Shown: positions 1-64,000 of the stretch, piece after piece
Layout: each line of letters starts with the position of its first letter
Position numbering within the stretch: position 1 is the stretch's first letter
From: Octopus sinensis
Taxonomy: Eukaryota
Direction: 5' to 3'
Length of the DNA stretch: 64,000 nt
NCBI RefSeq assembly: GCF_006345805.1
Contig: NC_042999.1
Coordinates: forward strand, 149,668,001 to 149,732,000
Position numbers and translations under genes: made by a program
The notes under the pieces: generated by a model
What the model was told of the DNA's origin: nothing
What the model saw: the letters and a program-made list of their open reading frames with translations, nothing else
The model's database searches: none

Positions 1-286
1 TATGACTTAGTGTTATTCGACTCACCATCGCAAGGTCATGAGTTCGATTCTCGGCGGCGCCTGGTGTCCTTGAGCAAGACATTTTATTTCACATTTCCCC
101 GGTCCACTCAGCTCTCAAAAATGAGAGTACTTGTATTTCAGAGGGTGTGCCTTGTCACATATTACGTGTCATGCTGAATCTCCCTGAGAACTATGTAAGA
201 GGTACGCGTGTTTGGAGTTTTCAGCCACTTGCCCGTTAATTTCATGAGCATGCTGTTCCGTTGATCGGATCAATACTCGTCGTCGT
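1..286 (+). mobile_element. tRNA-derived SINE (head cut by window edge) carrying the SINE-C 3' module
   Basis: B-box-like GAGTTCGATTC at ~40, then GTGTCCTTGAGCAAGAC; the 3' half (CATGCTGAATCTCCCTGAGAAC...GTTGATCGGATCAA) matches 31540-31720 and the reverse complement of 19925-20090. Confidence 0.8.
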
Positions 287-632
287 TGTGAGTTCAAATT
301 CCGCCGAGGTCGACTTTGCCTTTCATCCTTTCAGGGTCGATAAATTAAGTACCAGTTATGCACTGGGGTCGATGTAATCGACTTAATATATATGTCTATC
401 CTTGTTTGTCCCTTCTATGTTTAGCCCCTTTTGGGTAATAAAGAAATAGGTATTTCGTCTGCCGTTACGTTGTGAGTTCAAATTCCGCCGAGGTCGACTT
501 TACCTTTCATCCTTTCGGGGTCGATAAATTAAGTACCAGTTACGCACGAGGGTCGATGTTATCGACTTAATACCTATGTCTGTCCTTGTTTGTCCCTTCT
601 ATGTTTAGCCCCTTGTGGGTAATAAAGAAATG
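287..632 (+). mobile_element. SINE-B tandem dimer, 5'-truncated
   Basis: Two copies of the core plus tail ending AAAGAAAT; internal junction AAAGAAATA|GGTATTTCGTC at 449. Confidence 0.9.
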
Positions 633-962
633 GGTAAGTTATACTGGGTCTCTGCTGTAAAGTGTCTTTGTTATGGACAGTGCACCACACCAGAGATACA
701 TTAAGGTCTATTGATCTTCGGTTGGTAGTTTGAGACTCGAGCAACTCAGCCGACTGTATCTCTCATTAGGCTTTCGTTAAGGTAAAAGTTATCGATCCGA
801 TTAATTGCTCTCTTTTTGCTGTAGTCAAGGAGAGAGAGGGCTGTTACGCTTTATAGAGAGCCAACAGCTGTTCAGAGCTAAAATGTACTTCTTCCTATGT
901 AATTCTATCATACGCGTCACCTAGAATGTAGCTGTTTGTATACAGCTATGTTGCTGCTAACG

Positions 963-1170
963 TTGTTGTCGTTTAGCAACCTGTCAGCTCCGATTGAGCA
1001 GAAGTAGTACGGTCGTCAAAAGCGTTCCAACTATGACTACCCAGTTTTTTAAAAGTATATGTAAAATTATATTATGCATATGCCATTTCCTTTCGAATAA
1101 GATGTGATTTGAGAGATATTTAACTGTTGTTCCTAATAGAATGAACGACTATGTAGAGGCAGCCCTTGTT
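963..1170 (-). mobile_element. Family E retroposon-like repeat, degenerate
   Basis: (GTT)n tail at 963 followed by the reverse complement of the family E body also seen at 18290-18600 and 25945-26290. Confidence 0.6.
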
Positions 1171-1278
1171 TTCATCTACATTTTTCTGGAGAAAGACTTA
1201 CATAATGTACTGGGTAAGACTTATCCTACATTCAATGCTGTCAAACTATAACTAAGTTCTAATGCATATAGAACTTTC

Positions 1279-1758
1279 GGTAATTTTTCAGAGTAACACC
1301 CGCACGATTTTCACTAAGAAAAAAAAAAACTCAGATTTTTTTGCGTGGAATCAAGTACCCTGACCTCCTAGTATGCTGCAAATTCCTTATTTTGGTTTGG
1401 AAAGTGGGGTAGTGTTAGGGTTTTAGGGTTAGCTTTAGGGTTTTAGGGTTAGGGAAATCCGTCCCGGATTCGTTTGAATTTTTTTTTCCTCAGTGAAAAT
1501 CGTGCTGGTGAAAAGATCAATGGAGGTGGTGGTGGGTGAAATTTCTGAGGCTTGCACCTCACCCTACTCCGTTTTTCGGACCCCTAAAAGAGTTTTGTAG
1601 CATATTAGGATGTCACAGGAATTCATTCAACGAAAAACAAAAATTCCGATCATCCCCACTTTTTCCATACCAAAATAAGGGATTTGCAGCATATTAGGAT
1701 GTCAGGGTACTTGATTCCACGCAAAAAAAATCCGAGTTTTTTCTTAGTGAAAAATTAC
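1279..1758. mobile_element. 480-bp non-autonomous DNA transposon (MITE), GG termini, 8-bp TSD (Merlin- or hAT-like)
   Basis: TSD GAACTTTC at 1271-1278 and 1759-1766; termini GGTAAT...ATTACC; ~110-bp inverted arms (1310-1410 vs 1653-1755); five TTAGGG at 1415-1454. Confidence 0.85.
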
Positions 1759-2373
1759 CGAACTTTCAGGTGTACATCTTGGGACTATTGTATTTATAAA
1801 GAGAAAACCAGGGCCTATTGATTAATTATGACTACGTCTTGAATATGAAGGTTCCATATTTACTGGACGTTGTGAACCTTAAGATAGTGAGTGGAATAAT
1901 TTTAATTGGTGAATCTTATCTATAAAACGCAGATTTTCTCTGTGAGTGTATTGAAAATTCATACATGTACACAATTCCAAATTTTGTGAATGAAAAAATC
2001 GGAATTAATATTCTAAATACCATAACTTGGGTCATGGGGGCATTTTTTCGGTCAAAATAACTCCCAATTACGAAAAAAAATCGATAAAACTACCCATTGT
2101 TCCTAGAAAGGGATGGGAATAGAGCCCTTAGGATCTTCTCCATAGATCTTATCAGAAACAACCGTCATAAGACTTTCCGGCTGGATTCTCAAGCGAACCA
2201 ACTGAAACAGTGGTTATTATCAATCCAGCTCGTTCTTGCTCTAACCATACGTCTCCGGCTGGAGCCGGAAAGACTCTCAGATCTCCGACCTACGCACCTT
2301 GGCGAGTAACAACTCTAATCAAAAGTCCACCAGAACCAAATGTATTTTAATAAAACTTTGTGCACATACTCTC

Positions 2374-2896
2374 TTTACTATTATACTCTTTTATTTGTTT
2401 CAGTCATTTGACTGTGACCATGCTGGAGAACCGCCTTTAGTTGAGCAAATCGACCCCAGGACTTATTCTTTGTAAGCCTTGTACTTATTCTATCGGTCCC
2501 TTTTGCCGAACCGCTAAGTTACGGGGACGTATTTACTATTATACTCTTTTACTTGTTTCAGTCATTTGACTGTGACCATGCTGGAGCACCGCCTTTAGTC
2601 GAGCAAATCGACCCCAGGACTTATTCTTTGTAAGCCTTGTACTTATTCTATCGGTCTCTTTTGCCGAACCGCTAAGTTACGGGGACGTAAATACACCAGC
2701 ACTGGTTGTCAAGTGATGCTGGGGGGGGGGACAAACACAGACACACAAACACACACATATATATATATACATATACATATATACGACGGGCTTCTTTCAG
2801 TTTCCGTTTACCAAATCCACTCATAAGGCTTTGGTCTGAACCCGGAACTATGTGGTTGGTAAGCAAGCTACTTACCACACAGCCACTCCTGCGCCT
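2374..2896 (-). mobile_element. SINE-D with internal deletion and a 158-bp tandem duplication of its 3' end
   Basis: Head reverse complement ...CACAGCCACTCCTGCGCCT at 2877-2896; tail repeated at 2374-2531 and 2532-2689. Confidence 0.9.
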
Positions 2897-2904
2897 ATAT
2901 TCAC

Positions 2905-3130
2905 GATAAGCTTTCTTATAAGATAATTCAATAACTCTGCCTTCATCTTCGACAACTGCTTCAATACTGGACCGAAATCGTCGATATGCCTGCACTATAT
3001 GGTCATTACACATTGTGGACATGACTGGACAAAAGTGACCTTCAGTGAAGGTACGATATTGTGAAGCTGTCGATTAGCAACGTTTCAAGTACAGTAGTCT
3101 ATGGGACTTAAGTCTAGCGACTTTGAAAGC
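2905..3130 (-). pseudogene. Tc1/mariner transposase C-terminal remnant (maT/DD37D-like)
   Basis: Minus-strand translation gives WLSKSLDLSPIDYC (decayed WPPNSPDLNPLDY) and YRRFRSSIEAVVEDEGRVIE. Confidence 0.7.
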
Positions 3131-3361
3131 CACGAATTTTGGTGAGACAGTCTACTCAGCTGAAAATGACTAGCAGTTTCGGAACGGTGCAATTCTTTCT
3201 TTCTTTCTCCGGCTGTCACATGCTCAATGTTCTACTGAGTCAAGTGCGGGAGGATCAAGAGGGTGTCTGTGGCTGCTTGCGACTAGACAGGTACCTAAGA
3301 CTAGACAGGCACAATGAACAAATGCATGGTACAAGCTATCAGATCATACATGTGTGCGTAC

Positions 3362-3817
3362 CTAGGAGAGAGAGAGAGGAAGATAGAGAGAATGAGGAAG
3401 GAGAGAGAGAGAGAATGAGTGAGTGAGTGAGTGAGTGAGTGAGTGAGTGAGTGTATGTATGTGTGTGTGCGTATGTGTGTGTGAATGTGTGTTCGAGCGG
3501 GAATGTGTGTGTGTGTGTGAGCGTGAGCGACTGCATATGCACATGAATATCTGTGCATGAAAGGTGAGTGTGTGCGTGTATCTTAACGTGTGTATCCTTT
3601 TATTTGCCTGTGCAGGTCTGTGTATGCGTGTATGTGTGTGTTTTCGTACTATCTACGTGTGCGTGCGTATATTAAAGTACATGTATGCAAATGACTGCGT
3701 CAATACGCTTCGGTTTTTTTCTTTTCTATCCAATAAATCTCTTTTTTTTTCTCTCACTTTTTCATTCACTTTCAATCTCTATCATAATTTTCAATTCATC
3801 CTCGGCGCACTCTCTTC

Positions 3818-3856
<39 letters not shown>

Positions 3857-4420
3857 CTCTCACATTCACTCACTCACTCACTCACTAACCATCTCTTCTT
3901 CCCTTTCGTTCTCTCTTTTGTTATCTTTTATTCAACTAAATTTTCTTTCCGACATTTTCGGACACTCTTTCTTGTCTGTAGTAAGCCTCAATGATACTTC
4001 GTGCTGCCCGTCGTTCCTCTATGCTCGAAGCTATGCCTTTCAATTTCACAAATCGTCATTTCCTTCTTCACATCGACTCGCAAAAGGCACCGTCGTGACA
4101 AGCGGTCTTTTAAACCTGGCTTCGATGTTTCAAACCTGGCTGATTTCTTCTTCTTCTTCTTCTTCTTCTTCTTCTTCTTTCTTCTTCTTCTTCTTCTTCT
4201 TCGTCTTCTTCTTCGTCTTCTCTTCTTCGTCTTCTTCTCTTCTCTTCTCTTCTATTTCTTCTTCTTCTTCTTCTTCTTCTTCTTCTTCTTCTTCTTCTTC
4301 TTCTTCTTCGTCTTCTTCTTCGTCTTCTTCTTCTTCGTCTTCTTCGTCTTCTTCGTCTTCTTCTTCTTCTATTTCTTCTTCTTCTTCTTTTTCTTCTTCT
4401 TCCTTTTCTTCTTCTTAGAG
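3362..4420. repeat. Compound microsatellites (GA, GAGT, GT, CT) and a long (TTC)n tract at 4143-4420
   Basis: Direct inspection. Confidence 0.95.
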
Positions 4421-4931
4421 AGATGGGGAAGAGAGAGATGAAGAAGAAGCATGAGGAGGAGAAGAAGATGAAGAAGAAGAAGAAGAAAAATTGACCCTAG
4501 TACTGGATTGGTACTTTATTAGTGGTACTTTATTATTGGTATATATTAAAGGATGAACATGAAAGGTTAATTAACCTCAGCAAAATTTGAACTCAGAGTG
4601 CAGCGTACCGCAACGAATACCACATATCGGTCTTCGTTCCGATATTCTAACGACTACAAAATAACCTCCGTACAGTGCAATTTCATCATTATTGGTTGCT
4701 GGCAGGTGACAGGTTGTGATGAATCCTTGAGTTAACTAACCGGAGAACTGCCCGCTGTGTTGACCGGTAACTACGATCATCATTGGTCAAAACTGGACAC
4801 AACAGTTAAGACGTCATCAAATGCAAACGGATTTGATGTTCTCGCGATAAATTTGAACCAAGCAGTCATATGACGGCTTACATACAGCGACAAATATGGG
4901 CATACAAAAATATACAAAACGCGCGCGCGCG

Positions 4932-4992
<61 letters not shown>

Positions 4993-5233
4993 ATACACAA
5001 AGGTTTTTGCCATACTCATCACGGAAAATGGCATAATGTGTGTGTATATCTATGGTGTGTGTGTGTGGTGTGTGTGTGTGTGTGAGTGAACTGTGGGTGT
5101 GTAACGCGTGGTTCCGGGTTCAACTTCATTTCATAGGACATTGGTCAAGTGTCATCAAGTACAGAATCAGCTGAAATAGATTTAGTAAACGGAAAGTACA
5201 GAAGTCGGTTGTGTGTCCGTGTATATGTATATA

Positions 5234-5264
<31 letters not shown>

Positions 5265-5283
5265 ATGTATGTATGTATGTATG

Positions 5284-5322
<39 letters not shown>

Positions 5323-5534
5323 CACACACACACACAGTGGCTCACATACAATATCTATACAACAGGATAAGTCTCAAGAGTACTTAATACGTCAAATGCA
5401 GCATTATTTTTGCTGTTTAGCTGTCAACAACTCTTGCGGTTATAACTCAGGGGTTTGGCCAGTGACACAGGACACTCTCTGTGAGCCCATGAACGACCGA
5501 GTAATGGGAGTTGAAGTCACTGACCGCTAAACTA

Positions 5535-5904
5535 TACTTTTCTACTCTAGGCACAAGGCCCGAATTTTTTAGGGAGGTGGGGAAGTCGATTAGATCGACC
5601 CCAGTACGCAACTGGTACTTAATTTATCGACCCCGAAAGGATGAAAGGCAAAGTCGACCTCGGCGGAATTTGAACTCAGAATGTAAAGACAGACGAAATA
5701 CCAATTTCTTTACTACCCACAAGGGGCTAAACATAGAGTGGACAAACAAGGACAGACAAACGGATTAAGTCGATTATATCGACCCCAGTGCGTATCTGGT
5801 ACTTATTTAATCGACCCCGAAAGGATGAAAGGCAAAGTCGACCTCAGCAGAATTTGAACTCAGAACGTAGCGGCAGACGAAATACCTATTTCTTTACTAC
5901 CCAC
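5535..5904 (-). mobile_element. SINE-A plus SINE-B tandem array
   Basis: Core repeated twice; junctions GAAATACC|AATTTC at ~5702 and GAAATACC|TATTTC at 5886. Confidence 0.9.
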
Positions 5905-6072
5905 ATTCAACGAAAAAAAAATTCCAACGATTACGGGATTGGCGGGGGAAACCCGAAGTAAAATTAAGGATTTGCAGTATATTAGGAGGTCAGGGTACTT
6001 GATTCCACGTAAAAAATCTTCTTTTTTTTTTTCTTAGTGAAAATCGTGCGGTTGTTAATATAGAAATTTACC
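5905..6072. mobile_element. Right end of the same MITE family as 1279-1758
   Basis: GATTTGCAGTATATTAGGAGGTCAGGGTACTTGATTCCACG...CTTAGTGAAAATCGTGCGG...AAATTTACC matches 1680-1758 and the left TIR. Confidence 0.8.
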
Positions 6073-6574
6073 ATAATATTGTTATTTAGCCTCAAATCAG
6101 TCCTGATACTGCAAACCTGTCATCAAAGACATTCAAACCTTCAGCAAACCTATCTTTTTAGGGATAATCTAGGACATTGCGTACAATGGGCGTGTGATTT
6201 AGGTAGGATGATACTTTGGCTGCTATTTTTTGCGTGTCGAGTGACCAGGTAGAGGCTCTTTCATTGGTTCGATTGCGTGATGAGAGTTTTTTTACTTATA
6301 CTTATATATGTAATATGCATATATACCATCGGCAGAAGTTAGAGGGTAAGTCAAAAGCTGAGAGTTTCGTGTATTGGCACTTATCAAACACGAATTTGTC
6401 CATTGTCACTCTGTAACTTCTGACGAAATAACTTCTAAAATGCAAAATTTTGTCAAAAACGTTAAGAGTAAACCCTGTTCTATGTGACACATTTTACCAG
6501 TATCGGAAGTTTGAAAGTATTTAGTTTTAAAAAATTCATGAAATAATCTGTACGTCTAATAGAATAAATCGGAA

Positions 6575-7212
6575 ATGGATGAAAGGCAAAGTCGACCTCG
6601 GCGGAACTTGAACTCAGAACGTAAAGACAGACGAAATACCGCTTCTAAAATACAAAATTCTAAAATACAAATTTTTTTCAAAAACGTTAAGTCGATCTAT
6701 CCTAGTACGCAAATGGTACTTAATTTATCGACCCAAAAGGATGAAAGGCAAAGTCGGCCTCAGCGGAATTAGAACTCAGAACGTAAAGACAGGCGAAATA
6801 CTTATTTCTTCATTGCCCACAAAGGGCTAAACATAGAGAGGACAAACAAGGATAGACAAACGGATTAAGTCGATTATATCGACCCAGTACGTATCTGGTA
6901 CTTATTTAATCGACACCGAAAGGATGAAAGGCAAAGTCGACCTCGGCGAAATTTGAAGTAAAGTCAGACAAAATACCTATTTCTTTACTACCCACAAGGG
7001 GCTAAACACAGAGAGGACAAACAAAAACAACCAAACGGATTAAGTCGATTATATCGACCACAGTGCGTAACTGGTACTTATTTAATCGACCCCAAAAGGA
7101 TGAAAGGCAAAGTCGACCAGGGCGGAATTTGAACTCAGAACGTAACGGCAGACGAAATACGGCTGCGTATTTCGCCCGGCGTGCTAACGTTTGTGCCAGC
7201 TCGCCGCCTTAG
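6575..7212 (-). mobile_element. Four-unit SINE-A/B tandem array
   Basis: Core GGATGAAAGGCAAAGTCG at ~6577, 6739, 6922 and 7098; complete head ends GCCAGCTCGCCGCCTT at ~7210. Confidence 0.9.
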
Positions 7213-7595
7213 CGAATAAGCATTCATTTTTAGAAAGATGTTCTTTATTCTTATTGCTAAAGCGTTACTTACTGACACAAAATTTCGTAACATTTTATCT
7301 CATAACTGTTTTTCTACTAATTTTTGTTCAATGCGACTAACGATTCTGAATTCTTCATGCATTTTTTTATCATTTAAGCCTAAGAAAAGCATAATTTTAA
7401 TTTAAAATTTAAAACCAAATCTCAAACTATTTATGCTAAAGTGTAGGTGAGGAGGTGTCCTCTTTAAAACTGTTAACAGTTTGCAATTTAGTTGAGAACT
7501 GAATTAGTGGCGAAGCTTAGAAGCTGCTGCGGTCGACGAAATGGTGGACTTTAGAATATATGACTGTGCATATATATACATGTGTGTGTGTGTTA

Positions 7596-7672
<77 letters not shown>

Positions 7673-7684
7673 CATACATATATA

Positions 7685-8497
7685 CAGGGTGCATAGCTAA
7701 ATTGTCGCTATTTAACATTTTTAATTTCGTGCATGCGCATTGTTTTTTATTTTGTCAACTACACAGTATAGTTGGGTCAGTTGGGCACCGTTTGTGAGAG
7801 AAACAGCGCCATGACGCAATTCACTCTGCCAGAAATTTAGAAATGACATGCTGTACTACTTGGCATTCGCGCCGGAAGCTCCAATGCGAACATTTCAGAG
7901 TCTTTGGGTGTCGATCTGAAGACAATGCAGAGGATTCGAAAAGATTTGATGAGTCTAATAGTGATTGCGAAGGTACGGCAGCTCGGAAAACTCACTCTGA
8001 TTGTTCTGATAAAAAAAAAGAGCTCCTGAATTTGTTGGTGAGATCCAGGCCATAATTGATAACAATCTCTCCGAGTGAATTAAGTCTGTCACCATGGACA
8101 TAAGGGTGTTTGAGTTTCTTATCAAGCAGGTAATGCATGAAGACATTCAGTATTCCTCATACAAAATGAGAAAGGGCCAGTTTTTATCTCAGGCCATCAA
8201 GGACAAAAGGAAAGCCCGCGCTACGAAGCTTTTGAACAAACTCAAGCATCCCCTCCAAGTAAACATGCTTTGGTTTTTCTCAGACGAGAAAATTTTCCGC
8301 CAGGATCAGATGGTGGACACACAGAATAACTGTTGGCTTGCTGTGTCCCCAAAACATGTACCAGTCAACGTCATTGTGTTTGGAGTGATCACTAGTGATG
8401 GCGACGTTATGCCTCCATTCATCTTCCCACGTGACCTCAGACTCAACACGGAGGCCTACATCAAGTGCCTAGAGGAGGTAGTGCTGTCAAGAGGGTG
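7685..8497 (+). mobile_element. Tc1/mariner (maT/DD37D-like) 5' half, decayed transposase
   Basis: TA|CAGGGTGCATAGCTAAATTGTCG left TIR; ORF 8094-8498 contains WFFSDEKIF and VIVFGVITSDGDVMPPFIFP; no right TIR found. Confidence 0.85.
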
Positions 8498-8584
8498 AGA
8501 TCAGTGCAGACAACCGTCAAATGTCGCATAATCTCTCTCTCAGACAGCATTTCCTAAACAGCAGCAGCAAAAATAAATATATTA

Positions 8585-8955
8585 ACTTAATGCTGAAAAA
8601 TGAAGAAAACAATAACCTACGTGTTAGAATTGAACTCTCCGGGAAGTATTTTCTTCCTGATGACCTCCCATACAACCCAAATCAGCTCGATTAGTATACT
8701 TCAAGAAGACCTAGAAGTGAAACGTTCAGCATACCAAAAAGTGACCATGCATGGGTATGTTTCTCGTAGACTTGAAGAAGATAATAACATTGACACAAAG
8801 CGAAGTCTCTTTTGGACTCATGGCCTATACATCACATCACATTTCGAAAGCTATGCATTTGAAATCAAGAACCGTAGATTGCTATTAAATACATAGCCAG
8901 CAAAAGAGACTGTGAAGCTCTTCGAATTCCAAGATGCAACCGTAAATGTAGATTT
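8585..8955 (+). pseudogene. RLE-type (R4/Dong-like) non-LTR retrotransposon fragment, part 1
   Basis: MHGYVSRRLEEDNNID...SHFESYAFEIK, ending at the start of the zinc-finger region (NRKCRF). Confidence 0.65.
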
Positions 8956-9022
8956 TTTTTCTCTAGTTTCAGCTCAGAGCTGCGGCCATGCTGATGCACC
9001 GCCGTTTTGTGCTACACTGTTA

Positions 9023-9432
9023 TTACGAAGAACCTCGTCTAATATGTGGCACTTGGTGAAGAATGGAGTTTGATATAGCTACTCTCATTTGCACCTCTTG
9101 TTGTGGGGTATGTTCATCTGGGACTCTTGACAGGAAGATGTCCAGCTTTGATTTAAAAACCGCTACATCTACTTTGTGCAAGTTCCTCAGACTCTTTGGG
9201 AGAATATTAAAAAGCTGTGGGCCCTTGAAACCCAGGCTGTTGCAGAAGCTGGTCCTGAAGCGTGATGGCATTGCTGGGATCTTTGGCACTATGCAGTGTC
9301 GTCCCGTTCTAGCATTGGTGTAGCTTACAATGCCAGAATTTGGCACAATTCCTTCCAGGATCTTCCAGACATATATTACTGCATACCTCTCCCGTCTTCT
9401 CTCATATTTCTGTGGAAGACATCATACTTGTG
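9023..9432 (-). pseudogene. CR1-group LINE ORF2 C-terminal fragment
   Basis: ERRRERYAVIYVWKILEGIVPN...GPQLFNILPKSLRNL...FKSKLDIFLSRVPDE. Confidence 0.8.
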
Positions 9433-9433
9433 A

Positions 9434-9915
9434 TTAACAGTTTCCCGAAAATGTCATCGCGGTGAGGTTGTCGCAGAAACAATATACAAAGTTATTCGGA
9501 AAAAAAGACTTTCTTGGATTAAATATAGAGGATCTTCTTGTTACTGAATAGGTAAACAAATACCAGCACAAGGAATACTGGTGGAACATTCCCATCAAAA
9601 CATCTGTCAGGTGTAAGCATAACAAGCCGGATATTTTTGTTTGGGACAGACAAGGAAAAGTATTTACCGTCATAGAGGTCAACTGCCCAGCTGATTTGAA
9701 TACCTCTTTGAAAATCAAAGAGAGAGAAGATAAGTATGAACAACTGCTTCGAAACCTCCAGCTTCTATATCTGAATTACAATTTTACATTTATTTGTAAG
9801 TAAATGCCTAGCTGTCAGTCTGGGTAAGCTTCGATTTTCAGAAAAAGAAACCAAGTGATTCGCACATTACAAATACAATCTGCAAGGGGAACAGTAAAAC
9901 TATGCAAGACTTTCA
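9434..9915 (+). pseudogene. RLE-type LINE fragment, part 2 (PD-(D/E)xK restriction-like endonuclease)
   Basis: YWWNIPIKTSVRCKHNKPDIFVWDRQGKVFTVIEVNCPADLN...REDKYEQL. Confidence 0.8.
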
Positions 9916-9931
9916 CATACGCACACACTTT

Positions 9932-10070
9932 TGGGGGCGCGTGGTTTGATAGTTAAAGTTTTGGACTCATGATCGTAAAATTGTGGTTTCAGTTCCCGGA
10001 CTGGGCGATGCGTTGCGTTTTGAAGAATGCACTTAATTTCACATTGCTCCCGCTCGCTCACTAAGAATCT
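9932..10070 (+). mobile_element. tRNA-derived SINE head fragment
   Basis: GGGGCGCGTGGTTTGATAGTTAAAG...GGACTCATGATC...GTTTCAGTTCCCGG; related reverse copy at ~10340-10560. Confidence 0.6.
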
Positions 10071-10104
10071 TTATCTTTTTATACAATATACATACACACA
10101 CATG

Positions 10105-10148
<44 letters not shown>

Positions 10149-10215
10149 AACGTGCGTGCGTGCGCGCGCGCGAGTGCGTATGTGTGTGTATACATACATA
10201 AATATATATATATAT

Positions 10216-10297
<82 letters not shown>

Positions 10298-11082
10298 TAT
10301 ATACATGCATAGATGTATACACATACATATATGATGGACACTCCCCTGTCGAATATGATGTATGAGTGTTCAGCTTTTACTGAACGAGTTGCACAAATGA
10401 TTTATTTATAGGGATCAAATGGATGTGCTGTACATTACTGCACTCCTTCCACCAAATCGTTTACCACAGTTTACCACATGTCAGGTGTCAAAGTGATCGC
10501 AGAGAAACGTGAAATGAAGTGTTTTGCTCAAGACCACAACGCATCACCCAGTTTAGGAATTGAAATAAGTAACAAGGATGTCCAGGTATTAGTGCATTAC
10601 GGCCGTTTCAAGCGGCTACATTTAATCGATCAATGCAAGCATTACATCAATTTGAAATAAACCGCTCTCCTCGGAAGCATAAGATTATATAGGTTTTCAA
10701 CATACAGACTACTCCATTATGATTTTTTAACAAATTTTTTTATCCTTTAAGATTTTTTCATAATGGTGGAAATTTTTATATAAATATATTTTACTAAGGT
10801 TCCTTAAATAAGTTATAGAATTGCTTATCTTCGCTTCTCGGATTAAATCTGAATTTAATTATGGGTTCATTGTTGAATAGTTTTAACATGACCACCTTAA
10901 CAGTATGCTAGGATGAAGCATTATGAGGGTTGTATTTTACATAAAAGTACCCCATTTTAGGGGGCATAGATTGCTTTATCTACCCTTCTTCTCTTACTTG
11001 GTCCTTAAATCCCTTTCTAAATTTTATTATTTAATATACAAAATATAATAATATATAAATTTTGATAAATTTGAATATACTT

Positions 11083-11277
11083 TTCCCCCCTATATCCTTC
11101 GCTTCACAACCGATGGTGGTGTGTTTATGTCCCCGTAACTTAACGGTTAGGCAAAAGAGACTGATAGAATAAGTACTAACTAGGCAAAAAAAATAGTTCT
11201 GGTGTCGATTTGCTCGACTAAAAAACCCTTCAAGGCGGTACTCCAGCATGGCCGTAGTCAAATGACCGAAACAAATA
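11083..11277 (+). mobile_element. SINE-D 3' portion
   Basis: GTCCCCGTAACTTAACGG...CCAGCATGGCCGTAGTCAAATGACCGAAAC. Confidence 0.85.
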
Positions 11278-11294
11278 AATATACATATATACAG

Positions 11295-11657
11295 ATTACA
11301 AGCTCAGGTTTATACCTGTAATTATACCAAAATTGAGAAATTAGGCTTCTCAAAACCAGGAAGGAGAAAGCTGATTTGAAAACTACAGATCCAATCCATC
11401 AGTGGAACTGTAAAAATCTGTAAAACTTGTCAGAAGTTTATCATTTAAATATATATGAGCATGTCTAGATATGCAAGTATATGCATGAGAATACATACAT
11501 TAAACATACAAATCTGCACATATACATGCATACATATATACAAAAAAAAATACCCTGTTGTTGATGTTGAAATTCTAATGAAGGAGCCTTGAATCTAGGT
11601 TAGAAACCGGCTCTTTCTCTATTGAAAAGAAATTTTGAAATAAAACTGAACAATGAC
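11295..11657 (+). mobile_element. RLE-type LINE 3' end (ORF C-terminus plus 3' UTR) joined to (TACA)n
   Basis: EKLGFSKPGRRKLI*KLQIQSISGTVKICKT, similar to 9850-9915; AATAAA at ~11639 followed by (CATA)n. Confidence 0.65.
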
Positions 11658-11816
11658 ATACATACATACATACATACATACATACATACATACATACATA
11701 CATACATGCGTACATACATACATACATACATACATACATACATACATACATACATACATACATACATACATACATACGTACGTACGTACATATATGTATA
11801 TACATACACAAACATG

Positions 11817-11877
<61 letters not shown>

Positions 11878-11889
11878 GGAGAGAGAGAG

Positions 11890-11955
<66 letters not shown>
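11657..11955. repeat. Compound microsatellite (TACA)n(TA)n(GA)n(GATA)n
   Basis: Direct inspection. Confidence 0.95.
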
Positions 11956-11956
<1 letters not shown>

Positions 11957-12974
11957 GAGTTCTATTTTTAAGTAGGCATGGATCCTTGGAGTTATTATAG
12001 GAAACGAAGTGATGAGACACATAGAACAATGTGGTACTTGACTGCGTATGATACCGTAAAGTATACCGTTTCCTGTTTCGATAGCTCCTGTATTAGTAAT
12101 GTGGAGTGAAATGCATGTTTGATTGGCTGTGGTTGTTTAATCCCAAGCCATCTCCATTGAAGAAGAGATACGATCAAAAGTGTTCCTATTGCATCCGTCA
12201 CGTACACTTTTTCTTTTTTATTCTTTTTTCCCACCAGACATAATCTTTCGAATCACTTTTGTGACTCATTTTTGAAATAGTATTCATTGAAGGCGATTTC
12301 ACTGCTACTTTTCGTAGGGGCTTCTTCCGTCTTGAGGCGTTTTTTGTGATTGTAAATGATTTTCTTTAACCTCTGGCGTTCGGTGTCAACTATTTTTCGG
12401 TGTTAACTGTGTAACCATTTTTTCTCTGTATAATTATATTTTCCATGGCCAATTAACGTATAATATTGAATAATACCAAAGGCGGTTTTTAAATCTCAAC
12501 TTCAGCAATTACGACGAAGACTATACTTCGTTAATAAGATTATAATTATTTGTCGGCCATCACCACCTTGAGTTTACGTTTACTGATACTACCTGTCGGA
12601 TGGAATCTCCTGACAGAAGTGTCACCTTTTTCCTTCCTTCCGATGAAAGAAGGCAAAATTCGAGGCTTAAACTTAGAATGCAAAGAATAGGAAGAGATCT
12701 CCCACAAAGCATCTTGCCTAAACCTTAACCATCCCGCCATTCTACCGACTCGTGCTTTATTTATCGACCTCGAAAGGATAAAAAGCAAAGTTGATGTTGG
12801 CTGGATTTGAACTCAGAATTTAGGGAGTTGGAACAATTAATGCAATGCATTCTACCTGGCGCTTTAACGACTCTGTCAAATGAAAACAATACTAGTCATT
12901 AGTTAATCTCTCTCTCTCTCTCTCTCTCTCACTCTCTCTCTCTCTCTTGCCGCTTAATTGTTTTGAATTAGCAT

Positions 12975-13405
12975 TTTAAATTCTGGCACAAGACCAGCAA
13001 CTTCGGGCAAGGGGTTAAGTCAATTACATTAATATCAGTGCTCAACTGGTACTCATTTTATCGATCCCGAAAGGATGAAAGACAAAGTCGACCTCTGCCG
13101 AAGTTTAAACTCAGAATGCAAAGACGGACGAAGTTCCGCTAAGCATTTTGCCCTATGTGCTAACGATTCTTATTTCTTTATTGCCCACAAGGGGCTAAAT
13201 ATAGAGGGGACAAACAAGGACAGATAAACGGATTAAGTCGATTACATCGACTCCAGTGCGTAACTGGTACTTAATTTATCGACCCCGAAAGGATGAAAGG
13301 CAAAGTCGACCTCGGCGGAATTTGAACTCAGAACGCAGCGGCGGATGAAATACCACAAAGCATTTCGCCCGGCGTGCTAACGATTCTGCCACATCAACGC
13401 CTTAA
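12975..13405 (-). mobile_element. SINE-A with a SINE-B joined at its head
   Basis: Two cores; junction GCTAACGATTCT|TATTTCTTTATTGCCC at ~13170. Confidence 0.85.
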
Positions 13406-13939
13406 ATTCAATATTTTGTTTTAGTAATTCGCTTGGACCACCGAGTAATCTTCTACGTGATCGCTCGACCTGCTACAAATAGCAAGTAAGTCTCTCTCAA
13501 ATCACACCTTACCGTTAAAATAATGAAAGGCACACGATATTTTACTTTATGCATCGAAAACGAAGCATAGTCACACCTTGAGTATCTTTGATCAGGACTG
13601 ATTTAACAACGACTACTTAGATTTTTGATGACCTTTGTATTAGATATATGAATACTAACTTATCTTACTGCTCCTTGCTTGAAATATGCTTACACCAACA
13701 AGTATTTGCAAGTCAATCATAGGTTGTGGAAAGTTCTTTTAGTCATACGAACTATTTATCTTTAGTAATAGATTGTTCATTATCTCTCATATTGTCTACC
13801 GCCAGATGTTTCTTCTATTTAAAGTTTGTTGTTGGTGGCTATTCCCATATCTACAGACTAAAATCTCATGATGCCTTCTGTCAATTTTTTGCTGTGGTAG
13901 TGTCTCCATCATTTTCCTATTTCTATTAATGGTTGTAAC

Positions 13940-14620
13940 CAAGTTTCTAACGACAGGAGGAATTCTTCAAGGAGACACCTAAAACCCCTTTATTTTTGTG
14001 AATGTAGTAGACCACATCCTTAGGCAAAGTCTTTATTCCATTGAGCAAACGATCAAAAGAACAAAAAGCCAGCATCTCAGACCTTGACTTTACTGATCAT
14101 CTTGTCCTCTCGGCTCATCAATTGGGTGATGCGCAAGACTTAACATTCTTAAAAATGTTTCAGTCAAAGTTAGTCTATTCCTCAGTGCGCAGAAGACGAA
14201 TATAGGTCTATCAGTAAGAATGAAAGCAACCCACCAATTTGTTCCAATGACGAATTACGACCCAAAGAGGTCAGCGATTTGAAGTACCTTGGGTCCTATG
14301 TTGCCGACAGCACAAAAGACTTTCTGACCAGAGATTAGCTTGGAGGGTCTGTAACAAGCTTCAAAACATCTGACAGTCAAGTATTTCAAAAGTCAACAAG
14401 GCTGGCCTTCTACGAGGCATGTATACAGACCATTCTTCTCTATGGTGTCGAAACTTAGACTATGAAATGATTTCAAGATTGCCTTCCTTGGCATGTACAC
14501 CATGCGGGCTCATCGGGGTTCAAAACATCTCATGACAGGAACACAAGACCAGACGAAATTTATGGACATATTCTACCCATCTCTACTATTGTTGTTCAAC
14601 GCAAGGGTAGGTTATGCTGA
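13940..14620 (+). pseudogene. RTE-clade reverse transcriptase remnant
   Basis: GGILQGDT*NPFIF; ISDLDFTDHL (decayed DLDFADD); LKYLGSYV; ILLYGVET. Confidence 0.8.
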
Positions 14621-14939
14621 AACCCATATCGGGTGTTATATTTTGGAAATTTCTAACCCCTAATATAGAACAAAGACCGACCAACTACAATAATGTCATT
14701 GGCAGAAACACAAATTAAAAAACTGAGGACAATTCAAATTTAAAGGCGGGTAAAGAATTCTGGCATGGCGTGGTAAAATGTAACCTGGTTACGGTCGCTT
14801 GGGAGCGGCCAGTTTAGCTACCGCACAGGTGAGTCAACACCTCTCTACGAAACTGGATTTGGCTACTATTGCTAACAGGTCAAGCGACCTAGTTGTCTCG
14901 TGGCATACACTTCTATTCGTCTCAAACACACGTTCCTCT

Positions 14940-16044
14940 CCCCTTCTCCCTCACTCTCTTACTCCAAGTTTATATCTTTATCTTCATAGTTACATGATTT
15001 TTCTCTCATCATTAGCTCCTCTTTCTCTCCCTCTCTTTCACTACCTCATGTCCTTCTTTCTTTACTTCTCTTTGTCTCTTTCTTTCTCCCTTCCTTCTTG
15101 CCTTCCATTCTTTCTGCCTTTCTTTTCATAATTTCCTTCTTTCTCTCTTCTTCATAATTTTCGTCTCTCTTTCATAATTTTCTTTCTTTCTCTCTCCTTC
15201 TTTCTGGTTTTCTTTCTTCTTTCTTTCTTTCTTTCTTTCTCTTCTTTCTTTCTTTCTTTCGTTCTTTCTTTCTTTCTCTTTCTATCCGCCTGTCTGTCTC
15301 TCTTTTCTCCCCCACCCTTACCTCTACGCCTCCACCGTCTTGTTTCTTTTCTTCTTCTCTTCTTGTTCTTGTCTATTTATCTTAATCGTCAGCTGATCTC
15401 TCCACCACCCGCCACCTACCCCACCAGGAAATAAATTAGAGAAATTTGGTGACCCTTCATCCGGTCTGCTGAGCAACACATACACAGACACACAGACACA
15501 GGCACAAACTGTAGGAACATACACACGCACGTGCAACATACATACATACATACATACATACATACATACATACATACATACATACATACATACATACATT
15601 CATACATACATACATACATACATACATACATACATTCATACATACATACATACATACACGCACAGAACAGACATTCACACACACAGTTTTCAAACACACG
15701 CACACACACACACATGCAAACACACATACAAACACACATGCACACTCGCACGCGCACGCAAAATCGCATGCAAATTAACGGAAAACCTCGTCTTTCGCTC
15801 GGCTTGCTAGAAATAACAGCTAAATCTCTCTCAGATTACATGCACACACGATCATCTGAAATTAAGAAAGAACACACATTAGGTAACAGGCCTTACATAC
15901 TCTTGGCAAAGACGGAATGGTCAGAATTGGAGAGCCATTACTTATTGCACTGCACAATTTGGACTAACCAAGGGTTAAACGAAACATAAACGTGAAATTA
16001 TGAATATGGGTGTATACACACACACAGACTCACGCATGCATTCA

Positions 16045-16075
<31 letters not shown>

Positions 16076-16313
16076 CTATATATATATATATATATACACA
16101 CTCACGTAAAAACATACACATAAAAGAAACACGCACACAACAAACACATACACACGCACGGTAACAAACACACACACACATACAACCGCGCGCACACACT
16201 ACCGCACACATACAACCGCACACACACACAGTCGCTAAACAACCGTACACATACACACTACTACCACACACACACACGGCCGCACACACACACACAACTG
16301 CACATGCAGACAG

Positions 16314-16355
<42 letters not shown>

Positions 16356-16573
16356 CTACACTTAAACACAGCTGCACATTCACGCACACAGCCGCACACA
16401 CACTCAACCGTCACACATACAATCGTACGCTCACACACAGACACACGCACACACACACACACACACACACAACACACACACACACACCACACACACACAC
16501 GGCCGCACACACACACACACATACAACCGCGCGCACACACTACCGCACACATACAACCGTACGCTCACACACA

Positions 16574-16620
<47 letters not shown>
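14940..16620. repeat. CT-rich, (TACA)n, (TA)n and modular CA-rich simple repeats with family E fragments
   Basis: Direct inspection; recurring modules such as CATACAACCGCGCGCACACACTACCGCAC at ~16178 and ~16518. Confidence 0.9.
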
Positions 16621-16623
<3 letters not shown>

Positions 16624-17147
16624 CGCAAAACTGCTATACACATTAAAAATAAAAACGAGGAAACGTCTATGTGGTCGCTCGAACTGTTAAAAACACTAGC
16701 TAAATCTCCCTCAAATTACATACTACCATCTTAAATACGAAAGGACACACTGACCGATGTTAATGTCAAACAAGAAAAAAAAAACCAAATGATCAAAGCT
16801 GAAATAACTTTGACTACAGACGCAGACATGTCTGTCTGGCAAAATAATCTCACTTTGTAACCATGTGATTTTCGGTTCAGTCTTACCGCGTGGCAACTTC
16901 GCAAGTGTTTTCGACTATAACCCTAGTCTGGCCAAGGCCTTGTCGCGGAATTTGATGGATAAAAACTGTGTGGAAGCCCATCACATGTGTGTAGGTATGT
17001 CAGTCCGTCCCTATACATGTGACGGGCGTCCACACAGGTTCTATCCGTCAAATTCCCTCACAAGGCGTATATGTTTATCATGCATGTATGTATATATTAC
17101 TTGTTTCAATTTTGAACTTCAGCAACACTGGGGCACCGCTTGATTAT

Positions 17148-17178
<31 letters not shown>

Positions 17179-17179
17179 T

Positions 17180-17210
<31 letters not shown>

Positions 17211-17227
17211 CTATATATATATATATA

Positions 17228-17569
17228 CTGTTGTGTCTGGGGAGAGTCATTTTCTTGTTGTGCCTTATAATGTAACACACTCACCGGTAAAATTTCCACT
17301 TATTTCCTATTTTATTTTCCTAAAATTTTCGTTGCGTCTTACAACCTTTTCAATAGTTTTGAGAGTCAAGACTATATATATGTATATATATATTTCGTTT
17401 TGGGATTTGGTTTGCAAGATTCTTTATGTGAGTTCGTGTGTTGAAGCATATTCTGTTGTGTCTGGGGAGAGTGATTCCCTTTTAGTGCCTTACAATTTAA
17501 CATACTTTACCGGTGAGTGTGACAAATTATAAGGCACTAAAAGAGAATGACTCTCTCCAGACACAATAG
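17228..17569. mobile_element. 342-bp TA-flanked element with ~60-bp TIRs and an internal direct copy of the TIR
   Basis: TA|CTGTTGTGTCTGGGGAGAGTCA...TGACTCTCTCCAGACACAATAG|TA; direct copy begins at 17453. Confidence 0.8.
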
Positions 17570-17692
17570 TATATATATAGTTGATTACCCCTCTAAAATA
17601 AAAGGAGAAAAAAAACAAGAAAAAAAGACGACGCGAGGACGTGGTACATGCAAATTAATAAGACGCTCAGGAAAGGAAAGAAAGGATGTATG

Positions 17693-17796
<104 letters not shown>

Positions 17797-17802
17797 TATT
17801 CT

Positions 17803-18240
17803 TTTATTTGTTTAAGTCATTGAGTACGGCCATGCTGGAGCACTGCCTTTAGTCGAACAAATCTACCCCAGGACTTATTCTTTGTAAGCCTAGTACTTAT
17901 TCTATCGGTGGGGACTGAACCCGGAACCATGTGGTTGGTAAGGAAGCTACATACCACACAGCCACTCCTTGTGTATGTGTGTGTGTGTATGTGTATGTGT
18001 GTGTGCGTGTGTGTGTGTGGTGTGTGTGTGTGTGTGTGTGTGTGTGTCGCCGCTTGGCAACCGATGTTGGTTTCTTTGTGTACCCGTCAAATAGCGGTTT
18101 GGCTAACAGGAACTTATAAAATAAGCAGCAAACTTAAAATATGTCCTGGGGTTGATTTGATCGAGTAAAACATTTAGAGAGGTGCCCCAGCATGGTCGCA
18201 ATTCACTGAGTGGATCAAATACAAGTAGAAAAGAATAAAA
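17803..18240. mobile_element. Two SINE-D fragments in opposite orientation (17803-17968 minus, ~18045-18240 plus)
   Basis: Match to the SINE-D tail and head at 25365-25795. Confidence 0.8.
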
Positions 18241-18289
18241 AAAAAAGGTCCACTCCACCAAAGTGACCTGGGGATAAACAACATCTATA

Positions 18290-18600
18290 ACTCCCTACAT
18301 CATACACATACATAGAAATACCATAGAATATGAAGCTGTACGTGGTCCTTCAAGCCTTATTAAATTAGTAGCGAAATCTTCTGTAGATCACCCCTTTCCC
18401 ACCCGTTTTAAAAAAAGATATATTGAATGAGAAAAAAGCTTGGTCCCTTTTTTTTTATTTCTCACACATAGGGAAAAGATCAGATAGTCACGGTTGGAAT
18501 GCCTTTGATTATAGGCTTGCATGATCCTGTTGACCTTGGGTTAAACAACAACAACAACAACAACAACAACAGCTACAACAACAGCAACAACAACAACAAA
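18290..18600 (+). mobile_element. Family E repeat with (CAA)n tail
   Basis: ...GGTTGGAATGCCTTTGATTATAGG...GGGTTAAACAACAACAAC. Confidence 0.65.
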
Positions 18601-18931
18601 GCACATTCAGCACGTGATAAAAGGGGTGGGGTAGGGTATTAGTAATGAAAAAGGAACAACAATATGTGAAAGCCAACAGCAGTGTAAGATCGGTTCCGGT
18701 TTCAACAACCAATCATTTGCCGATATCTGCTGAACAATAGAATTAATCGATACTGTAGCTGCTGCTGCTGTTGCTGCTGCGTCGTAATATCCTGTATAGA
18801 GACAGCGCTCATTAAATTATCGATCTGTGTGTGTATGTGTATGTGTATGCGGATGTATGCTGTGTGTTAGGGTATTAATTGTCGTACGAGCGACACCCAT
18901 TTTGTGACTTGATGTATCATGGAGTAAATAT

Positions 18932-19011
<80 letters not shown>

Positions 19012-19029
19012 ATGTATGTGTGTGTGTGT

Positions 19030-19920
19030 GAGTTAGGTGTCATGTGATTGGATGAATGCGCATGTTTGCGAGCGCGTTTTGCATGTCTGATTTTTAAACT
19101 GTCTGTGATGTGTATTCTGTGCAGTGTGTGTGTGTGTGTGTGCGTGTGTGCATGCTTGCATGTGTTGTGCGTGCGTGTGTGTGTGTGTGTGTGTGTGTGG
19201 TGTGGTGTGTGTGTGCATGCGTGCGTGTGTGTTTATGAAGCTGGCTGAGTGTAGGCGTGTTTGCGCCTGGCTGATTGTAGGTGTACTTCTGCACGTGGCT
19301 GAGTGTAGTTGCATACACATGTGTGTATATGCGCGCACGTACGCATGTGTATGTGTGTGTGCGTGCGTGCGTGTGTGTGTGTGTGTTTGTGCGTGTGTGT
19401 GTTTGTATGTGTGACTGAAAGCCGGTGCGTTTGTATGCGTGGCTGAGTTTACGTATATCTGCGTCGGCGGAGTGCAGGTGGCTTTTGCGCGTGGCTGAGT
19501 GTTGGTTAGCTGGTGCTCGGTTAGTGCAGGTATGTTGACGAGCACAGCTGAGTGGAAGTGAGTTTGTGTGTGTGTGTGTGTGTGTGTACATGTGGGGAGG
19601 AGAGAGGTGAGTCTAGGTGTCTGTATATGGCTAAATGTAGGTGTGTTTGTGTAGCTGTGCGTAAGTGCATTTGCGTGGGTATGTCTCTACGCGAATGAGT
19701 GTAGTTATGTGTGTGTAAGCGCATGTGTAGCCGAGTCTATGTGTGCGTGAGTATGAGTGTATGAATGTAGGTATGTGTGTGTACGTGCACGTAGCTGAGA
19801 GTGAGTGGAGAATTTGTGTGCATAACTGAGTGAAGGTGTTTTGTGTGGTTGAGTATAGCTGTGTGTGTGTATGCGTAGCTGAATAGAGCTATGTTTGTGA
19901 GCGTAGATGAATTTTTATGT
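19030..19920. repeat. Degenerate TG-rich minisatellite punctuated by a (G/A)GCTGAGT motif
   Basis: GCTGAGT or close variants at ~19244, 19298, 19441, 19492, 19547, 19794 and 19826. Confidence 0.75.
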
Positions 19921-20283
19921 CGTGGCACTCCGTCGGTTGCGACGACGAGGGTTCCAGTTGATCTGCTCGTGAAATTAACGTGCAAGTGGCTGAGCACTCC
20001 ACAGACACGTGTACCCTTAGCGTAGTTCTTGGGGAGATTCAGCGTGACACAGTGTGAGACAAGGTTGGCCCCTTTGAAATACAGGTACAACAGAAACAGG
20101 AAGAAAGAGTGAGAGAAAGTTGTGGCGAAAGAGTACAGTAGAGTTCGCCTCCCCGCCCCTACTGCCGGAGCCTCGTGGTGTTTTCGCTCAATAAACACTC
20201 ACAACGCCCGGTCTGGTAATCGAAACCGCGATCCTATGACCGCGAGTCCGCTGCCCTAACCACTTGGCCATTGCGCCTCCACG
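19921..20283 (-). mobile_element. SINE-C, full length
   Basis: Head reverse complement ...CCATTGCGCCTCCAC; imperfect 10-bp TSD ATTTTTATGT (19911-19920) / ATTTATATGT (20284-20293). Confidence 0.9.
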
Positions 20284-20805
20284 ATTTATATGTACGGAGC
20301 TAAGAATAGCTGCATCTGTGTGTGTGTGTGTGTAAATGTTTAAGTATTTGTGTACAATATGAGTAAAATATGTGTATATTTGAATGTGCTATGTAGCGAG
20401 TTTATATGTTTATGTGTCATGGGAGTGAATGTGTATCTGAGTCCTCAACCCTTTTTTTCCTATGCATCCCTTTGATTCCTGTTTAATCGGGTGGACCTTC
20501 ACAGCCATTCGATGTTTTAAGAAAATCCTATTATATTTTTAGACATTAAATATTCTTTTATTCTTTTATTTGTTTCAGTCATCTAACTGCAGCTGTGGGT
20601 CACCGCCTTTAGTCGAACAAATCGACCCTAGGACTTATTCTTTGTACTTTGTATTCTAGTACTTATTCGACTTATTTTCTTTTGCTGAACCGCCAAGTTA
20701 CGGGGAAGTAAACACACCAGCATCGGTTGTCAAGCGATGGGAGGGGAGGGACAAACACGCGCACACGCACACACACACACACACACACACATACACATAC
20801 ACATA

Positions 20806-21037
20806 CAGGGTGACCCACACGTAGGTTTACAGTTATCACGGAGGCATTTTAAATTTCTTTTAAAATATTCTATTACATTTAAATTTCTATCTTACAAACC
20901 GAAAAGGGAGTTTGACAAAATTAACTAAATTAGCATAGAATAATGGTTTCATATTTTTTTAATAATTAAGATCTTAACTGTTAATATATGAGAAAGAGAT
21001 AGTTGAATAACTGTAAACCTAATTTTGGGCCACCCTG
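20806..21037. mobile_element. Tc1/mariner-type MITE, 232 bp
   Basis: TA|CAGGGTGACCCACACGTAGGTTTACAGTTAT ... ATAACTGTAAACCTAATTTTGGGCCACCCTG|TA; inserted in the CA tract of a SINE-D whose tail lies at 20555-20805. Confidence 0.92.
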
Positions 21038-21041
21038 TATG

Positions 21042-21102
<61 letters not shown>

Positions 21103-21539
21103 TAATAATAATAATAGGGAATATTATTCCAAACTTACAGGGAAAAATTCAATTTAGTAATACTAAATCAAATTTCACAATATATAATATATTTATATAA
21201 ATTAGAGAAAACCCACCTTTTATCAATTCAACAATTTTTTATCGACAGCGCATAAACACGGACGAAATGCCGCTAAGCATTTAGTCCGACGTGCTAACGA
21301 TTTCGCCGGCTCGCTGCCCTAATAAATATATAAATAAATATTTATATACAACGGGCTTCTTTCAGTTTCCGCCTACCAAATCCACTCACAAGGCTTTGGT
21401 CAGCTCGAGGCTATAGTAGAAGGCACTTGCCCAAGCTGCAACGCAGTGGGACTGAACCCGGGACCATGTGGTTGGGAAGCAAGCCTCTACCACACAGCCA
21501 GTCCTACGCCGGCATTATTAGAAATTGTATAAAAGATGT

Positions 21540-21690
21540 TAAAATATTTTGTGAATTGTAGAAGTATAAACAATTTGTTACACATGAATTTTAACAGTAA
21601 AATCTTTTATGGCCCCTTAAGGGTCATATGAGCCCCTTAAGGGTCATATGAGCCCCTAAGGGTTATATGGACCCTGGCTGAGAACCGCTG
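21540..21690. mobile_element. Right end of a hAT(Charlie)-type MITE with 20-bp tandem repeats
   Basis: Ends ...TGAGAACCGCTG (reverse complement CAGCGGTTCTCA); GCCCCTTAAGGGTCATATGA x3 at 21612-21670; left end not found. Confidence 0.55.
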
Positions 21691-22053
21691 GTGTATATGG
21701 TTGATGTATGGGTATATGAGTGTATGTGAATGTTTATGTATGCATTCTGAATGTATTTGTGTGACTGAGTGTGTGTGTCTGTGATCGAGTGTATGCGTTC
21801 GTGATTGAGTTGGATAGCTGTGGCTGAGTATATCTATGCATGATTGTGTTTGTGTGTGTTTCTATGGCTCAGTTACTCTCGCCTATACCCCTATTCTCAG
21901 ACACGCACGCGCACACACCCTTACTCAGCCACACAAACACTACCAGTGAACCACACACATAAACACTCCTATACTCAGTCATGCACACTCATTCGCGCGC
22001 GCGCAAAACACACCCACGCTCAACCACGCACACTTACATTCACACAGCTACAG

Positions 22054-22085
<32 letters not shown>

Positions 22086-22424
22086 GCAGCTTCATATGCA
22101 AACAAACTGCACCCTGTTACACTAACATACCTCTACTTAGGCTCGCACACAAATAAATCTGATCTCAACCACACACACACATACCGACGTGCACACAGGC
22201 AGACACACAAACACACCTGTAATCTGACACACAAACGCACCTGTAATCTGACACACACACACACAAACAAACGTGCATTTAGGCACGTACACAAACACGC
22301 ATACACTCAACCACGCACAAAAACCCACTCGCACTCAACCGCACTAAACCTATCTACACTCAAGCACAAACCCACACTCAAACATAACAACATCGAGTGT
22401 ATGCGTCGCTGTTTTTGTATATAT

Positions 22425-23365
22425 TTTCTATTATAGACATAAAACCTGAAATTTAGAGGGAAGGGGATCATTCGACTACATCAACCCCCGTGCACAGCTG
22501 GTACTTTTTTTATCGACTCCAAAAGGATTAAAGGTAAAGTCGAATTCGGAAGCATTTGAAGTCTGCGCATAAAGACGGACGAAATGCCGCTAGGCATTTT
22601 GTCCGGCGTACTTAACGATTTCACTGGCACGCTGCCTTAATAAAAATCCTTTCTTATTTCTTTATTGCACACAAGGGGCTAAACATAAAGGGGGACAAAC
22701 AAGGACGGACAAACGGATTAGGTCGATTATATCGACCCCAGTGCGTAACTGGTACTTAATTTATCGACCCCGAAAGGATGAAAGGCAAAGTCGACCTCGG
22801 CGGAATTTGAACTCACAACGTAACGGCAGACTAAATACCGCCTAGCATTTCATCCGACGCGCTAACGTTTCTGCCAGCTCGTCGCCTTTATTTTATTTTT
22901 TTTTTTTTTTGGCGAAATTTGAACTCAAAATTTACCTATTTCTTTACTACCTACAAGGGGGTAAACACAGAGAGGACAAACGGATTAAGTCGATTATATC
23001 GTCCCCAGTGTGTAACTGGTACTTATTTAATCGACCCCGAAAGGATGAAAGGCAAAGTCGACCTCGGCGGAATTTGAACTCAGAACGTAAAGACAGACGA
23101 AATACCGCGATGCATTTCGCCCGGGGCGCTAACGTTTCTGCCAGATCCTATAACCCTTTCTATTATAAGCGAGAAGAATTCTGTGGGGACCCCAGTACTT
23201 ACATCGACCCCGGTACTTAACTGGGGACTTTATTTTATCGACCCCAAAATACTGAAATGCAAAGTTGACCTCGGGGCAGTTTGAACTCAGGGCGTGAAGA
23301 GTCGGAGTAAATGCTACTAAGCATTTTGTCCGACGCGCTAGCGATTCTGCCAGCTCGCCGCCGTT
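22425..23365 (-). mobile_element. Cluster of four SINE-A/B copies (A 22425-22640, B 22655-22890, B 22909-23145, A 23190-23365)
   Basis: Four cores, all on the minus strand. Confidence 0.9.
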
Positions 23366-23589
23366 GTTTGTTGTCTTAATGTATGAGTTAATGTGTATTC
23401 GTCGTTATTGTAGTCGTTCCTGTATATTCTCAGGTCAACTTCGGTCGAGCTGACCTATCATCAAAGGCGTTCTAATTGTGACCACCGCGTCCATTTGTAG
23501 ACTAGAGGCAACATTGAAAGTATCCCTCTTTATTTACGAAATTAAGGTGTTCTTAACAGAGAGATTTGTTATTTCTCACAGGTCATGTC

Positions 23590-23810
23590 GATTCACCTGT
23601 GCATTTGTTTTCCGAGTGTGTGTGTATGAATGTCTGTGTGTGTGTGCGTGTGTGTGGCGTATGCGTGCGTGTACGCGCGTCTGCAGAAAAGGTGTGTGTG
23701 TGTGTGTGTGTGTGTCTATTACTGAGGGTAAATGTGAGTGTGCTGTGTGTGTGTGTCTGCAGGTAAATGAATATGTGTATGTGTGTTTGAGTAGTGTATC
23801 TCATAATGCA

Positions 23811-23869
<59 letters not shown>

Positions 23870-24413
23870 TACTGAGGGTAAATGTGCATGTGTGTATGTG
23901 ACTGCAATGTGTAATAATGTCAGTGTGTTTATGTATGTGTTTATATGTGAGCAATGTGAATGTGTATCATTGACGAAAGTATATGCGTGTGTAATTGTGT
24001 GTGTGTGTGTGTGTCTGCAGATATGTGTGTGTGTGTGTGTGTGTGTGTCTGCAGATATGTGTGTGTGTCTGCAGATATGTGTGTGTGTGTGTGTGTGATA
24101 ATGTATGTGTGTCTGAAAATATATGAACACGTGCTTTTGAGTAATGTATTTATGTGTATGCGTGTGTATGTGAATGAGCGTGTGTGAGAACTTATGTGTG
24201 TGAATATATGTGTGTGTGTGTGTGTGTTTGAGTAACGTATATCTGCGCTATTGAGTAATTTGTGTCTGTGTGTGTATGTGTGCGTGAATTATGTGGTGTT
24301 TGTATGTGTGTGTGATTATGTGTGTGTGTCATTGAATAATGAATATGTTTGTACATTGGTATCTATGATGGGGTGTGTGTAATTATGTGCTGGAGATTAT
24401 ATGTGTGAGCGTA

Positions 24414-24449
<36 letters not shown>

Positions 24450-24876
24450 GGTGTGGTTGAATATCGTCATGGTTTAAGTAATGTGTATGTATGCGTCAGT
24501 ATGTATGTGTGATGTGAGCGAGTGTATGTGTGTGTATACCTATATATGTGTAATGTCTGTATCTAAGCATGTGTGTGTATGTGTATATTGTTTGTGCATG
24601 TGTGCGTGTCTACATGTATGTTTAAAATCATTGCGTATGTATGTATGTATGTAAGTGTCTGTCTGTATGCATGTATGTATGCATGTATGTGTACATGTAT
24701 GTATGACGCGGTTGAGTGTGTATATATGCAGGAGTGATATATATGCGTGTGTCTGTATAAGTGTGAAGTGTGTGTGTGTGTGTGTGTGACTATGGAATAT
24801 ATTGGTGAACACAGGTATATGTGTAAGTATATATATATATATGTATGTGTGCATAAGTGATATAACTGAATGTATG

Positions 24877-24908
<32 letters not shown>

Positions 24909-25036
24909 GTGTGTGTGTGTGTGTGTCGATATGAGTAAGATGGAAGTGGCTGAGTATGTGTATGAGTGTATGTGTATGTGTGTGTGTATGAATGATATCG
25001 ATGAGTGTACATGTATTTGTATGTGTGCGTGCATGT

Positions 25037-25076
<40 letters not shown>

Positions 25077-25130
25077 ATGTGAGTATGAGTGATGTCTGAG
25101 TATACGTATCTGTGTGTATGTGTGTTACAG
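23590..25130. repeat. Long degenerate TG-rich simple repeat with local modules
   Basis: TATTACTGAGGGTAAATGTG x2; GTCTGCAGATATGTG x3. Confidence 0.9.
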
Positions 25131-25364
25131 CTGTATTCACATCCCACGCATTTTATTTCGTCTGAGCCCCTACCACCACCAACACCACCACAACACAACG
25201 ATCGCTACAAACACAATGTGGTCGCAAGACATGCTAGAAATAGCAGCCAAATACCCCCCTGTCTCACTCGGAAGCCGGAAAAAAAACCTTAGAAAATGTA
25301 GTCCGTGGTGTATAATGCCTGAAAAAGAAATTTTTGAAAATAAAAAGAAAACGATATTTTATCT

Positions 25365-25564
25365 TTTATATCTTTTACTTGTTTCAGTCATTTGACTGCG
25401 GTCATGCTGGGGCACCCCCTTGAAGAAATTTTAGATGAATGAATCAACCCCAGCGCTTATTGTTTTCCAAGTCTGGTACTTATTATATCGGTCTTTTTTG
25501 TGAAACGCTAAGTTACGTGAACGTAAATCCGGCAACACTGGTCGTCAAGCGGTATCAGGAGACA

Positions 25565-25603
<39 letters not shown>

Positions 25604-25795
25604 TCACACACGCACACAAACACACACATGTTTACGACGAGCTTCTTTCAGTTTCCGTTTACCAAATCCACTGCTAAGGCTTTGGTAAGTTCGAGGCTAT
25701 GATAGGGGACGCTTGCCCAAGGTGCCACACAGTGGGACTGAACCCGGAACCATGTGGTTGGGAAGCAAACTTCTTACCGTACAGTCACTCCTGCA
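25365..25795 (-). mobile_element. SINE-D, near full length
   Basis: Tail, internal (CA)n and head with CORE-like CTTGGGCAAG are all present. Confidence 0.9.
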
Positions 25796-25862
25796 TCAGC
25801 AGGGAATTGAACCTAGGCCGCCAGCGTGACAGGCGAGCATTCTATCATTGGGCCACCGACGA
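25792..25862 (-). tRNA. tRNA-Gly(GCC)-derived pseudogene, anticodon now GTC
   Basis: 71-nt minus-strand TCGTCGGTGGCCCAATGATAGAATGCTCGCCTGTCACGCTGGCGGCCTAGGTTCAATTCCCTGCTGATGCA aligns without gaps to invertebrate tRNA-Gly(GCC) as I recall it (about 58/71); several CpG-type transitions; no CCA. Confidence 0.8.
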
Positions 25863-25944
25863 TTGATGGTCACGGTTGAAGTGTCTTTCACCGTAGATCT
25901 GCTTCATTAGCGTTGACCAAGTCTGAAACAAATACAGTATAAAG

Positions 25945-26290
25945 CTTCTATGTGGTCGCCGAGCATGCAAGAAATAGCAGTCAAAACTTCCATAAAACTT
26001 CAAAAAAGAAGGTTGATGGATAACGTGTCGGTATGCATTATGACTGAAAGCTGACTTGATGGTCATTGCAGGAACATATATCTGAACTGCGGTTAAACAA
26101 CGACAGCAACAACAACAAGAGATTTGATGGAGATTTGGCAGCTATTTCTAGTATACTCGGTGCCATGTGGCTCCGAGTATGCTAGAAATAGCAGCCAAAT
26201 CTCCATCAAACTTCAAAAAAGAAGGTTCGATGGCCATGGTAGGAACTCATATGATCAGGTCTGAGCTAAACAATAATAACGACATTTTCC
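25945..26290 (+). mobile_element. Two tandem family E copies, the second with a fold-back 5' end
   Basis: ...AGAAATAGCAG.CAAA...CTTCAAAAAAGAAGGTT occurs twice, each followed by an (A)AC-rich tail. Confidence 0.7.
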
Positions 26291-26299
26291 TGTTAGTAG

Positions 26300-27200
26300 C
26301 AACAGCATCAACACCACAACATCCTATACAACAATCATCAACTCAACACACCACCACCACCACCTCCGCCACGGTCACCACCATCACCGCCTTTACCACC
26401 GTGCCCACCTCCTCTACATCAACACAACTATCACCAACGAAAACATCACCATCATTGCCACCACCACCACCACCACCATCACAACAACAATTACTTCAAT
26501 CGTTATTACCACTATTCACCCCACCGCCATTTCCACCAATACCAAAATCCCCAAAACTAATCACCACCACCACCATTATCCCCACCATCATCACCACCAC
26601 CACCACCACCACCATTATCACCACCACCACTACCACCATTATCACCACCACCACCACCACCATTATCACCACCACCATCACCACCACCACCATCACCATT
26701 ACTACCACCATTATCACCATCACCACCACCATTATCACCAACACCATCACCACCACCACCATCACCACCACCACCACCACCATTATCACCACCACCACCA
26801 CCACCATTATCACCACCACCACTACCACCATTATCACCACCACCACCACCACCACCATTATCACCACCACCACCACCACCATTATCACCACCACCATCAC
26901 CACCACCACCATCACCATTACTACCACCATTATCACCATCACCACCACCACCACCACTACTACCACCATTATCATCACCACCACCACCACCATTATCACC
27001 ACCACCATCACCACCACCACCACCACCACCATTATCATCACCACCACCACCACCACCATTATCATCACCACCACCATTATCATCACCACCACCACTACCA
27101 CCATTATCACCATCACCTTCACCACTACCACCATTATCACCACCACCATCACCACCACCACCACCACAACTACCACTCCTACCATCAGCACAGCAAAAAG
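26300..27200. repeat. Trinucleotide mosaic (ACC/ATC/ATT) with an 18-bp subunit and a ~219-bp higher-order repeat
   Basis: CATCACCATTACTACCACCATTATCACCATCACC at 26691 and 26910. Confidence 0.9.
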
Positions 27201-27544
27201 AAATACAAAAACTCTGTGTTAGCTTGACCTGTTAGAAATAGTGGCTAAAAACTGCCTCAAATCACACCTTGCACTTTTAATGAACCTTGAAGTACACAAT
27301 GTGTAGGAGAAATACAAGAAACTAAAAGAAGGAAAAACTAGCTGGTTTGTCATTATTGGAGCACCTTTAATTATACGTCTATAGGATGATGAGTGACCGA
27401 GGGTTAAACAACCGAAGTTGCTGCTGCTGCTGCTGCTGAACTTCAATACAGTTTTATATGACAAACTATAAATATTCGATATTTCCAATGAGTAGATAAG
27501 TACAACTCATCATCACGTGCTTCTACCCACCTCACCCCACCACT

Positions 27545-27688
27545 CACACCTTCTCTTCTTCTTCTCGATCTCTCTGTCGCTCTCTCCCGCTCTCTCGCTC
27601 TTCATCTCTCAAACTGTGTATATATGAATGTATGCATACATACACGCACGCGCACACACACACACGCACACACGCGCACACATTGAGA

Positions 27689-27723
<35 letters not shown>

Positions 27724-27916
27724 TTCTCTCTCTCTCCCTCTCAATCTCCCTCCTTCTCTCTCTCTCTCTTTCTCTCTCTCTCCCTCTCACTCTCTCTCCT
27801 TCTCTCTCTCATTCTCTCTCCCCTCTTTCTCTCCTCTTTTTCTCTCTCCCTTTCATTCTCTCTCTCTATACATATATTATATATACATATATATACATAC
27901 ATATAATATATGTATA

Positions 27917-27948
<32 letters not shown>

Positions 27949-27977
27949 TAATATACATATATATATATATATATATA

Positions 27978-28010
<33 letters not shown>

Positions 28011-28022
28011 ATATATATATAC

Positions 28023-28057
<35 letters not shown>

Positions 28058-28180
28058 CATATATATGAATGTATATATGTTTGCATGAATGTATGTGTGT
28101 ATGTGCATATGTATTTTTGCATATGTGTATGTGCGTATTTTGCATACACATAGGTATGTATGCATGTATGCATGTAATGT
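27545..28180. repeat. Compound CT/CA/TA microsatellites
   Basis: Direct inspection. Confidence 0.95.
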
Positions 28181-28590
28181 TATCTGATGAGATGGATTTA
28201 TAAATATGAAATTATTGAAACGAACATAATGAAGGATTTGAAAAAAATCAATAGTTTGCTTTCTGGAATTATTTCAATTTTATGGGGATCTTTTCCTGCG
28301 TTTTAGCTTCACTCCAAATATATGCAACTTTATACTTAAGTATGCAATGTCGGAATATAGGAGTTTAGACATGGCTTAGATATGGAGCCCTAATTCTTGT
28401 GATAATGCGTCACAGACATGTAAAGCACGTCATAAGTTTTTACACATACATACATACATACATACATACATGCATGCATACATACATATATACATACATA
28501 CATACATACATACATACATACATACATACATGCATGCATGCATACCTGCACACATGCATATATACATGCATGCATATATACATACAGTAT

Positions 28591-28836
28591 AAGTATTAAG
28601 TATTAAGGCGGCGAGCTGGCAGACACGTTAGCGCGCCGGGCGAAATGCGTAGCAGTATTTCGTCTGCCGTTACGTTCCGAGTTCAAATTCCGCCGAGGTC
28701 GACTTTGCCTTTCTACCTTTCGGAGTCGATAAATTAAGTACCAGTTACGCACTGGGGTCGATGTAATCGACTTAATCCCTTTGTCTGTCTTTGTTTGTTC
28801 CCTCTATGTTTAGCCCCTTGTGGGTAGTAAAGAAAT
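28591..28836 (+). mobile_element. SINE-B, full length, flanked by a ~90-105-bp direct repeat
   Basis: Head at 28605, tail AAAGAAATA at ~28836; identical 50-bp core in the flanks at 28541-28590 and 28878-28927. Confidence 0.92.
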
Positions 28837-28944
28837 ATATACATACATACATACATACATACATGCATGCATGCATGCATACCTGCACACATGCATATAT
28901 ACATGCATGCATATATACATACAGTATGTGTGCGCGCATGTACA

Positions 28945-29985
28945 TAATTGTATGTTAGGCTGTCAGATGATTTTGTTGTTTTTTCTCCCCATTTATTTTA
29001 ATCCTTATCTTTCTATCCACAATTTCAACAAATCAGTCAATAATATATATTCTGTTTCTTTATTACCCACAAGGGGCTAAACATAGAGGGGACAAACAAG
29101 GACAGACAAGCGGATTAAATCGATTACATCGACCCCAGTGCGTAACTGGTACTTAATTTATCGACCCCGAAAGGTAGAAAGGCAAAGTCGACCTCGGCGG
29201 AAATTGAACTCAGAACGTAACGGCAGACGAAATACGGCTACGCATTTCGCCCGGCGTGCTAACGGTTCTGCCAGCTCGCCGTCCTATCAGTCAATAATGT
29301 ATATTCTCCTTCATCGCTCACGACTTCTTGCCAACGTTCCACCTACATGTCAATACCTTGACAATAGAAATCATCGGGTCTTAATTAGAATGATTCATCG
29401 AACCACGTTTTCAGTTCTACGTTGTTTCTCAACGAAACACCTCGCAGACTGTTGGAAAGCTACCGATAAAACGTGATAATCTGAAAGCTCTATATCGGAA
29501 GAACACGGCAGGTGCGGTTGAAGCTTTCGCTCGAACTCTGGAAATGCATTTTTAGTCAAATCAGTAACGTAGAGCGAGCATTGTCCTGTTGAAGGACCAT
29601 TCTGTATCGCTGGTCGAATCATTTCAGCTGAGTTGCTCATCGAGTGAACGCGACGGGTGACTGTATCATGAAAGTATCTCATTTGCTGGGCCAATTCCCA
29701 GATGGAATGGTACGGATCCTCGTAGATGAACTGATTCAATTGATCCTCATTCAACTGAATGGGTCATCAGGAATATGGTCATAAGTAACAGTGCCTTTTT
29801 ATCTACACAGCACAAATGTCTCGAGCGGTTTTGTCAGCTTTGGGGCCTTGACTGAAAGCGAACAGAAGAAGAAGCCGAAAATACACATTGTTTCTACTTC
29901 GAACCTCATATCATACGCCAGGAAAGAGAAGAGATGATTCTTTTTTTTTTTTCAAATTTCAAAAACGATAAACAAAAGCTGTATT
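28945..29985 (-). mobile_element. Decayed, internally deleted mariner interrupted by SINE-B
   Basis: EDPYHSIWELAQ; PCSSDIELSDYH (decayed YSPDIAPSDYH); VERWQEVVSDEGEY; ends approximate. Confidence 0.7.
29053..29285 (-). mobile_element. SINE-B, full length, 21-bp TSD
   Basis: ATCAGTCAATAAT(A/G)TATATTC at 29032-29052 and 29286-29306. Confidence 0.93.
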
Positions 29986-30012
29986 ATATATATATATATA
30001 TATATAATATAT

Positions 30013-30068
<56 letters not shown>

Positions 30069-30082
30069 TTATACATATATAT

Positions 30083-30134
<52 letters not shown>

Positions 30135-30577
30135 CCTGATGATTCCTTTGCTGTAGAGTAAGGGACTTCATCCTATATTGCTTAGTAGTAAACTCGATGC
30201 TTGCTACAGGAGGACTGGTAACCATTACAATTTGTAGCGGCGCGAAGGTCTGGACGTTGTTTCTGAGGCTGACCAAAGAATTTTTATTTTAGATATAAGT
30301 GATGTACTCAAGTGTAGTTATGTTTTTAGCTTGTGCTTTTTCCATGATCATACGTGAGTATTTTATTTATATCCCTTCGAAAGTTCTATGAAGAAGGAAT
30401 ATATCTTTTTTTATAAGATTAAGTCCGAAATTGATTCAATATAGAGATAACGAAATTTAAATTTTCTAAAGGTTAGTTGCCCGTTTTCAGTTTCAATTTT
30501 CTGTGTAACAAGCGGATTATAAGTGGATAAAAACAGTGTATTTGGCTTTAGAATAACCTCTTTAGCCCTTAATTATA

Positions 30578-30671
<94 letters not shown>

Positions 30672-30680
30672 TATATATAT

Positions 30681-31092
30681 CTATTTTGTATCTTTTTTTC
30701 TTTTATCTGTTTCAGTCATTTGACTGCGACCATGCTGGAGCAATGCCTTTAGTCGAACAAACCGACCCCAGGACTTATTCTTCGTAAGCCTAGTACTTAT
30801 TCTATCGGCCCCCGTTGCCGAACCGCTAGGTTTAGGGAACGTAAATTCACCACCATCGGTTATCAAGCGATGGTGGGGAGACAAACACACACACACAACA
30901 CACACACACACACACACACACACATAAATACATACATATATACGATGGCCTTCTTTCAGTTTCCGTCTACCAAATCCACTTAGCTCGAGGTTATAGTAGA
31001 AGACACTTGCCCAAGGTGTCATGCAGTGGGACTTAACCCAGAATCATGTGGTAGAGAAGCAAGCTACTTACCACACAGCCACGCCTGTGCCT
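30681..31092 (-). mobile_element. SINE-D, near full length
   Basis: Tail, internal (CA)n and head match the other copies. Confidence 0.9.
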
Positions 31093-31107
31093 ATATTCAT
31101 AATTCTT

Positions 31108-31320
31108 TACTATTATAGGCACAAAGTCTGCAATTTAGAGGGGAGGGTTTTAGTCGACAACATCGACGCCAGTACTCAACCGGTACTTAGTTTATCGACC
31201 CCGAAAGGATGAAAGACAAATCGACTTCGCAGGAATTTGAAGTTAGGACTTAAAGACGGACGGAATGCCGCTAAGCATTTTGTCCGGCGTGCTCAGGATT
31301 CTACCAGCTCACTGACTTCG
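31108..31320 (-). mobile_element. SINE-A
   Basis: CTATTATAGGCACAAAG tail and degenerate core and head. Confidence 0.8.
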
Positions 31321-31340
31321 TCATATTAATAAATAATAAT

Positions 31341-31723
31341 GTGGAGGCGCAATGGCCCAGTGATTAGGGTAGCGGACTTGCAGTCATAAGATAACGGTTT
31401 CGATACTAAGACCAGGGGTTGTGAGTGTTTATTGAGCGAAAACATCTAAAGCTCCACGAGCCTCCCGCAGAGAGTGGTGGCGAACCCTGCTGTATTCTTT
31501 CACCACTACTTTCTCTCGCTCTTTCTTCCTGTTTCTGTTATACCTCTATTTCAAAGGGTCGGCTTTGTCACACTCTGTGTCACGCTGAATCTCCCCGAGA
31601 ACTACGTTATGGGTACACGTGTCTGTGGAGTGCTCAGCCACTTGCACGTTAATTTCACGAGCAGACTGTTCTGTTGATCGGATCAACTGGAACCCGCATC
31701 GTCGTAACCGACGGAGTACCACG
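31341..31723 (+). mobile_element. SINE-C, full length
   Basis: Head GTGGAGGCGCAATGGCCCAGTG; TSD AAATAATAAT at 31331-31340 and 31724-31733. Confidence 0.9.
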
Positions 31724-31754
31724 AAATAATAATAAAAAGGAGAAAAAAGAAAAA

Positions 31755-31985
31755 AGAAGGCGGCGAGCTGGCAGAATCGTTAGCACACCTGGCGAAATGC
31801 TTAGTGGCATTTCGTCCGTCTTTACGTCCTTTACGTTCTGAGTTCAAATGCCACCGAGGTCGACTTTGCTTCTCATTCTTCCGGGATCGATAAAATAAGT
31901 AGCAGTTGAACACTGGGGTCAATGAAATCGACTTAACTCCTCCCTCTAAAAAGTTGACCTTGTACCAAAACTTGAAGCCTATAAA
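31755..31985 (+). mobile_element. SINE-A
   Basis: AAGGCGGCGAGCTGGCAGAATCG head, core and A-type tail. Confidence 0.85.
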
Positions 31986-32194
31986 AAGAAAAAAGATAGT
32001 CAGAAATATTTGGTTCATTTAATTTATTTATAAACAAAAAGGAAAAGTTCTAAAATTTTCCTCGAGAAATGGAGATCAAATACATCTTAAAGGTAAATGC
32101 TTTTGAGCAATTATTTCTTTTCATTTCCTTCGGACAATTTGAAGATATTTTAAATCTATATATATAAAGAAACGATACCGCCATAACTTTTGAC

Positions 32195-32276
<82 letters not shown>

Positions 32277-32559
32277 CTACATACACACGCACACACTCAC
32301 ACTCACACACATACTCACGTTACCATAGCAACATTCGGCTGTAGGAAATCTACCTCAAAGAATTTCTGTTACTGTGGTAACGGGCCTAAAGTACCCAGAG
32401 TGAAGTCGCTTGGCGCAGATTGACCTTGAACTCTGTTGCGCATGCACACTTAAGTTATAACATTCTTGCTCATTTCCGTTGTTTATAGCAGGGCTTGGAA
32501 GTAAAGTGTGTAGAGTGTGGTCGTCTCAAAAGGATCGGGTTTTAGCTGCGCAATATTGT

Positions 32560-33359
32560 CTTGGTTGTGATGAGGAAGATGAAAACATTTTGGAAACAGT
32601 CATAACAGGTGGCGAATCGTAGGTCAAAGGTTATGGCCACGAGACAAAAGTTCAGTCTTCGCAATGGAAGACCCCCACCCCCACCCGACAAGACTTTAAG
32701 ACGTCAAGGAAATCCAAGAAAATGCGATGCGGTAACTGCTCGCTGTCCTTCAAAAAAGGAGTTCCAGGAATGCTTCCATCCATGGAAACGACCCTGATTA
32801 AAGTGTGTGACTTTTGAAGGGGTGAAACTTCAAACGAGATCAAATTGCCGAATTGATAGGTATTGTATGATAGGTATTGAAAAGGCAGCGAGCTGGCGGA
32901 AATGTTAGAACTCCGGGCGAAATACTTTACGGTATTTCGTCTGCCGTTACGTTCTGAGTTCAAATTCCACCGAAGTCGACTTTGCCGTTCATCCTTTCGG
33001 GGTCGATTAAATAAGTACCAGTTACGCACTGGGGTCGATATAATCGACTTCATCCGTTTGTCTGTCCTTGTTTGTCCTCTCTATGTTTAGCCCCTTGTGG
33101 GTAATAAAGAAATAGGTATTTCGTCTGCCACTACGTTCTGAGTTCAAATTCCACTGAGGCCGACTTTGCCTTTCATTCTTTCGGGGTCGATTAAATAAGT
33201 ACCAGTTACGCACTGGAGTCGATATAATCGACTTAATCCGTTTGTCTGTCCTTGTTTGTCCTCTCTGTGTTTAGCCCCTTGTGGGTAGTAAAGAAATAGG
33301 TATTGTATGATAGTTTTCTTTTTATAGCACTTGTCCCAATACTTTTTGACCAGTCCTCG
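32560..33359 (+). mobile_element. Internally deleted mariner (irritans-like) interrupted by a SINE-B dimer
   Basis: DENILETVITGGES*VKGYGHETKVQSSQWK; KKEFQECFHPWKR; right TIR GTCCCAATACTTTTTGACCAGTCCTCG|TA at 33333-33361. Confidence 0.75.
32874..33298 (+). mobile_element. SINE-B dimer with a 15-bp TSD
   Basis: GGTATTGTATGATAG at 32859-32873 and 33299-33313; internal junction AAATA|GGTATTTCG at 33115. Confidence 0.92.
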
Positions 33360-33739
33360 TACATATTGTGTGTGTGTGTGTGTGTGTGTGAGTGTGCGAG
33401 TGTTCAAGGTCATCGCTCAATCAGGGCTGACAATGTAGCGGTGTCTGAATGAGCAAGCCTAGGCAGGTTTATTTTGTGGGAGACCAGCAACTGCCCATGC
33501 ATGCAAGTCTCCTCTCTCCTCTCTTCAAACCACTATGCTGTCCTGCATAAACGGAATGCATGCTTAAGACATATAAATGAACGTAAATAACAAATCCGGT
33601 TTTTTAAAGATAAATCTTTCATTTTTATGAGAGACAGCTGGAAAGTGTACACATTACATGTTATATCATTCCCTAACCCGAGCCCTAGCCCTAACAGTTA
33701 TATGGTCTTGCGTTCTAAAAGTTCATGTTCTGACCCCAT

Positions 33740-34120
33740 ATATTCTTTTACTTGTTTCAATCAGCTGACTGCGGCCATGCTGGAGCACAGCCTCTAGTCG
33801 AACAAATAGACCCCAGGACTTATTCTTTGTATGCCGAGCACTTATTCTATTATCGGTCTCTTTTGCCGAACCACTAAGTTCCGGGAACGCAAACACACCG
33901 ACATCGTTTCTCAAGCGATGGTGAGGGAACAAACAGAGGCACACACACAAATTTACAAACACACACACATCCGCGACGGGGTTCTTTCAGTTTCCGTCTA
34001 CCAAATCCCCTCACGCCCCCAGGTTATAGTGGAGAACACTTGCCGAAGTTCCATGCAGTGGGACTGAACCCGGAACCAAGTGGCTGTGAAGCAAGCATCT
34101 ACCACACAGCCACTCCTGCG

Positions 34121-34125
<5 letters not shown>
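33740..34125 (-). mobile_element. SINE-D
   Basis: Tail, CA tract and head ...GCCACTCCTGCGCCT. Confidence 0.9.
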
Positions 34126-34160
<35 letters not shown>

Positions 34161-34301
34161 TATATATAATATATATATATAGATAGTAGATAGATAGATA
34201 TTTATATATATATACACATAGATAGATAGATAGATACATACATACATACATACATACATACATACATACATGAATACATACATACATACATACATAATAC
34301 A

Positions 34302-34344
<43 letters not shown>

Positions 34345-34892
34345 CATACATACATACATGCATGTATGCATTTATACACATACACATGTACATACATAGA
34401 TAAGTATTTATAAATATCTGTACACAAACACATATATGTATACATATACAGAGGTCCACAAAAAGTGTATACACACTTTAACAGCTGATTGCTCGCTTAA
34501 TTTTCACTTCATTTTAGATTTAGACCATTAGAAAGAATGAAGCCAGACTAAGCGTTGAACAAAGGAAATTTGTTCAAAAGTATTATTGCAAGGACAGTTT
34601 AGTGGGTAATTTTAAACAGATCCATCTACGTGACTTATCGTCACTCACATTAGAGATAAGTTTCAAACAGATGGAACGATTCAGTATGTCCATAGGAAAT
34701 TTAGTATTGGAAATGGATTTTTAGAGTTCGAGAAAAGCAGGTTGTCAAATACGAATTTGAAAATCAAGCGTCTGTCACATTTTGAAGTACTGTCATTGGA
34801 AACGCTACATACCAAGAACAGTCCGATACTTTCAATGAAGATGATGATTGTGTGTGTGTGTGATGGTTTTCAACTTGATTTTGATTATATAT

Positions 34893-35122
34893 TTCTCTAC
34901 TACCCACAAGGGGCTAAACACAGAGGGGACAAACAAGGACAGACAAACGGATTAAGTCGATTACATCGACCCCAGTGCGTAACTGGTACTCAATTTATCG
35001 ACCCCGAAAGGATGAAAGGCAAAGTCGACCTCGGCGGAATTTTAACCTAGAGAGTAACGGCAGACGAAATACGGCTACGCATTTCGCCCGGCGTGCTAAC
35101 GATTCTGCCAGCTCGCCGCCTT
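34893..35122 (-). mobile_element. SINE-B, full length
   Basis: Tail TATTTCTCTACTACCCAC through head GCCAGCTCGCCGCCTT. Confidence 0.9.
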
Positions 35123-35751
35123 ACTTTTTCTTCACAGACAAACGCCTTTAACAGATTTGAAAGCATTTCTCCCATGGGCTCTCACATGATTACCTAGCTC
35201 TGGTTTTGTTTCAAATATGGCGTATCATCGTGTCAAAAATCACAGCACAGCAACATCTGCTCCGCCCTTGTGCATTCGTCCAAAATAGATTTTCAGTCCT
35301 TTAGTAAATGAGCTCACCTCTGGAAATAATGAAAGGTATTGTTCTGCTGGAACTATGTGAAGCGGTATGCAATTAAACATTACATGCTGCTCTTCCGATA
35401 TGTAACCTTTTATAGATGATAAGTTCGGCTTTTGAACTTGTAATATGACCACAGAATGCATAGGCGATATCATCTCTGAACCCTCTACTATACAGAACTT
35501 TAACAGCCTGAATTTTGGAGACATTACATTTCATTATTTGATAGATGATTCCAATTTTCTCAAACTGCAGACTATTTCTCCTAATTATAAAGTCATTCGC
35601 TTCAATTCCATGCAAGACAGTCCTAATAAGATTGTGTTTCATACGACATCGTGAAATCTCTTTTCTGACTAGTGTCGAGGAGGATTATGAAGAACTAATT
35701 CTCCTAATCGCTTCAGAACCCTAAAATCATTAAGTATCATATACAAACATT

Positions 35752-36063
35752 ATGTGGAGGCACAATGGCCCAGTGGTTAGGGCAGCAGACTCGCGGTCGG
35801 AGGATCGAGGTTTCTATTCAAAGACCGGGCGTTGTGTGTGTTTATTGAGCGAAAACGCCTAAAGCTCCACGAGGCTCCGGTAGGGGGGGGGGCGACCCCT
35901 GTTGTACTCTTTCACCCCAACTTTCTCTCACTCTTTCTTCCTGTTTCTTGAGTAACGCTGCGACGGACTGACGTCCCGTCCAGCTGGGGGGAACACATAC
36001 GCCATAGAAACCGTGAAACCGGGCCCATGAGCCCGGTTTGAATAGGGCGCATAGATAAAAATA
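35752..36063 (+). mobile_element. SINE with a SINE-C head and body but a different (V-domain-like) 3' half
   Basis: TSD ATACAAACATT at 35741-35751 and 36064-36074; diverges from 31341 after CTTCCTGTTTCT into GCTGCGACGGACTGACGTCCCGTCCAG. Confidence 0.85.
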
Positions 36064-36254
36064 ATACAAACATTGTACATGATACTTGGTAAGCTGTGTC
36101 AGCCTACTTTTTCCATTATTTCTATGTCGGATGTAAAAGATTCCAACTGATGTTTAATATACGCCTTAAACACCTCTGATGAAATCTCTGGAATATTTTG
36201 ATGTGGTGTTGATACGAGGTTCATGTCTCAGATAAGTTTGGGATGGAGATGACG

Positions 36255-36535
36255 CCTTGAGTGGATTTGGTAGGCGGAAACTGAAAGAAGCCCGTCATAT
36301 ATATATGAGTGCGTGTGTGTGTTTGTGTGTGTATGTTTGTCCCCCTACCTCCACTTGATAACCTGTGTTGGCACATTTACGTCCCCGTAAATTAGCGGTT
36401 CGTAAAAGGAACGATAGAATAAGTACCAGGCTTTAAATAATAAGTATGGGGGTTGATTCATTTAACTAAAAAAATTCTTCAAGGCGGTGCCCCAGCATGG
36501 CCGCAGTCAAATGACTGAAACAAGTAAAAGAAAAA
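36255..36535 (+). mobile_element. SINE-D, 5'-truncated
   Basis: GTGGATTTGGTAGGCGGAAACTGAAAGAAGCCCGTC through CCAGCATGGCCGCAGTCAAATGACTG. Confidence 0.85.
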
Positions 36536-37179
36536 GATTGATACTCTTCGTTAATACGTATGTCTACAGCCGTTTCTACAGAAAACTGATGAATATTTGC
36601 CTCATCTATAAGGGATGAGTTATAAAAAAAGAGCTATAAAATGCTAAATCTATCTCTTCAGAGTCATCATCATCATCATCATCATCATAGTTATTATCGA
36701 TGTCGTCATCGTCATGGTCGTCGTCGTCGTTGTCATTATCATCATCGTTTTAATGCTTATTTTTCCATGCTTGAAATGAGGGGACGAAATTCCCCGAGGC
36801 AGATTTTCTACGGCCGGATATCCTTCCTGTCGCCAACCCTCATTTGTTTCTAGGCAACATAATATATTCCCAGGACTGGATAAGTACTCGTAGAACAATG
36901 AAAACGGATGGCATCGCTTTATAAGATGACACTCGTTTATAATCACACGAAATCAAAACGTGGACGTGTTCAGGCACACACACACATACACACACATGCA
37001 TATACATATACATACGTATATGTGTATATGCGTGTTTATGTACGCGTGTATACTTCTCTGTCTCTCTCCCCCTAACCCCCTCTTTCTCTGTATATATGTG
37101 TGTGTGTTCAATTTCTCATGAGTCAGAAATATATAAAGTATTAAAGTGTGTATATTATTATTATTATTATTATTATTAT

Positions 37180-37231
<52 letters not shown>

Positions 37232-37233
37232 TA

Positions 37234-37270
<37 letters not shown>

Positions 37271-37329
37271 TATATATATATATATATTACTCATGCCTCA
37301 TGACAACTTATTAGCGAATGGTAATAAAT

Positions 37330-37970
37330 TGGCTGTCATGAGACTATATACATACATACATATGTGCATATGTGCTTGTATGTATGTATGTATGTATATA
37401 TGTTTGTATGTAGGTATGTATGTATGTGTGTATGTATGTATGTATGTTTGTATGTAGGTAGGTATGTATGTATATATGTTTGTATGTAGGTATGTATGTA
37501 TGTGTGTATGTATGTATGTATGTTTGTATGTAGGTAGGTATGTATGTATATATGTTTGTATGTATGTTTGTATTATGTATGTATGTATGTATGTATGTAT
37601 GTATGTATGCATGCATGTATGCATGTATGTATGTATGTATGTATGTATGTATGTATGTATGCATGTATATATGTTTGTATGTATGTATGTATGTTTGTAT
37701 GTAGGTATGTATGTATGTATGTGTGTATGTATGTATGTATTATGTATGTATGTATGTATGTATGTATGTATGTATGTTTGTATGTAGGTATGTATGTATG
37801 TATGTGTGTATGTATGTATGTATTATGTATGTATGTATGTATGTACGTATGTATGTATGTACGTATGTATGCATGTATGTATGTATGTATGTATGTATGT
37901 ATGTATGTATGTATGTATGTATGTATGTATGTATGTATGTATGTATGTATGTATGTATGTGTGTGTGTAA
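37330..37970. repeat. (TATG)n array with ~76-bp higher-order variant units
   Basis: TATATGTTTGTATGTAGGTATG recurs at ~37397 and ~37473. Confidence 0.95.
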
Positions 37971-39214
37971 GTACGTACACAAGCATAAATACAAACATAT
38001 TCATAAACGCAAAGACAAACATACATATAGAGATTGTGATGGGAAACTTAACCGTTGCCCAATTGAATATCATCCCTTGATATTTGTGTCCCCGAGGTGA
38101 ATGAATCCACTCAGTCGCAAGCGTTTGGCCTTGTCTCCTGTGGACAACTTATCTCTTCCTCCCAAGATTCACAGACGTTCGTAAAATATAATGAGTACTG
38201 CCCTTCATCCGCTGTCTAATCCATTTTAAAATTCATTAAAAATCCATTAAAAACCGCATAAAAATCCATTAAAAAAGGAGAAAAAACATTCAGAGTCATG
38301 AGTGTCTGGTTAAGAAACCCGCTTTTCAACCTTGTGGTTTCGGGTTCAATCCCACTGCACGACACTTTGGGCAAGTGTTTTCTACGATAGCCCCGAATTA
38401 GCCAATACCCTGTGAGTGAATTTGGTAGACGTGAACTGGAAGAAGCCCGTTGTCTATACATATATGTGAGATACAGAGGTGGTCAATATAGGAAACTGGT
38501 TGTAATGCTCAAATGATTTGAAGATACACTTCGAAGTCTTTAACAAGATCTAAGTTCACAGGATAAAGAGTGAGTATTAGAAAACTCCAGGTGGACTGAC
38601 GTAGAGATAGTGGCACAGAGGAACACGATTGGGATTGATATATATAAATATACATATACACACGGAGATATATAGAGATATATGTAGAGAGAAATAAAAA
38701 TTCAAAAACACATATGTACTAACATATAGATAGTCATATATATATGTACTAACATATAGATAGTCATATATATAGACAAATAAATTTACGTGGAGTATAA
38801 AACATACAGAAAACTAAAAGAAAATGTATAATTTTTTTAAAACTCAACATCTGTTTCGAGGAGCTCGGAATTACGTAATAGATGTCATGTTCATAATTAG
38901 CAGATGGAATTTGCAAAAAGGCATGGCATAGATATGCAACCAGTAGATGAACGCGTAGAAACATTGCCATAATATCAGATTCTTTCGTCAAGAGTCAATC
39001 ATCCCCTCCTAACGAAGGCAGCCGGTATTACAGTAATGTTTACATGCAATCATCTAGCGATTGCAATCCATTACTTTTTGCACACTCCATCTACTAATTA
39101 TGAACATTACAACACAATCTCAAACATCAACAATACAACCAGCATCACTACCAACAACAACAACACAAACCCCAACAACGACAGTACCAACACAGCAGAC
39201 GCATAACTCAGAGT

Positions 39215-39370
39215 CTTGCCACATCCTGTGTAACGCTGAATTTCCCTGAGAGCTACATAAAGTGATGCGTGTGTTTGTGGAGTTCTCAAGCACTTGCATC
39301 TTAATTTCGCAAGTAAGCTGTTCCGTAGATTGGATCAACTAGAATACTTGTCGTCGTCACCGACGGAGAA
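39215..39370 (+). mobile_element. SINE-C 3' module fragment
   Basis: AACGCTGAATTTCCCTGAGAGCTAC...GTCGTCGTCACCGACGGAG. Confidence 0.7.
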
Positions 39371-39719
39371 CCTTTTAAAAGTAAAACCAACATAGCAGCA
39401 TCTACAACTATATTTTCGCTGCCACTACCAACAAACACTACTTATACTTCAAACAACAACACTTGTAGCTACTAAGTTTTGCTCAAAAACAAATTATTTT
39501 AAAAAAAAGGAAGGATACATTGTACAATGTAGTCCCAGGTACACTGTAAAGAAACAAGGAGTGAAACAATTTTTCGTTATAAGCCTGGTAGGAGGACATA
39601 AGAGCGTGTACATGTCTACTCACCACTACATAGTCAGCTAAAGGAATTAGCGAAAGCATGGTACGAGATATTCGATCATAGTCGCTTGCGAGTGACGGCT
39701 AAAGCGAAAGCTGTTTTTC

Positions 39720-40147
39720 ATAAACGTATGTGTGTGTGTGTGTGTGTGTGTGTTTATATGTGAATGTGTCATAGTATGTTTATGTATGTATGTACGTATG
39801 TACGTATTTATGTGTGTGCGTATGTGAGTGTGCATGTGTATATGTGTATGTTCGTGTGTGCATACGTGTGGGTGTGTGTATGTGGGTGTCATGCAACAAT
39901 TTCTCGTAGTATAACAGGAATGCATCTTAAAGCTGACATCCACTAGAGTGTTCCATAAACCAAGTTTAGAGTTGTGTGTGTATGCGCGTGTATGTGTGTG
40001 TGTGTGTGTGCGTGCGTGTGTATATGAGTGTTTGGGAGAGTGAGAGTGTTTGTGTGTGTAAATGGGAGCGTGTATGTGTGTGGGGGTGAGGGTTGCGAGT
40101 ATATACATGTATGTGTCTTTGAGTGTGCCCATATAAGTGTGCATGCG

Positions 40148-40187
<40 letters not shown>

Positions 40188-40453
40188 CGCACGCTTACGT
40201 GTATGTTTGCGTTTGTTAATGCGCAATTTCTGTTTAAGTACGTTCGTAAACACACAAGCACACATACACACATATACACACACGCGCACACTCAGCAATA
40301 ACAACAACAACGACATCAACAACAGCAACAACTCGGCACAAGGCAACACGAAAACTAAATCCAGTTTCTGGTGAAGCAAGAAAAGGACAAAGGTCAGAAC
40401 GAGAGGCTACAGAAGAAGAAACAATAATGGGAAATATAATGTAAAACCGTCTA

Positions 40454-40485
<32 letters not shown>

Positions 40486-41620
40486 TCAAACACACACGCA
40501 CACATACATATACACATACACAAACACACACACACACACACATACACACACACAACCAGCACACACGCACACGCACGCACACACACTCAAAACAAACACC
40601 ACCACACATACACACTCACTCACACACGCATACACTCACACACGAACGCACATACATACACATACACAGTCACACACACATACTCATAAACGTAGACACA
40701 CATACACCCTCTCACACACACACATACACATACAGACACACATGCACACTCGCACACACAGTACATTCACACACGCGTGCACACACATGCACACACACAT
40801 ACGCACTCACACACATACACTCACACATACAAACACACACGCTCACACACACACATACACACTCACACACATACATACACTCACATACGCACACATACAT
40901 TCACACACACATATACACACTCGCACTCATACACACACATACACTCACACATACACACACATATATACACTCACACACACACACACCACACTCACACACG
41001 CACACATGCATTCACACACGCACATACATACACACGCATGTACACACATACATACACATACACAGTACACACACATACTCATAAACGTAGACACAATACA
41101 CCCTCTCACACACACCCAACAAAATACAGACAACACATGCACACTCGCACACACAGTACATTCCACACGCGTGCACACACATGCACACACACATACGCAC
41201 TCACACACATACACTCACACATACAAAACACACACGCTCACACACACATACCACACTAACACACATACATACACTCACATACGCACACATACATTCCACA
41301 CAACATATACACACTCGCACTCATACACACACATAACACTCACACATACACACACATATATACACTCCACAACCACACACACTCACACACGCACACATGC
41401 ATTCACACACGCACATACATACACACGTATGTACACACATACATACACATACACAGTTACGCACATATCATTACTACATTACATACATACATACATACAT
41501 ACATACATGCATACATACATACATACATACATACATACATACATACATGCATACATACATACATAATACATACATACATACATACATACATACATACATA
41601 CATACATACATACATACACA
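39720..41620. repeat. TG-rich then CA-rich complex repeats, including a 395-bp tandem duplication
   Basis: TACTCATAAACGTAGACACA at 40681 and 41076. Confidence 0.9.
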
Positions 41621-42399
41621 CACGCAAACAAAACAAGTGTAAAATAAGTGAAAAGAAATTGTTGTCATCTTTCCAAAATGGAGGGAATTTTGTTTGTGAG
41701 CGTCTGTTTTACCTGACTCATCTATATTTAATGTCTGAGTATGTTGTCAGTGTCCTAAAATGTTCATTGTATGCATTTATTTGGATTCCACTGCTTCTCG
41801 TCGACCAAAAAATGTCGACATCTTTGACTTTGATTCCTATATTTTCTGCCCTAGGTGTTGCTTTCGTTGCTTACAGTAACAAACTTCGTATTTTTAGTGC
41901 TGTCAGTCTTGTTCTTTTTTCGTTTACTTTTTTGGCATCAAATTTCAAATGTCTGTATAGTTGTACGGTAATATAGATAATCCCAGAGATGATAACATAT
42001 CAGACAATTTAGAAGAGATTGATAGCACGGTTGTTCCCGTCATGTTTACCGTTTCTGCCTTGTGTCAACAGGCAAGACACTAACTCTCACAGAAACGGTT
42101 CACAACATTACAATGAATCTCTATATGAGGTATATATGAATCTTCACGACTAGGAAGCTCTGTGGGAATAGAAAATTATTCGTAATACCACATTGGAGTT
42201 GTATTTTATTAATCTCGAAAAGATGGAAAGGTGAAGATAACCACATCATGATTTCAGTCCAGAGTTCAAACGGCCGGAACTAATGCTATATGTAATCGTT
42301 CGATTTGTAGGAAATAGCGACCAAATTTCTCTCACCTAAAACCCTGGTGTCATAAACAGAGAAAAACATATTAGATAATGTGGCTATAAATATTTCTAG

Positions 42400-42615
42400 G
42401 ACGGGAGGGCCATGGTTGGTTTGCTCAACAACAGACATCAAGAGGAATATAAAAGAAATGTCGCAAAAAATATGCTTCCTTGGCACAGCTAGAATCATTA
42501 GTAAAGTATTAAATGGTTGAAAACAACAAATAGCATGGTACTGTAGGCTGCAGGTAGAAATCCCGCTACGCATGACTAACTCTAGGAGTTCCGACAAAAC
42601 CGATTACCATTATTG
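42400..42615 (+). mobile_element. R4/Dong-like RLE LINE 3' end
   Basis: KEMSQKICFLGTARIISKVLNG* (LQK...LGTARI.R.VL C-terminal motif). Confidence 0.7.
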
Positions 42616-43228
42616 AGTGAGAGGGTAGTGCATGCTATCAAAGTGACACAGGGGTAAGATATACGAAGCCCAATATACCCATCATGACTACCCGTCTGAT
42701 AAGAGTACACCAGGCACATGCATCACAACCATATGTGCGCGGCATAGTGATCTCATATCAAGATAAACAGCGCATGACCTTGCAGGTGGGGCCCAGTTAG
42801 AACGCACACACATACATACACCTACACAGTCACACACACATACTCATACACGCAAACACACACAAATACACACTCACACACACACTCACACACACACACT
42901 GCTCAAAAGGATTGTTTAAGGATGTTGAAAGAACCACCCATGTTTCCAAAGGTGAATTATTCAAACCTCGAAGAATTCCTCTCAACACACGGCTATGATG
43001 CTCCCCCACTACTTCTGCTCGTGATCAGAGATGCACATATCGCCAGCCACTAAGGGACATGCTCAACTGTTTAATGTCAAGCAACTGACAAGCAAATTTG
43101 TGATATTGAACAGAAATTTGTTGTAGCCCATCTTTTATACCAAGACAAAACAATGTACATAATAGCACTTCCAATCAGTTGAGATGAGAAGCCATAAGAG
43201 CCACTGTCTGGTACGGCATCAGGGCAAT
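42615..43228 (-). mobile_element. Family F element (probable LINE 3' UTR) with a CA-rich replacement at 42802-42900
   Basis: Reverse complement of 49577-50125. Confidence 0.85.
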
Positions 43229-43545
43229 GAAAAACTCACAGCTTATTTTGCTGGGTATGATGGAAAGTGTCAGCTGTCCACAGCCAGCACACTAAGGTGA
43301 CACTTGTTTAATTGTTAAGGTTCAAGAACCCTGCGAAGAATTCTTGCAGTTCCAAGCAATGCCGATTTTTGTCGGTGATCTACTTTCACACTTGCACCAA
43401 TATTTTTTAGCCATGTTGGTAGTTGAGTGCTGATACTTCTGGAGTGCTGATACTGCTGGACAAGTCCCCCAACACACATTTTTTCAGGAACGGGGCACGA
43501 ACCATCTTTTGTCCCCGCTACTTTTTCCCAATTAAAAAACAAAGT
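43228..43545 (-). mobile_element. R4/Dong-like RLE LINE 3' end
   Basis: ORF 43315-43542 ends QKSALLGTARILRRVLEP*. Confidence 0.8.
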
Positions 43546-44556
43546 ACCACCGTCAATCTAGGTGGTATTATTGCATAGTGTCACGCTGGTGCAGAAGGAG
43601 CTAAAAATATGCGCAGTGAAGAAAAATTTCAGGAGCTGTTCAATACAGCAGTAAAAGTAATTTGTCAACTCGATATTTCTTCTTTGGAGCCACCCAGGCA
43701 ACGAAAAGTTCCTAAAAGATACCAAGAAGGAAATGCGTTAAACGATTAACACTGCATTGTTTTGGATCATTACAGAGTGCAGTATTTGCAGGTAATGGAT
43801 ACTGCAATGGCAAATTTGGAAGTTTATTTTTTTCACAGGATTTAGCAGATTATGAAAAACTGAGCAATATATGTACTCAATGAAAATTTTTGTGCTGAAG
43901 TGATTATACAGTATCCAGAGCTTGATGAATTTTCTTTCAGGAACGAAATACATTTTTTATAGAAATCATCATAGTGGATTATCTCTCTAGGATCATCATA
44001 AAATATTCGGTGAAATGCAACCAGAAGTCCATCGCATGTTTTCAAATGTTGAGCGATTGCTCAGGTTACTTTTAGTGTTTCCAACCGGTTCTTGTGAAGC
44101 TGAAAGATCTTTTAGCGCTCTGCAGAGGCTCAAAACTTGACTGCAATCGACCATGACTCAACAAATGTTGAATCATATTCTAATATGCCACGTTCGTAGA
44201 AACGTTTTGGAAAAGGTTAGTTGTGAAGAAGTTGCTAAATTATTTACTGACAGCAATGATGCGAGATATAATATATTTGGAAAGTTCTAAAAGACAATAA
44301 TTTTACTTTACATTTTTTTTTATTCAAACATCTATGTTTTATTTTTTTGTTTATTTGGTATAATAAGTTCCTTTTAAGCTTACTTTTTTTTTTATATCTG
44401 AACTTCATTTGAATATATAAAATTTAATTAGCGTAAAATTTTACCTATGTGATAGGGCCCGGGAAAGCCATCATAAGCACTACTAACATGCCCTTTAAGA
44501 ATCAACAAATGTTCGTTTATCCCCCACTCACATTTTTAAGGCAACTGAGGCCCCTG
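43545..44556 (+). mobile_element. hAT transposon 3' part, decayed transposase with dimerisation domain
   Basis: PPRQRKVPKRY; FSNVERLLRLLLVFPTGSCEAERSFSALQRLKT; candidate right TIR ...CTGAGGCCCCTG ending at 44556. Confidence 0.85.
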
Positions 44557-44664
44557 GGGACAGCTAGGATACTTGGGAAGGTTCTTGGCAGCTAAGGTTA
44601 CTTGTTGTAGCCCGATGTTAGGAAGTTTTCTTTTCCAACAGTCTGATCTGTTGAGTGTATATGA

Positions 44665-44674
44665 ATGTTGTTGA

Positions 44675-44708
<34 letters not shown>

Positions 44709-44769
44709 GGTGGTGGTGGTAGTGGTGGTGGTGGTGATGATGATGGTGATGATGGTGATGATGATGATG

Positions 44770-44807
<38 letters not shown>

Positions 44808-44931
44808 CAGTCTATTAACCAACAAGAGAGCCTATATTTTCCAACTCATGGATTTGTAAACAACGATACACAGACACACGCGCGCACACAAATATATACA
44901 TATACATACACATACATACAAACATATATAT

Positions 44932-44987
<56 letters not shown>

Positions 44988-45189
44988 AGAAAAACGGATT
45001 CGGAGTATTAAACGGAACTTACAGTAAGAGTTCCTGCAGAGGATCCGGCTATAAGGTAGCACAACCATTCAGATTTGATTTCTTCTTTTTTTCTTTTTTT
45101 GTCTCTCACTTCTGGATTCAAATACATACATACATACTTACATACATACATACATACATACATGCATACATACATACCTACATACATAC

Positions 45190-45220
<31 letters not shown>

Positions 45221-45250
45221 CATACATACATACATGCATGCATACATACA

Positions 45251-45284
<34 letters not shown>

Positions 45285-45433
45285 CATACATACATACATA
45301 CATACATACATACATACGTACGTACGTACATACATACATACATACCTACCTACATACAAACATACAAACATACATACATACATACATACATACATACACA
45401 CAACATACATACCTACATACAAACATATATACA

Positions 45434-45467
<34 letters not shown>

Positions 45468-45730
45468 CATACATACATACATACATACATACATACATAC
45501 ATACATACATACATACATACATACATACATACATAGCATATATGGCACAAAGGTTGTTGGAGTTGGAGATGGTACCGTCAAATGAATTCACCTCAAAGAG
45601 AATGAAAAGTCCCAGCACCAACTCAGAACATTCATGGACGCAACAGAATACGGGGAAGTAATTGGTTCGTCCGTAAACACCCTACTGTTTCTGTCCGTGT
45701 ACCACCTTCACTGTGTGTGTGTGCTTGTGC

Positions 45731-45763
<33 letters not shown>

Positions 45764-46155
45764 AGTATGTGTATGTGTGTGTGTGTGTGTGTGTATATGG
45801 ATGAGTGCGTGCTAGTGTGTGCTTGTGTGTGTGTGCTTGCTTGTGTGTGCTTGTGTATGTGTGTGTGCGTGTGTGCTTGTGTGTGTGTATATGGATGAGT
45901 GCGTGCTAGTGTGTGCTTGTGTGTGTGTGCTTGTGTGTGCTTGTATATGTGTGTGTGTGCGTGTGTGTTGTGTGTGTGCATGTGTGTGTATGGATGAGTG
46001 TGTGCTTGTGTTTGCTGGTGTGTGTATGTGTGTGTGTGTCTATGTGTCAGCGTGTGTGTATATGTGTATGCTTGTGTGTGTGTGTGTGTGTGTGTGTGTA
46101 TGCTTGTGTGTGTGTGTGCGCGTGTGCTTGTGTGTGTGTGCTTGTGTGTGTGTGC

Positions 46156-46218
<63 letters not shown>

Positions 46219-46250
46219 TGTGCGTGTGTGTGTGTGTTTATGTGTGTGTG
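44665..46250. repeat. Triplet mosaic (GAT/GGT/AAT), (TA)n, (TACA)n at 45120-45540 and TG-rich array at 45700-46250
   Basis: Direct inspection. Confidence 0.92.
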
Positions 46251-47821
46251 TTTCGTTTTTATTGGCTGTCTTGTATGCCGAAATATGGCTGCTGCATGCT
46301 GTAAGTGAATGAAGTAGACAACACTCCCCAGATGACTACTTCCAGTTCGTATCATGTTGCAATGGTGTTCATTTTCAAGGATTGACATACGCGAGCAGTT
46401 TATGTCCGACAGTAGCTTTCTTACTCAATGAAACCACCTAAAATACCATCGTTGATTTAAAACAGAGAAAAAAAAAACGTGAGATATGTCGTGCTGCTTT
46501 TGATAAAAAGAAACCCAATACAATATAGCAAAAAAATAAATACAATAAATAACTCATCTTTTTGCAACGATCTTTCGAAATCATGAATGATTTTGATGAT
46601 TAAGAAAATAAATAAATAAATGAGACCGTAAATGAATAAATTAGATGAAGGTTTATGTGAATGATTCATACAGACTAAATCACGCTGTGAAGATGTAAAA
46701 ATAGATAAGGTGAGGCATTTGTTACAGGATGTCTGAAGCTTGAAGCAAATAAATGTTTCGCAGTAGCATCGTTAATCGTCAGCTTATCGTTGTTTGAGTA
46801 ATGTCCTTCTCAATAAGAGGTGGCGGTCAGCCCAGGAAACCATTGAGTTATTGATGAGTCACCGAAGACTTCCTGTTCGTGTTTGCTATCGTTGATGCTG
46901 TTGCCGCCGCTGTTGTTGTTGTTGTTGTTGTTTTATTCTAGTTCATCTCTGATCGTGAAGGCTTATGGTCGAAGACAGTCCATAAGAAACATCCATTTTC
47001 GGTTTTATCATTTTTTAATTTTTTTGAGACAATATCTCTAGGTCTATGTTACTCATTGTATATTTTCATTTTTAAGGTACCAGGGTGTGATATGAGAGAG
47101 ATTCTCTAATTCTCTACCTCTAATCCATTTCTTGTACAGACCAATTTAAAGAGAATTGTCTATGGTCCTTTAATTTTTCAGGATTCCCACCCCTTACCCG
47201 ATACTGGTGGGAAGAAGAAGAGAACAAGCCGAAGATCTGGCCCTAAAACTTACAACAGAGTGAACTCCGTTAAAGGAACTCGAGGATCAACAGGTGATGC
47301 TTGACTCGGTGACAGAGTCTACTATACTTAAATACTGGTTTCAATTTTTTGCACAAGGCCAGCAATTTCGTAGGAGGGTCTAAGTCGATTACATCGAACC
47401 CAGTGCTCAACTGGCACTTATTTTATCGGCCTCGATAGGAACTCAATTTCTTTTATCTCTCCTATATTTATATGGCCATTGTTGGTGCAGAAGCCAAACC
47501 ATTTGCTATTCTAAACAGTCTTCCCCTGTTAGTTTCCTTCTCGTATGTGTACCCCTGACCAATGTATTAAAGTTGCTGACTCCTGTTCCCTCTTGTATTT
47601 TATGTCCGTTAACTGTTCAGGGGTCTGTTAGTTCTATGTTGGTTATCATTTATAATAAACGGGTTTACCTTGTGATCCAACCGAGACAACTAAGCAGGTA
47701 ACCAATACCATACGATTTCTCCACATCCCTGATACAAATAAACCTCACAACCCCTAAGCTGTCTAAAATACAGGTTTTGGTCCTTCATCCAAAACAAAAA
47801 AGAAATAAAGAAAATCCTACA

Positions 47822-48301
47822 TCGGCGCAAGTATAGTTGCATTGGCTAAGAAGTTTGCTTTGGAGCCATGTAGTTTCGTGTTCCATCCCGTTGTACGGCA
47901 CCTTAGACAAATGTCTTTCACTATAGCTCTGGGCCAACTAAAGACTTGTAAATGAATTTGAAAGCAACTGAGTGGAAGTCCGTCGTAAATATATCTTTAT
48001 ATATAAAACTGAAGTTGTGTGTGTGAGTGTCTGTCTACTTCGATTTAGATTCCTAACTACTCTCACATTTTGCGGTGCAGTTTAACCAAAACCGGGTATC
48101 TTATAGTCGTGATTCATATCGAGCCATTCTGGGTATTAGCGCGCGTCTACGATGAGTCTACGATTTAAAAAAAAATTTATCATCATTTTTTCGTTTTTTA
48201 ATGCATTTTTAACTCGGTTTTATATAAGGGAAGTAACTCTCTAAAAATGCTTATATAGTTATTTCCCTTACAAACCCGTGCAACGCCGGGCGATACTGCT
48301 A

Positions 48302-48388
<87 letters not shown>

Positions 48389-48600
48389 AGTGTCTGTTTG
48401 CGTTTGTACACACTACCAATACTTGACAACCGGTGCTGGTTTGTTTACGTCCGCGTAACGTTGGTTCGACAAAGAGATCGGTAGAATAAGTGTCCCAGAC
48501 TTAAAAATAAGTACAGGGAACGATTTTTCCCCACTAAACCCTTCAAGTTGGTGCCCCAGCATGGCCGCAATTCAATGGCTGAAACAAATAAAATATAAAA
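47822..48600 (+). mobile_element. SINE-D split by a Helitron in its internal microsatellite
   Basis: Head 47822-47993, (TA)n(TG)n and tail 48303-48600. Confidence 0.8.
47994..48302 (+). mobile_element. Non-autonomous Helitron, 309 bp
   Basis: A|TCTTTATATATAAAA 5' end; hairpin CCCGTGCAACGCCGGG at 48275-48290; ends CTAG|T; no TSD. Confidence 0.9.
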
Positions 48601-48761
48601 GCTTATATTAAGCGCAATCATCCTATCCGCCACTCATCAAACAAGATGACTCAGTAAATGGCACTCCTGCTGATAAATCTATCACATTAGCTACCCATTT
48701 GGCATCTGACTCTACGTTGCAACACACACACACACACACATTCGCACGCATACTACTACTA

Positions 48762-49302
48762 CTAATTATTATTCTTTCATTAGCCACAAGGGCTCACATA
48801 CAATAACATTAAAGGCCATGCAACAACATAAAAACGGAGCGATACAATAGGTTTTCCGCGTGTGAACAATATAAATTAACAATTAAAATTGAACAAATTA
48901 AAACTCCCAATAGGGGAAGCGGTTTAACCCTTTAGTGTTCAGATTACTCGGTTAAATGTAATACTTTTCCACTCAAATGTTTTGAATTAATCATGCATTA
49001 TCTTATATCTTTGAGGTTTCAATGATGTGATTGTTTATATTTAGAATGACATTGTCGGGTAGGTGTGAGAGGCCAGATATTGCCAGTTTGAATATAAAAC
49101 AAGTAGAATATCTGGGCCAGATATGGCCGGTTTAAACACTAAAGGGTTAAGGTACTCGTGGAAAACCTAGAAAAGCCACGGGTGCCTGATCAACAGGGTA
49201 AGAGCCCGTCTCCTTTAATTCTCTTTTTATAGGTGCACGCTCAGAATTGGTTCTATCACGCTGGCCATTCTTCCAACATTCACCCACCTTTCAACAAACT
49301 TG
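48762..49302 (-). mobile_element. Tx1/L1-like LINE 3' end (ORF2 C-terminus plus 3' UTR) interrupted by a MITE
   Basis: FVERWVNVGRMASVIEPILSVHL* with the stop at 49227-49229; 3' end GAGCCCTTGTGGCTAATGAAAGAATAAT; clade assigned from recalled similarity. Confidence 0.6.
48928..49146. mobile_element. piggyBac-type MITE, 219 bp
   Basis: TTAA|CCCTTTAGTGTT ... AACACTAAAGGG|TTAA. Confidence 0.92.
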
Positions 49303-49577
49303 CTATAATAATTGGTGCGTTGGGAACAGTAATCTGAGGAATAGACAGATGGCTGAAGGGGATTGAAACAGACTGCCTGGTAGAGCTCCTACAGAAAGTT
49401 TGCCTCTTAGGGGCAGCAAGGATTATCAGGAGGGTTCTAAGCACTTGAAAGACTACTGGAAACGTGTGCATACCTAAGGTTACAGGTAGTAACCCGCAAC
49501 CTCATAAATCCTACCAGGAATAAGACCAAACCTGAACTTTGTTTCTATAATAATGATGATGATGATAATAATAATAA
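49303..49577 (+). mobile_element. R4/Dong-like RLE LINE 3' end with (TGA/TAA)n tail
   Basis: IIIGALGTVI...LLQKVCLLGAARIIRRVLST*. Confidence 0.85.
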
Positions 49578-50124
49578 TAATAATAATGGCAGTGGCTCTC
49601 ATGGCTTCTGATCTTAACTGATTGGAAGTGTTATCATGTACATTGTTTTGTCTTGGTATAAAAGATGGGCTACAGCAAATATTCTGCTCAATACCACAGA
49701 TTTGCTTGTCAGTTGTTTGACCTTAACCAGTTGAGCATGTCCCTTAGTGGCTGACGATATGTGCATCTCTGATCACGAGCAGAAGTAGTGGGGGAGCATC
49801 ATAGCCATGTGTTGAGAGGGATTCTTTGGGGTTTGAATAGTTCACCTCTGGAAACATGGGTGGTTCTTTCAACATCCTTAAACAACCCTTATTCAGGGAC
49901 CGTTTGAGCGGGATGGGCTACTCAACCTGAAGAAAATTCTAACTGGGCCCCACCTGCAAGGTCATGTGCTGTTTATCTTGATATAAGATCACCATGTCGC
50001 GCACATATGGTTGTGATGCATGTGCCTGGTGTACCTTTATCAGACGGGTAGTCATGATGGGTATATTGGGCTTCGTATATTTTACCCCAGTGTCACTTTG
50101 ATGGCATGAACTGCTCTCTCACTC

Positions 50125-50163
<39 letters not shown>
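49577..50163 (+). mobile_element. Family F element with (AAT)n tail
   Basis: ~550 bp lying between two (AAT)n tracts; ends CTCTCACTC(AAT)n. Confidence 0.85.
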
Positions 50164-50530
50164 CCTTTCTACTATAGGTACAAGGCTTGAAACGTTGGGG
50201 GAGGGGACCAGTCGATTAGATCAACCGCAGTACGCAACTGGTACTTAGTTTATTGGCCCCGAAAGGAATGAAAGGCAAAGTCAACTTCGGCGGAATTTGA
50301 ACTCAGAACGTGAAGACGGACGAAATACCTATTTCTTTATTACCCACAAGGGGCTAAACACAGAGGACAAACAAGGACAGACAAACGGAGTAATTCGATT
50401 ATATCGACTCCAGTGCGTAACTGGTACTTAATTTATCGACCCCGAAAGGATAAAAGGCAAAGTCGACCTTGGCGGAATATCCACCAAGCATTTCGCCCGG
50501 CATGCTAACGACTCTGCCATCTCGCCGCCT
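50161..50530 (-). mobile_element. SINE-A plus SINE-B array
   Basis: Junction CGAAATACC|TATTTC at 50329; further SINE-A copies at 50545-50700 (minus) and 50990-51205 (plus). Confidence 0.88.
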
Positions 50531-52835
50531 TAAGCTCAGCGATACATTAATCCTTTCTACCATAGGGACAAAAAAAATCCCTGGAATTTTGTGGGAGGGA
50601 GTTGGTCGACTGCATTGATCCCAGTGCTCAACTAGTAGTTATTTTATCAACCCCGAAAGGTTGAAAAAGGTTGAGTCGATCTCGTCGCAATTTGAATTCA
50701 CCTAGTCTTTCTTCCTTGGAACTGCAATGATTCTATAAATACAGGTTATAAAACCTTGTGTATTTATAGAATCTATCTCCAGATGAGCCATCTCATTTCA
50801 CTTATTTTCGAGATCGTACGTGCGATATTTTGGGTGAGGCCAATAATTGATTAGTCTAGAGAAGGATAGGCTCGGGAATACAGTCATAGATTTGCAAATA
50901 CACTTTTAAGGTTTCATGAATAATTTTGTCGATAGATGACTGCACAGTCTGTGGAGCAACGGGCGGAATTCTTTGCGATACTTAAGTTCTTTCAGAGGCG
51001 GGAGCTGACAGAATCGTTAGCAAAATGCTTAGCGGCATTTCGTCTGTCTTTACGTTTTGAGTTCAAATTCTGCCGACGTTGACTTTGCCTTCCATACTTT
51101 CGAGATCGATAAAATAAATACCAGTTGAGCACTGGGGTTGGTGTAATCAACATACTCCCTCTCCTGAAACTTCTGGTCTTGTGCCCAAATTTGAAACCGA
51201 TTTTTTAAGTCTCTTTGAACTTTGAATTCAAAATCTAGCTTGAAGCTGCTTTTTCTCCTCCTGGGGTTCAATACTGAGGCTGACGTTTTAGCTAAGTATT
51301 TTTCTCTTCACATTTATGAGCTATGTGCCTTTAAATACATGATAAATCTGATAGGCCATCAATGGAAGCTGGAAACTTAAGAAATAATAAATAACCTTCT
51401 TTCGTCTTTATGCCAAAAAATATTATTTTGTCTTTAATGTCTCATGGAAAAACATTTCTGCGTTTTTCATTTCTCACTGTCTTCTTTGAAGCTCACTTTC
51501 TCTTCTCTTCGTCTCTTATTTTCTTTTCCTCTAAGATTCATGCCAACTCCAATTAATCCCCCCCTTTCCTCTCCTTTTCTCCAAGATGAGAGAGAGAGAG
51601 AGAAAGAGATAGAAAGGGAGAGAAAGAGAGAGAAAGGGAAAGAGAGAGGGACAGAGGGCAAACGAGTGAGAGAGAGCAAGCGAGTAAGAGAGAGAGCAAA
51701 CAAGTGAAAGAAAGAGAGAGAGAGAGGAAGAGAGAGAGAGAGAGATGGGGCAAGCAGTTTCCGCTACACTAAGTTTCGAATCCTAGTTGTAGAAAACCAG
51801 TACCAAACATCTGTGTAATGTAGAAAAAAAATACATATAAAGAAAACAACGGTCTCTCCCTCTATCCATCTTTTTTTCTCTCTCTCTCTCCCTTTTTTCT
51901 CTCTCTTCCTCTTTTTTCTCTCTCTCAACCTCTCACCCTCTTTTTTCTCTCTATTCCTCTCTATCTCTATATCTATCTCGTTTCTCTTTCTCTTTATCTC
52001 TCTGTTTGTTTGTCTCTGTCTCTCTGTCTCCCATAAGAAAAGCAAATTCAGTTTTTCTTCCCTTTTACTTGATCTGTTTTCTGTCTTCCCTTTTAAATCC
52101 TCCTCTCTCTCTCTCTCTCTTTCCTTCTAAAGCTTCCTTCTCCCTTTCTCTCTCACTTATTTCATTTACTTTATCATTTCTCACCTCACGTCTCCTTCTC
52201 CTCCTCTCTCTCTCTTTCTCTCTCTCACTCACTCACTCTCTCTTTCTCTCTCTATCTTTCCTTTTTTATTCTGTGGTAAAAAAAAATAAGAAAAAAAAAG
52301 TCAAGAAAAACGACGACGCCAAAGCGGAAAGAAATGCCAGGTGCAGGTGTCTCCTTTTCTACCAGTGTCTGATGTCGCTGCAATGGCAATTTGCTATTGT
52401 TCAAAACGCGCATTTTGAGTTGCGTTGATCTGCTGTCGCTGCAGTTGCTTCTTGCTCTCTGCAGATATGGAACATGGAATTGTTTGCTACTATTGATTGA
52501 GAGAAGGTGGTGGCGGAGCGACAGAAACGATAGGCAGTCAGGTTTAAATGCCTCGCGGTACGTATTTACTGACGTTGCGAGTTCAATTCTCGCTGCAGCC
52601 AACTATTTTTGCATCTTAGGTTTCTGATGTCGTTAAAGCAAACAAAAACAAAAAAAACTACTAGAAACAATTTGAATTACAGACTTCTCCCTACCTTACA
52701 AAATTTTACCTGTGTTAGAATTCGTAATAATTAACGGAAAAGAACCAGTAGAGTGGCAGAAACGGTAGAGCTATTGGTTCACAAAAGGTGTGCCGCCGCA
52801 AGAAAATATAGACACATCACGGATTTATAAAGATA

Positions 52836-53880
52836 CTTGCAGAGATACCCGGCGTTGCCCGGTTACATTCAATTGAAAAATTAGACTTTTCTGTTATATT
52901 TTCTGAATGAACTGGAATATCTGTTTCGAATTTCATCAAAATTGCAGATGAGGGTTATTTCCCTCTTTACACACCCTAAAAATTGTAATCGTGCCACATG
53001 GAAACCAAAAGACGAATGATCACAATAAGCAGTCAGTTACCCTACCCTTGTCGTTACCACTCCCAATGTAGGATTCCTCACCATCCAGGTGACAGGCACA
53101 GCCGTAAGATGCATTACGAATCTATAGCAATTGGAAGGGCGTGACCCAACTGAAATCAACATTAACAATTGTGTGACGTGAGGGCTTAGGAGAAATTAAA
53201 GTGTCACCTCTGGAGTTTGCAAATGACCACTATACTGATACGTAACTGGACAGAATGAATTTAAAATCTATAAATGTCTTTGAATAACCAGTCACTCATC
53301 TGGGAAGGCCTTGTGATCAATGTTACCATCTGGGGACTATGTGTGACCGAGTGATAATAAAAAGACTGAAAGGAGGTCTGCAATCAAATAACTTTACTCA
53401 ACACTTTGCAGCTGAATCAGTGGAGACAAAGATGCCTCTCATTTACTTAACAATTTATGCACCACATTGCAGAAATCACAATGTAAGTGTATGTCAAAGC
53501 AAACTGTTACACAGTTGTACCGTTGAATTAGAAATAATGCCCAACTTTTATGCTCGGGTAACCCTACAGCTTCCAAGAGCACAACTGTATTCGTTTTTGC
53601 TTAGATAAAATGACAAAATTGTGGGTGTTAAGTCCCCATGGAAGGGTCTTTCTAACTTTGTAAGAAGATGAAATTTCATAAATATTACTCCATTTGTGTC
53701 TAATAGCTATGGTTAAAATTTCATCAACTGCAAAAATATACGAATTGTCATGGTGGTTATGGCCCTTAAGCTTAGAATATAATTTCCAAATTTCCTAAAG
53801 ATCCATTCAGTACTTTTGACCTAGTTCTGGATCATAAAAGAAATTACTAAAATTTGGGAGTTAAGGCTCCCATTATGGTG

Positions 53881-53929
<49 letters not shown>

Positions 53930-54159
53930 GGAATGGCCTTAATAGGCCATTCAACTCACTAAAACGAGCAGCTAAACTCAAACCGCTAAATAGTAGTAAT
54001 TCAGCTGCTCTTTTTAGTGAGTTGAATGGCCTATTAAAGCCATTCCTTAATATTATTGTTGAATATATATTATATAGTCTTTTGACTATTTTTTCTTTCT
54101 CACTAGACCGCTGGTGGCGAAAATAATTTCTATTGAATTTTTTGCTACCCTTATATTGA

Positions 54160-54224
<65 letters not shown>

Positions 54225-54232
54225 ATATATAT

Positions 54233-54237
<5 letters not shown>
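52836..54237 (-). mobile_element. Possible non-autonomous Helitron/Helentron-like element; 5' extent uncertain
   Basis: A|CTTGCAGAGATACCCGGCGTTGCCCGG is the reverse complement of a hairpin plus CAAG (CTAG with one change); candidate 5' TC at (TA)nGA|T 54237. Confidence 0.45.
53930..54046. mobile_element. 117-bp fold-back MITE with TTAA TSD and GG termini (Kolobok-like)
   Basis: TTAA|GGAATGGCCTTAATAGGCCATTCAACTCACTAAAACGAGCAGCT ... AGCTGCTCTTTTTAGTGAGTTGAATGGCCTATTAAAGCCATTCC|TTAA; 2 mismatches between arms. Confidence 0.85.
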
Positions 54238-54319
<82 letters not shown>

Positions 54320-54583
54320 CACACACACACACACACACAAAGATAAATTGATAGATACAACTGAGTGGGCAAACAAAAATATGAGACACAGCCTAGTGCT
54401 TTTTTATGTTGATTAGTTTGTTCCTGTGAAACCAGTAAGTTTTGTGGATGTAAATAAATGAACAGCAGTTGTGAAGCAGTGATGAGGGCGAAACACAGAC
54501 ACAAAGACACACACATACACTTACATATATGCATATATATACGATTGATTTGTTTCAGTTCCTGTCTACGAAATCCATATATA

Positions 54584-57314
54584 TTGTTGTTGGCATCCTT
54601 TTTGTCACGAGAGACAATGGAGTTGCGCATCAAATAATCTAGTCCGGCTTTTACATTTCATGTCCTAATACATCTCCTGCTGTGGATGTGTAGTCCTATC
54701 CAGTACAACCACTCCCTCTGGCAGGTGCCGCAAATGTAGCGAAGACTTTGCCTGGCTGGTTGTAATGTCATACTTTCTTATTGACGTCTTTTCTTGTCTT
54801 TCTATTTCTCCTCTCCCTCTATGTCACTCCTTTGTGTTCCCTCTTTTACGGTAGGTTGCCAATCTCTACGGTTGCTGGCAACTACTTCCCAGTTGGTAAT
54901 ATTGATGTTGCAGGCATTCATGTCCCTTTTGCAAACATCCTTGTATCGTAAGAACGGTCTTCCCACAGACCTAGTGCCCCTAGCAAGCTCTCCGTTGAGT
55001 ATGTCGTTGGGGATTCTGCCATATTCCATACGGCTAACATGTCGAAGCCATCTCATACGTCTTTCTGTGAGGAGTGTAAACATGCTTGGTATTCCTGCTT
55101 GCTTGAGGACATCTTTGTTGGGGACATGATTCTGCCATTTAATGCGAAGGATTTTCCGGAGGCAGCGCAGGTGAAAGATATTTAGGCGACGTATGGCGTC
55201 GTATGGCGTGTGTATGGCGTCCAAGTCTCACTTCCATACAGTAGATTGCTAAGTACACATGCTCGGAAAATCTTCAATTTTGTGGTCTTGGTCAGCTTAT
55301 TGTTGTCCCATGCCCGTTTGGAGAGTTGGGCCATCACAGCAGCTACCTTGCCAATGCGTATATTGAGCTCAGTATCAAGGGATAGGTTGTAGGTGACGGT
55401 AGAGCCAAGATAGGTAAACTTCTCCACCTCCTGTAGTCTGTGGTCTCCAATATGTATGTTTGGGATAGTCGATGTCACCTGGCCCATGATGTTGGTCTTC
55501 TTGAGGCTGATAAATAAGCCAAAGTTGCCACATGCTTGCTCAAAACAGTTGATTAGCCTTTGTAGGGCTTCTTCTGTGTGTGATACCAGAGCGGCATCAT
55601 CAGCAAATAGCATCTCCTTGATGAGGACGCTTCTGATTTTGGTCTTGGCACGCAAACGCGAGAGATTGAACAGTTTCCCATCACTTCTACTGTGCAGAAA
55701 CACTCCATCATCTGATGTCACAAAGGCATGTGACTGCAGTGGCGAGAAGAAGATGCCAAATAATGTAGGAGCAAGGACACAACCTTGCTTTACCCCATTT
55801 TTTATTTGGAAGGCGGCTGATGTTGAACCATTGTGCTGTATGGTGCCTTGCATATCATCATGGAAAGATGTGATGATCCTCAGCAGCTTTGGTGGACGTC
55901 CGATTTTTTGGAGCATGATGAAGAGGCCTTTTCTACTTACCAAGTCAACGGCCTTTGTCAGATCAATGAAGGCCATATATAATGGCATTTTCTGCTCTCT
56001 GAACTTCTCCTGAAGTTGGCGTATGGAGAATATCATGTCAATAGTTGATCTGCTTCTTCTAAAGCCACACTGCGATTCTGGATAAATTCGAGAAGCAAGC
56101 AGTTGCAGCCTGGACAGGATAATGCGAGCAGAGGTCTTTCCAACAGTGCTTAGAAGAGATATTCCACGGTAATTGTTACAATCACCACGGTCACCTCTGT
56201 TTTTGTAAACCGTAATGATGTTAGCATCCCGCATATCTTGAAGGACTGTACCCTCCTCTCAACACTGACACAGAAGCTCATGAATGTGCCGAAGCAGGAT
56301 GGTGTTTTTGCCGGTTTTGATGATCTCAAATGGGATGCCGTCTTTTTCCGGAGCCTTGTTACTTGCTAGGGAGTCAATAGCCTTGGTGAGCTCTGCTATA
56401 GATGGCAGACTGTCAAGTTCACACATGACTGGCAAGATCTTGACACCCTCGATTGCAGCCTCAGCTACCGTGGTCTCTCGTGAGTAGAGATGCTGGTAGT
56501 ACTCCACCCATCTATCCATTTGCTTGCTTTGGTCCTTGATGAGATCCCCAGTAGTTGATTTCAGAGAGGCTGACTTGGATGCGGATGGACCGAGGGCCTT
56601 CTTCAAACCGGCATACATCCCACGGGTGTCGCCACTGTCAGCAGCTGACTGGATACTCTGACAGATTTCCTGCCAATACCTATTTGCACAGCGTCTGGCA
56701 GTCAGTTGGGTTTTATTTCTTGCCTTTCTGAGTTCTTCGAGTGACTTTATAGAAGAATCACTCTTGTATTACATCAGAGCTGCACGCTTTGTTTCGATAA
56801 GTGTTTCCAGCTCTGAGAGCCCAGCACTGAACAAAATCTGGGTTTTGCCTTTCTCTCATGCTGAAAGTATCTATTGATGTGGTATACAAAGCTTCCCTGA
56901 TATAATTCCACCTACTTTCAGCAGAGGGGTTTGGGCAGCTACTGAGGGCAACTTTGATAGAAACAGCAAAACATTTTCGCAGTGTAGGGTCGGGGGTTCT
57001 GGCAGTGTTAATGCGTGGTCGGCCCATTTTCTTGGAGTGATGGACTTTTTAGGCAGAATCCTCACCCTGCTTCTTATTAGTGAATGATCTGTGTCACAAT
57101 CCGCGCTGTGGTAACTACGAGTCAGTTGAACAGAATTCAGAAAGGGTCTTCGTGTAATGATGAGATCCAGCTGATGCCAGTGGTGAGATCTTGGATGTCT
57201 CCAAGATTCCTTATGGGATGTCTTGTTGGCAAAGAATGTGTTAGTGATGCACAGGTTATGGTATGTGCAAAATTCAAGTAGTCTCTGGCCATTGTCATTC
57301 ATGTTGCCAATACC
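54584..57314 (-). mobile_element. RTE-clade LINE, 5'-truncated, frameshifted APE-RT ORF
   Basis: ORF pieces 56871-57332 (APE: GNMNDNGQRLLEFC, HQLDLI, DTDHSL), 56259-56618, 55182-56234 (RT: GVKQGCVLAP, LFADD, FTYLGS) and 54802-55224; CxxC...GLHIHSRRC motif at 54667-54738; tail GGATGCCAACAACAA. Confidence 0.95.
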
Positions 57315-57543
57315 TATTTCTTTATTACCCACAAGGGGCTAAACATAGAGGGGACAAACAAGGACAGACATAGGTATTAAGTCGATTACATCGACCCAGT
57401 GCGTAACTGGTACTTAATTTATCGACCCCGAAAGGATGAAAGGCAAAGTCGACCTCGGCGGAATTTGAACTCACAACGTAACGACAGACGAAATACCGCT
57501 AAGCACTTCGCCCGGCGTTCTAAGGTTTCTGCCAGCTCACCGC
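57315..57543 (-). mobile_element. SINE-B, full length, fused to the 5' end of the RTE
   Basis: Sense junction AAAGAAATA|GGTATTGGCAACATG; head abuts the duplicated flank at 57543. Confidence 0.92.
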
Positions 57544-57616
57544 ATACACTTACATATATACATACATATATATACGATCGATTTGTTTCAGTTCCTGTCT
57601 GCAGAATCCATATATA

Positions 57617-57656
<40 letters not shown>

Positions 57657-57661
57657 TATAT

Positions 57662-57694
<33 letters not shown>

Positions 57695-58220
57695 ATGCAT
57701 ACACATACATACATACATATATATTTGGAATTTACAAAAGAAACGAACAAAAGACGAAGACGGGTGTGTAAACAGCAAACAGGTTTATTAGTTTAACGCT
57801 CCGGACTTAGGAATATTTATATAGGGAGTACTACTAATTTTAAAATTAGATATAGGGGACACAAGAATTCATTTATTCACCCCTATATAAAAAATTACTG
57901 ACATTTTAGTATGTTGTAAGCATAAATATTTAGCGTCTTATAATTTTCTTAAACTTTAAAATATAATTTTTTAGAATATAAAAGCTTTTTGAAAATACGG
58001 TCCAATTAGATCATTAGATCCAATGAACACTTATGCACAAACCTGTAATCTTAAATTATTTTTTTTTTTAGTAGTATATATCAGTACATTGGAATATTCC
58101 AATTGGCTATTATTTGCATGATTAACTAAAGTTAACCTTTCAATGATTTTCATTTCTTATTTAAACGTGGTATTCCTCTTGAAATCGTCAGGACCTGATA
58201 TAATGCTGTCACTTATTCAT

Positions 58221-59862
58221 TTCGAAGTCGTGAGTTAAATTTTGTTACTGCGTTGCACGTTAGTTTTGTTGAGCGTTTTTTGTTGTGCGGTTACACGGTA
58301 TTTGTCTGTCTGTGTCGAGACGGACAGGGACGGCCCCTCCCTGATGGGAGAGACGGCATGAGTGTTCGAGACCCTATCGGACTTGTCTGCGTCTGAGGAG
58401 GAGTTGGAGGAAGCGGTGGAAGGAATGGACCGGAAATTGGGTGATGCTTGTGCTGGAGTGGCCGGGGAGTCGGAGGAGAGAGAGTTGGACTTGGCCGGGC
58501 TGCCAAGTTGCCAGAAGTTTGTCAGGAAGGAGGGCGGTGAGGTGGAGTTGGCACCGCCACCAAGGCGTAGAGAATGGTACGAGGTGGGGACCATTGCATA
58601 CAGGGTCTATGTGGGCGGAAGGAGAGGGGTCGAAGTGGTGAATGTGGAATGGATGGAGGGGGCTCTGAGAAGAGCGGAGGAGGGGATAGCATTTCTGACA
58701 GGAGGTGTAAGCTGCGGTGCTATGGTGGTGCAGTTCGGGAGTGAAAATGTAGCAAGAAGGATGGCGGCGAGGGCAGTGAAGTCTGAGAGGGTGTTCCTGT
58801 TGCCCTCGTACCTAAACAGGAAGATCACTAGAATAGGGGTGGGTGGAGGGAGTGTCCCCAAGTGTCGAAGCTGAATGGATTGTGGCGGCTATGATTGGCG
58901 GTCGTGAGAAGGAGGTGGACATCCTCCACGCCACGGTGAAGATCGAGGGCTGGAGGGGCGCAACGCTGGACTTGAATGTGCAAGCGGAGGATGAAGTGCT
59001 GGAGAACCTGACGAGGAATATCAGAGTGGGAGGCGTGATCATGAGAGTGTGGGTCGAGGGCAGAGCTCCACGCTGTTACAAGTGTGGCCTGCGAGGGCAC
59101 ATAAGAGCTAACTGCCCTCCCCCAGAGAAAAATATGGATGCGGAACCACAAAGAGAGGCGGAAAAAGAGCAGAAACCAGAAGAGAAAGAGACAACAGAAG
59201 AAGAAGAGGCTTCAAAAGAATGGGAAGAAGCCAGGAAAAAGAGGAAGAGAAGAATAAGAGGAAAAGCAAACAGTACGGAACCCCAATCCACCCCAACACC
59301 ACCCATACCCTCTAAGTCCCACCCTCTCCCGGCAGACAGTGAACCCACCCGCTCCCCTCCAACAAGAAAACAGAAAAGAAAAGACACACACAACCAAGAT
59401 ACAAAAAATGAACCCAGGCCCAACATTGTATGTATGACGGGAAAGGAAAAGATTAAAAAGACAATGGAAGAATATCAATGGTGTGACAGAGGACCGATCA
59501 GATATGCAGTAATTGGAAAAGAACGAATGGACGAGTTTATGGTAATGTGTGAAAGGGAGGATTGGAAAGTAAGTGAAGTGAGAATGGTCGAAAAAATTAT
59601 GAGGGATTTGGAAGAGACGTTTGAAAGAAGGATGGAGATGGAAGGATTTTGTATATGAACTGAACAAGGAGCATTTGTGTGGGATTAATAACTAAAGGAC
59701 AGGTAAGTGATGCTAACAGATGGGGCCGTTAGCATCACTTTCATAATATTATTTTCAAAATTCATCTTTCATATCTATGTATCTGTGATGTTCTATGTCC
59801 CCAATGTCTTGTAGTGTCCCCTCTGTGTGGCCCCTAGTGGGCAATAAAGAAAAGTCAGTACC
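58221..59862 (+). mobile_element. ORF1-only non-autonomous Tx1/L1-type retroelement (HAL1-like), complete
   Basis: 17-bp TSD TGCTGTCACTTATTCAT at 58204-58220 and 59863-59879; single gag-like ORF; AATAAA at ~59843; no endonuclease or RT sequence. Confidence 0.88.
58344..59658 (+). pseudogene. ORF1-like nucleic-acid chaperone (~438 codons) with a CCHC zinc knuckle; one nonsense codon and one frameshift
   Basis: ATG at 58344 is in frame with ORF 58362-58874 but TGA occurs at 58359; +1 shift near 58850 joins ORF 58843-59658; RVWVEGRAPRCYKCGLRGHIRANCP fits CX2CX4HX4C. Confidence 0.8.
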
Positions 59863-60100
59863 TGCTGTCACTTATTCATCGATACTCAAAAACTGAACTT
59901 TCACCAACTGAATAGTCACCATGTAGTACCTTACTGCTTTTTGTTGGATTTTACCTCGAGAAAGGAGGGCTGAATTTTGAATACTTCGTACAACCACTTT
60001 TCTGAAACGGCTGCAGGTTAGGGAAAAAATTTTAATCGCCTCTTTCAATTTAGGTTTTTATTTTTCATGTTTATATTCGTATTTCATGGTTATGTTTATA

Positions 60101-60661
60101 TTGGGTTGTCTGGAAAGTTCGTGCCGATTTTTACAGGAAAGTAAAGGTCACTAAATAGTTGCCATTACATTTTTAATTAACCAAATCTGAACCATTTCGT
60201 TGCACAATACGTCTCCATCTTTCCTTAACCTTGAAAATACCCTCTTCCCGGAATTGGGGCGGTTTCAAGGCAAAGAATTCGTCAAGGTATCTTTTATGTC
60301 ATCTAAGGAATTGAAATCTTTACCATTAAGACTTTTCTGCAGAGACCTGAATAAGTGGAAATCCGAAGGAGTAATATCTGGGGGATAGGGAGGGGGGTAA
60401 CACATCCCAGCCGAGCTGCAGCAATTTTTGTCTGGTTCCCAAAGCATCAAGTGCCGAAAATGAACTTTCTCATCTTTTATTTAAAGGGTTACAGAATTAA
60501 CACAGGTTATAGGAACATAAACCTTCTTCCACGAAAAGATAGCTTAAACTGTGCTCTAAATGGATTTGTAGTCAAATCCTATTTTATGGACTTAAACATG
60601 TTCTAAAATAAGTCGAAAGATAAGCTACTATAAATCGGCACGAACTTTCCGGACAACCCAA
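60101..60661 (-). mobile_element. Internally deleted mariner (DD34D), 561 bp
   Basis: TA|TTGGGTTGTCTGGAAAGTTCGTGCCGATTT ... AAATCGGCACGAACTTTCCGGACAACCCAA|TA; PPYPPDITPSDFHLFRSLQ. Confidence 0.95.
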
Positions 60662-61077
60662 TATTTCTATTTTTATCATGAAACTCTTAACATAAATATT
60701 TGTATATTCGTATGGAATAATACCTCATGTGCTACATCTGAATTTTCATGTCTGAATGTTTTAAGACAAATATCCGAAATTTTTATCGTATACCACATTT
60801 TATTAATACTTAGCTCATATACGGAGATAAAAATGTTGTACTATATACTGCAGGTTATCTCCATTAACTTTTTGCTGTAATATACGATTTTTGCTCTCGT
60901 GACTGGACTAAGGCTACGTTGTTTTCCCATTATTAATAAATTGTATAATAACATTAAAATATAACTTTATATGGTGCATTTAGGTTCGTTGTGTGACCAC
61001 CCATTTTGGCCAAAAAAAATTGCATACATATTACATGGTCTTAAACTAATTTTGCCGGTAAATTTGAAACGTTTATA

Positions 61078-61245
61078 TTACGTTCTGAGTTCAAATTCCG
61101 CCGAGGTCGACTTTGCCTTTCATCCTTTCGGGGTCGATAGATTAAGTACCAGTTACGCACTGGGGTCGATGTAATCGACTTAATCCGTTTGTCTGTTCTT
61201 GTTTGTTCCCTCTATGTTTAGCCCCTTGTGGGCAGTAAAGAAATA
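61078..61245 (+). mobile_element. SINE-B, 5'-truncated, 7-bp TSD
   Basis: TATATTA at 61074-61080 and 61246-61252. Confidence 0.9.
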
Positions 61246-61431
61246 TATATTAATTTAGCATTAGAATTCTTCAAGTTGTATAAATATTGTTTGCATCATT
61301 CGAAAGAGAAATAAGTTTTGCATAAGGTGTAAAAGATATAAATAATTTGTATGGTGTTAGTAACAAAATATTTGGTAAGAAATAGAACTTTTATCGTCGG
61401 TCTTAAATATATTTTCGCCGGTGTATATATC

Positions 61432-63967
61432 TCAGGTCATCCCATAAGTTCTGTCCGAATTTTGGATAAAGAATCCAAGTGATCAAATGTTATATTTAAT
61501 TGAAAGTAAATCATCAATGTACTTTCCCTGATTATATATGACTTACTTCCATCTATTTACAAGCTTTTTAATCCCATCAAGGTAAAACTCTTTTGGTTTC
61601 AAAGCGAAGAACTCTGAAATGTCAGGTTCGACCTCCTCCTGGCTTGCGAAAGTTGTGTCCCCCTAATAATTCTGTAAACTATGAAACAAATGGTATCCTG
61701 AAGGAGTAAGGTCGGGAGAATAAGTTGGATGAAGAAATGTTTCTAAACCGTCCTCTTCGATCTTCTGTGATGTGATATTTGCAGTGTGGGGTTGCGCATT
61801 GTCCTGATGAAACATCGCTCGTTTTCGACTCACTAAAGCGGCTCTTTTTTCCTTCAAAGCTTGGTTTCAAACGCTCTAATTGCTGACAGTAGACTTGAGC
61901 ATTGATTGTTGCATTAGGTGGTAACAATATAAAGTGAATTACTTTACTATCACCAGATAGAGTAGAACCTTATTCCCATGAAGTTCCCTTCTCGGTTGTG
62001 GTTGAGCATTTTCCCTTTTACCAAGCCACTGTTTACGACGTTTAACATTTCGATAGAAAATCCATTTTACGTCACAAGTCTATCGAAAAAGGGTGAAATG
62101 AGTTTGCGAGAATGGAGAGAAGAGCAGATGTCAACTCGGGATTTGCGGTTGCTTTCGGACAATACATGAGGCACCTATTTTCCAAGTTTAGGAATCTTTC
62201 CACGTTGTTGAAGATGACGATGAACTGTTGTATGGTTTGAAGTAAGCTTTGTTGCCAATTCTTCAACTGATAATGACGGATTTTCTTCAAGTAATGCCTC
62301 AAGGAGCTTATCATCAAACTCAACTGGACGTCCTATTCGATCTCCATCTTCAATTTTGCAAACGATCTCCTGCAAGTTCTTTCATTCAAGCACTTTCCCA
62401 TAAACTGAGTGTATGTTTCGAGTCACTTCGGCTGCAGAGTTACCTTTATTGTACTCATAAAGAATTATATGTGCCTTAAATGCTCCTTGGATACTTCCAT
62501 GTTGAAAGGGTTTTAATCAAAGCAGTTTTAGGGTGTCCACGAAGTCTGGGTACATGGAATAAAATCATAACGTAAACAAATATAAGAAATAATAATTTTC
62601 CTTTTTTACTTTTGTTTAAATTAAATAAAAAAAATACTTTACTTTTCTAAATTTATTTGTTATTTTTTCTACAGATAATCGAATGATGGCTCTGTCTAAA
62701 GAAGAAAGAATCGAGTTAGTATTATTATGTGGACGAGAGGGATGGTCTTATCGCAAAATTGCGGAAGAATTTAATCTTCGACACCCTTATAGGTAACCTA
62801 TTTTTTTTTACTGCCGTCGGGAAATTGATCAAGAAATTTAAAGAAACAGGCAGTGTTTTGGATAAACCCCGTTCCGGGCGACCAAAGACTTCAGATGAAA
62901 CGAAAGAGGCTGTCATGGCTAAAGTTTCTGCTAGCCAAAAGAAATCACTTCGTCAGACATCCACGGTGTTAGGTGTTCCAAAACCAATCATCCACAAAAT
63001 GCTGGTTGAGGAAAAGTTTCATCGATACAACCTACAGATATTGCATCACTTAAATGAAGACGACCCTGATAGACGAATGTAGACGTGCGAATGGTTTTCA
63101 GATAAATTGGATGAAAATATCAATTTTACGAAAAACTTTGTATTGTTCAGTGACAAAGCTACGTTTTATGTAAATGGTGAGGTTAACAGACAGAATCTTC
63201 TATACTGGTCTCGAGGTAATCCACATTGGATGGATCCATCCAAACAGCAAGTCAGCAAAAAGGTGATGGTGTGGTTTGTGGAAAGCTCATGTTCTAGGAC
63301 CCTTCTTCATTGAACATGTAACGGATGAGACTTATGTAAACATATTGAGACAAATTAATATCTCAAATTGAGCGCCTAGGCGAGGGCCTTCCGAATTGGT
63401 TTCAGCAGGATGGGGCCCCTACTCATTTTGCCACAACTGTTAGAGATTGGCTTAATGACATTTTTCCTCACTGGATTGGAAGAAGGGCTCATATGGAAAG
63501 GTCCCCTCGTTCACCAGCTCTTTCTCCCCTTGATTTCTTTTTCTGGGGTATGTTGAAAGAGAAATAGTACAATAAAGATTACAGATTTAAAACAAATAAG
63601 AGAACGCATTACCAGTCAGTGTGCTGAAATTGATGGCAATGTAGACTTATTTAATCAAGTTCACCTGAATTTTGCAAGGCGCATCAAGTTATGCATTGAA
63701 AAATGATGGATATCACTTTGAAAATATTATTTATTAACATTATAATTAAATAAAATTGTTTTGTTTTAAAAGTATGTGTTAATTCCCATGTACGCAGGCT
63801 TTGTGGATACCCTCTATTATTTTGTAAAACAATATTGAATTAGTTTAAACGTACACAAATTCATAAAAATAATTTTTAGTTGAATTAGACATTTGAAAAT
63901 ACTATTAAATTTCATTCAAATCTAAAAAAAAAAGGTAAAATTGGACAGAACTGATTGGATGACTTGA
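61432..63967 (-). mobile_element. Full-length decayed mariner (DD34D, ~1.25 kb once the nested insert is removed)
   Basis: TIRs TCAGGTCATCCCATAAGTTCTGTCC (61432) and GGACAGAACTGATTGGATGACTTGA|TA (63967); MEVSKEHLRHI start at ~62500; FHQDNAQPH; YSPDLTPSGYHLF. Confidence 0.9.
62531..63814 (+). mobile_element. Full-length Tc1/mariner of the rosa-like (DD40-41D) type, nested in the mariner 5' UTR
   Basis: TA-flanked TIRs GGGTGTCCACGAAGTCTGGGTACATGG / CCATGTACGCAGGCTTTGTGGATACCCTC; decayed transposase from 62683 with FSDKATF, FQQDGAP and SPLDFFFWG, 40 residues between the last two Asp. Confidence 0.9.
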
Positions 63968-64000
63968 TATATATAATCTATGATATTCTAGTGGGTTTCA

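What the first reader, a model, noticed from the sequence alone, without database searches (positions are those of the whole stretch)
48762..59853. One 3' recognition motif shared by a Tx1-like LINE, the ORF1-only element and SINE-B: candidate three-tier retroposon system
Seen in sequence: the ORF1-only element ends TGTCTTGTAGTGTCCCCTCTGTGTGGCCCCTAGTGGGCAATAAAGAAA (59805-59853). SINE-B ends TGTCCTTGTTTGTCCCCTCTATGTTTAGCCCCTTGTGGGYAATAAAGAAATA (about 80% over ~50 bp; over a dozen copies in the window). The ORF2-bearing remnant at 48762-49302 ends GAGCCCTTGTGGCTAATGAAAGAATA. All keep a small GCCC-loop-GGGY stem before the AATAAA-like signal. Established: SINEs often share 3' tails with the LINE whose RT recognises them, whereas mammalian L1 relies on poly(A). 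Inference: a stringent-type Tx1/L1 RT mobilises both a half-LINE and a very abundant SINE through this stem-loop.
Basis: partly seen in the sequence, partly recalled or inferred. Interest (0 to 1): 0.85.

Follow-up and report, generated by a model that had tools for sequence, protein, structure and literature searches.

The report
Octopus SINE, half-LINE and LINE share tail
An abundant octopus SINE and a 1.6-kb element that encodes only a LINE ORF1 end in the same ~45-base sequence as a full-length L1/Tx1-type LINE found in other octopus genomes, an ordinary kind of LINE/SINE partnership but a new example with a "half-LINE" as a middle tier.

Summary
The core observation holds. The ORF1-only element (58223-59852, flanked by a target-site duplication, TSD) and 16 SINE-B copies in the window end in the same ~45-nt module: TTGTnnTGTCCCCTCTnTGT, then GCCC-CTWGT-GGGY, then AATAAAGAAA. 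Local alignments score z = 16-18 against shuffles, and other LINE 3' ends in the window score at chance.

The missing piece, an autonomous LINE with this tail, exists. Through ORF1 homologues I reached O. vulgaris and O. sinensis loci holding 5.28-kb LINEs. Each has ORF1 and ORF2, and the ORF2 carries an APE endonuclease, RT and zf-RVT domains. One ORF2 is an intact 1132-aa reading frame, with E = 2e-71 to human L1 ORF2p. All end in the tail, and it matches SINE-B better (41/45) than the ORF1-only tail does.

LINE and ORF1-only copies sit head to tail at one repeated target sequence. SINE-B copies are dispersed.

Three parts are not supported:
- The "ORF2-bearing remnant" (48762-49302) shows no detectable ORF2. 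It contains a piggyBac-like MITE and shares only ~28 nt of the tail.
- The 4-bp stem is no more stable than shuffled sequence and covaries only modestly.
- Tx1 clade membership rests on target preference and the literature, not on a phylogeny.

Trans-mobilisation is inferred. Verdict: partly supported; a new member of a known kind.

The parts
58223..59852 (+). ORF1-only retroposon ('half-LINE'), 1630 bp: 5'UTR, frameshifted ORF1, 194-nt 3'UTR, no ORF2
   Evidence: TSD-bounded. 71-77% nt identity to a 1691-bp copy in O. sinensis (L002 2495-4185) that has an intact 463-aa ORF. Its ORF1 is 35-40% identical to the ORF1 of the 5.28-kb LINE.
58187..58222 (+). 5' copy of the target-site duplication (cgtcaggacctgATATAATGctgtcacttattcat)
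   Evidence: Read directly. Matches 59853-59879 apart from an 8-nt gap and one mismatch.
59853..59879 (+). 3' copy of the target-site duplication
58362..58874 (+). ORF1, N-terminal part (frame A)
   Evidence: Aligns to residues 2-178 of the intact L002 ORF (49% identity).
58843..59658 (+). ORF1, C-terminal part (frame B). CCHC knuckle at about 59071-59118, a basic low-complexity stretch, then a conserved C-terminal domain.
   Evidence: zf-CCHC 19.6 bits, just under the 20.8 cut-off; 131 homologues.
59707..59738 (+). 3'UTR hairpin: 11-bp perfect stem, loop AGAUGGGGCC
   Evidence: Hairpins with a UGGGG(C/U)C loop but different stems occur in the L003 ORF1-type element and in the LINE 3'UTRs.
59805..59852 (+). 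Shared 3' tail module of the ORF1-only element (stem-loop GCCC-CTAGT-GGGC at 59830-59842, then AATAAAGAAA)
57311..57543 (-). SINE-B copy used as reference; tail at 57317-57339
   Evidence: 92.8% identity to consensus.
279..636 (+). SINE-B dimer (tails at 424-446 and 608-630)
5583..5886 (-). SINE-B multimer (tail at 5705-5727)
6574..7207 (-). SINE-B multimer (tails at 6805-6827 and 6980-7002)
13171..13400 (-). SINE-B, full length
22655..23147 (-). Two SINE-B copies (tails at 22657-22679 and 22939-22961)
28608..28837 (+). SINE-B, full length
29052..29281 (-). SINE-B, full length, with a TSD of about 20 bp (AATATAyATTATTGACTGAT)
32890..33305 (+). SINE-B dimer (tails at 33090-33112 and 33274-33296)
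34890..35119 (-). SINE-B, full length
50324..50478 (-). SINE-B, 5'-truncated, with the tail at 50332-50354. It is followed by a unit carrying a different tail type.
61078..61251 (+). SINE-B, 5'-truncated
48770..49290 (-). Unclassified 3' remnant whose last ~28 nt resemble the tail (AGCC-CTTGT-GGCT AATGAAAGAATA, then a TAA/TAG microsatellite). Interrupted by a MITE at 48928-49146. No ORF2 detected.

Best explanation
A family of 5.3-kb L1/Tx1-type LINEs ends in a ~45-nt 3' module. Each LINE has ORF1 and an ORF2 with APE endonuclease, RT and zinc-finger domains. The module contains a small hairpin, GCCC-CTTGT-GGGY, followed by AATAAAGAAA.

Two non-autonomous families carry the same module at their exact 3' ends. 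One is a 1.6-1.7-kb element that keeps only a diverged ORF1. The other is the very abundant ~235-bp SINE-B.

The most likely mechanism is stringent-type target-primed reverse transcription. The LINE's ORF2 protein binds the 3' module on whichever RNA carries it. It then starts cDNA synthesis at the A-rich end.

Shown: the shared terminal sequence; the existence and coding capacity of the LINE; homology of the two ORF1s; TSDs; precise 3' ends without poly(A); and the common insertion target of the LINE and the ORF1-only element.

Inferred: that ORF2p recognises the module; that the hairpin is the recognised feature; and that this particular LINE lineage, rather than a close relative, drives SINE-B.
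For: Tail identity and significance:
- 17 motif matches against 0 expected.
- blastn SINE-B versus LINE tails: 88-96% over 26-43 nt, E down to 8e-9.
- Local alignments: SINE-B versus LINE 37/39, 40/44 and 41/45 identical (z = 19-22); SINE-B versus ORF1-only 42/47 and 35/40 (z = 16-18). Control LINE ends score z below 1.
- The loop base separates two lineages. It is CTTGT in SINE-B and in all five distinct LINE tail variants sampled, and CTAGT in the window and L002 ORF1-only copies (CGTAGT in L003).

Autonomous partner:
- L001 6058-9456 is an uninterrupted 1132-aa ORF2 with Exo_endo_phos, RVT_1 and zf-RVT domains. It scores E = 2e-71 to human L1 ORF2p over residues 3-868.
- ORF1 lies directly upstream, and the units end in the tail.
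- All three tiers co-occur in one O. sinensis locus: SINE-B at L002 422-768, the ORF1-only element at 2495-4185, and LINE units from 4213.

ORF1-only family:
- L002 holds a perfect 16-bp TSD and an intact 463-aa ORF.
- The ORF1 protein family is widespread: 131 hits, 28 of them at 1e-10 or better.

Shared target:
- The window element and LINE unit 1 of L002 are inserted at the same position, CACTTATTCAT^.
- Pieces of the same target sequence flank or space arrays in L001, L002 and L005.

Precise ends:
- SINE-B copies stop at ...GAAATA whatever follows.

Literature:
- Tail sharing and stringent recognition are established (PMC3747384).
- Tx1 elements with target preference that mobilise SINEs are known (PMC4494074).
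- O. vulgaris has 13 recently active L1-Tx1 families with 421 insertions averaging about 5.4 kb (PMC13282606).
Against: - SINE-B insertions are dispersed in AT-rich sites with 10-20-bp TSDs. None lies in the target sequence used by the LINE and the ORF1-only element. If one endonuclease serves all three, its specificity must be loose, or SINE-B uses a related LINE.
- The stem is only 4 bp. Folding energy of the tails is not different from shuffles (z -0.1 to -1.3).
- Covariation rests on one pair changed in two sequences of uncertain orthology; 6 of 500 shuffles reach the observed score.
- No LINE of this family lies in the window, and the window's species is unknown.
- In the O. vulgaris arrays sampled, ORF1 is frameshifted.
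- A more distant relative (39% ORF2 identity, L006) lacks the tail.
Confidence: 0.65

Rival explanations
1. SINE-B is or was driven by a different, dispersed LINE lineage that inherited a related tail. The target-bound array LINE found here is only a cousin, and the window 'remnant' may be a trace of such a lineage.
For: SINE-B sites differ from the LINE and ORF1-only sites. Tail variants exist: the remnant has AGCC/GGCT and L003 has GGC/GCC. The remnant lies in a non-target context and ends in a TAA/TAG microsatellite. The same SINE body also occurs with a second, unrelated tail, so tail swapping happens in this genome.
Against: No such LINE was seen in about 207 kb of octopus DNA. The covariance-model search found no tails beyond those already known. 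The best matches to SINE-B's tail are the array LINEs. The remnant has no recognisable ORF2.
Confidence: 0.22
2. The shared module is a transcript-processing cassette (AATAAA signal and nearby sequence), or was acquired by template switching or recombination. On this view it is not what the reverse transcriptase recognises.
For: The module contains AATAAA. The hairpin is thermodynamically unremarkable. Chimeric retrocopies seem to occur here: the SINE-B + LINE composite at about 54590-57543 is flanked by a 72-nt direct repeat.
Against: A poly(A) signal has no expected role in a short non-coding SINE; SINE-B's pol III origin is assumed, not shown. Genomic copies have no poly(A) tail and end at one defined position. 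The module sits at the exact 3' end of three otherwise unrelated sequences, across LINE subfamilies that are only 71-92% identical elsewhere.
Confidence: 0.1
3. The similarity is chance or low-complexity noise.
For: The tail is short and its end is A/T-rich.
Against: 0 matches are expected against 17 found. Alignment z = 13-22 with 0 of 2000 shuffles as good, and controls score at chance. The position is terminal in every case.
Confidence: 0.01

Closest known systems
UnaL2 / UnaSINE1 of eel, and other stringent-type LINE/SINE pairs
   Same: The SINE and the LINE share a conserved 3' terminal sequence with a small stem-loop. There is no poly(A), and the 3' end of copies is precise. (Background: PMC3747384, PMC4824008.)
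   Different: Those pairs are mostly L2, CR1 or RTE, and UnaL2 recognition has been proven by assay. Here the LINE is L1/Tx1-type, the stem is only 4 bp, and nothing has been tested experimentally.
Tx1-Mar LINEs and SINEU of crocodilians (Kojima 2015, PMC4494074)
   Same: An L1-group LINE with a preferred repeated target. Non-autonomous elements are inferred to use its machinery. Some LINE families carry target-derived 5' sequence; here, L001-type units carry a target-like 5' leader.
   Different: SINEU was linked to Tx1-Mar by shared target preference and shared 5' heads. SINE-B is linked by its 3' tail and does not share the target.
HAL1 (half-L1) of mammals; HeT-A with TART/TAHRE of Drosophila
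   Same: Elements that keep an ORF1/gag-like gene, lack RT and depend on a partner LINE. HeT-A and TART also form head-to-tail arrays. (From my own knowledge, not checked with tools.)
   Different: HAL1 is poly(A)-dependent. HeT-A/TART insert at chromosome ends. Here the ORF1-only family shares a specific 3' module and an internal repeated target with its partner, and a SINE shares the module too.
Stringent-type plant and algal L1 lineages with matching SINEs (Ohshima, PMC3747384)
   Same: L1-clade LINEs with a conserved 3' stem-loop shared with SINEs.
   Different: In the plant case the stem shows clear compensatory changes. Here covariation is minimal.

Membership tests
LINE/SINE partnership by shared 3' tail (stringent type) | SINE and LINE share a homologous sequence at their exact 3' ends | tested here: met
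   37-41 of 39-45 nt identical, z = 19-22, terminal in all copies.
LINE/SINE partnership by shared 3' tail (stringent type) | An autonomous LINE (EN + RT, open ORF2) with that tail exists in the same genome as the SINE | tested here: met
   O. vulgaris: L001 has an intact 1132-aa ORF2 and L005 holds SINE-B copies. O. sinensis: L002 holds all three tiers. This could not be tested for the window's own genome.
LINE/SINE partnership by shared 3' tail (stringent type) | Copies end at a defined nucleotide, without a poly(A) tail | tested here: met
LINE/SINE partnership by shared 3' tail (stringent type) | Conserved 3' stem-loop supported by compensatory changes | tested here: inconclusive
   97.5% of cells are paired, but only one pair changes on both sides, in two sequences; 6 of 500 shuffles reach the score. 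Folding is no more stable than shuffles.
LINE/SINE partnership by shared 3' tail (stringent type) | The 3' module is required for retrotransposition in trans | not testable with these tools
   Needs a cell-based retrotransposition assay.
Tx1 clade of the L1 group | The RT domain groups with Tx1 references in a phylogeny (RTclass1 or Repbase set) | not tested
   No labelled Tx1 reference sequences were available and the names are uninformative. Indirect support: among the LINE superfamilies it lists as recently active in O. vulgaris, PMC13282606 names only L1-Tx1 from the L1 group, with insertions averaging about 5.4 kb.
Tx1 clade of the L1 group | APE endonuclease + RT + C-terminal Cys/His motif; L1-like ORF2 | tested here: met
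   This feature is shared with the L1 clade, so it does not discriminate.
Tx1 clade of the L1 group | Preference for a specific repeated target sequence | tested here: met
   Four loci (window, L001, L002, L005) carry related target sequence at the junctions. Two independent insertions lie at the identical position. The L002 array is built of different subfamilies. The sample is small and was chosen through ORF1 hits.
Tx1 clade of the L1 group | ORF1 with an RNA-binding fold and CCHC knuckle | tested here: inconclusive
   zf-CCHC scores 19.6 bits against a 20.8 cut-off. No Pfam hit for the LINE ORF1. Weak match to the ORF1 part of a fish fused ORF1-ORF2 protein (E = 0.046).
ORF1-only non-autonomous LINE derivative ('half-LINE') | ORF1 homologous to that of an autonomous LINE; no ORF2; same termini; TSD; several copies with the same structure | tested here: met
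   window 1630 bp; L002 1691 bp with an intact ORF and a 16-bp TSD; L003 holds a related copy.
tRNA-derived SINE | 5' head recognisable as a tRNA | tested here: not met
   ARAGORN finds 0 tRNAs in the window. Rfam gives no tRNA match at E of 1 or less over two copies. Only a B-box-like GAGTTCAAATTCC is visible by eye. The element is short, non-coding, TSD-flanked and highly repeated.

The most novel reading that the evidence does not exclude
A target-preferring Tx1-like LINE and its ORF1-only parasite pile up head to tail at one promoter-like repeated sequence, and some LINE subfamilies have taken up part of that target as a 5' leader. One of the most abundant octopus SINEs has borrowed only the LINE's 3' module. 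It has thereby escaped the target restriction and spread genome-wide. On this reading, 3'-end recognition and target choice are separable within one RNP system.
Probability: 0.25. Interest if true: 0.6.

Novelty: new member of a known kind. Interest (0 to 1): 0.45.

Why it matters
SINEs make up about 12% of octopus genomes, and their expansion has been linked to cephalopod genome evolution. I found no paper that names the LINE driving them (PMC9115989, PMC13282606).

A concrete partner LINE, a defined 45-nt module and an intermediate ORF1-only family give a testable system. The tests would ask how an L1-group reverse transcriptase chooses its template, and whether target choice and template choice can be uncoupled.

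Tried and rejected
- The first protein search, with the whole ORF1, gave one hit, probably because low-complexity words filled the candidate list. Its contig was not on record.
- Look-up of the window's own ORF found no record, so the species stays unknown.
- The remnant at 48770-49290 showed no ORF2 by six-frame translation, by tblastn with two ORF2 C-termini, or by blastn against all loci.
- The remnant's tail does not match the second SINE tail type (z = -0.1).
- Rfam found nothing credible for the target sequence or the element. ARAGORN and Rfam gave no tRNA call for the SINE-B head.
- More distant LINE relatives were uninformative. L006 (39% identity) has no such tail, and L007 (58% identity) ends before the tail. 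L005 copies are broken by other insertions.
- A covariance model of the tail found no further variants in 207 kb.
The ZCCHC3/Tx1 literature search was empty.
Full report
**What is in the window.** The window has 39% G+C and is dense with retroposons. Homologues of its proteins come from Octopus bimaculoides, O. vulgaris and O. sinensis, so it is octopus DNA; the species could not be fixed.

SINE-B is a repeat of about 235 bp. Full-length copies are 83-94% identical to their consensus and have TSDs of 10-20 bp in unrelated, AT-rich sites. Its tail motif occurs 16 times in the window (17 matches including the ORF1-only element, 0 expected). Its head has a B-box-like motif, but neither ARAGORN nor Rfam calls it a tRNA.

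**The ORF1-only element.** It runs from 58223 to 59852. It is bounded by a long TSD, 58187-58222 versus 59853-59879, with one copy lacking 8 nt. It therefore ends exactly at ...GGGCAATAAAGAAA.

It carries one ORF broken by a frameshift near 58845. The ORF has a CCHC knuckle scoring just under Pfam's cut-off. A 194-nt 3'UTR follows, containing an 11-bp hairpin at 59707-59738. There is no trace of an ORF2.

Its last ~47 nt align with the SINE-B tail at 42/47 identical, z = 17.9 against shuffles. Two other LINE 3' ends in the window score at chance.

**The 'ORF2-bearing remnant'.** The quoted tail is at 48772-48797 on the minus strand. It keeps the CTTGT loop and a 4-bp stem, AGCC/GGCT. The match to SINE-B covers only about 28 nt (z = 8.9 pairwise), which I estimate is borderline once the whole window is counted.

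The interval has no ORF of 80 aa or more. It shows no similarity to the C-terminus of either LINE ORF2 tested. It contains a 219-bp MITE (48928-49146) with TTAA duplications. From about 49290 rightwards the sequence is a different LINE's 3' end on the plus strand. The remnant may be a distant relative of the tail family, but it is not evidence for an ORF2-bearing partner.

**Finding the autonomous partner.** An exhaustive search with the C-terminal ORF1 piece gave 131 homologues. A profile search then returned annotated octopus proteins on chromosome-scale records. The DNA around two of them showed the tail recurring every ~5.28 kb without any SINE-B body.

Each period is one full LINE. It holds ORF1 (up to 449 aa when intact, L002 14908-16257), then ORF2, then about 250 nt of 3'UTR ending in ...TTGTATTGTCCCCTCTTTGTTGGCCCCTTGTGGGTAATAATAAAA. 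One ORF2 (L001 6058-9456) is open for 1132 aa. It has Exo_endo_phos, RVT_1 and zf-RVT domains and matches human L1 ORF2p at E = 2e-71. A third locus (L004) holds at least four more units.

**How the three tails relate.** SINE-B's tail is closer to the LINE tails (37/39, 40/44 and 41/45 identical) than to the ORF1-only tails (42/47 and 35/40). One loop base is diagnostic. The loop is CTTGT in SINE-B and in all five distinct LINE tail variants sampled. It is CTAGT in the window and L002 ORF1-only copies, and CGTAGT in L003. SINE-B thus took its tail from the LINE lineage, and the ORF1-only family is a separate, older branch.

That fits the ORF1 proteins. The ORF1-only ORF is only 35-40% identical to the LINE's ORF1. 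It is nevertheless intact (463 aa) in an O. sinensis copy with a perfect 16-bp TSD, so the family was active recently without an RT of its own.

**Insertion sites and arrays (new here).** The window element splits a repeated sequence of about 280 bp, made up of 58025-58222 plus 59880 to about 59935. Homologous pieces flank or space the LINE arrays in L001, L002 and L005.

The window element and LINE unit 1 of L002 sit at the same position, after CACTTATTCAT. Units 2-4 of L002 share a second site about 50 nt downstream, each with a repeated CAACTGAATACTCGTCAT-type duplication.

The L002 array is made of subfamilies only 71-92% identical, so it grew by repeated insertion. The L001 and L004 arrays are 99% or more identical and may have grown by duplication. 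L001/L004-type units carry a target-like 5' leader.

This target preference is the hallmark of the Tx1 group (PMC4494074, PMC3747384). O. vulgaris is reported to have 13 recently active L1-Tx1 families whose insertions average about 5.4 kb (PMC13282606). I did not run a phylogeny, so 'Tx1-like' stays a well-motivated label, not a tested membership.

**The weak points.**
- SINE-B does not use the LINE's target. Either the endonuclease is only loosely specific, or SINE-B is driven by a dispersed relative.
- The stem is 4 bp and folds no better than shuffles. On ten tail variants, 97.5% of cells pair, but only one pair shows a two-sided change, and 6 of 500 shuffles reach the observed covariation. 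A covariance model found no further variants in 207 kb.
- A relative at 39% ORF2 identity lacks the tail.
- Mobilisation is inferred from sequence alone.

**Mechanism judged most likely.** This is stringent-type target-primed reverse transcription. ORF2p binds the ~45-nt module on LINE, ORF1-only or SINE-B RNA and initiates at the A-rich end.

The best sequence-level argument is the combination of three facts: three otherwise unrelated RNAs carry the module, all copies end at one defined nucleotide, and none has poly(A). SINE-B also has no obvious use for the AATAAA signal.

**Comparison and verdict.** This is a new example of the well-known LINE/SINE common-tail relationship. It is unusual in involving an L1-group LINE with target preference and in having an ORF1-only middle tier. 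It is not a new kind of system.

Noticed in passing
window 58025-58222 + 59880-~59935; L001 4260-4490; L002 2479-2494, 4186-4212, 9332-9385; L005 8957-9077: A repeated sequence of about 280 bp serves as the insertion target for the LINE and the ORF1-only element. Its upstream part carries ATTTGCAT and TATTTAAA-like boxes about 30 nt before the hot spot. Rfam finds no known RNA gene there, and its identity is unknown.
   Followed up: partly
L001 4445-19184; L004 ~3700-20588; L002 2495-20850; L003 ~8300-10700: Head-to-tail arrays of 5.28-kb LINE units, with ORF1-only elements among them. The L002 array mixes subfamilies that are 71-92% identical, while the L001 and L004 units are 99% or more identical.
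   Followed up: partly
window 279-636, 5583-5886, 6574-7207, 32890-33305, 50210-50478: SINE-B multimers. The tail ...GAAATA is joined directly to position ~64 (GGTATTTCGTCTG) of the next unit, always at the same internal position and with no duplication between units.
   Followed up: partly
window 50150-50210 (-), 50540-50566 (-), 23153-23169 (-): The same SINE body occurs with a second, unrelated tail, ...CCTTGTACCTATAGTAGAAAGGATTA(TTA)n. This suggests tail swapping between LINE partners.
   Followed up: partly
window 54514-57617 (-): A full-length SINE-B (57543->57311) is fused directly to a 5'-truncated APE+RT LINE of another clade (57310->~54590; 28% RT identity to the Tx1-like ORF2). The pair is flanked by a 72-nt direct repeat (54514-54584 / 57543-57617, 88% identical). 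It could be a chimeric retrocopy formed by template switching.
   Followed up: no
window 48928-49146: A 219-bp MITE with TTAA target duplications and 12-bp terminal inverted repeats (CCCTTTAGTGTT), piggyBac-like.
   Followed up: no
window 49290-49590 (+): The 3' end of another LINE (...IIIGALGTV...LLGAARIIRRVL*), ending in an (ATA/ATG)n microsatellite and abutting the minus-strand remnant.
   Followed up: no
window 59707-59738; L003 ~9583-9607; L001 ~9490-9535: A 3'UTR hairpin whose loop keeps UGGGG(C/U)C while the stems differ completely between the ORF1-only and LINE families. It is a second candidate recognition element. SINE-B has GGGGTC twice in its body.
   Followed up: partly
L006 3880-3925 and 9915-9945: A LINE with 39% ORF2 identity from an unidentified ENA assembly is flanked by ATCATTCATC duplications. 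These resemble the octopus insertion site ...TTATTCAT^C, hinting at conserved endonuclease specificity.
   Followed up: no
proteins P0001, P0011, P0033, P0017: Annotated octopus gene models are chimeras that include pieces of this ORF1 family, for example fused to C2H2 zinc-finger arrays or helicase-like sequence.
   Followed up: no

What the first reader, a model, noticed from the sequence alone, without database searches (positions are those of the whole stretch)
54514..57616. Full-length SINE-B fused 5' to a truncated RTE LINE inside a single ~70-bp target duplication
Seen in sequence: the flank CATACACTTACATATAT...ATACGAT(T/C)GATTTGTTTCAGTTCCTGTCT...AATCCATATATA occurs at 54514-54583 and 57543-57616 with shared private variants. 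Between the copies, both on the minus strand, lie a complete SINE-B joined at AAAGAAATA|GGTATTGGC to the RTE APE domain, then the RTE through its CAACAACAA tail. No RTE sequence occurs upstream of the SINE and the SINE has no TSD of its own. Established: this 5'-small RNA / 3'-LINE layout matches U6-L1 chimeras formed by RT template switching. Inference: RTE RT jumped onto SINE-B RNA, a cross-clade capture if SINE-B is normally Tx1-mobilised, or a pre-formed SINE-headed RTE was copied.
Basis: partly seen in the sequence, partly recalled or inferred. Interest (0 to 1): 0.8.

Follow-up and report, generated by a model that had tools for sequence, protein, structure and literature searches.

The report
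SINE–RTE fusion inside one long duplication
In an octopus genome, a short mobile element (SINE) sits directly in front of a beheaded RTE-type LINE, and one 71-75 bp duplication of the insertion site encloses both; this is probably one chimeric retrotransposition event of a known kind, but two successive insertions are almost as likely.

Summary
On the minus strand the order is: repeat copy B (57617-57543), a SINE-B unit (57542-57315, about 4 nt short at its 5' end), a 5'-truncated and decayed RTE LINE (57314-54593) with its own 3' end and (CAA)3 tail, then repeat copy A (54584-54514). A and B are one duplicated locus, the middle of an old SINE-D copy. They share 8 derived positions against 8 other SINE-D copies, so they are not independent remnants. 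Neither part has a duplication of its own, and no 5' RTE sequence occurs elsewhere in the window.

Two points are new. First, the junction hexamer GGTATT is native RTE sequence (GGTACT in an O. bimaculoides copy). It is also what follows AAAGAAATA in SINE-B tandem arrays, so the joint carries a 5-6 nt overlap. Second, a plain SINE-B at 28605-28837 has its own ~88 bp duplication.

A single RTE event that switched template onto SINE-B RNA fits best (about 0.45). A SINE-B insertion with a long duplication, followed by an RTE insertion without one at its 3' end, is nearly as good (about 0.35). No cephalopod genome could be searched by DNA, so the deciding tests could not be run: junction copy number and the orthologous site. 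If it is a chimera, it is a new member of a known kind (U6/L1, Alu/L1). Interest is modest.

The parts
57618..57705 (.). (TA)n-rich microsatellite directly upstream (in element orientation) of repeat copy B. It is part of the pre-insertion locus, and the left edge of the duplication lies in it.
   Evidence: Sequence read; flank context.
57543..57617 (-). Repeat copy B (75 bp): the upstream copy of the duplicated target, made of a SINE-D middle segment plus TA/CA-rich sequence.
57315..57542 (-). SINE-B unit of 228 nt, from CGGTGAGCTGG... to ...GGGTAATAAAGAAATA. It lacks about 4 nt (AAGG) of the family's 5' end. It belongs to the sub-variant shared with the tandem array at 279-635.
57309..57314 (-). 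GGTATT overlap hexamer. It is native RTE sequence (GGTACT in L002), and it is also the sequence that follows AAAGAAATA in SINE-B arrays. The true breakpoint lies somewhere within it.
54593..57308 (-). 5'-truncated RTE LINE body. It holds the C-terminal third of the endonuclease, the reverse transcriptase, the C-terminal region and the 3' UTR. Frameshifts and stops break it into at least 5 ORF pieces.
54584..54592 (-). (CAA)3 microsatellite-like RTE tail. Base 54584 could belong to the tail or be the first A of the duplication.
   Evidence: PMC6007223 reports (CAA)n tails and A-initial TSDs in animal RTEs.
54514..54584 (-). Repeat copy A (71 bp): the downstream copy of the duplicated target.
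54470..54513 (-). Continuation of the old SINE-D copy beyond the duplication (TGTGTGTCTTTGTGTCTGTGTTTCGCCCTCATCAC...). It shows that the target was a resident SINE-D.

Best explanation
This is one retrotransposition event driven by the RTE machinery. Steps 1-3 are read from the sequence; steps 4-5 are inferred.

1. The target was the 3' half of an old SINE-D copy lying next to a (TA)n run.
2. The RTE endonuclease nicked the bottom strand in the TA run. Reverse transcription started on the (CAA)n tail of an RTE RNA and copied about 2.73 kb of it.
3. The top strand was opened about 71 nt downstream, at TAT^GTGTG. This gave one unusually long target-site duplication around the whole insert.
4. 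Inferred: when the growing cDNA ended in the complement of GGUAYU, in the endonuclease-coding region, it left the RTE RNA. It paired with GGUAUU at the 3' end (or a unit joint) of a SINE-B RNA of the array-forming type.
5. Inferred: the enzyme then copied that SINE-B unit almost to its 5' end, and the cDNA was joined to the upstream target end.

Ligation of the two RNAs before reverse transcription would give the same product and cannot be told apart here. The insert is old, about 3-5% diverged, and is not functional.
For: A single 71/75-bp duplication encloses both parts, and neither part has a repeat of 5 nt or more of its own. A and B are one locus, with 8 shared derived positions.

The RTE 3' end and (CAA)3 tail are intact and abut copy A to within 1 nt. 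The SINE-B 5' end abuts copy B. Both parts have the same orientation, with no filler between them.

The SINE side of the joint is the exact canonical unit end AAAGAAATA.

The RTE truncation point falls on GGTAYT. That hexamer occurs only 3 times in the 3.26-kb relative, so the chance of this is about 0.1%. It is the same hexamer that follows the SINE-B end in 9 of the other 14 SINE-B 3' ends in the window, counting GGTA at least. The SINE-B here carries the variants of the array at 279-635.

The ages are compatible. RTE window-specific changes are 4.75%, SINE-B is 4.9% from consensus, and the flanks differ by 7% pairwise.

No 5' RTE sequence is anywhere else in the window.

SINE/LINE and small-RNA/LINE chimeras with this layout are documented for L1 (10.1101/2025.02.02.635956). 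Extremely long TSDs are a known outcome of 5'-truncated L1 insertions (PMC2912911).
Against: RTE-clade TSDs are mostly 7-15 bp (PMC6007223), and 71 bp is atypical.

A plain SINE-B at 28605-28837 has a ~88-bp TSD that ends at the same TAT^GTGTG motif. The long duplication may therefore be a SINE-B signature rather than an RTE one.

The 3' flank TATATAT is what normally follows solitary SINE-B ends.

Microhomology at the 5' joint of truncated LINEs is equally the hallmark of ordinary 5' attachment to resident DNA (PMC2912911).

There is only this one instance. No orthologous empty site and no copy-number data could be obtained.
Confidence: 0.45

Rival explanations
1. Two successive insertions. 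First, a SINE-B whose copy ended ...AAAGAAATAGGTATT, or a multimer, inserted into the SINE-D/(TA)n site by its own partner LINE and made the 71-bp duplication. Later, an RTE nicked the A/T-rich boundary just 3' of it and inserted without a duplication (blunt, or with a small deletion). Its truncated cDNA was attached to the resident SINE-B through the GGTATT microhomology.
For: Long TSDs do occur for SINE-B alone: about 88 bp at 28605-28837, ending at the same TAT^GTGTG motif. Solitary SINE-B ends are normally followed by TATA/ATAT, as here once the RTE is removed. SINE-B array ends followed by GGTAAG and GGTATT exist at 635 and 33298. Microhomology, deletions and altered TSDs are typical of 5'-truncated LINE insertions (PMC2912911). 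The related RTE copy in L001 shows no obvious TSD. SINE-B is dense in this window, with about 30 segments in 64 kb, so chance adjacency is not negligible.
Against: It needs the RTE nick to fall within a few nt of the SINE-B/duplication boundary, leaving no SINE-B remnant 3' of the RTE, and it needs an RTE insertion without a TSD. If a multimer was partly deleted, nothing explains why the upstream break sits exactly at a unit end. The RTE is not visibly younger than the flank pair.
Confidence: 0.35
2. A copy of a pre-formed chimeric element. A SINE-B/RTE fusion already existed elsewhere, was transcribed, and was retrotransposed by RTE proteins through its RTE 3' end. That would make it a proto-SINE with a SINE-B head.
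For: It gives the same end product and explains the single duplication. Chimeras of RTE LINEs with tRNA or 5S RNA are thought to have seeded SINEs (Kojima 2018, as cited in 10.1101/2025.02.02.635956). Module exchange among mollusc SINEs is documented (PMC4758252).
Against: There is no second copy of the junction in the window, in 76 kb of O. bimaculoides and O. vulgaris loci, or among predicted proteins. A pol III transcript from the SINE-B head would meet T4 runs 43, 344 and 479 nt after the joint. A pol II transcript has no reason to start at the SINE-B 5' end.
Confidence: 0.1
3. Not a TPRT product. A DNA-level rearrangement, such as replication template switching or double-strand-break repair that captured cDNAs or ectopic DNA, produced both the 71-bp duplication and the SINE-B/RTE joint.
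For: Microhomology at the internal joint. A duplication length that is unusual for LINE endonuclease staggering.
Against: The RTE ends precisely at its native 3' terminus with its microsatellite tail, abutting the duplication. That is the signature of target-primed reverse transcription. The SINE-B starts within 4 nt of its transcript start.
Confidence: 0.05
4. The two flanks are independent SINE-D remnants that happen to bracket two unrelated insertions.
For: The flank core does belong to a multi-copy SINE family.
Against: A and B are 91-93% identical to each other, against 82% or less to any other copy. They share 8 derived positions, the same 5' truncation into TATATAT, and the same non-family tail GTAAGTGTATG.
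Confidence: 0.02

Closest known systems
Alu/LINE-1 and U6/LINE-1 chimeric insertions of mammals (bipartite chimeric retrocopies; 10.1101/2025.02.02.635956; Buzdin et al. 2003 as cited in PMC4758252)
   Same: A sense-oriented, essentially full-length pol III-type RNA copy is fused directly to a 5'-truncated LINE that keeps its 3' end. One TSD surrounds both. The proposed origin is RT template switching or RNA ligation.
   Different: The driver here is an RTE-clade element with a (CAA)n tail, not L1 with poly(A). The TSD is 71-75 bp against 9-19 bp. The joint shows a 5-6 nt overlap. Contemporaneous insertion is not shown by comparative data.
SINE genesis and module exchange by LINE RT template switching (RTE + tRNA/5S chimeras, Kojima 2018 as cited in 10.1101/2025.02.02.635956; mollusc 'jigsaw' SINEs, PMC4758252)
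   Same: A pol III-type head joined to an RTE 3' end. Other SINE families in the window share heads and bodies but carry different tails.
   Different: This copy keeps 2.7 kb of LINE, is single-copy as far as could be seen, and contains pol III terminators. It is not a working SINE.
5'-truncated LINE insertions with altered target sites (very long TSDs, deletions, microhomology-mediated 5' attachment; PMC2912911, which cites Gilbert et al. and Zingler et al.)
   Same: A 5'-truncated LINE, a microhomology at the 5' joint, and a non-canonical target-site outcome.
   Different: That work concerns human L1. Here the sequence 5' of the LINE is a complete mobile element unit rather than arbitrary target DNA.
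5' end switching of plant RTE LINEs (SolRTE, 10.1101/2022.11.04.512097)
   Same: An RTE-clade element that acquires a foreign 5' part, with template switching discussed as the cause.
   Different: That work describes whole families with new 5' UTRs on intact ORFs. Here there is one dead copy truncated inside the endonuclease.

Membership tests
LINE-mediated bipartite chimeric retrocopy (U6/L1, Alu/L1 type) | The 5' part is a sense-oriented copy of a small or pol III-type RNA that reaches its 5' end. | tested here: met
   SINE-B 57542-57315 has the same orientation as the RTE and lacks only about 4 nt of the family's 5' end.
LINE-mediated bipartite chimeric retrocopy (U6/L1, Alu/L1 type) | The 3' part is a 5'-truncated LINE with its native 3' end and tail. 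| tested here: met
   Homology to L002 starts at 57314. The 3' end and CAA tail match L001.
LINE-mediated bipartite chimeric retrocopy (U6/L1, Alu/L1 type) | Direct fusion, with one TSD around the whole and none around either part. | tested here: met
LINE-mediated bipartite chimeric retrocopy (U6/L1, Alu/L1 type) | TSD length and target are typical of the driving LINE. | tested here: not met
   71-75 bp against 7-15 bp for the RTE clade in the literature (PMC6007223). The TSD length distribution of this octopus family is unknown.
LINE-mediated bipartite chimeric retrocopy (U6/L1, Alu/L1 type) | Both parts arrived together: an empty site in an outgroup and no intermediate with only one part. 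| not testable with these tools
   No cephalopod genome can be searched by DNA here. Exact-protein look-ups and a metagenome scan found nothing.
RTE-clade non-LTR retrotransposon | An apurinic-type endonuclease followed by a reverse transcriptase, with close homology to RTE-type proteins. | tested here: met
   RVT_1 E=1.6e-30. Exo_endo_phos_2 is weak (E=0.0037, below the cut-off) because only the last third is present. Identity is 91% to an O. bimaculoides endonuclease ORF and 79% to its RT ORF. No phylogeny was made, so 'RTE' rests on the (CAA)n tail, the short 3' UTR, and the 'craniofacial development protein 2-like' naming of relatives.
RTE-clade non-LTR retrotransposon | A short 3' UTR ending in a microsatellite-like repeat. 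| tested here: met
   (CAA)3 at 54592-54584; CAACAA in L001.
tRNA-derived SINE (for 'SINE-B') | A tRNA-like head with a pol III promoter. | tested here: inconclusive
   ARAGORN finds no tRNA in the window. Rfam gives no tRNA match over 54400-57800 at E<=1. A B-box-like GAGTTCAAATTCC is seen by eye only.
tRNA-derived SINE (for 'SINE-B') | Short, multi-copy and dispersed, with TSDs. | tested here: met
   About 30 segments in the window. TSDs of 20 bp, 15-18 bp and about 88 bp.
Nested insertion with LINE-mediated target alteration (rival) | The older element carries its own TSD, and the younger LINE lacks one and joins through microhomology. | tested here: inconclusive
   The pattern is compatible. 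However, the order of arrival cannot be read from the divergences.

The most novel reading that the evidence does not exclude
GGUAUU-guided template switching onto the 3' end of SINE-B RNA is a recurrent process in this octopus lineage. The same joint, AAAGAAATA|GGTATT, links SINE-B units into arrays. It also links SINE-B to a sister SINE with a different tail, and here links SINE-B to an RTE LINE. The SINE-B 3' end would then be a preferred acceptor for reverse transcriptases of more than one LINE clade. That would be a sequence-guided way of shuffling modules, and could help explain the very large number of SINE families reported for Octopus vulgaris.
Probability: 0.2. Interest if true: 0.55.

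Novelty: new member of a known kind. Interest (0 to 1): 0.3.

Why it matters
If this is a single event, it is direct evidence that an RTE-clade reverse transcriptase in a cephalopod can switch from its own RNA to a SINE RNA that does not share its tail. SINE origin models assume this step, but it is mostly documented for mammalian L1. Together with the invariant AAAGAAATA|GGTATT joints in SINE-B arrays, it suggests a testable, sequence-guided route to composite SINEs in a genome where SINEs make up about 12% of the DNA. If the history is sequential, the locus is an ordinary nested insertion. What would then be worth keeping is that SINE-B insertions in TA/TG-rich DNA can carry 70-90 bp target duplications.

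Tried and rejected
1. Independent SINE-D remnants: rejected.
2. SINE-B inserted later into a longer RTE: rejected. There is no RTE 5' sequence in the window by blastn or tblastn, and no SINE-B TSD.
3. RTE first, then SINE-B at its 5' joint: rejected. There is no SINE-B TSD and no TA-type SINE-B target at the joint.
4. Pol III read-through of a fused master copy: unlikely because of T4 runs.
5. Looking for the same locus or other junction copies led nowhere. Exact look-ups of the two largest window ORFs found nothing. The junction pattern is absent from loci L001-L003 and from JGI metagenome contigs. The protein search with the junction-spanning ORF gave no hit covering the SINE-derived N-terminus. 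None of these collections can be searched for cephalopod DNA, so these nulls are uninformative.
6. TSD of the related RTE copy in L001: none found. L002 is rearranged at its 3' end. The family's usual TSD length therefore stays unknown.
7. Identity of the SINE-B partner LINE ('Tx1'): not assignable. ORFs at 58362-59658 gave only a weak zf-CCHC Pfam hit and two O. vulgaris hypothetical proteins.
8. The window-wide repeat finder was swamped by microsatellites. It was replaced by a masked self-blast.
9. A second SINE-B-to-LINE joint downstream of the array end at 635: no LINE-like ORFs there.
10. ARAGORN and Rfam gave no tRNA call for the SINE-B head.
Full report
**Source.** The window is cephalopod DNA. 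The reverse-transcriptase ORF inside the finding (55182-56234, minus) has its best database relative in Octopus bimaculoides (79% identity). The endonuclease piece (56871-57332, minus) matches an O. bimaculoides 'craniofacial development protein 2-like' ORF at 91%. I fetched three loci for comparison. L001 and L002 are O. bimaculoides RTE copies. L003 is an O. vulgaris locus. None of the available collections allows a DNA search of a cephalopod genome, and that limits what could be decided.

**The observation.** The two flanks are real. Segment 54514-54584 aligns with 57543-57617 with 5 mismatches and one 4-bp indel (blastn E=9e-19). After low-complexity masking, this is one of only two low-copy direct-repeat pairs of 35-250 bp lying within 7 kb of each other in the window.

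Other copies lie at about 2826, 21391, 25677, 30985, 34016 and 36255 and are only 67-82% identical to copy A. In an alignment with eight other copies, A and B agree with each other and differ from the family at 8 positions where at least 6 of 8 copies agree. Both are cut off at the same place into TATATAT, and both carry the same non-family stretch GTAAGTGTATG. SINE-D sequence continues beyond A only.

**The interior, read on the minus strand.**
- SINE-B occupies 57542-57315. It is 4.9% from the consensus of 14 other window copies and lacks about 4 nt (AAGG) of the family's 5' end. It ends at the canonical unit end ...AATAAAGAAATA.
- The RTE follows at once. blastn homology to the near-full-length L002 begins exactly at 57314 (L002 position 6490), 91.5% over 2663 nt. 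That is codon 163-164 of a 261-codon endonuclease ORF.
- The RTE runs to its native 3' end and (CAA)3 tail, as in L001. Pfam finds RVT_1 (E=1.6e-30) and a weak endonuclease match. The frame is broken into at least five pieces.
- The missing 5' part of the RTE is nowhere else in the window.
- No direct repeat of 5 nt or more brackets the SINE-B alone or the RTE alone.

The hexamer GGTATT at the joint (57314-57309) has two possible origins.
- It is native RTE sequence, since L002 has GGTACTGGCAAC at that place.
- It is also the sequence that follows AAAGAAATA in SINE-B tandem arrays, where unit position 231 is joined to position 46 (GGTATTTCGTC).

Of the other 14 SINE-B 3' ends in the window, seven run on into another unit in this way. 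Two array ends are followed by GGTAAG or GGTATTG. Five are solitary and followed by other sequence, four of these by TATA/ATAT-type sequence. GGTAYT occurs only three times in the 3.26-kb L002 element, so a truncation point landing on it by chance has a probability of about 0.1%. The SINE-B in the composite also carries the variants of the array at 279-635. I conclude that the joint was made through a 5-6 nt overlap with a SINE-B molecule that continued past AAAGAAATA into GGTATT.

**Single-event reading.** An RTE ribonucleoprotein nicked the TA run and primed on the (CAA)n tail. It copied 2.73 kb of RTE RNA and then moved to a SINE-B RNA where the cDNA end could pair with GGUAUU. It copied that unit nearly to its 5' end, and the second strand was opened 71 nt downstream.

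This explains every boundary without coincidence:
- one duplication around the whole insert;
- the RTE tail abutting copy A;
- the SINE-B 5' end abutting copy B;
- the canonical SINE-B unit end at the joint.

The layout is that of U6/L1 and Alu/L1 chimeras. For those, 113 Alu/L1 cases with TSDs have been listed, and template switching or RNA ligation is proposed (10.1101/2025.02.02.635956). The ages are compatible: 4.75% window-specific change in the RTE, 4.9% in SINE-B, and 7% between the flanks, or about 3.5% per copy.

The weak point is the duplication length. RTE-clade TSDs are mostly 7-15 bp (PMC6007223). However, extremely long TSDs are a recognised outcome of 5'-truncated L1 insertions (PMC2912911).

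**Sequential reading.** While checking TSDs of other SINE-B copies, I found that the monomer at 28605-28837 is flanked by a direct repeat of about 88 bp with a 46-nt perfect core (28500-28587 against 28838-28926). Other SINE-B TSDs are 20 bp and 15-18 bp. That long duplication ends at TAT^GTGTG, as does the one in the finding. Solitary SINE-B ends are usually followed by TATA or ATAT, which is what follows the composite once the RTE is removed.

So a SINE-B ending ...AAATAGGTATT could have inserted first with a 71-bp TSD. An RTE could then have nicked the A/T-rich boundary and inserted without a TSD, its truncated cDNA attached by GGTATT microhomology. That is the ordinary way 5'-truncated LINEs are joined (PMC2912911). 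This reading needs the RTE nick to fall within a few nucleotides of the SINE-B end, and it needs an RTE insertion without a TSD. Rough estimates of the rates put the two histories within an order of magnitude of each other. I rate the single event at 0.45 and the sequential history at 0.35.

**Minor rivals.**
- A copy of a pre-formed fused element (0.1). There is no second junction in the window, in L001-L003, or among predicted proteins. Five T4 runs lie in the RTE sense strand, the first 43 nt after the joint, which argues against a pol III transcript from the SINE head.
- A DNA-level rearrangement (0.05). The RTE ends at its native terminus with its tail, which is the mark of target-primed reverse transcription.

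**The 'cross-clade' clause.** The SINE-B tail does not resemble the RTE tail. It does resemble, at 83% over 47 nt, the 3' end of another element at 59800-59855 that follows ORFs at 58362-59658. SINE-B is therefore probably not an RTE partner. I could not assign that element to Tx1 or to any other clade.

**Verdict.** If it is a chimera, it is a new member of a known kind, driven by an RTE rather than by L1, with an unusually long duplication and a microhomology joint. The decisive tests are junction copy number in the genome and the state of the orthologous site in related octopuses. Both are simple with a searchable cephalopod assembly.

Noticed in passing
window 28500-28926: The SINE-B monomer at 28605-28837 (+) is flanked by a direct repeat of about 88 bp (28500-28587 vs 28838-28926) with a 46-nt perfect core plus (CATA)n/(GCAT)n. 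There are 14 extra nt (AAGTATTAAGTATT) at the 5' joint. This duplication ends at TAT^GTGTG, like the one in the finding.
   Followed up: partly
window 279-635, 5583-5905, 6574-7206, 32890-33298, 50210-50478: SINE-B occurs as head-to-tail arrays of unit 46-231 with an invariant joint AAAGAAATA|GGTATTT(C/T)GTC. The dimer at 32890-33298 has a 15-18 bp TSD that itself begins (ATA)GGTATT.
   Followed up: partly
window 5500-5702, 50130-50329, 31080-31312, 31761-32000, 47300-47440, 51002-51230: A sister SINE shares the head and body of SINE-B (positions 1 to about 165) but has a different tail (...CCCCxCCTCCCTAAAAAATTxGGGCCTTGTGCCTAGAGTAGAAA, sometimes followed by (ATT)n). At two sites a SINE-B unit is joined to it through the same AAATA|GGTATT joint.
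   Followed up: partly
window 58362-59860 (+): ORFs at 58362-58874 and 58843-59658 (weak zf-CCHC hit; two O. vulgaris hypothetical proteins as the only relatives) are followed at 59800-59855 by a 3' end that is 83% identical over 47 nt to the SINE-B tail. This is a candidate source or partner of the SINE-B tail; its clade is not determined.
   Followed up: partly
window 25950-26019 and 26165-26233: A second low-copy direct repeat (71 bp, 87% identity) whose copies lie only 146 bp apart. Its nature is unknown.
   Followed up: no
window 36143-36232 (-): A short RTE-like protein-coding fragment (tblastn 53-57% over 30 aa) lies directly beside a 5'-truncated SINE-D copy at 36250-36345 (+).
   Followed up: no
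window 26340-27110: A long CCA/CAC/CAT-rich minisatellite produces a spurious 351-aa ORF (26167-27222). The window as a whole is very rich in (TA)n, (TG)n, (CATA)n and (GATA)n tracts.
   Followed up: no
L001, L002 (O. bimaculoides) and L003 (O. vulgaris): SINE-B with the AAAGAAATA tail is absent from 26 kb of O. bimaculoides sequence and present once in 49 kb of O. vulgaris (L003, about 7121-7273, minus strand), against 15 such ends in the 64-kb window. This may be chance, local density, or a species difference.
   Followed up: no
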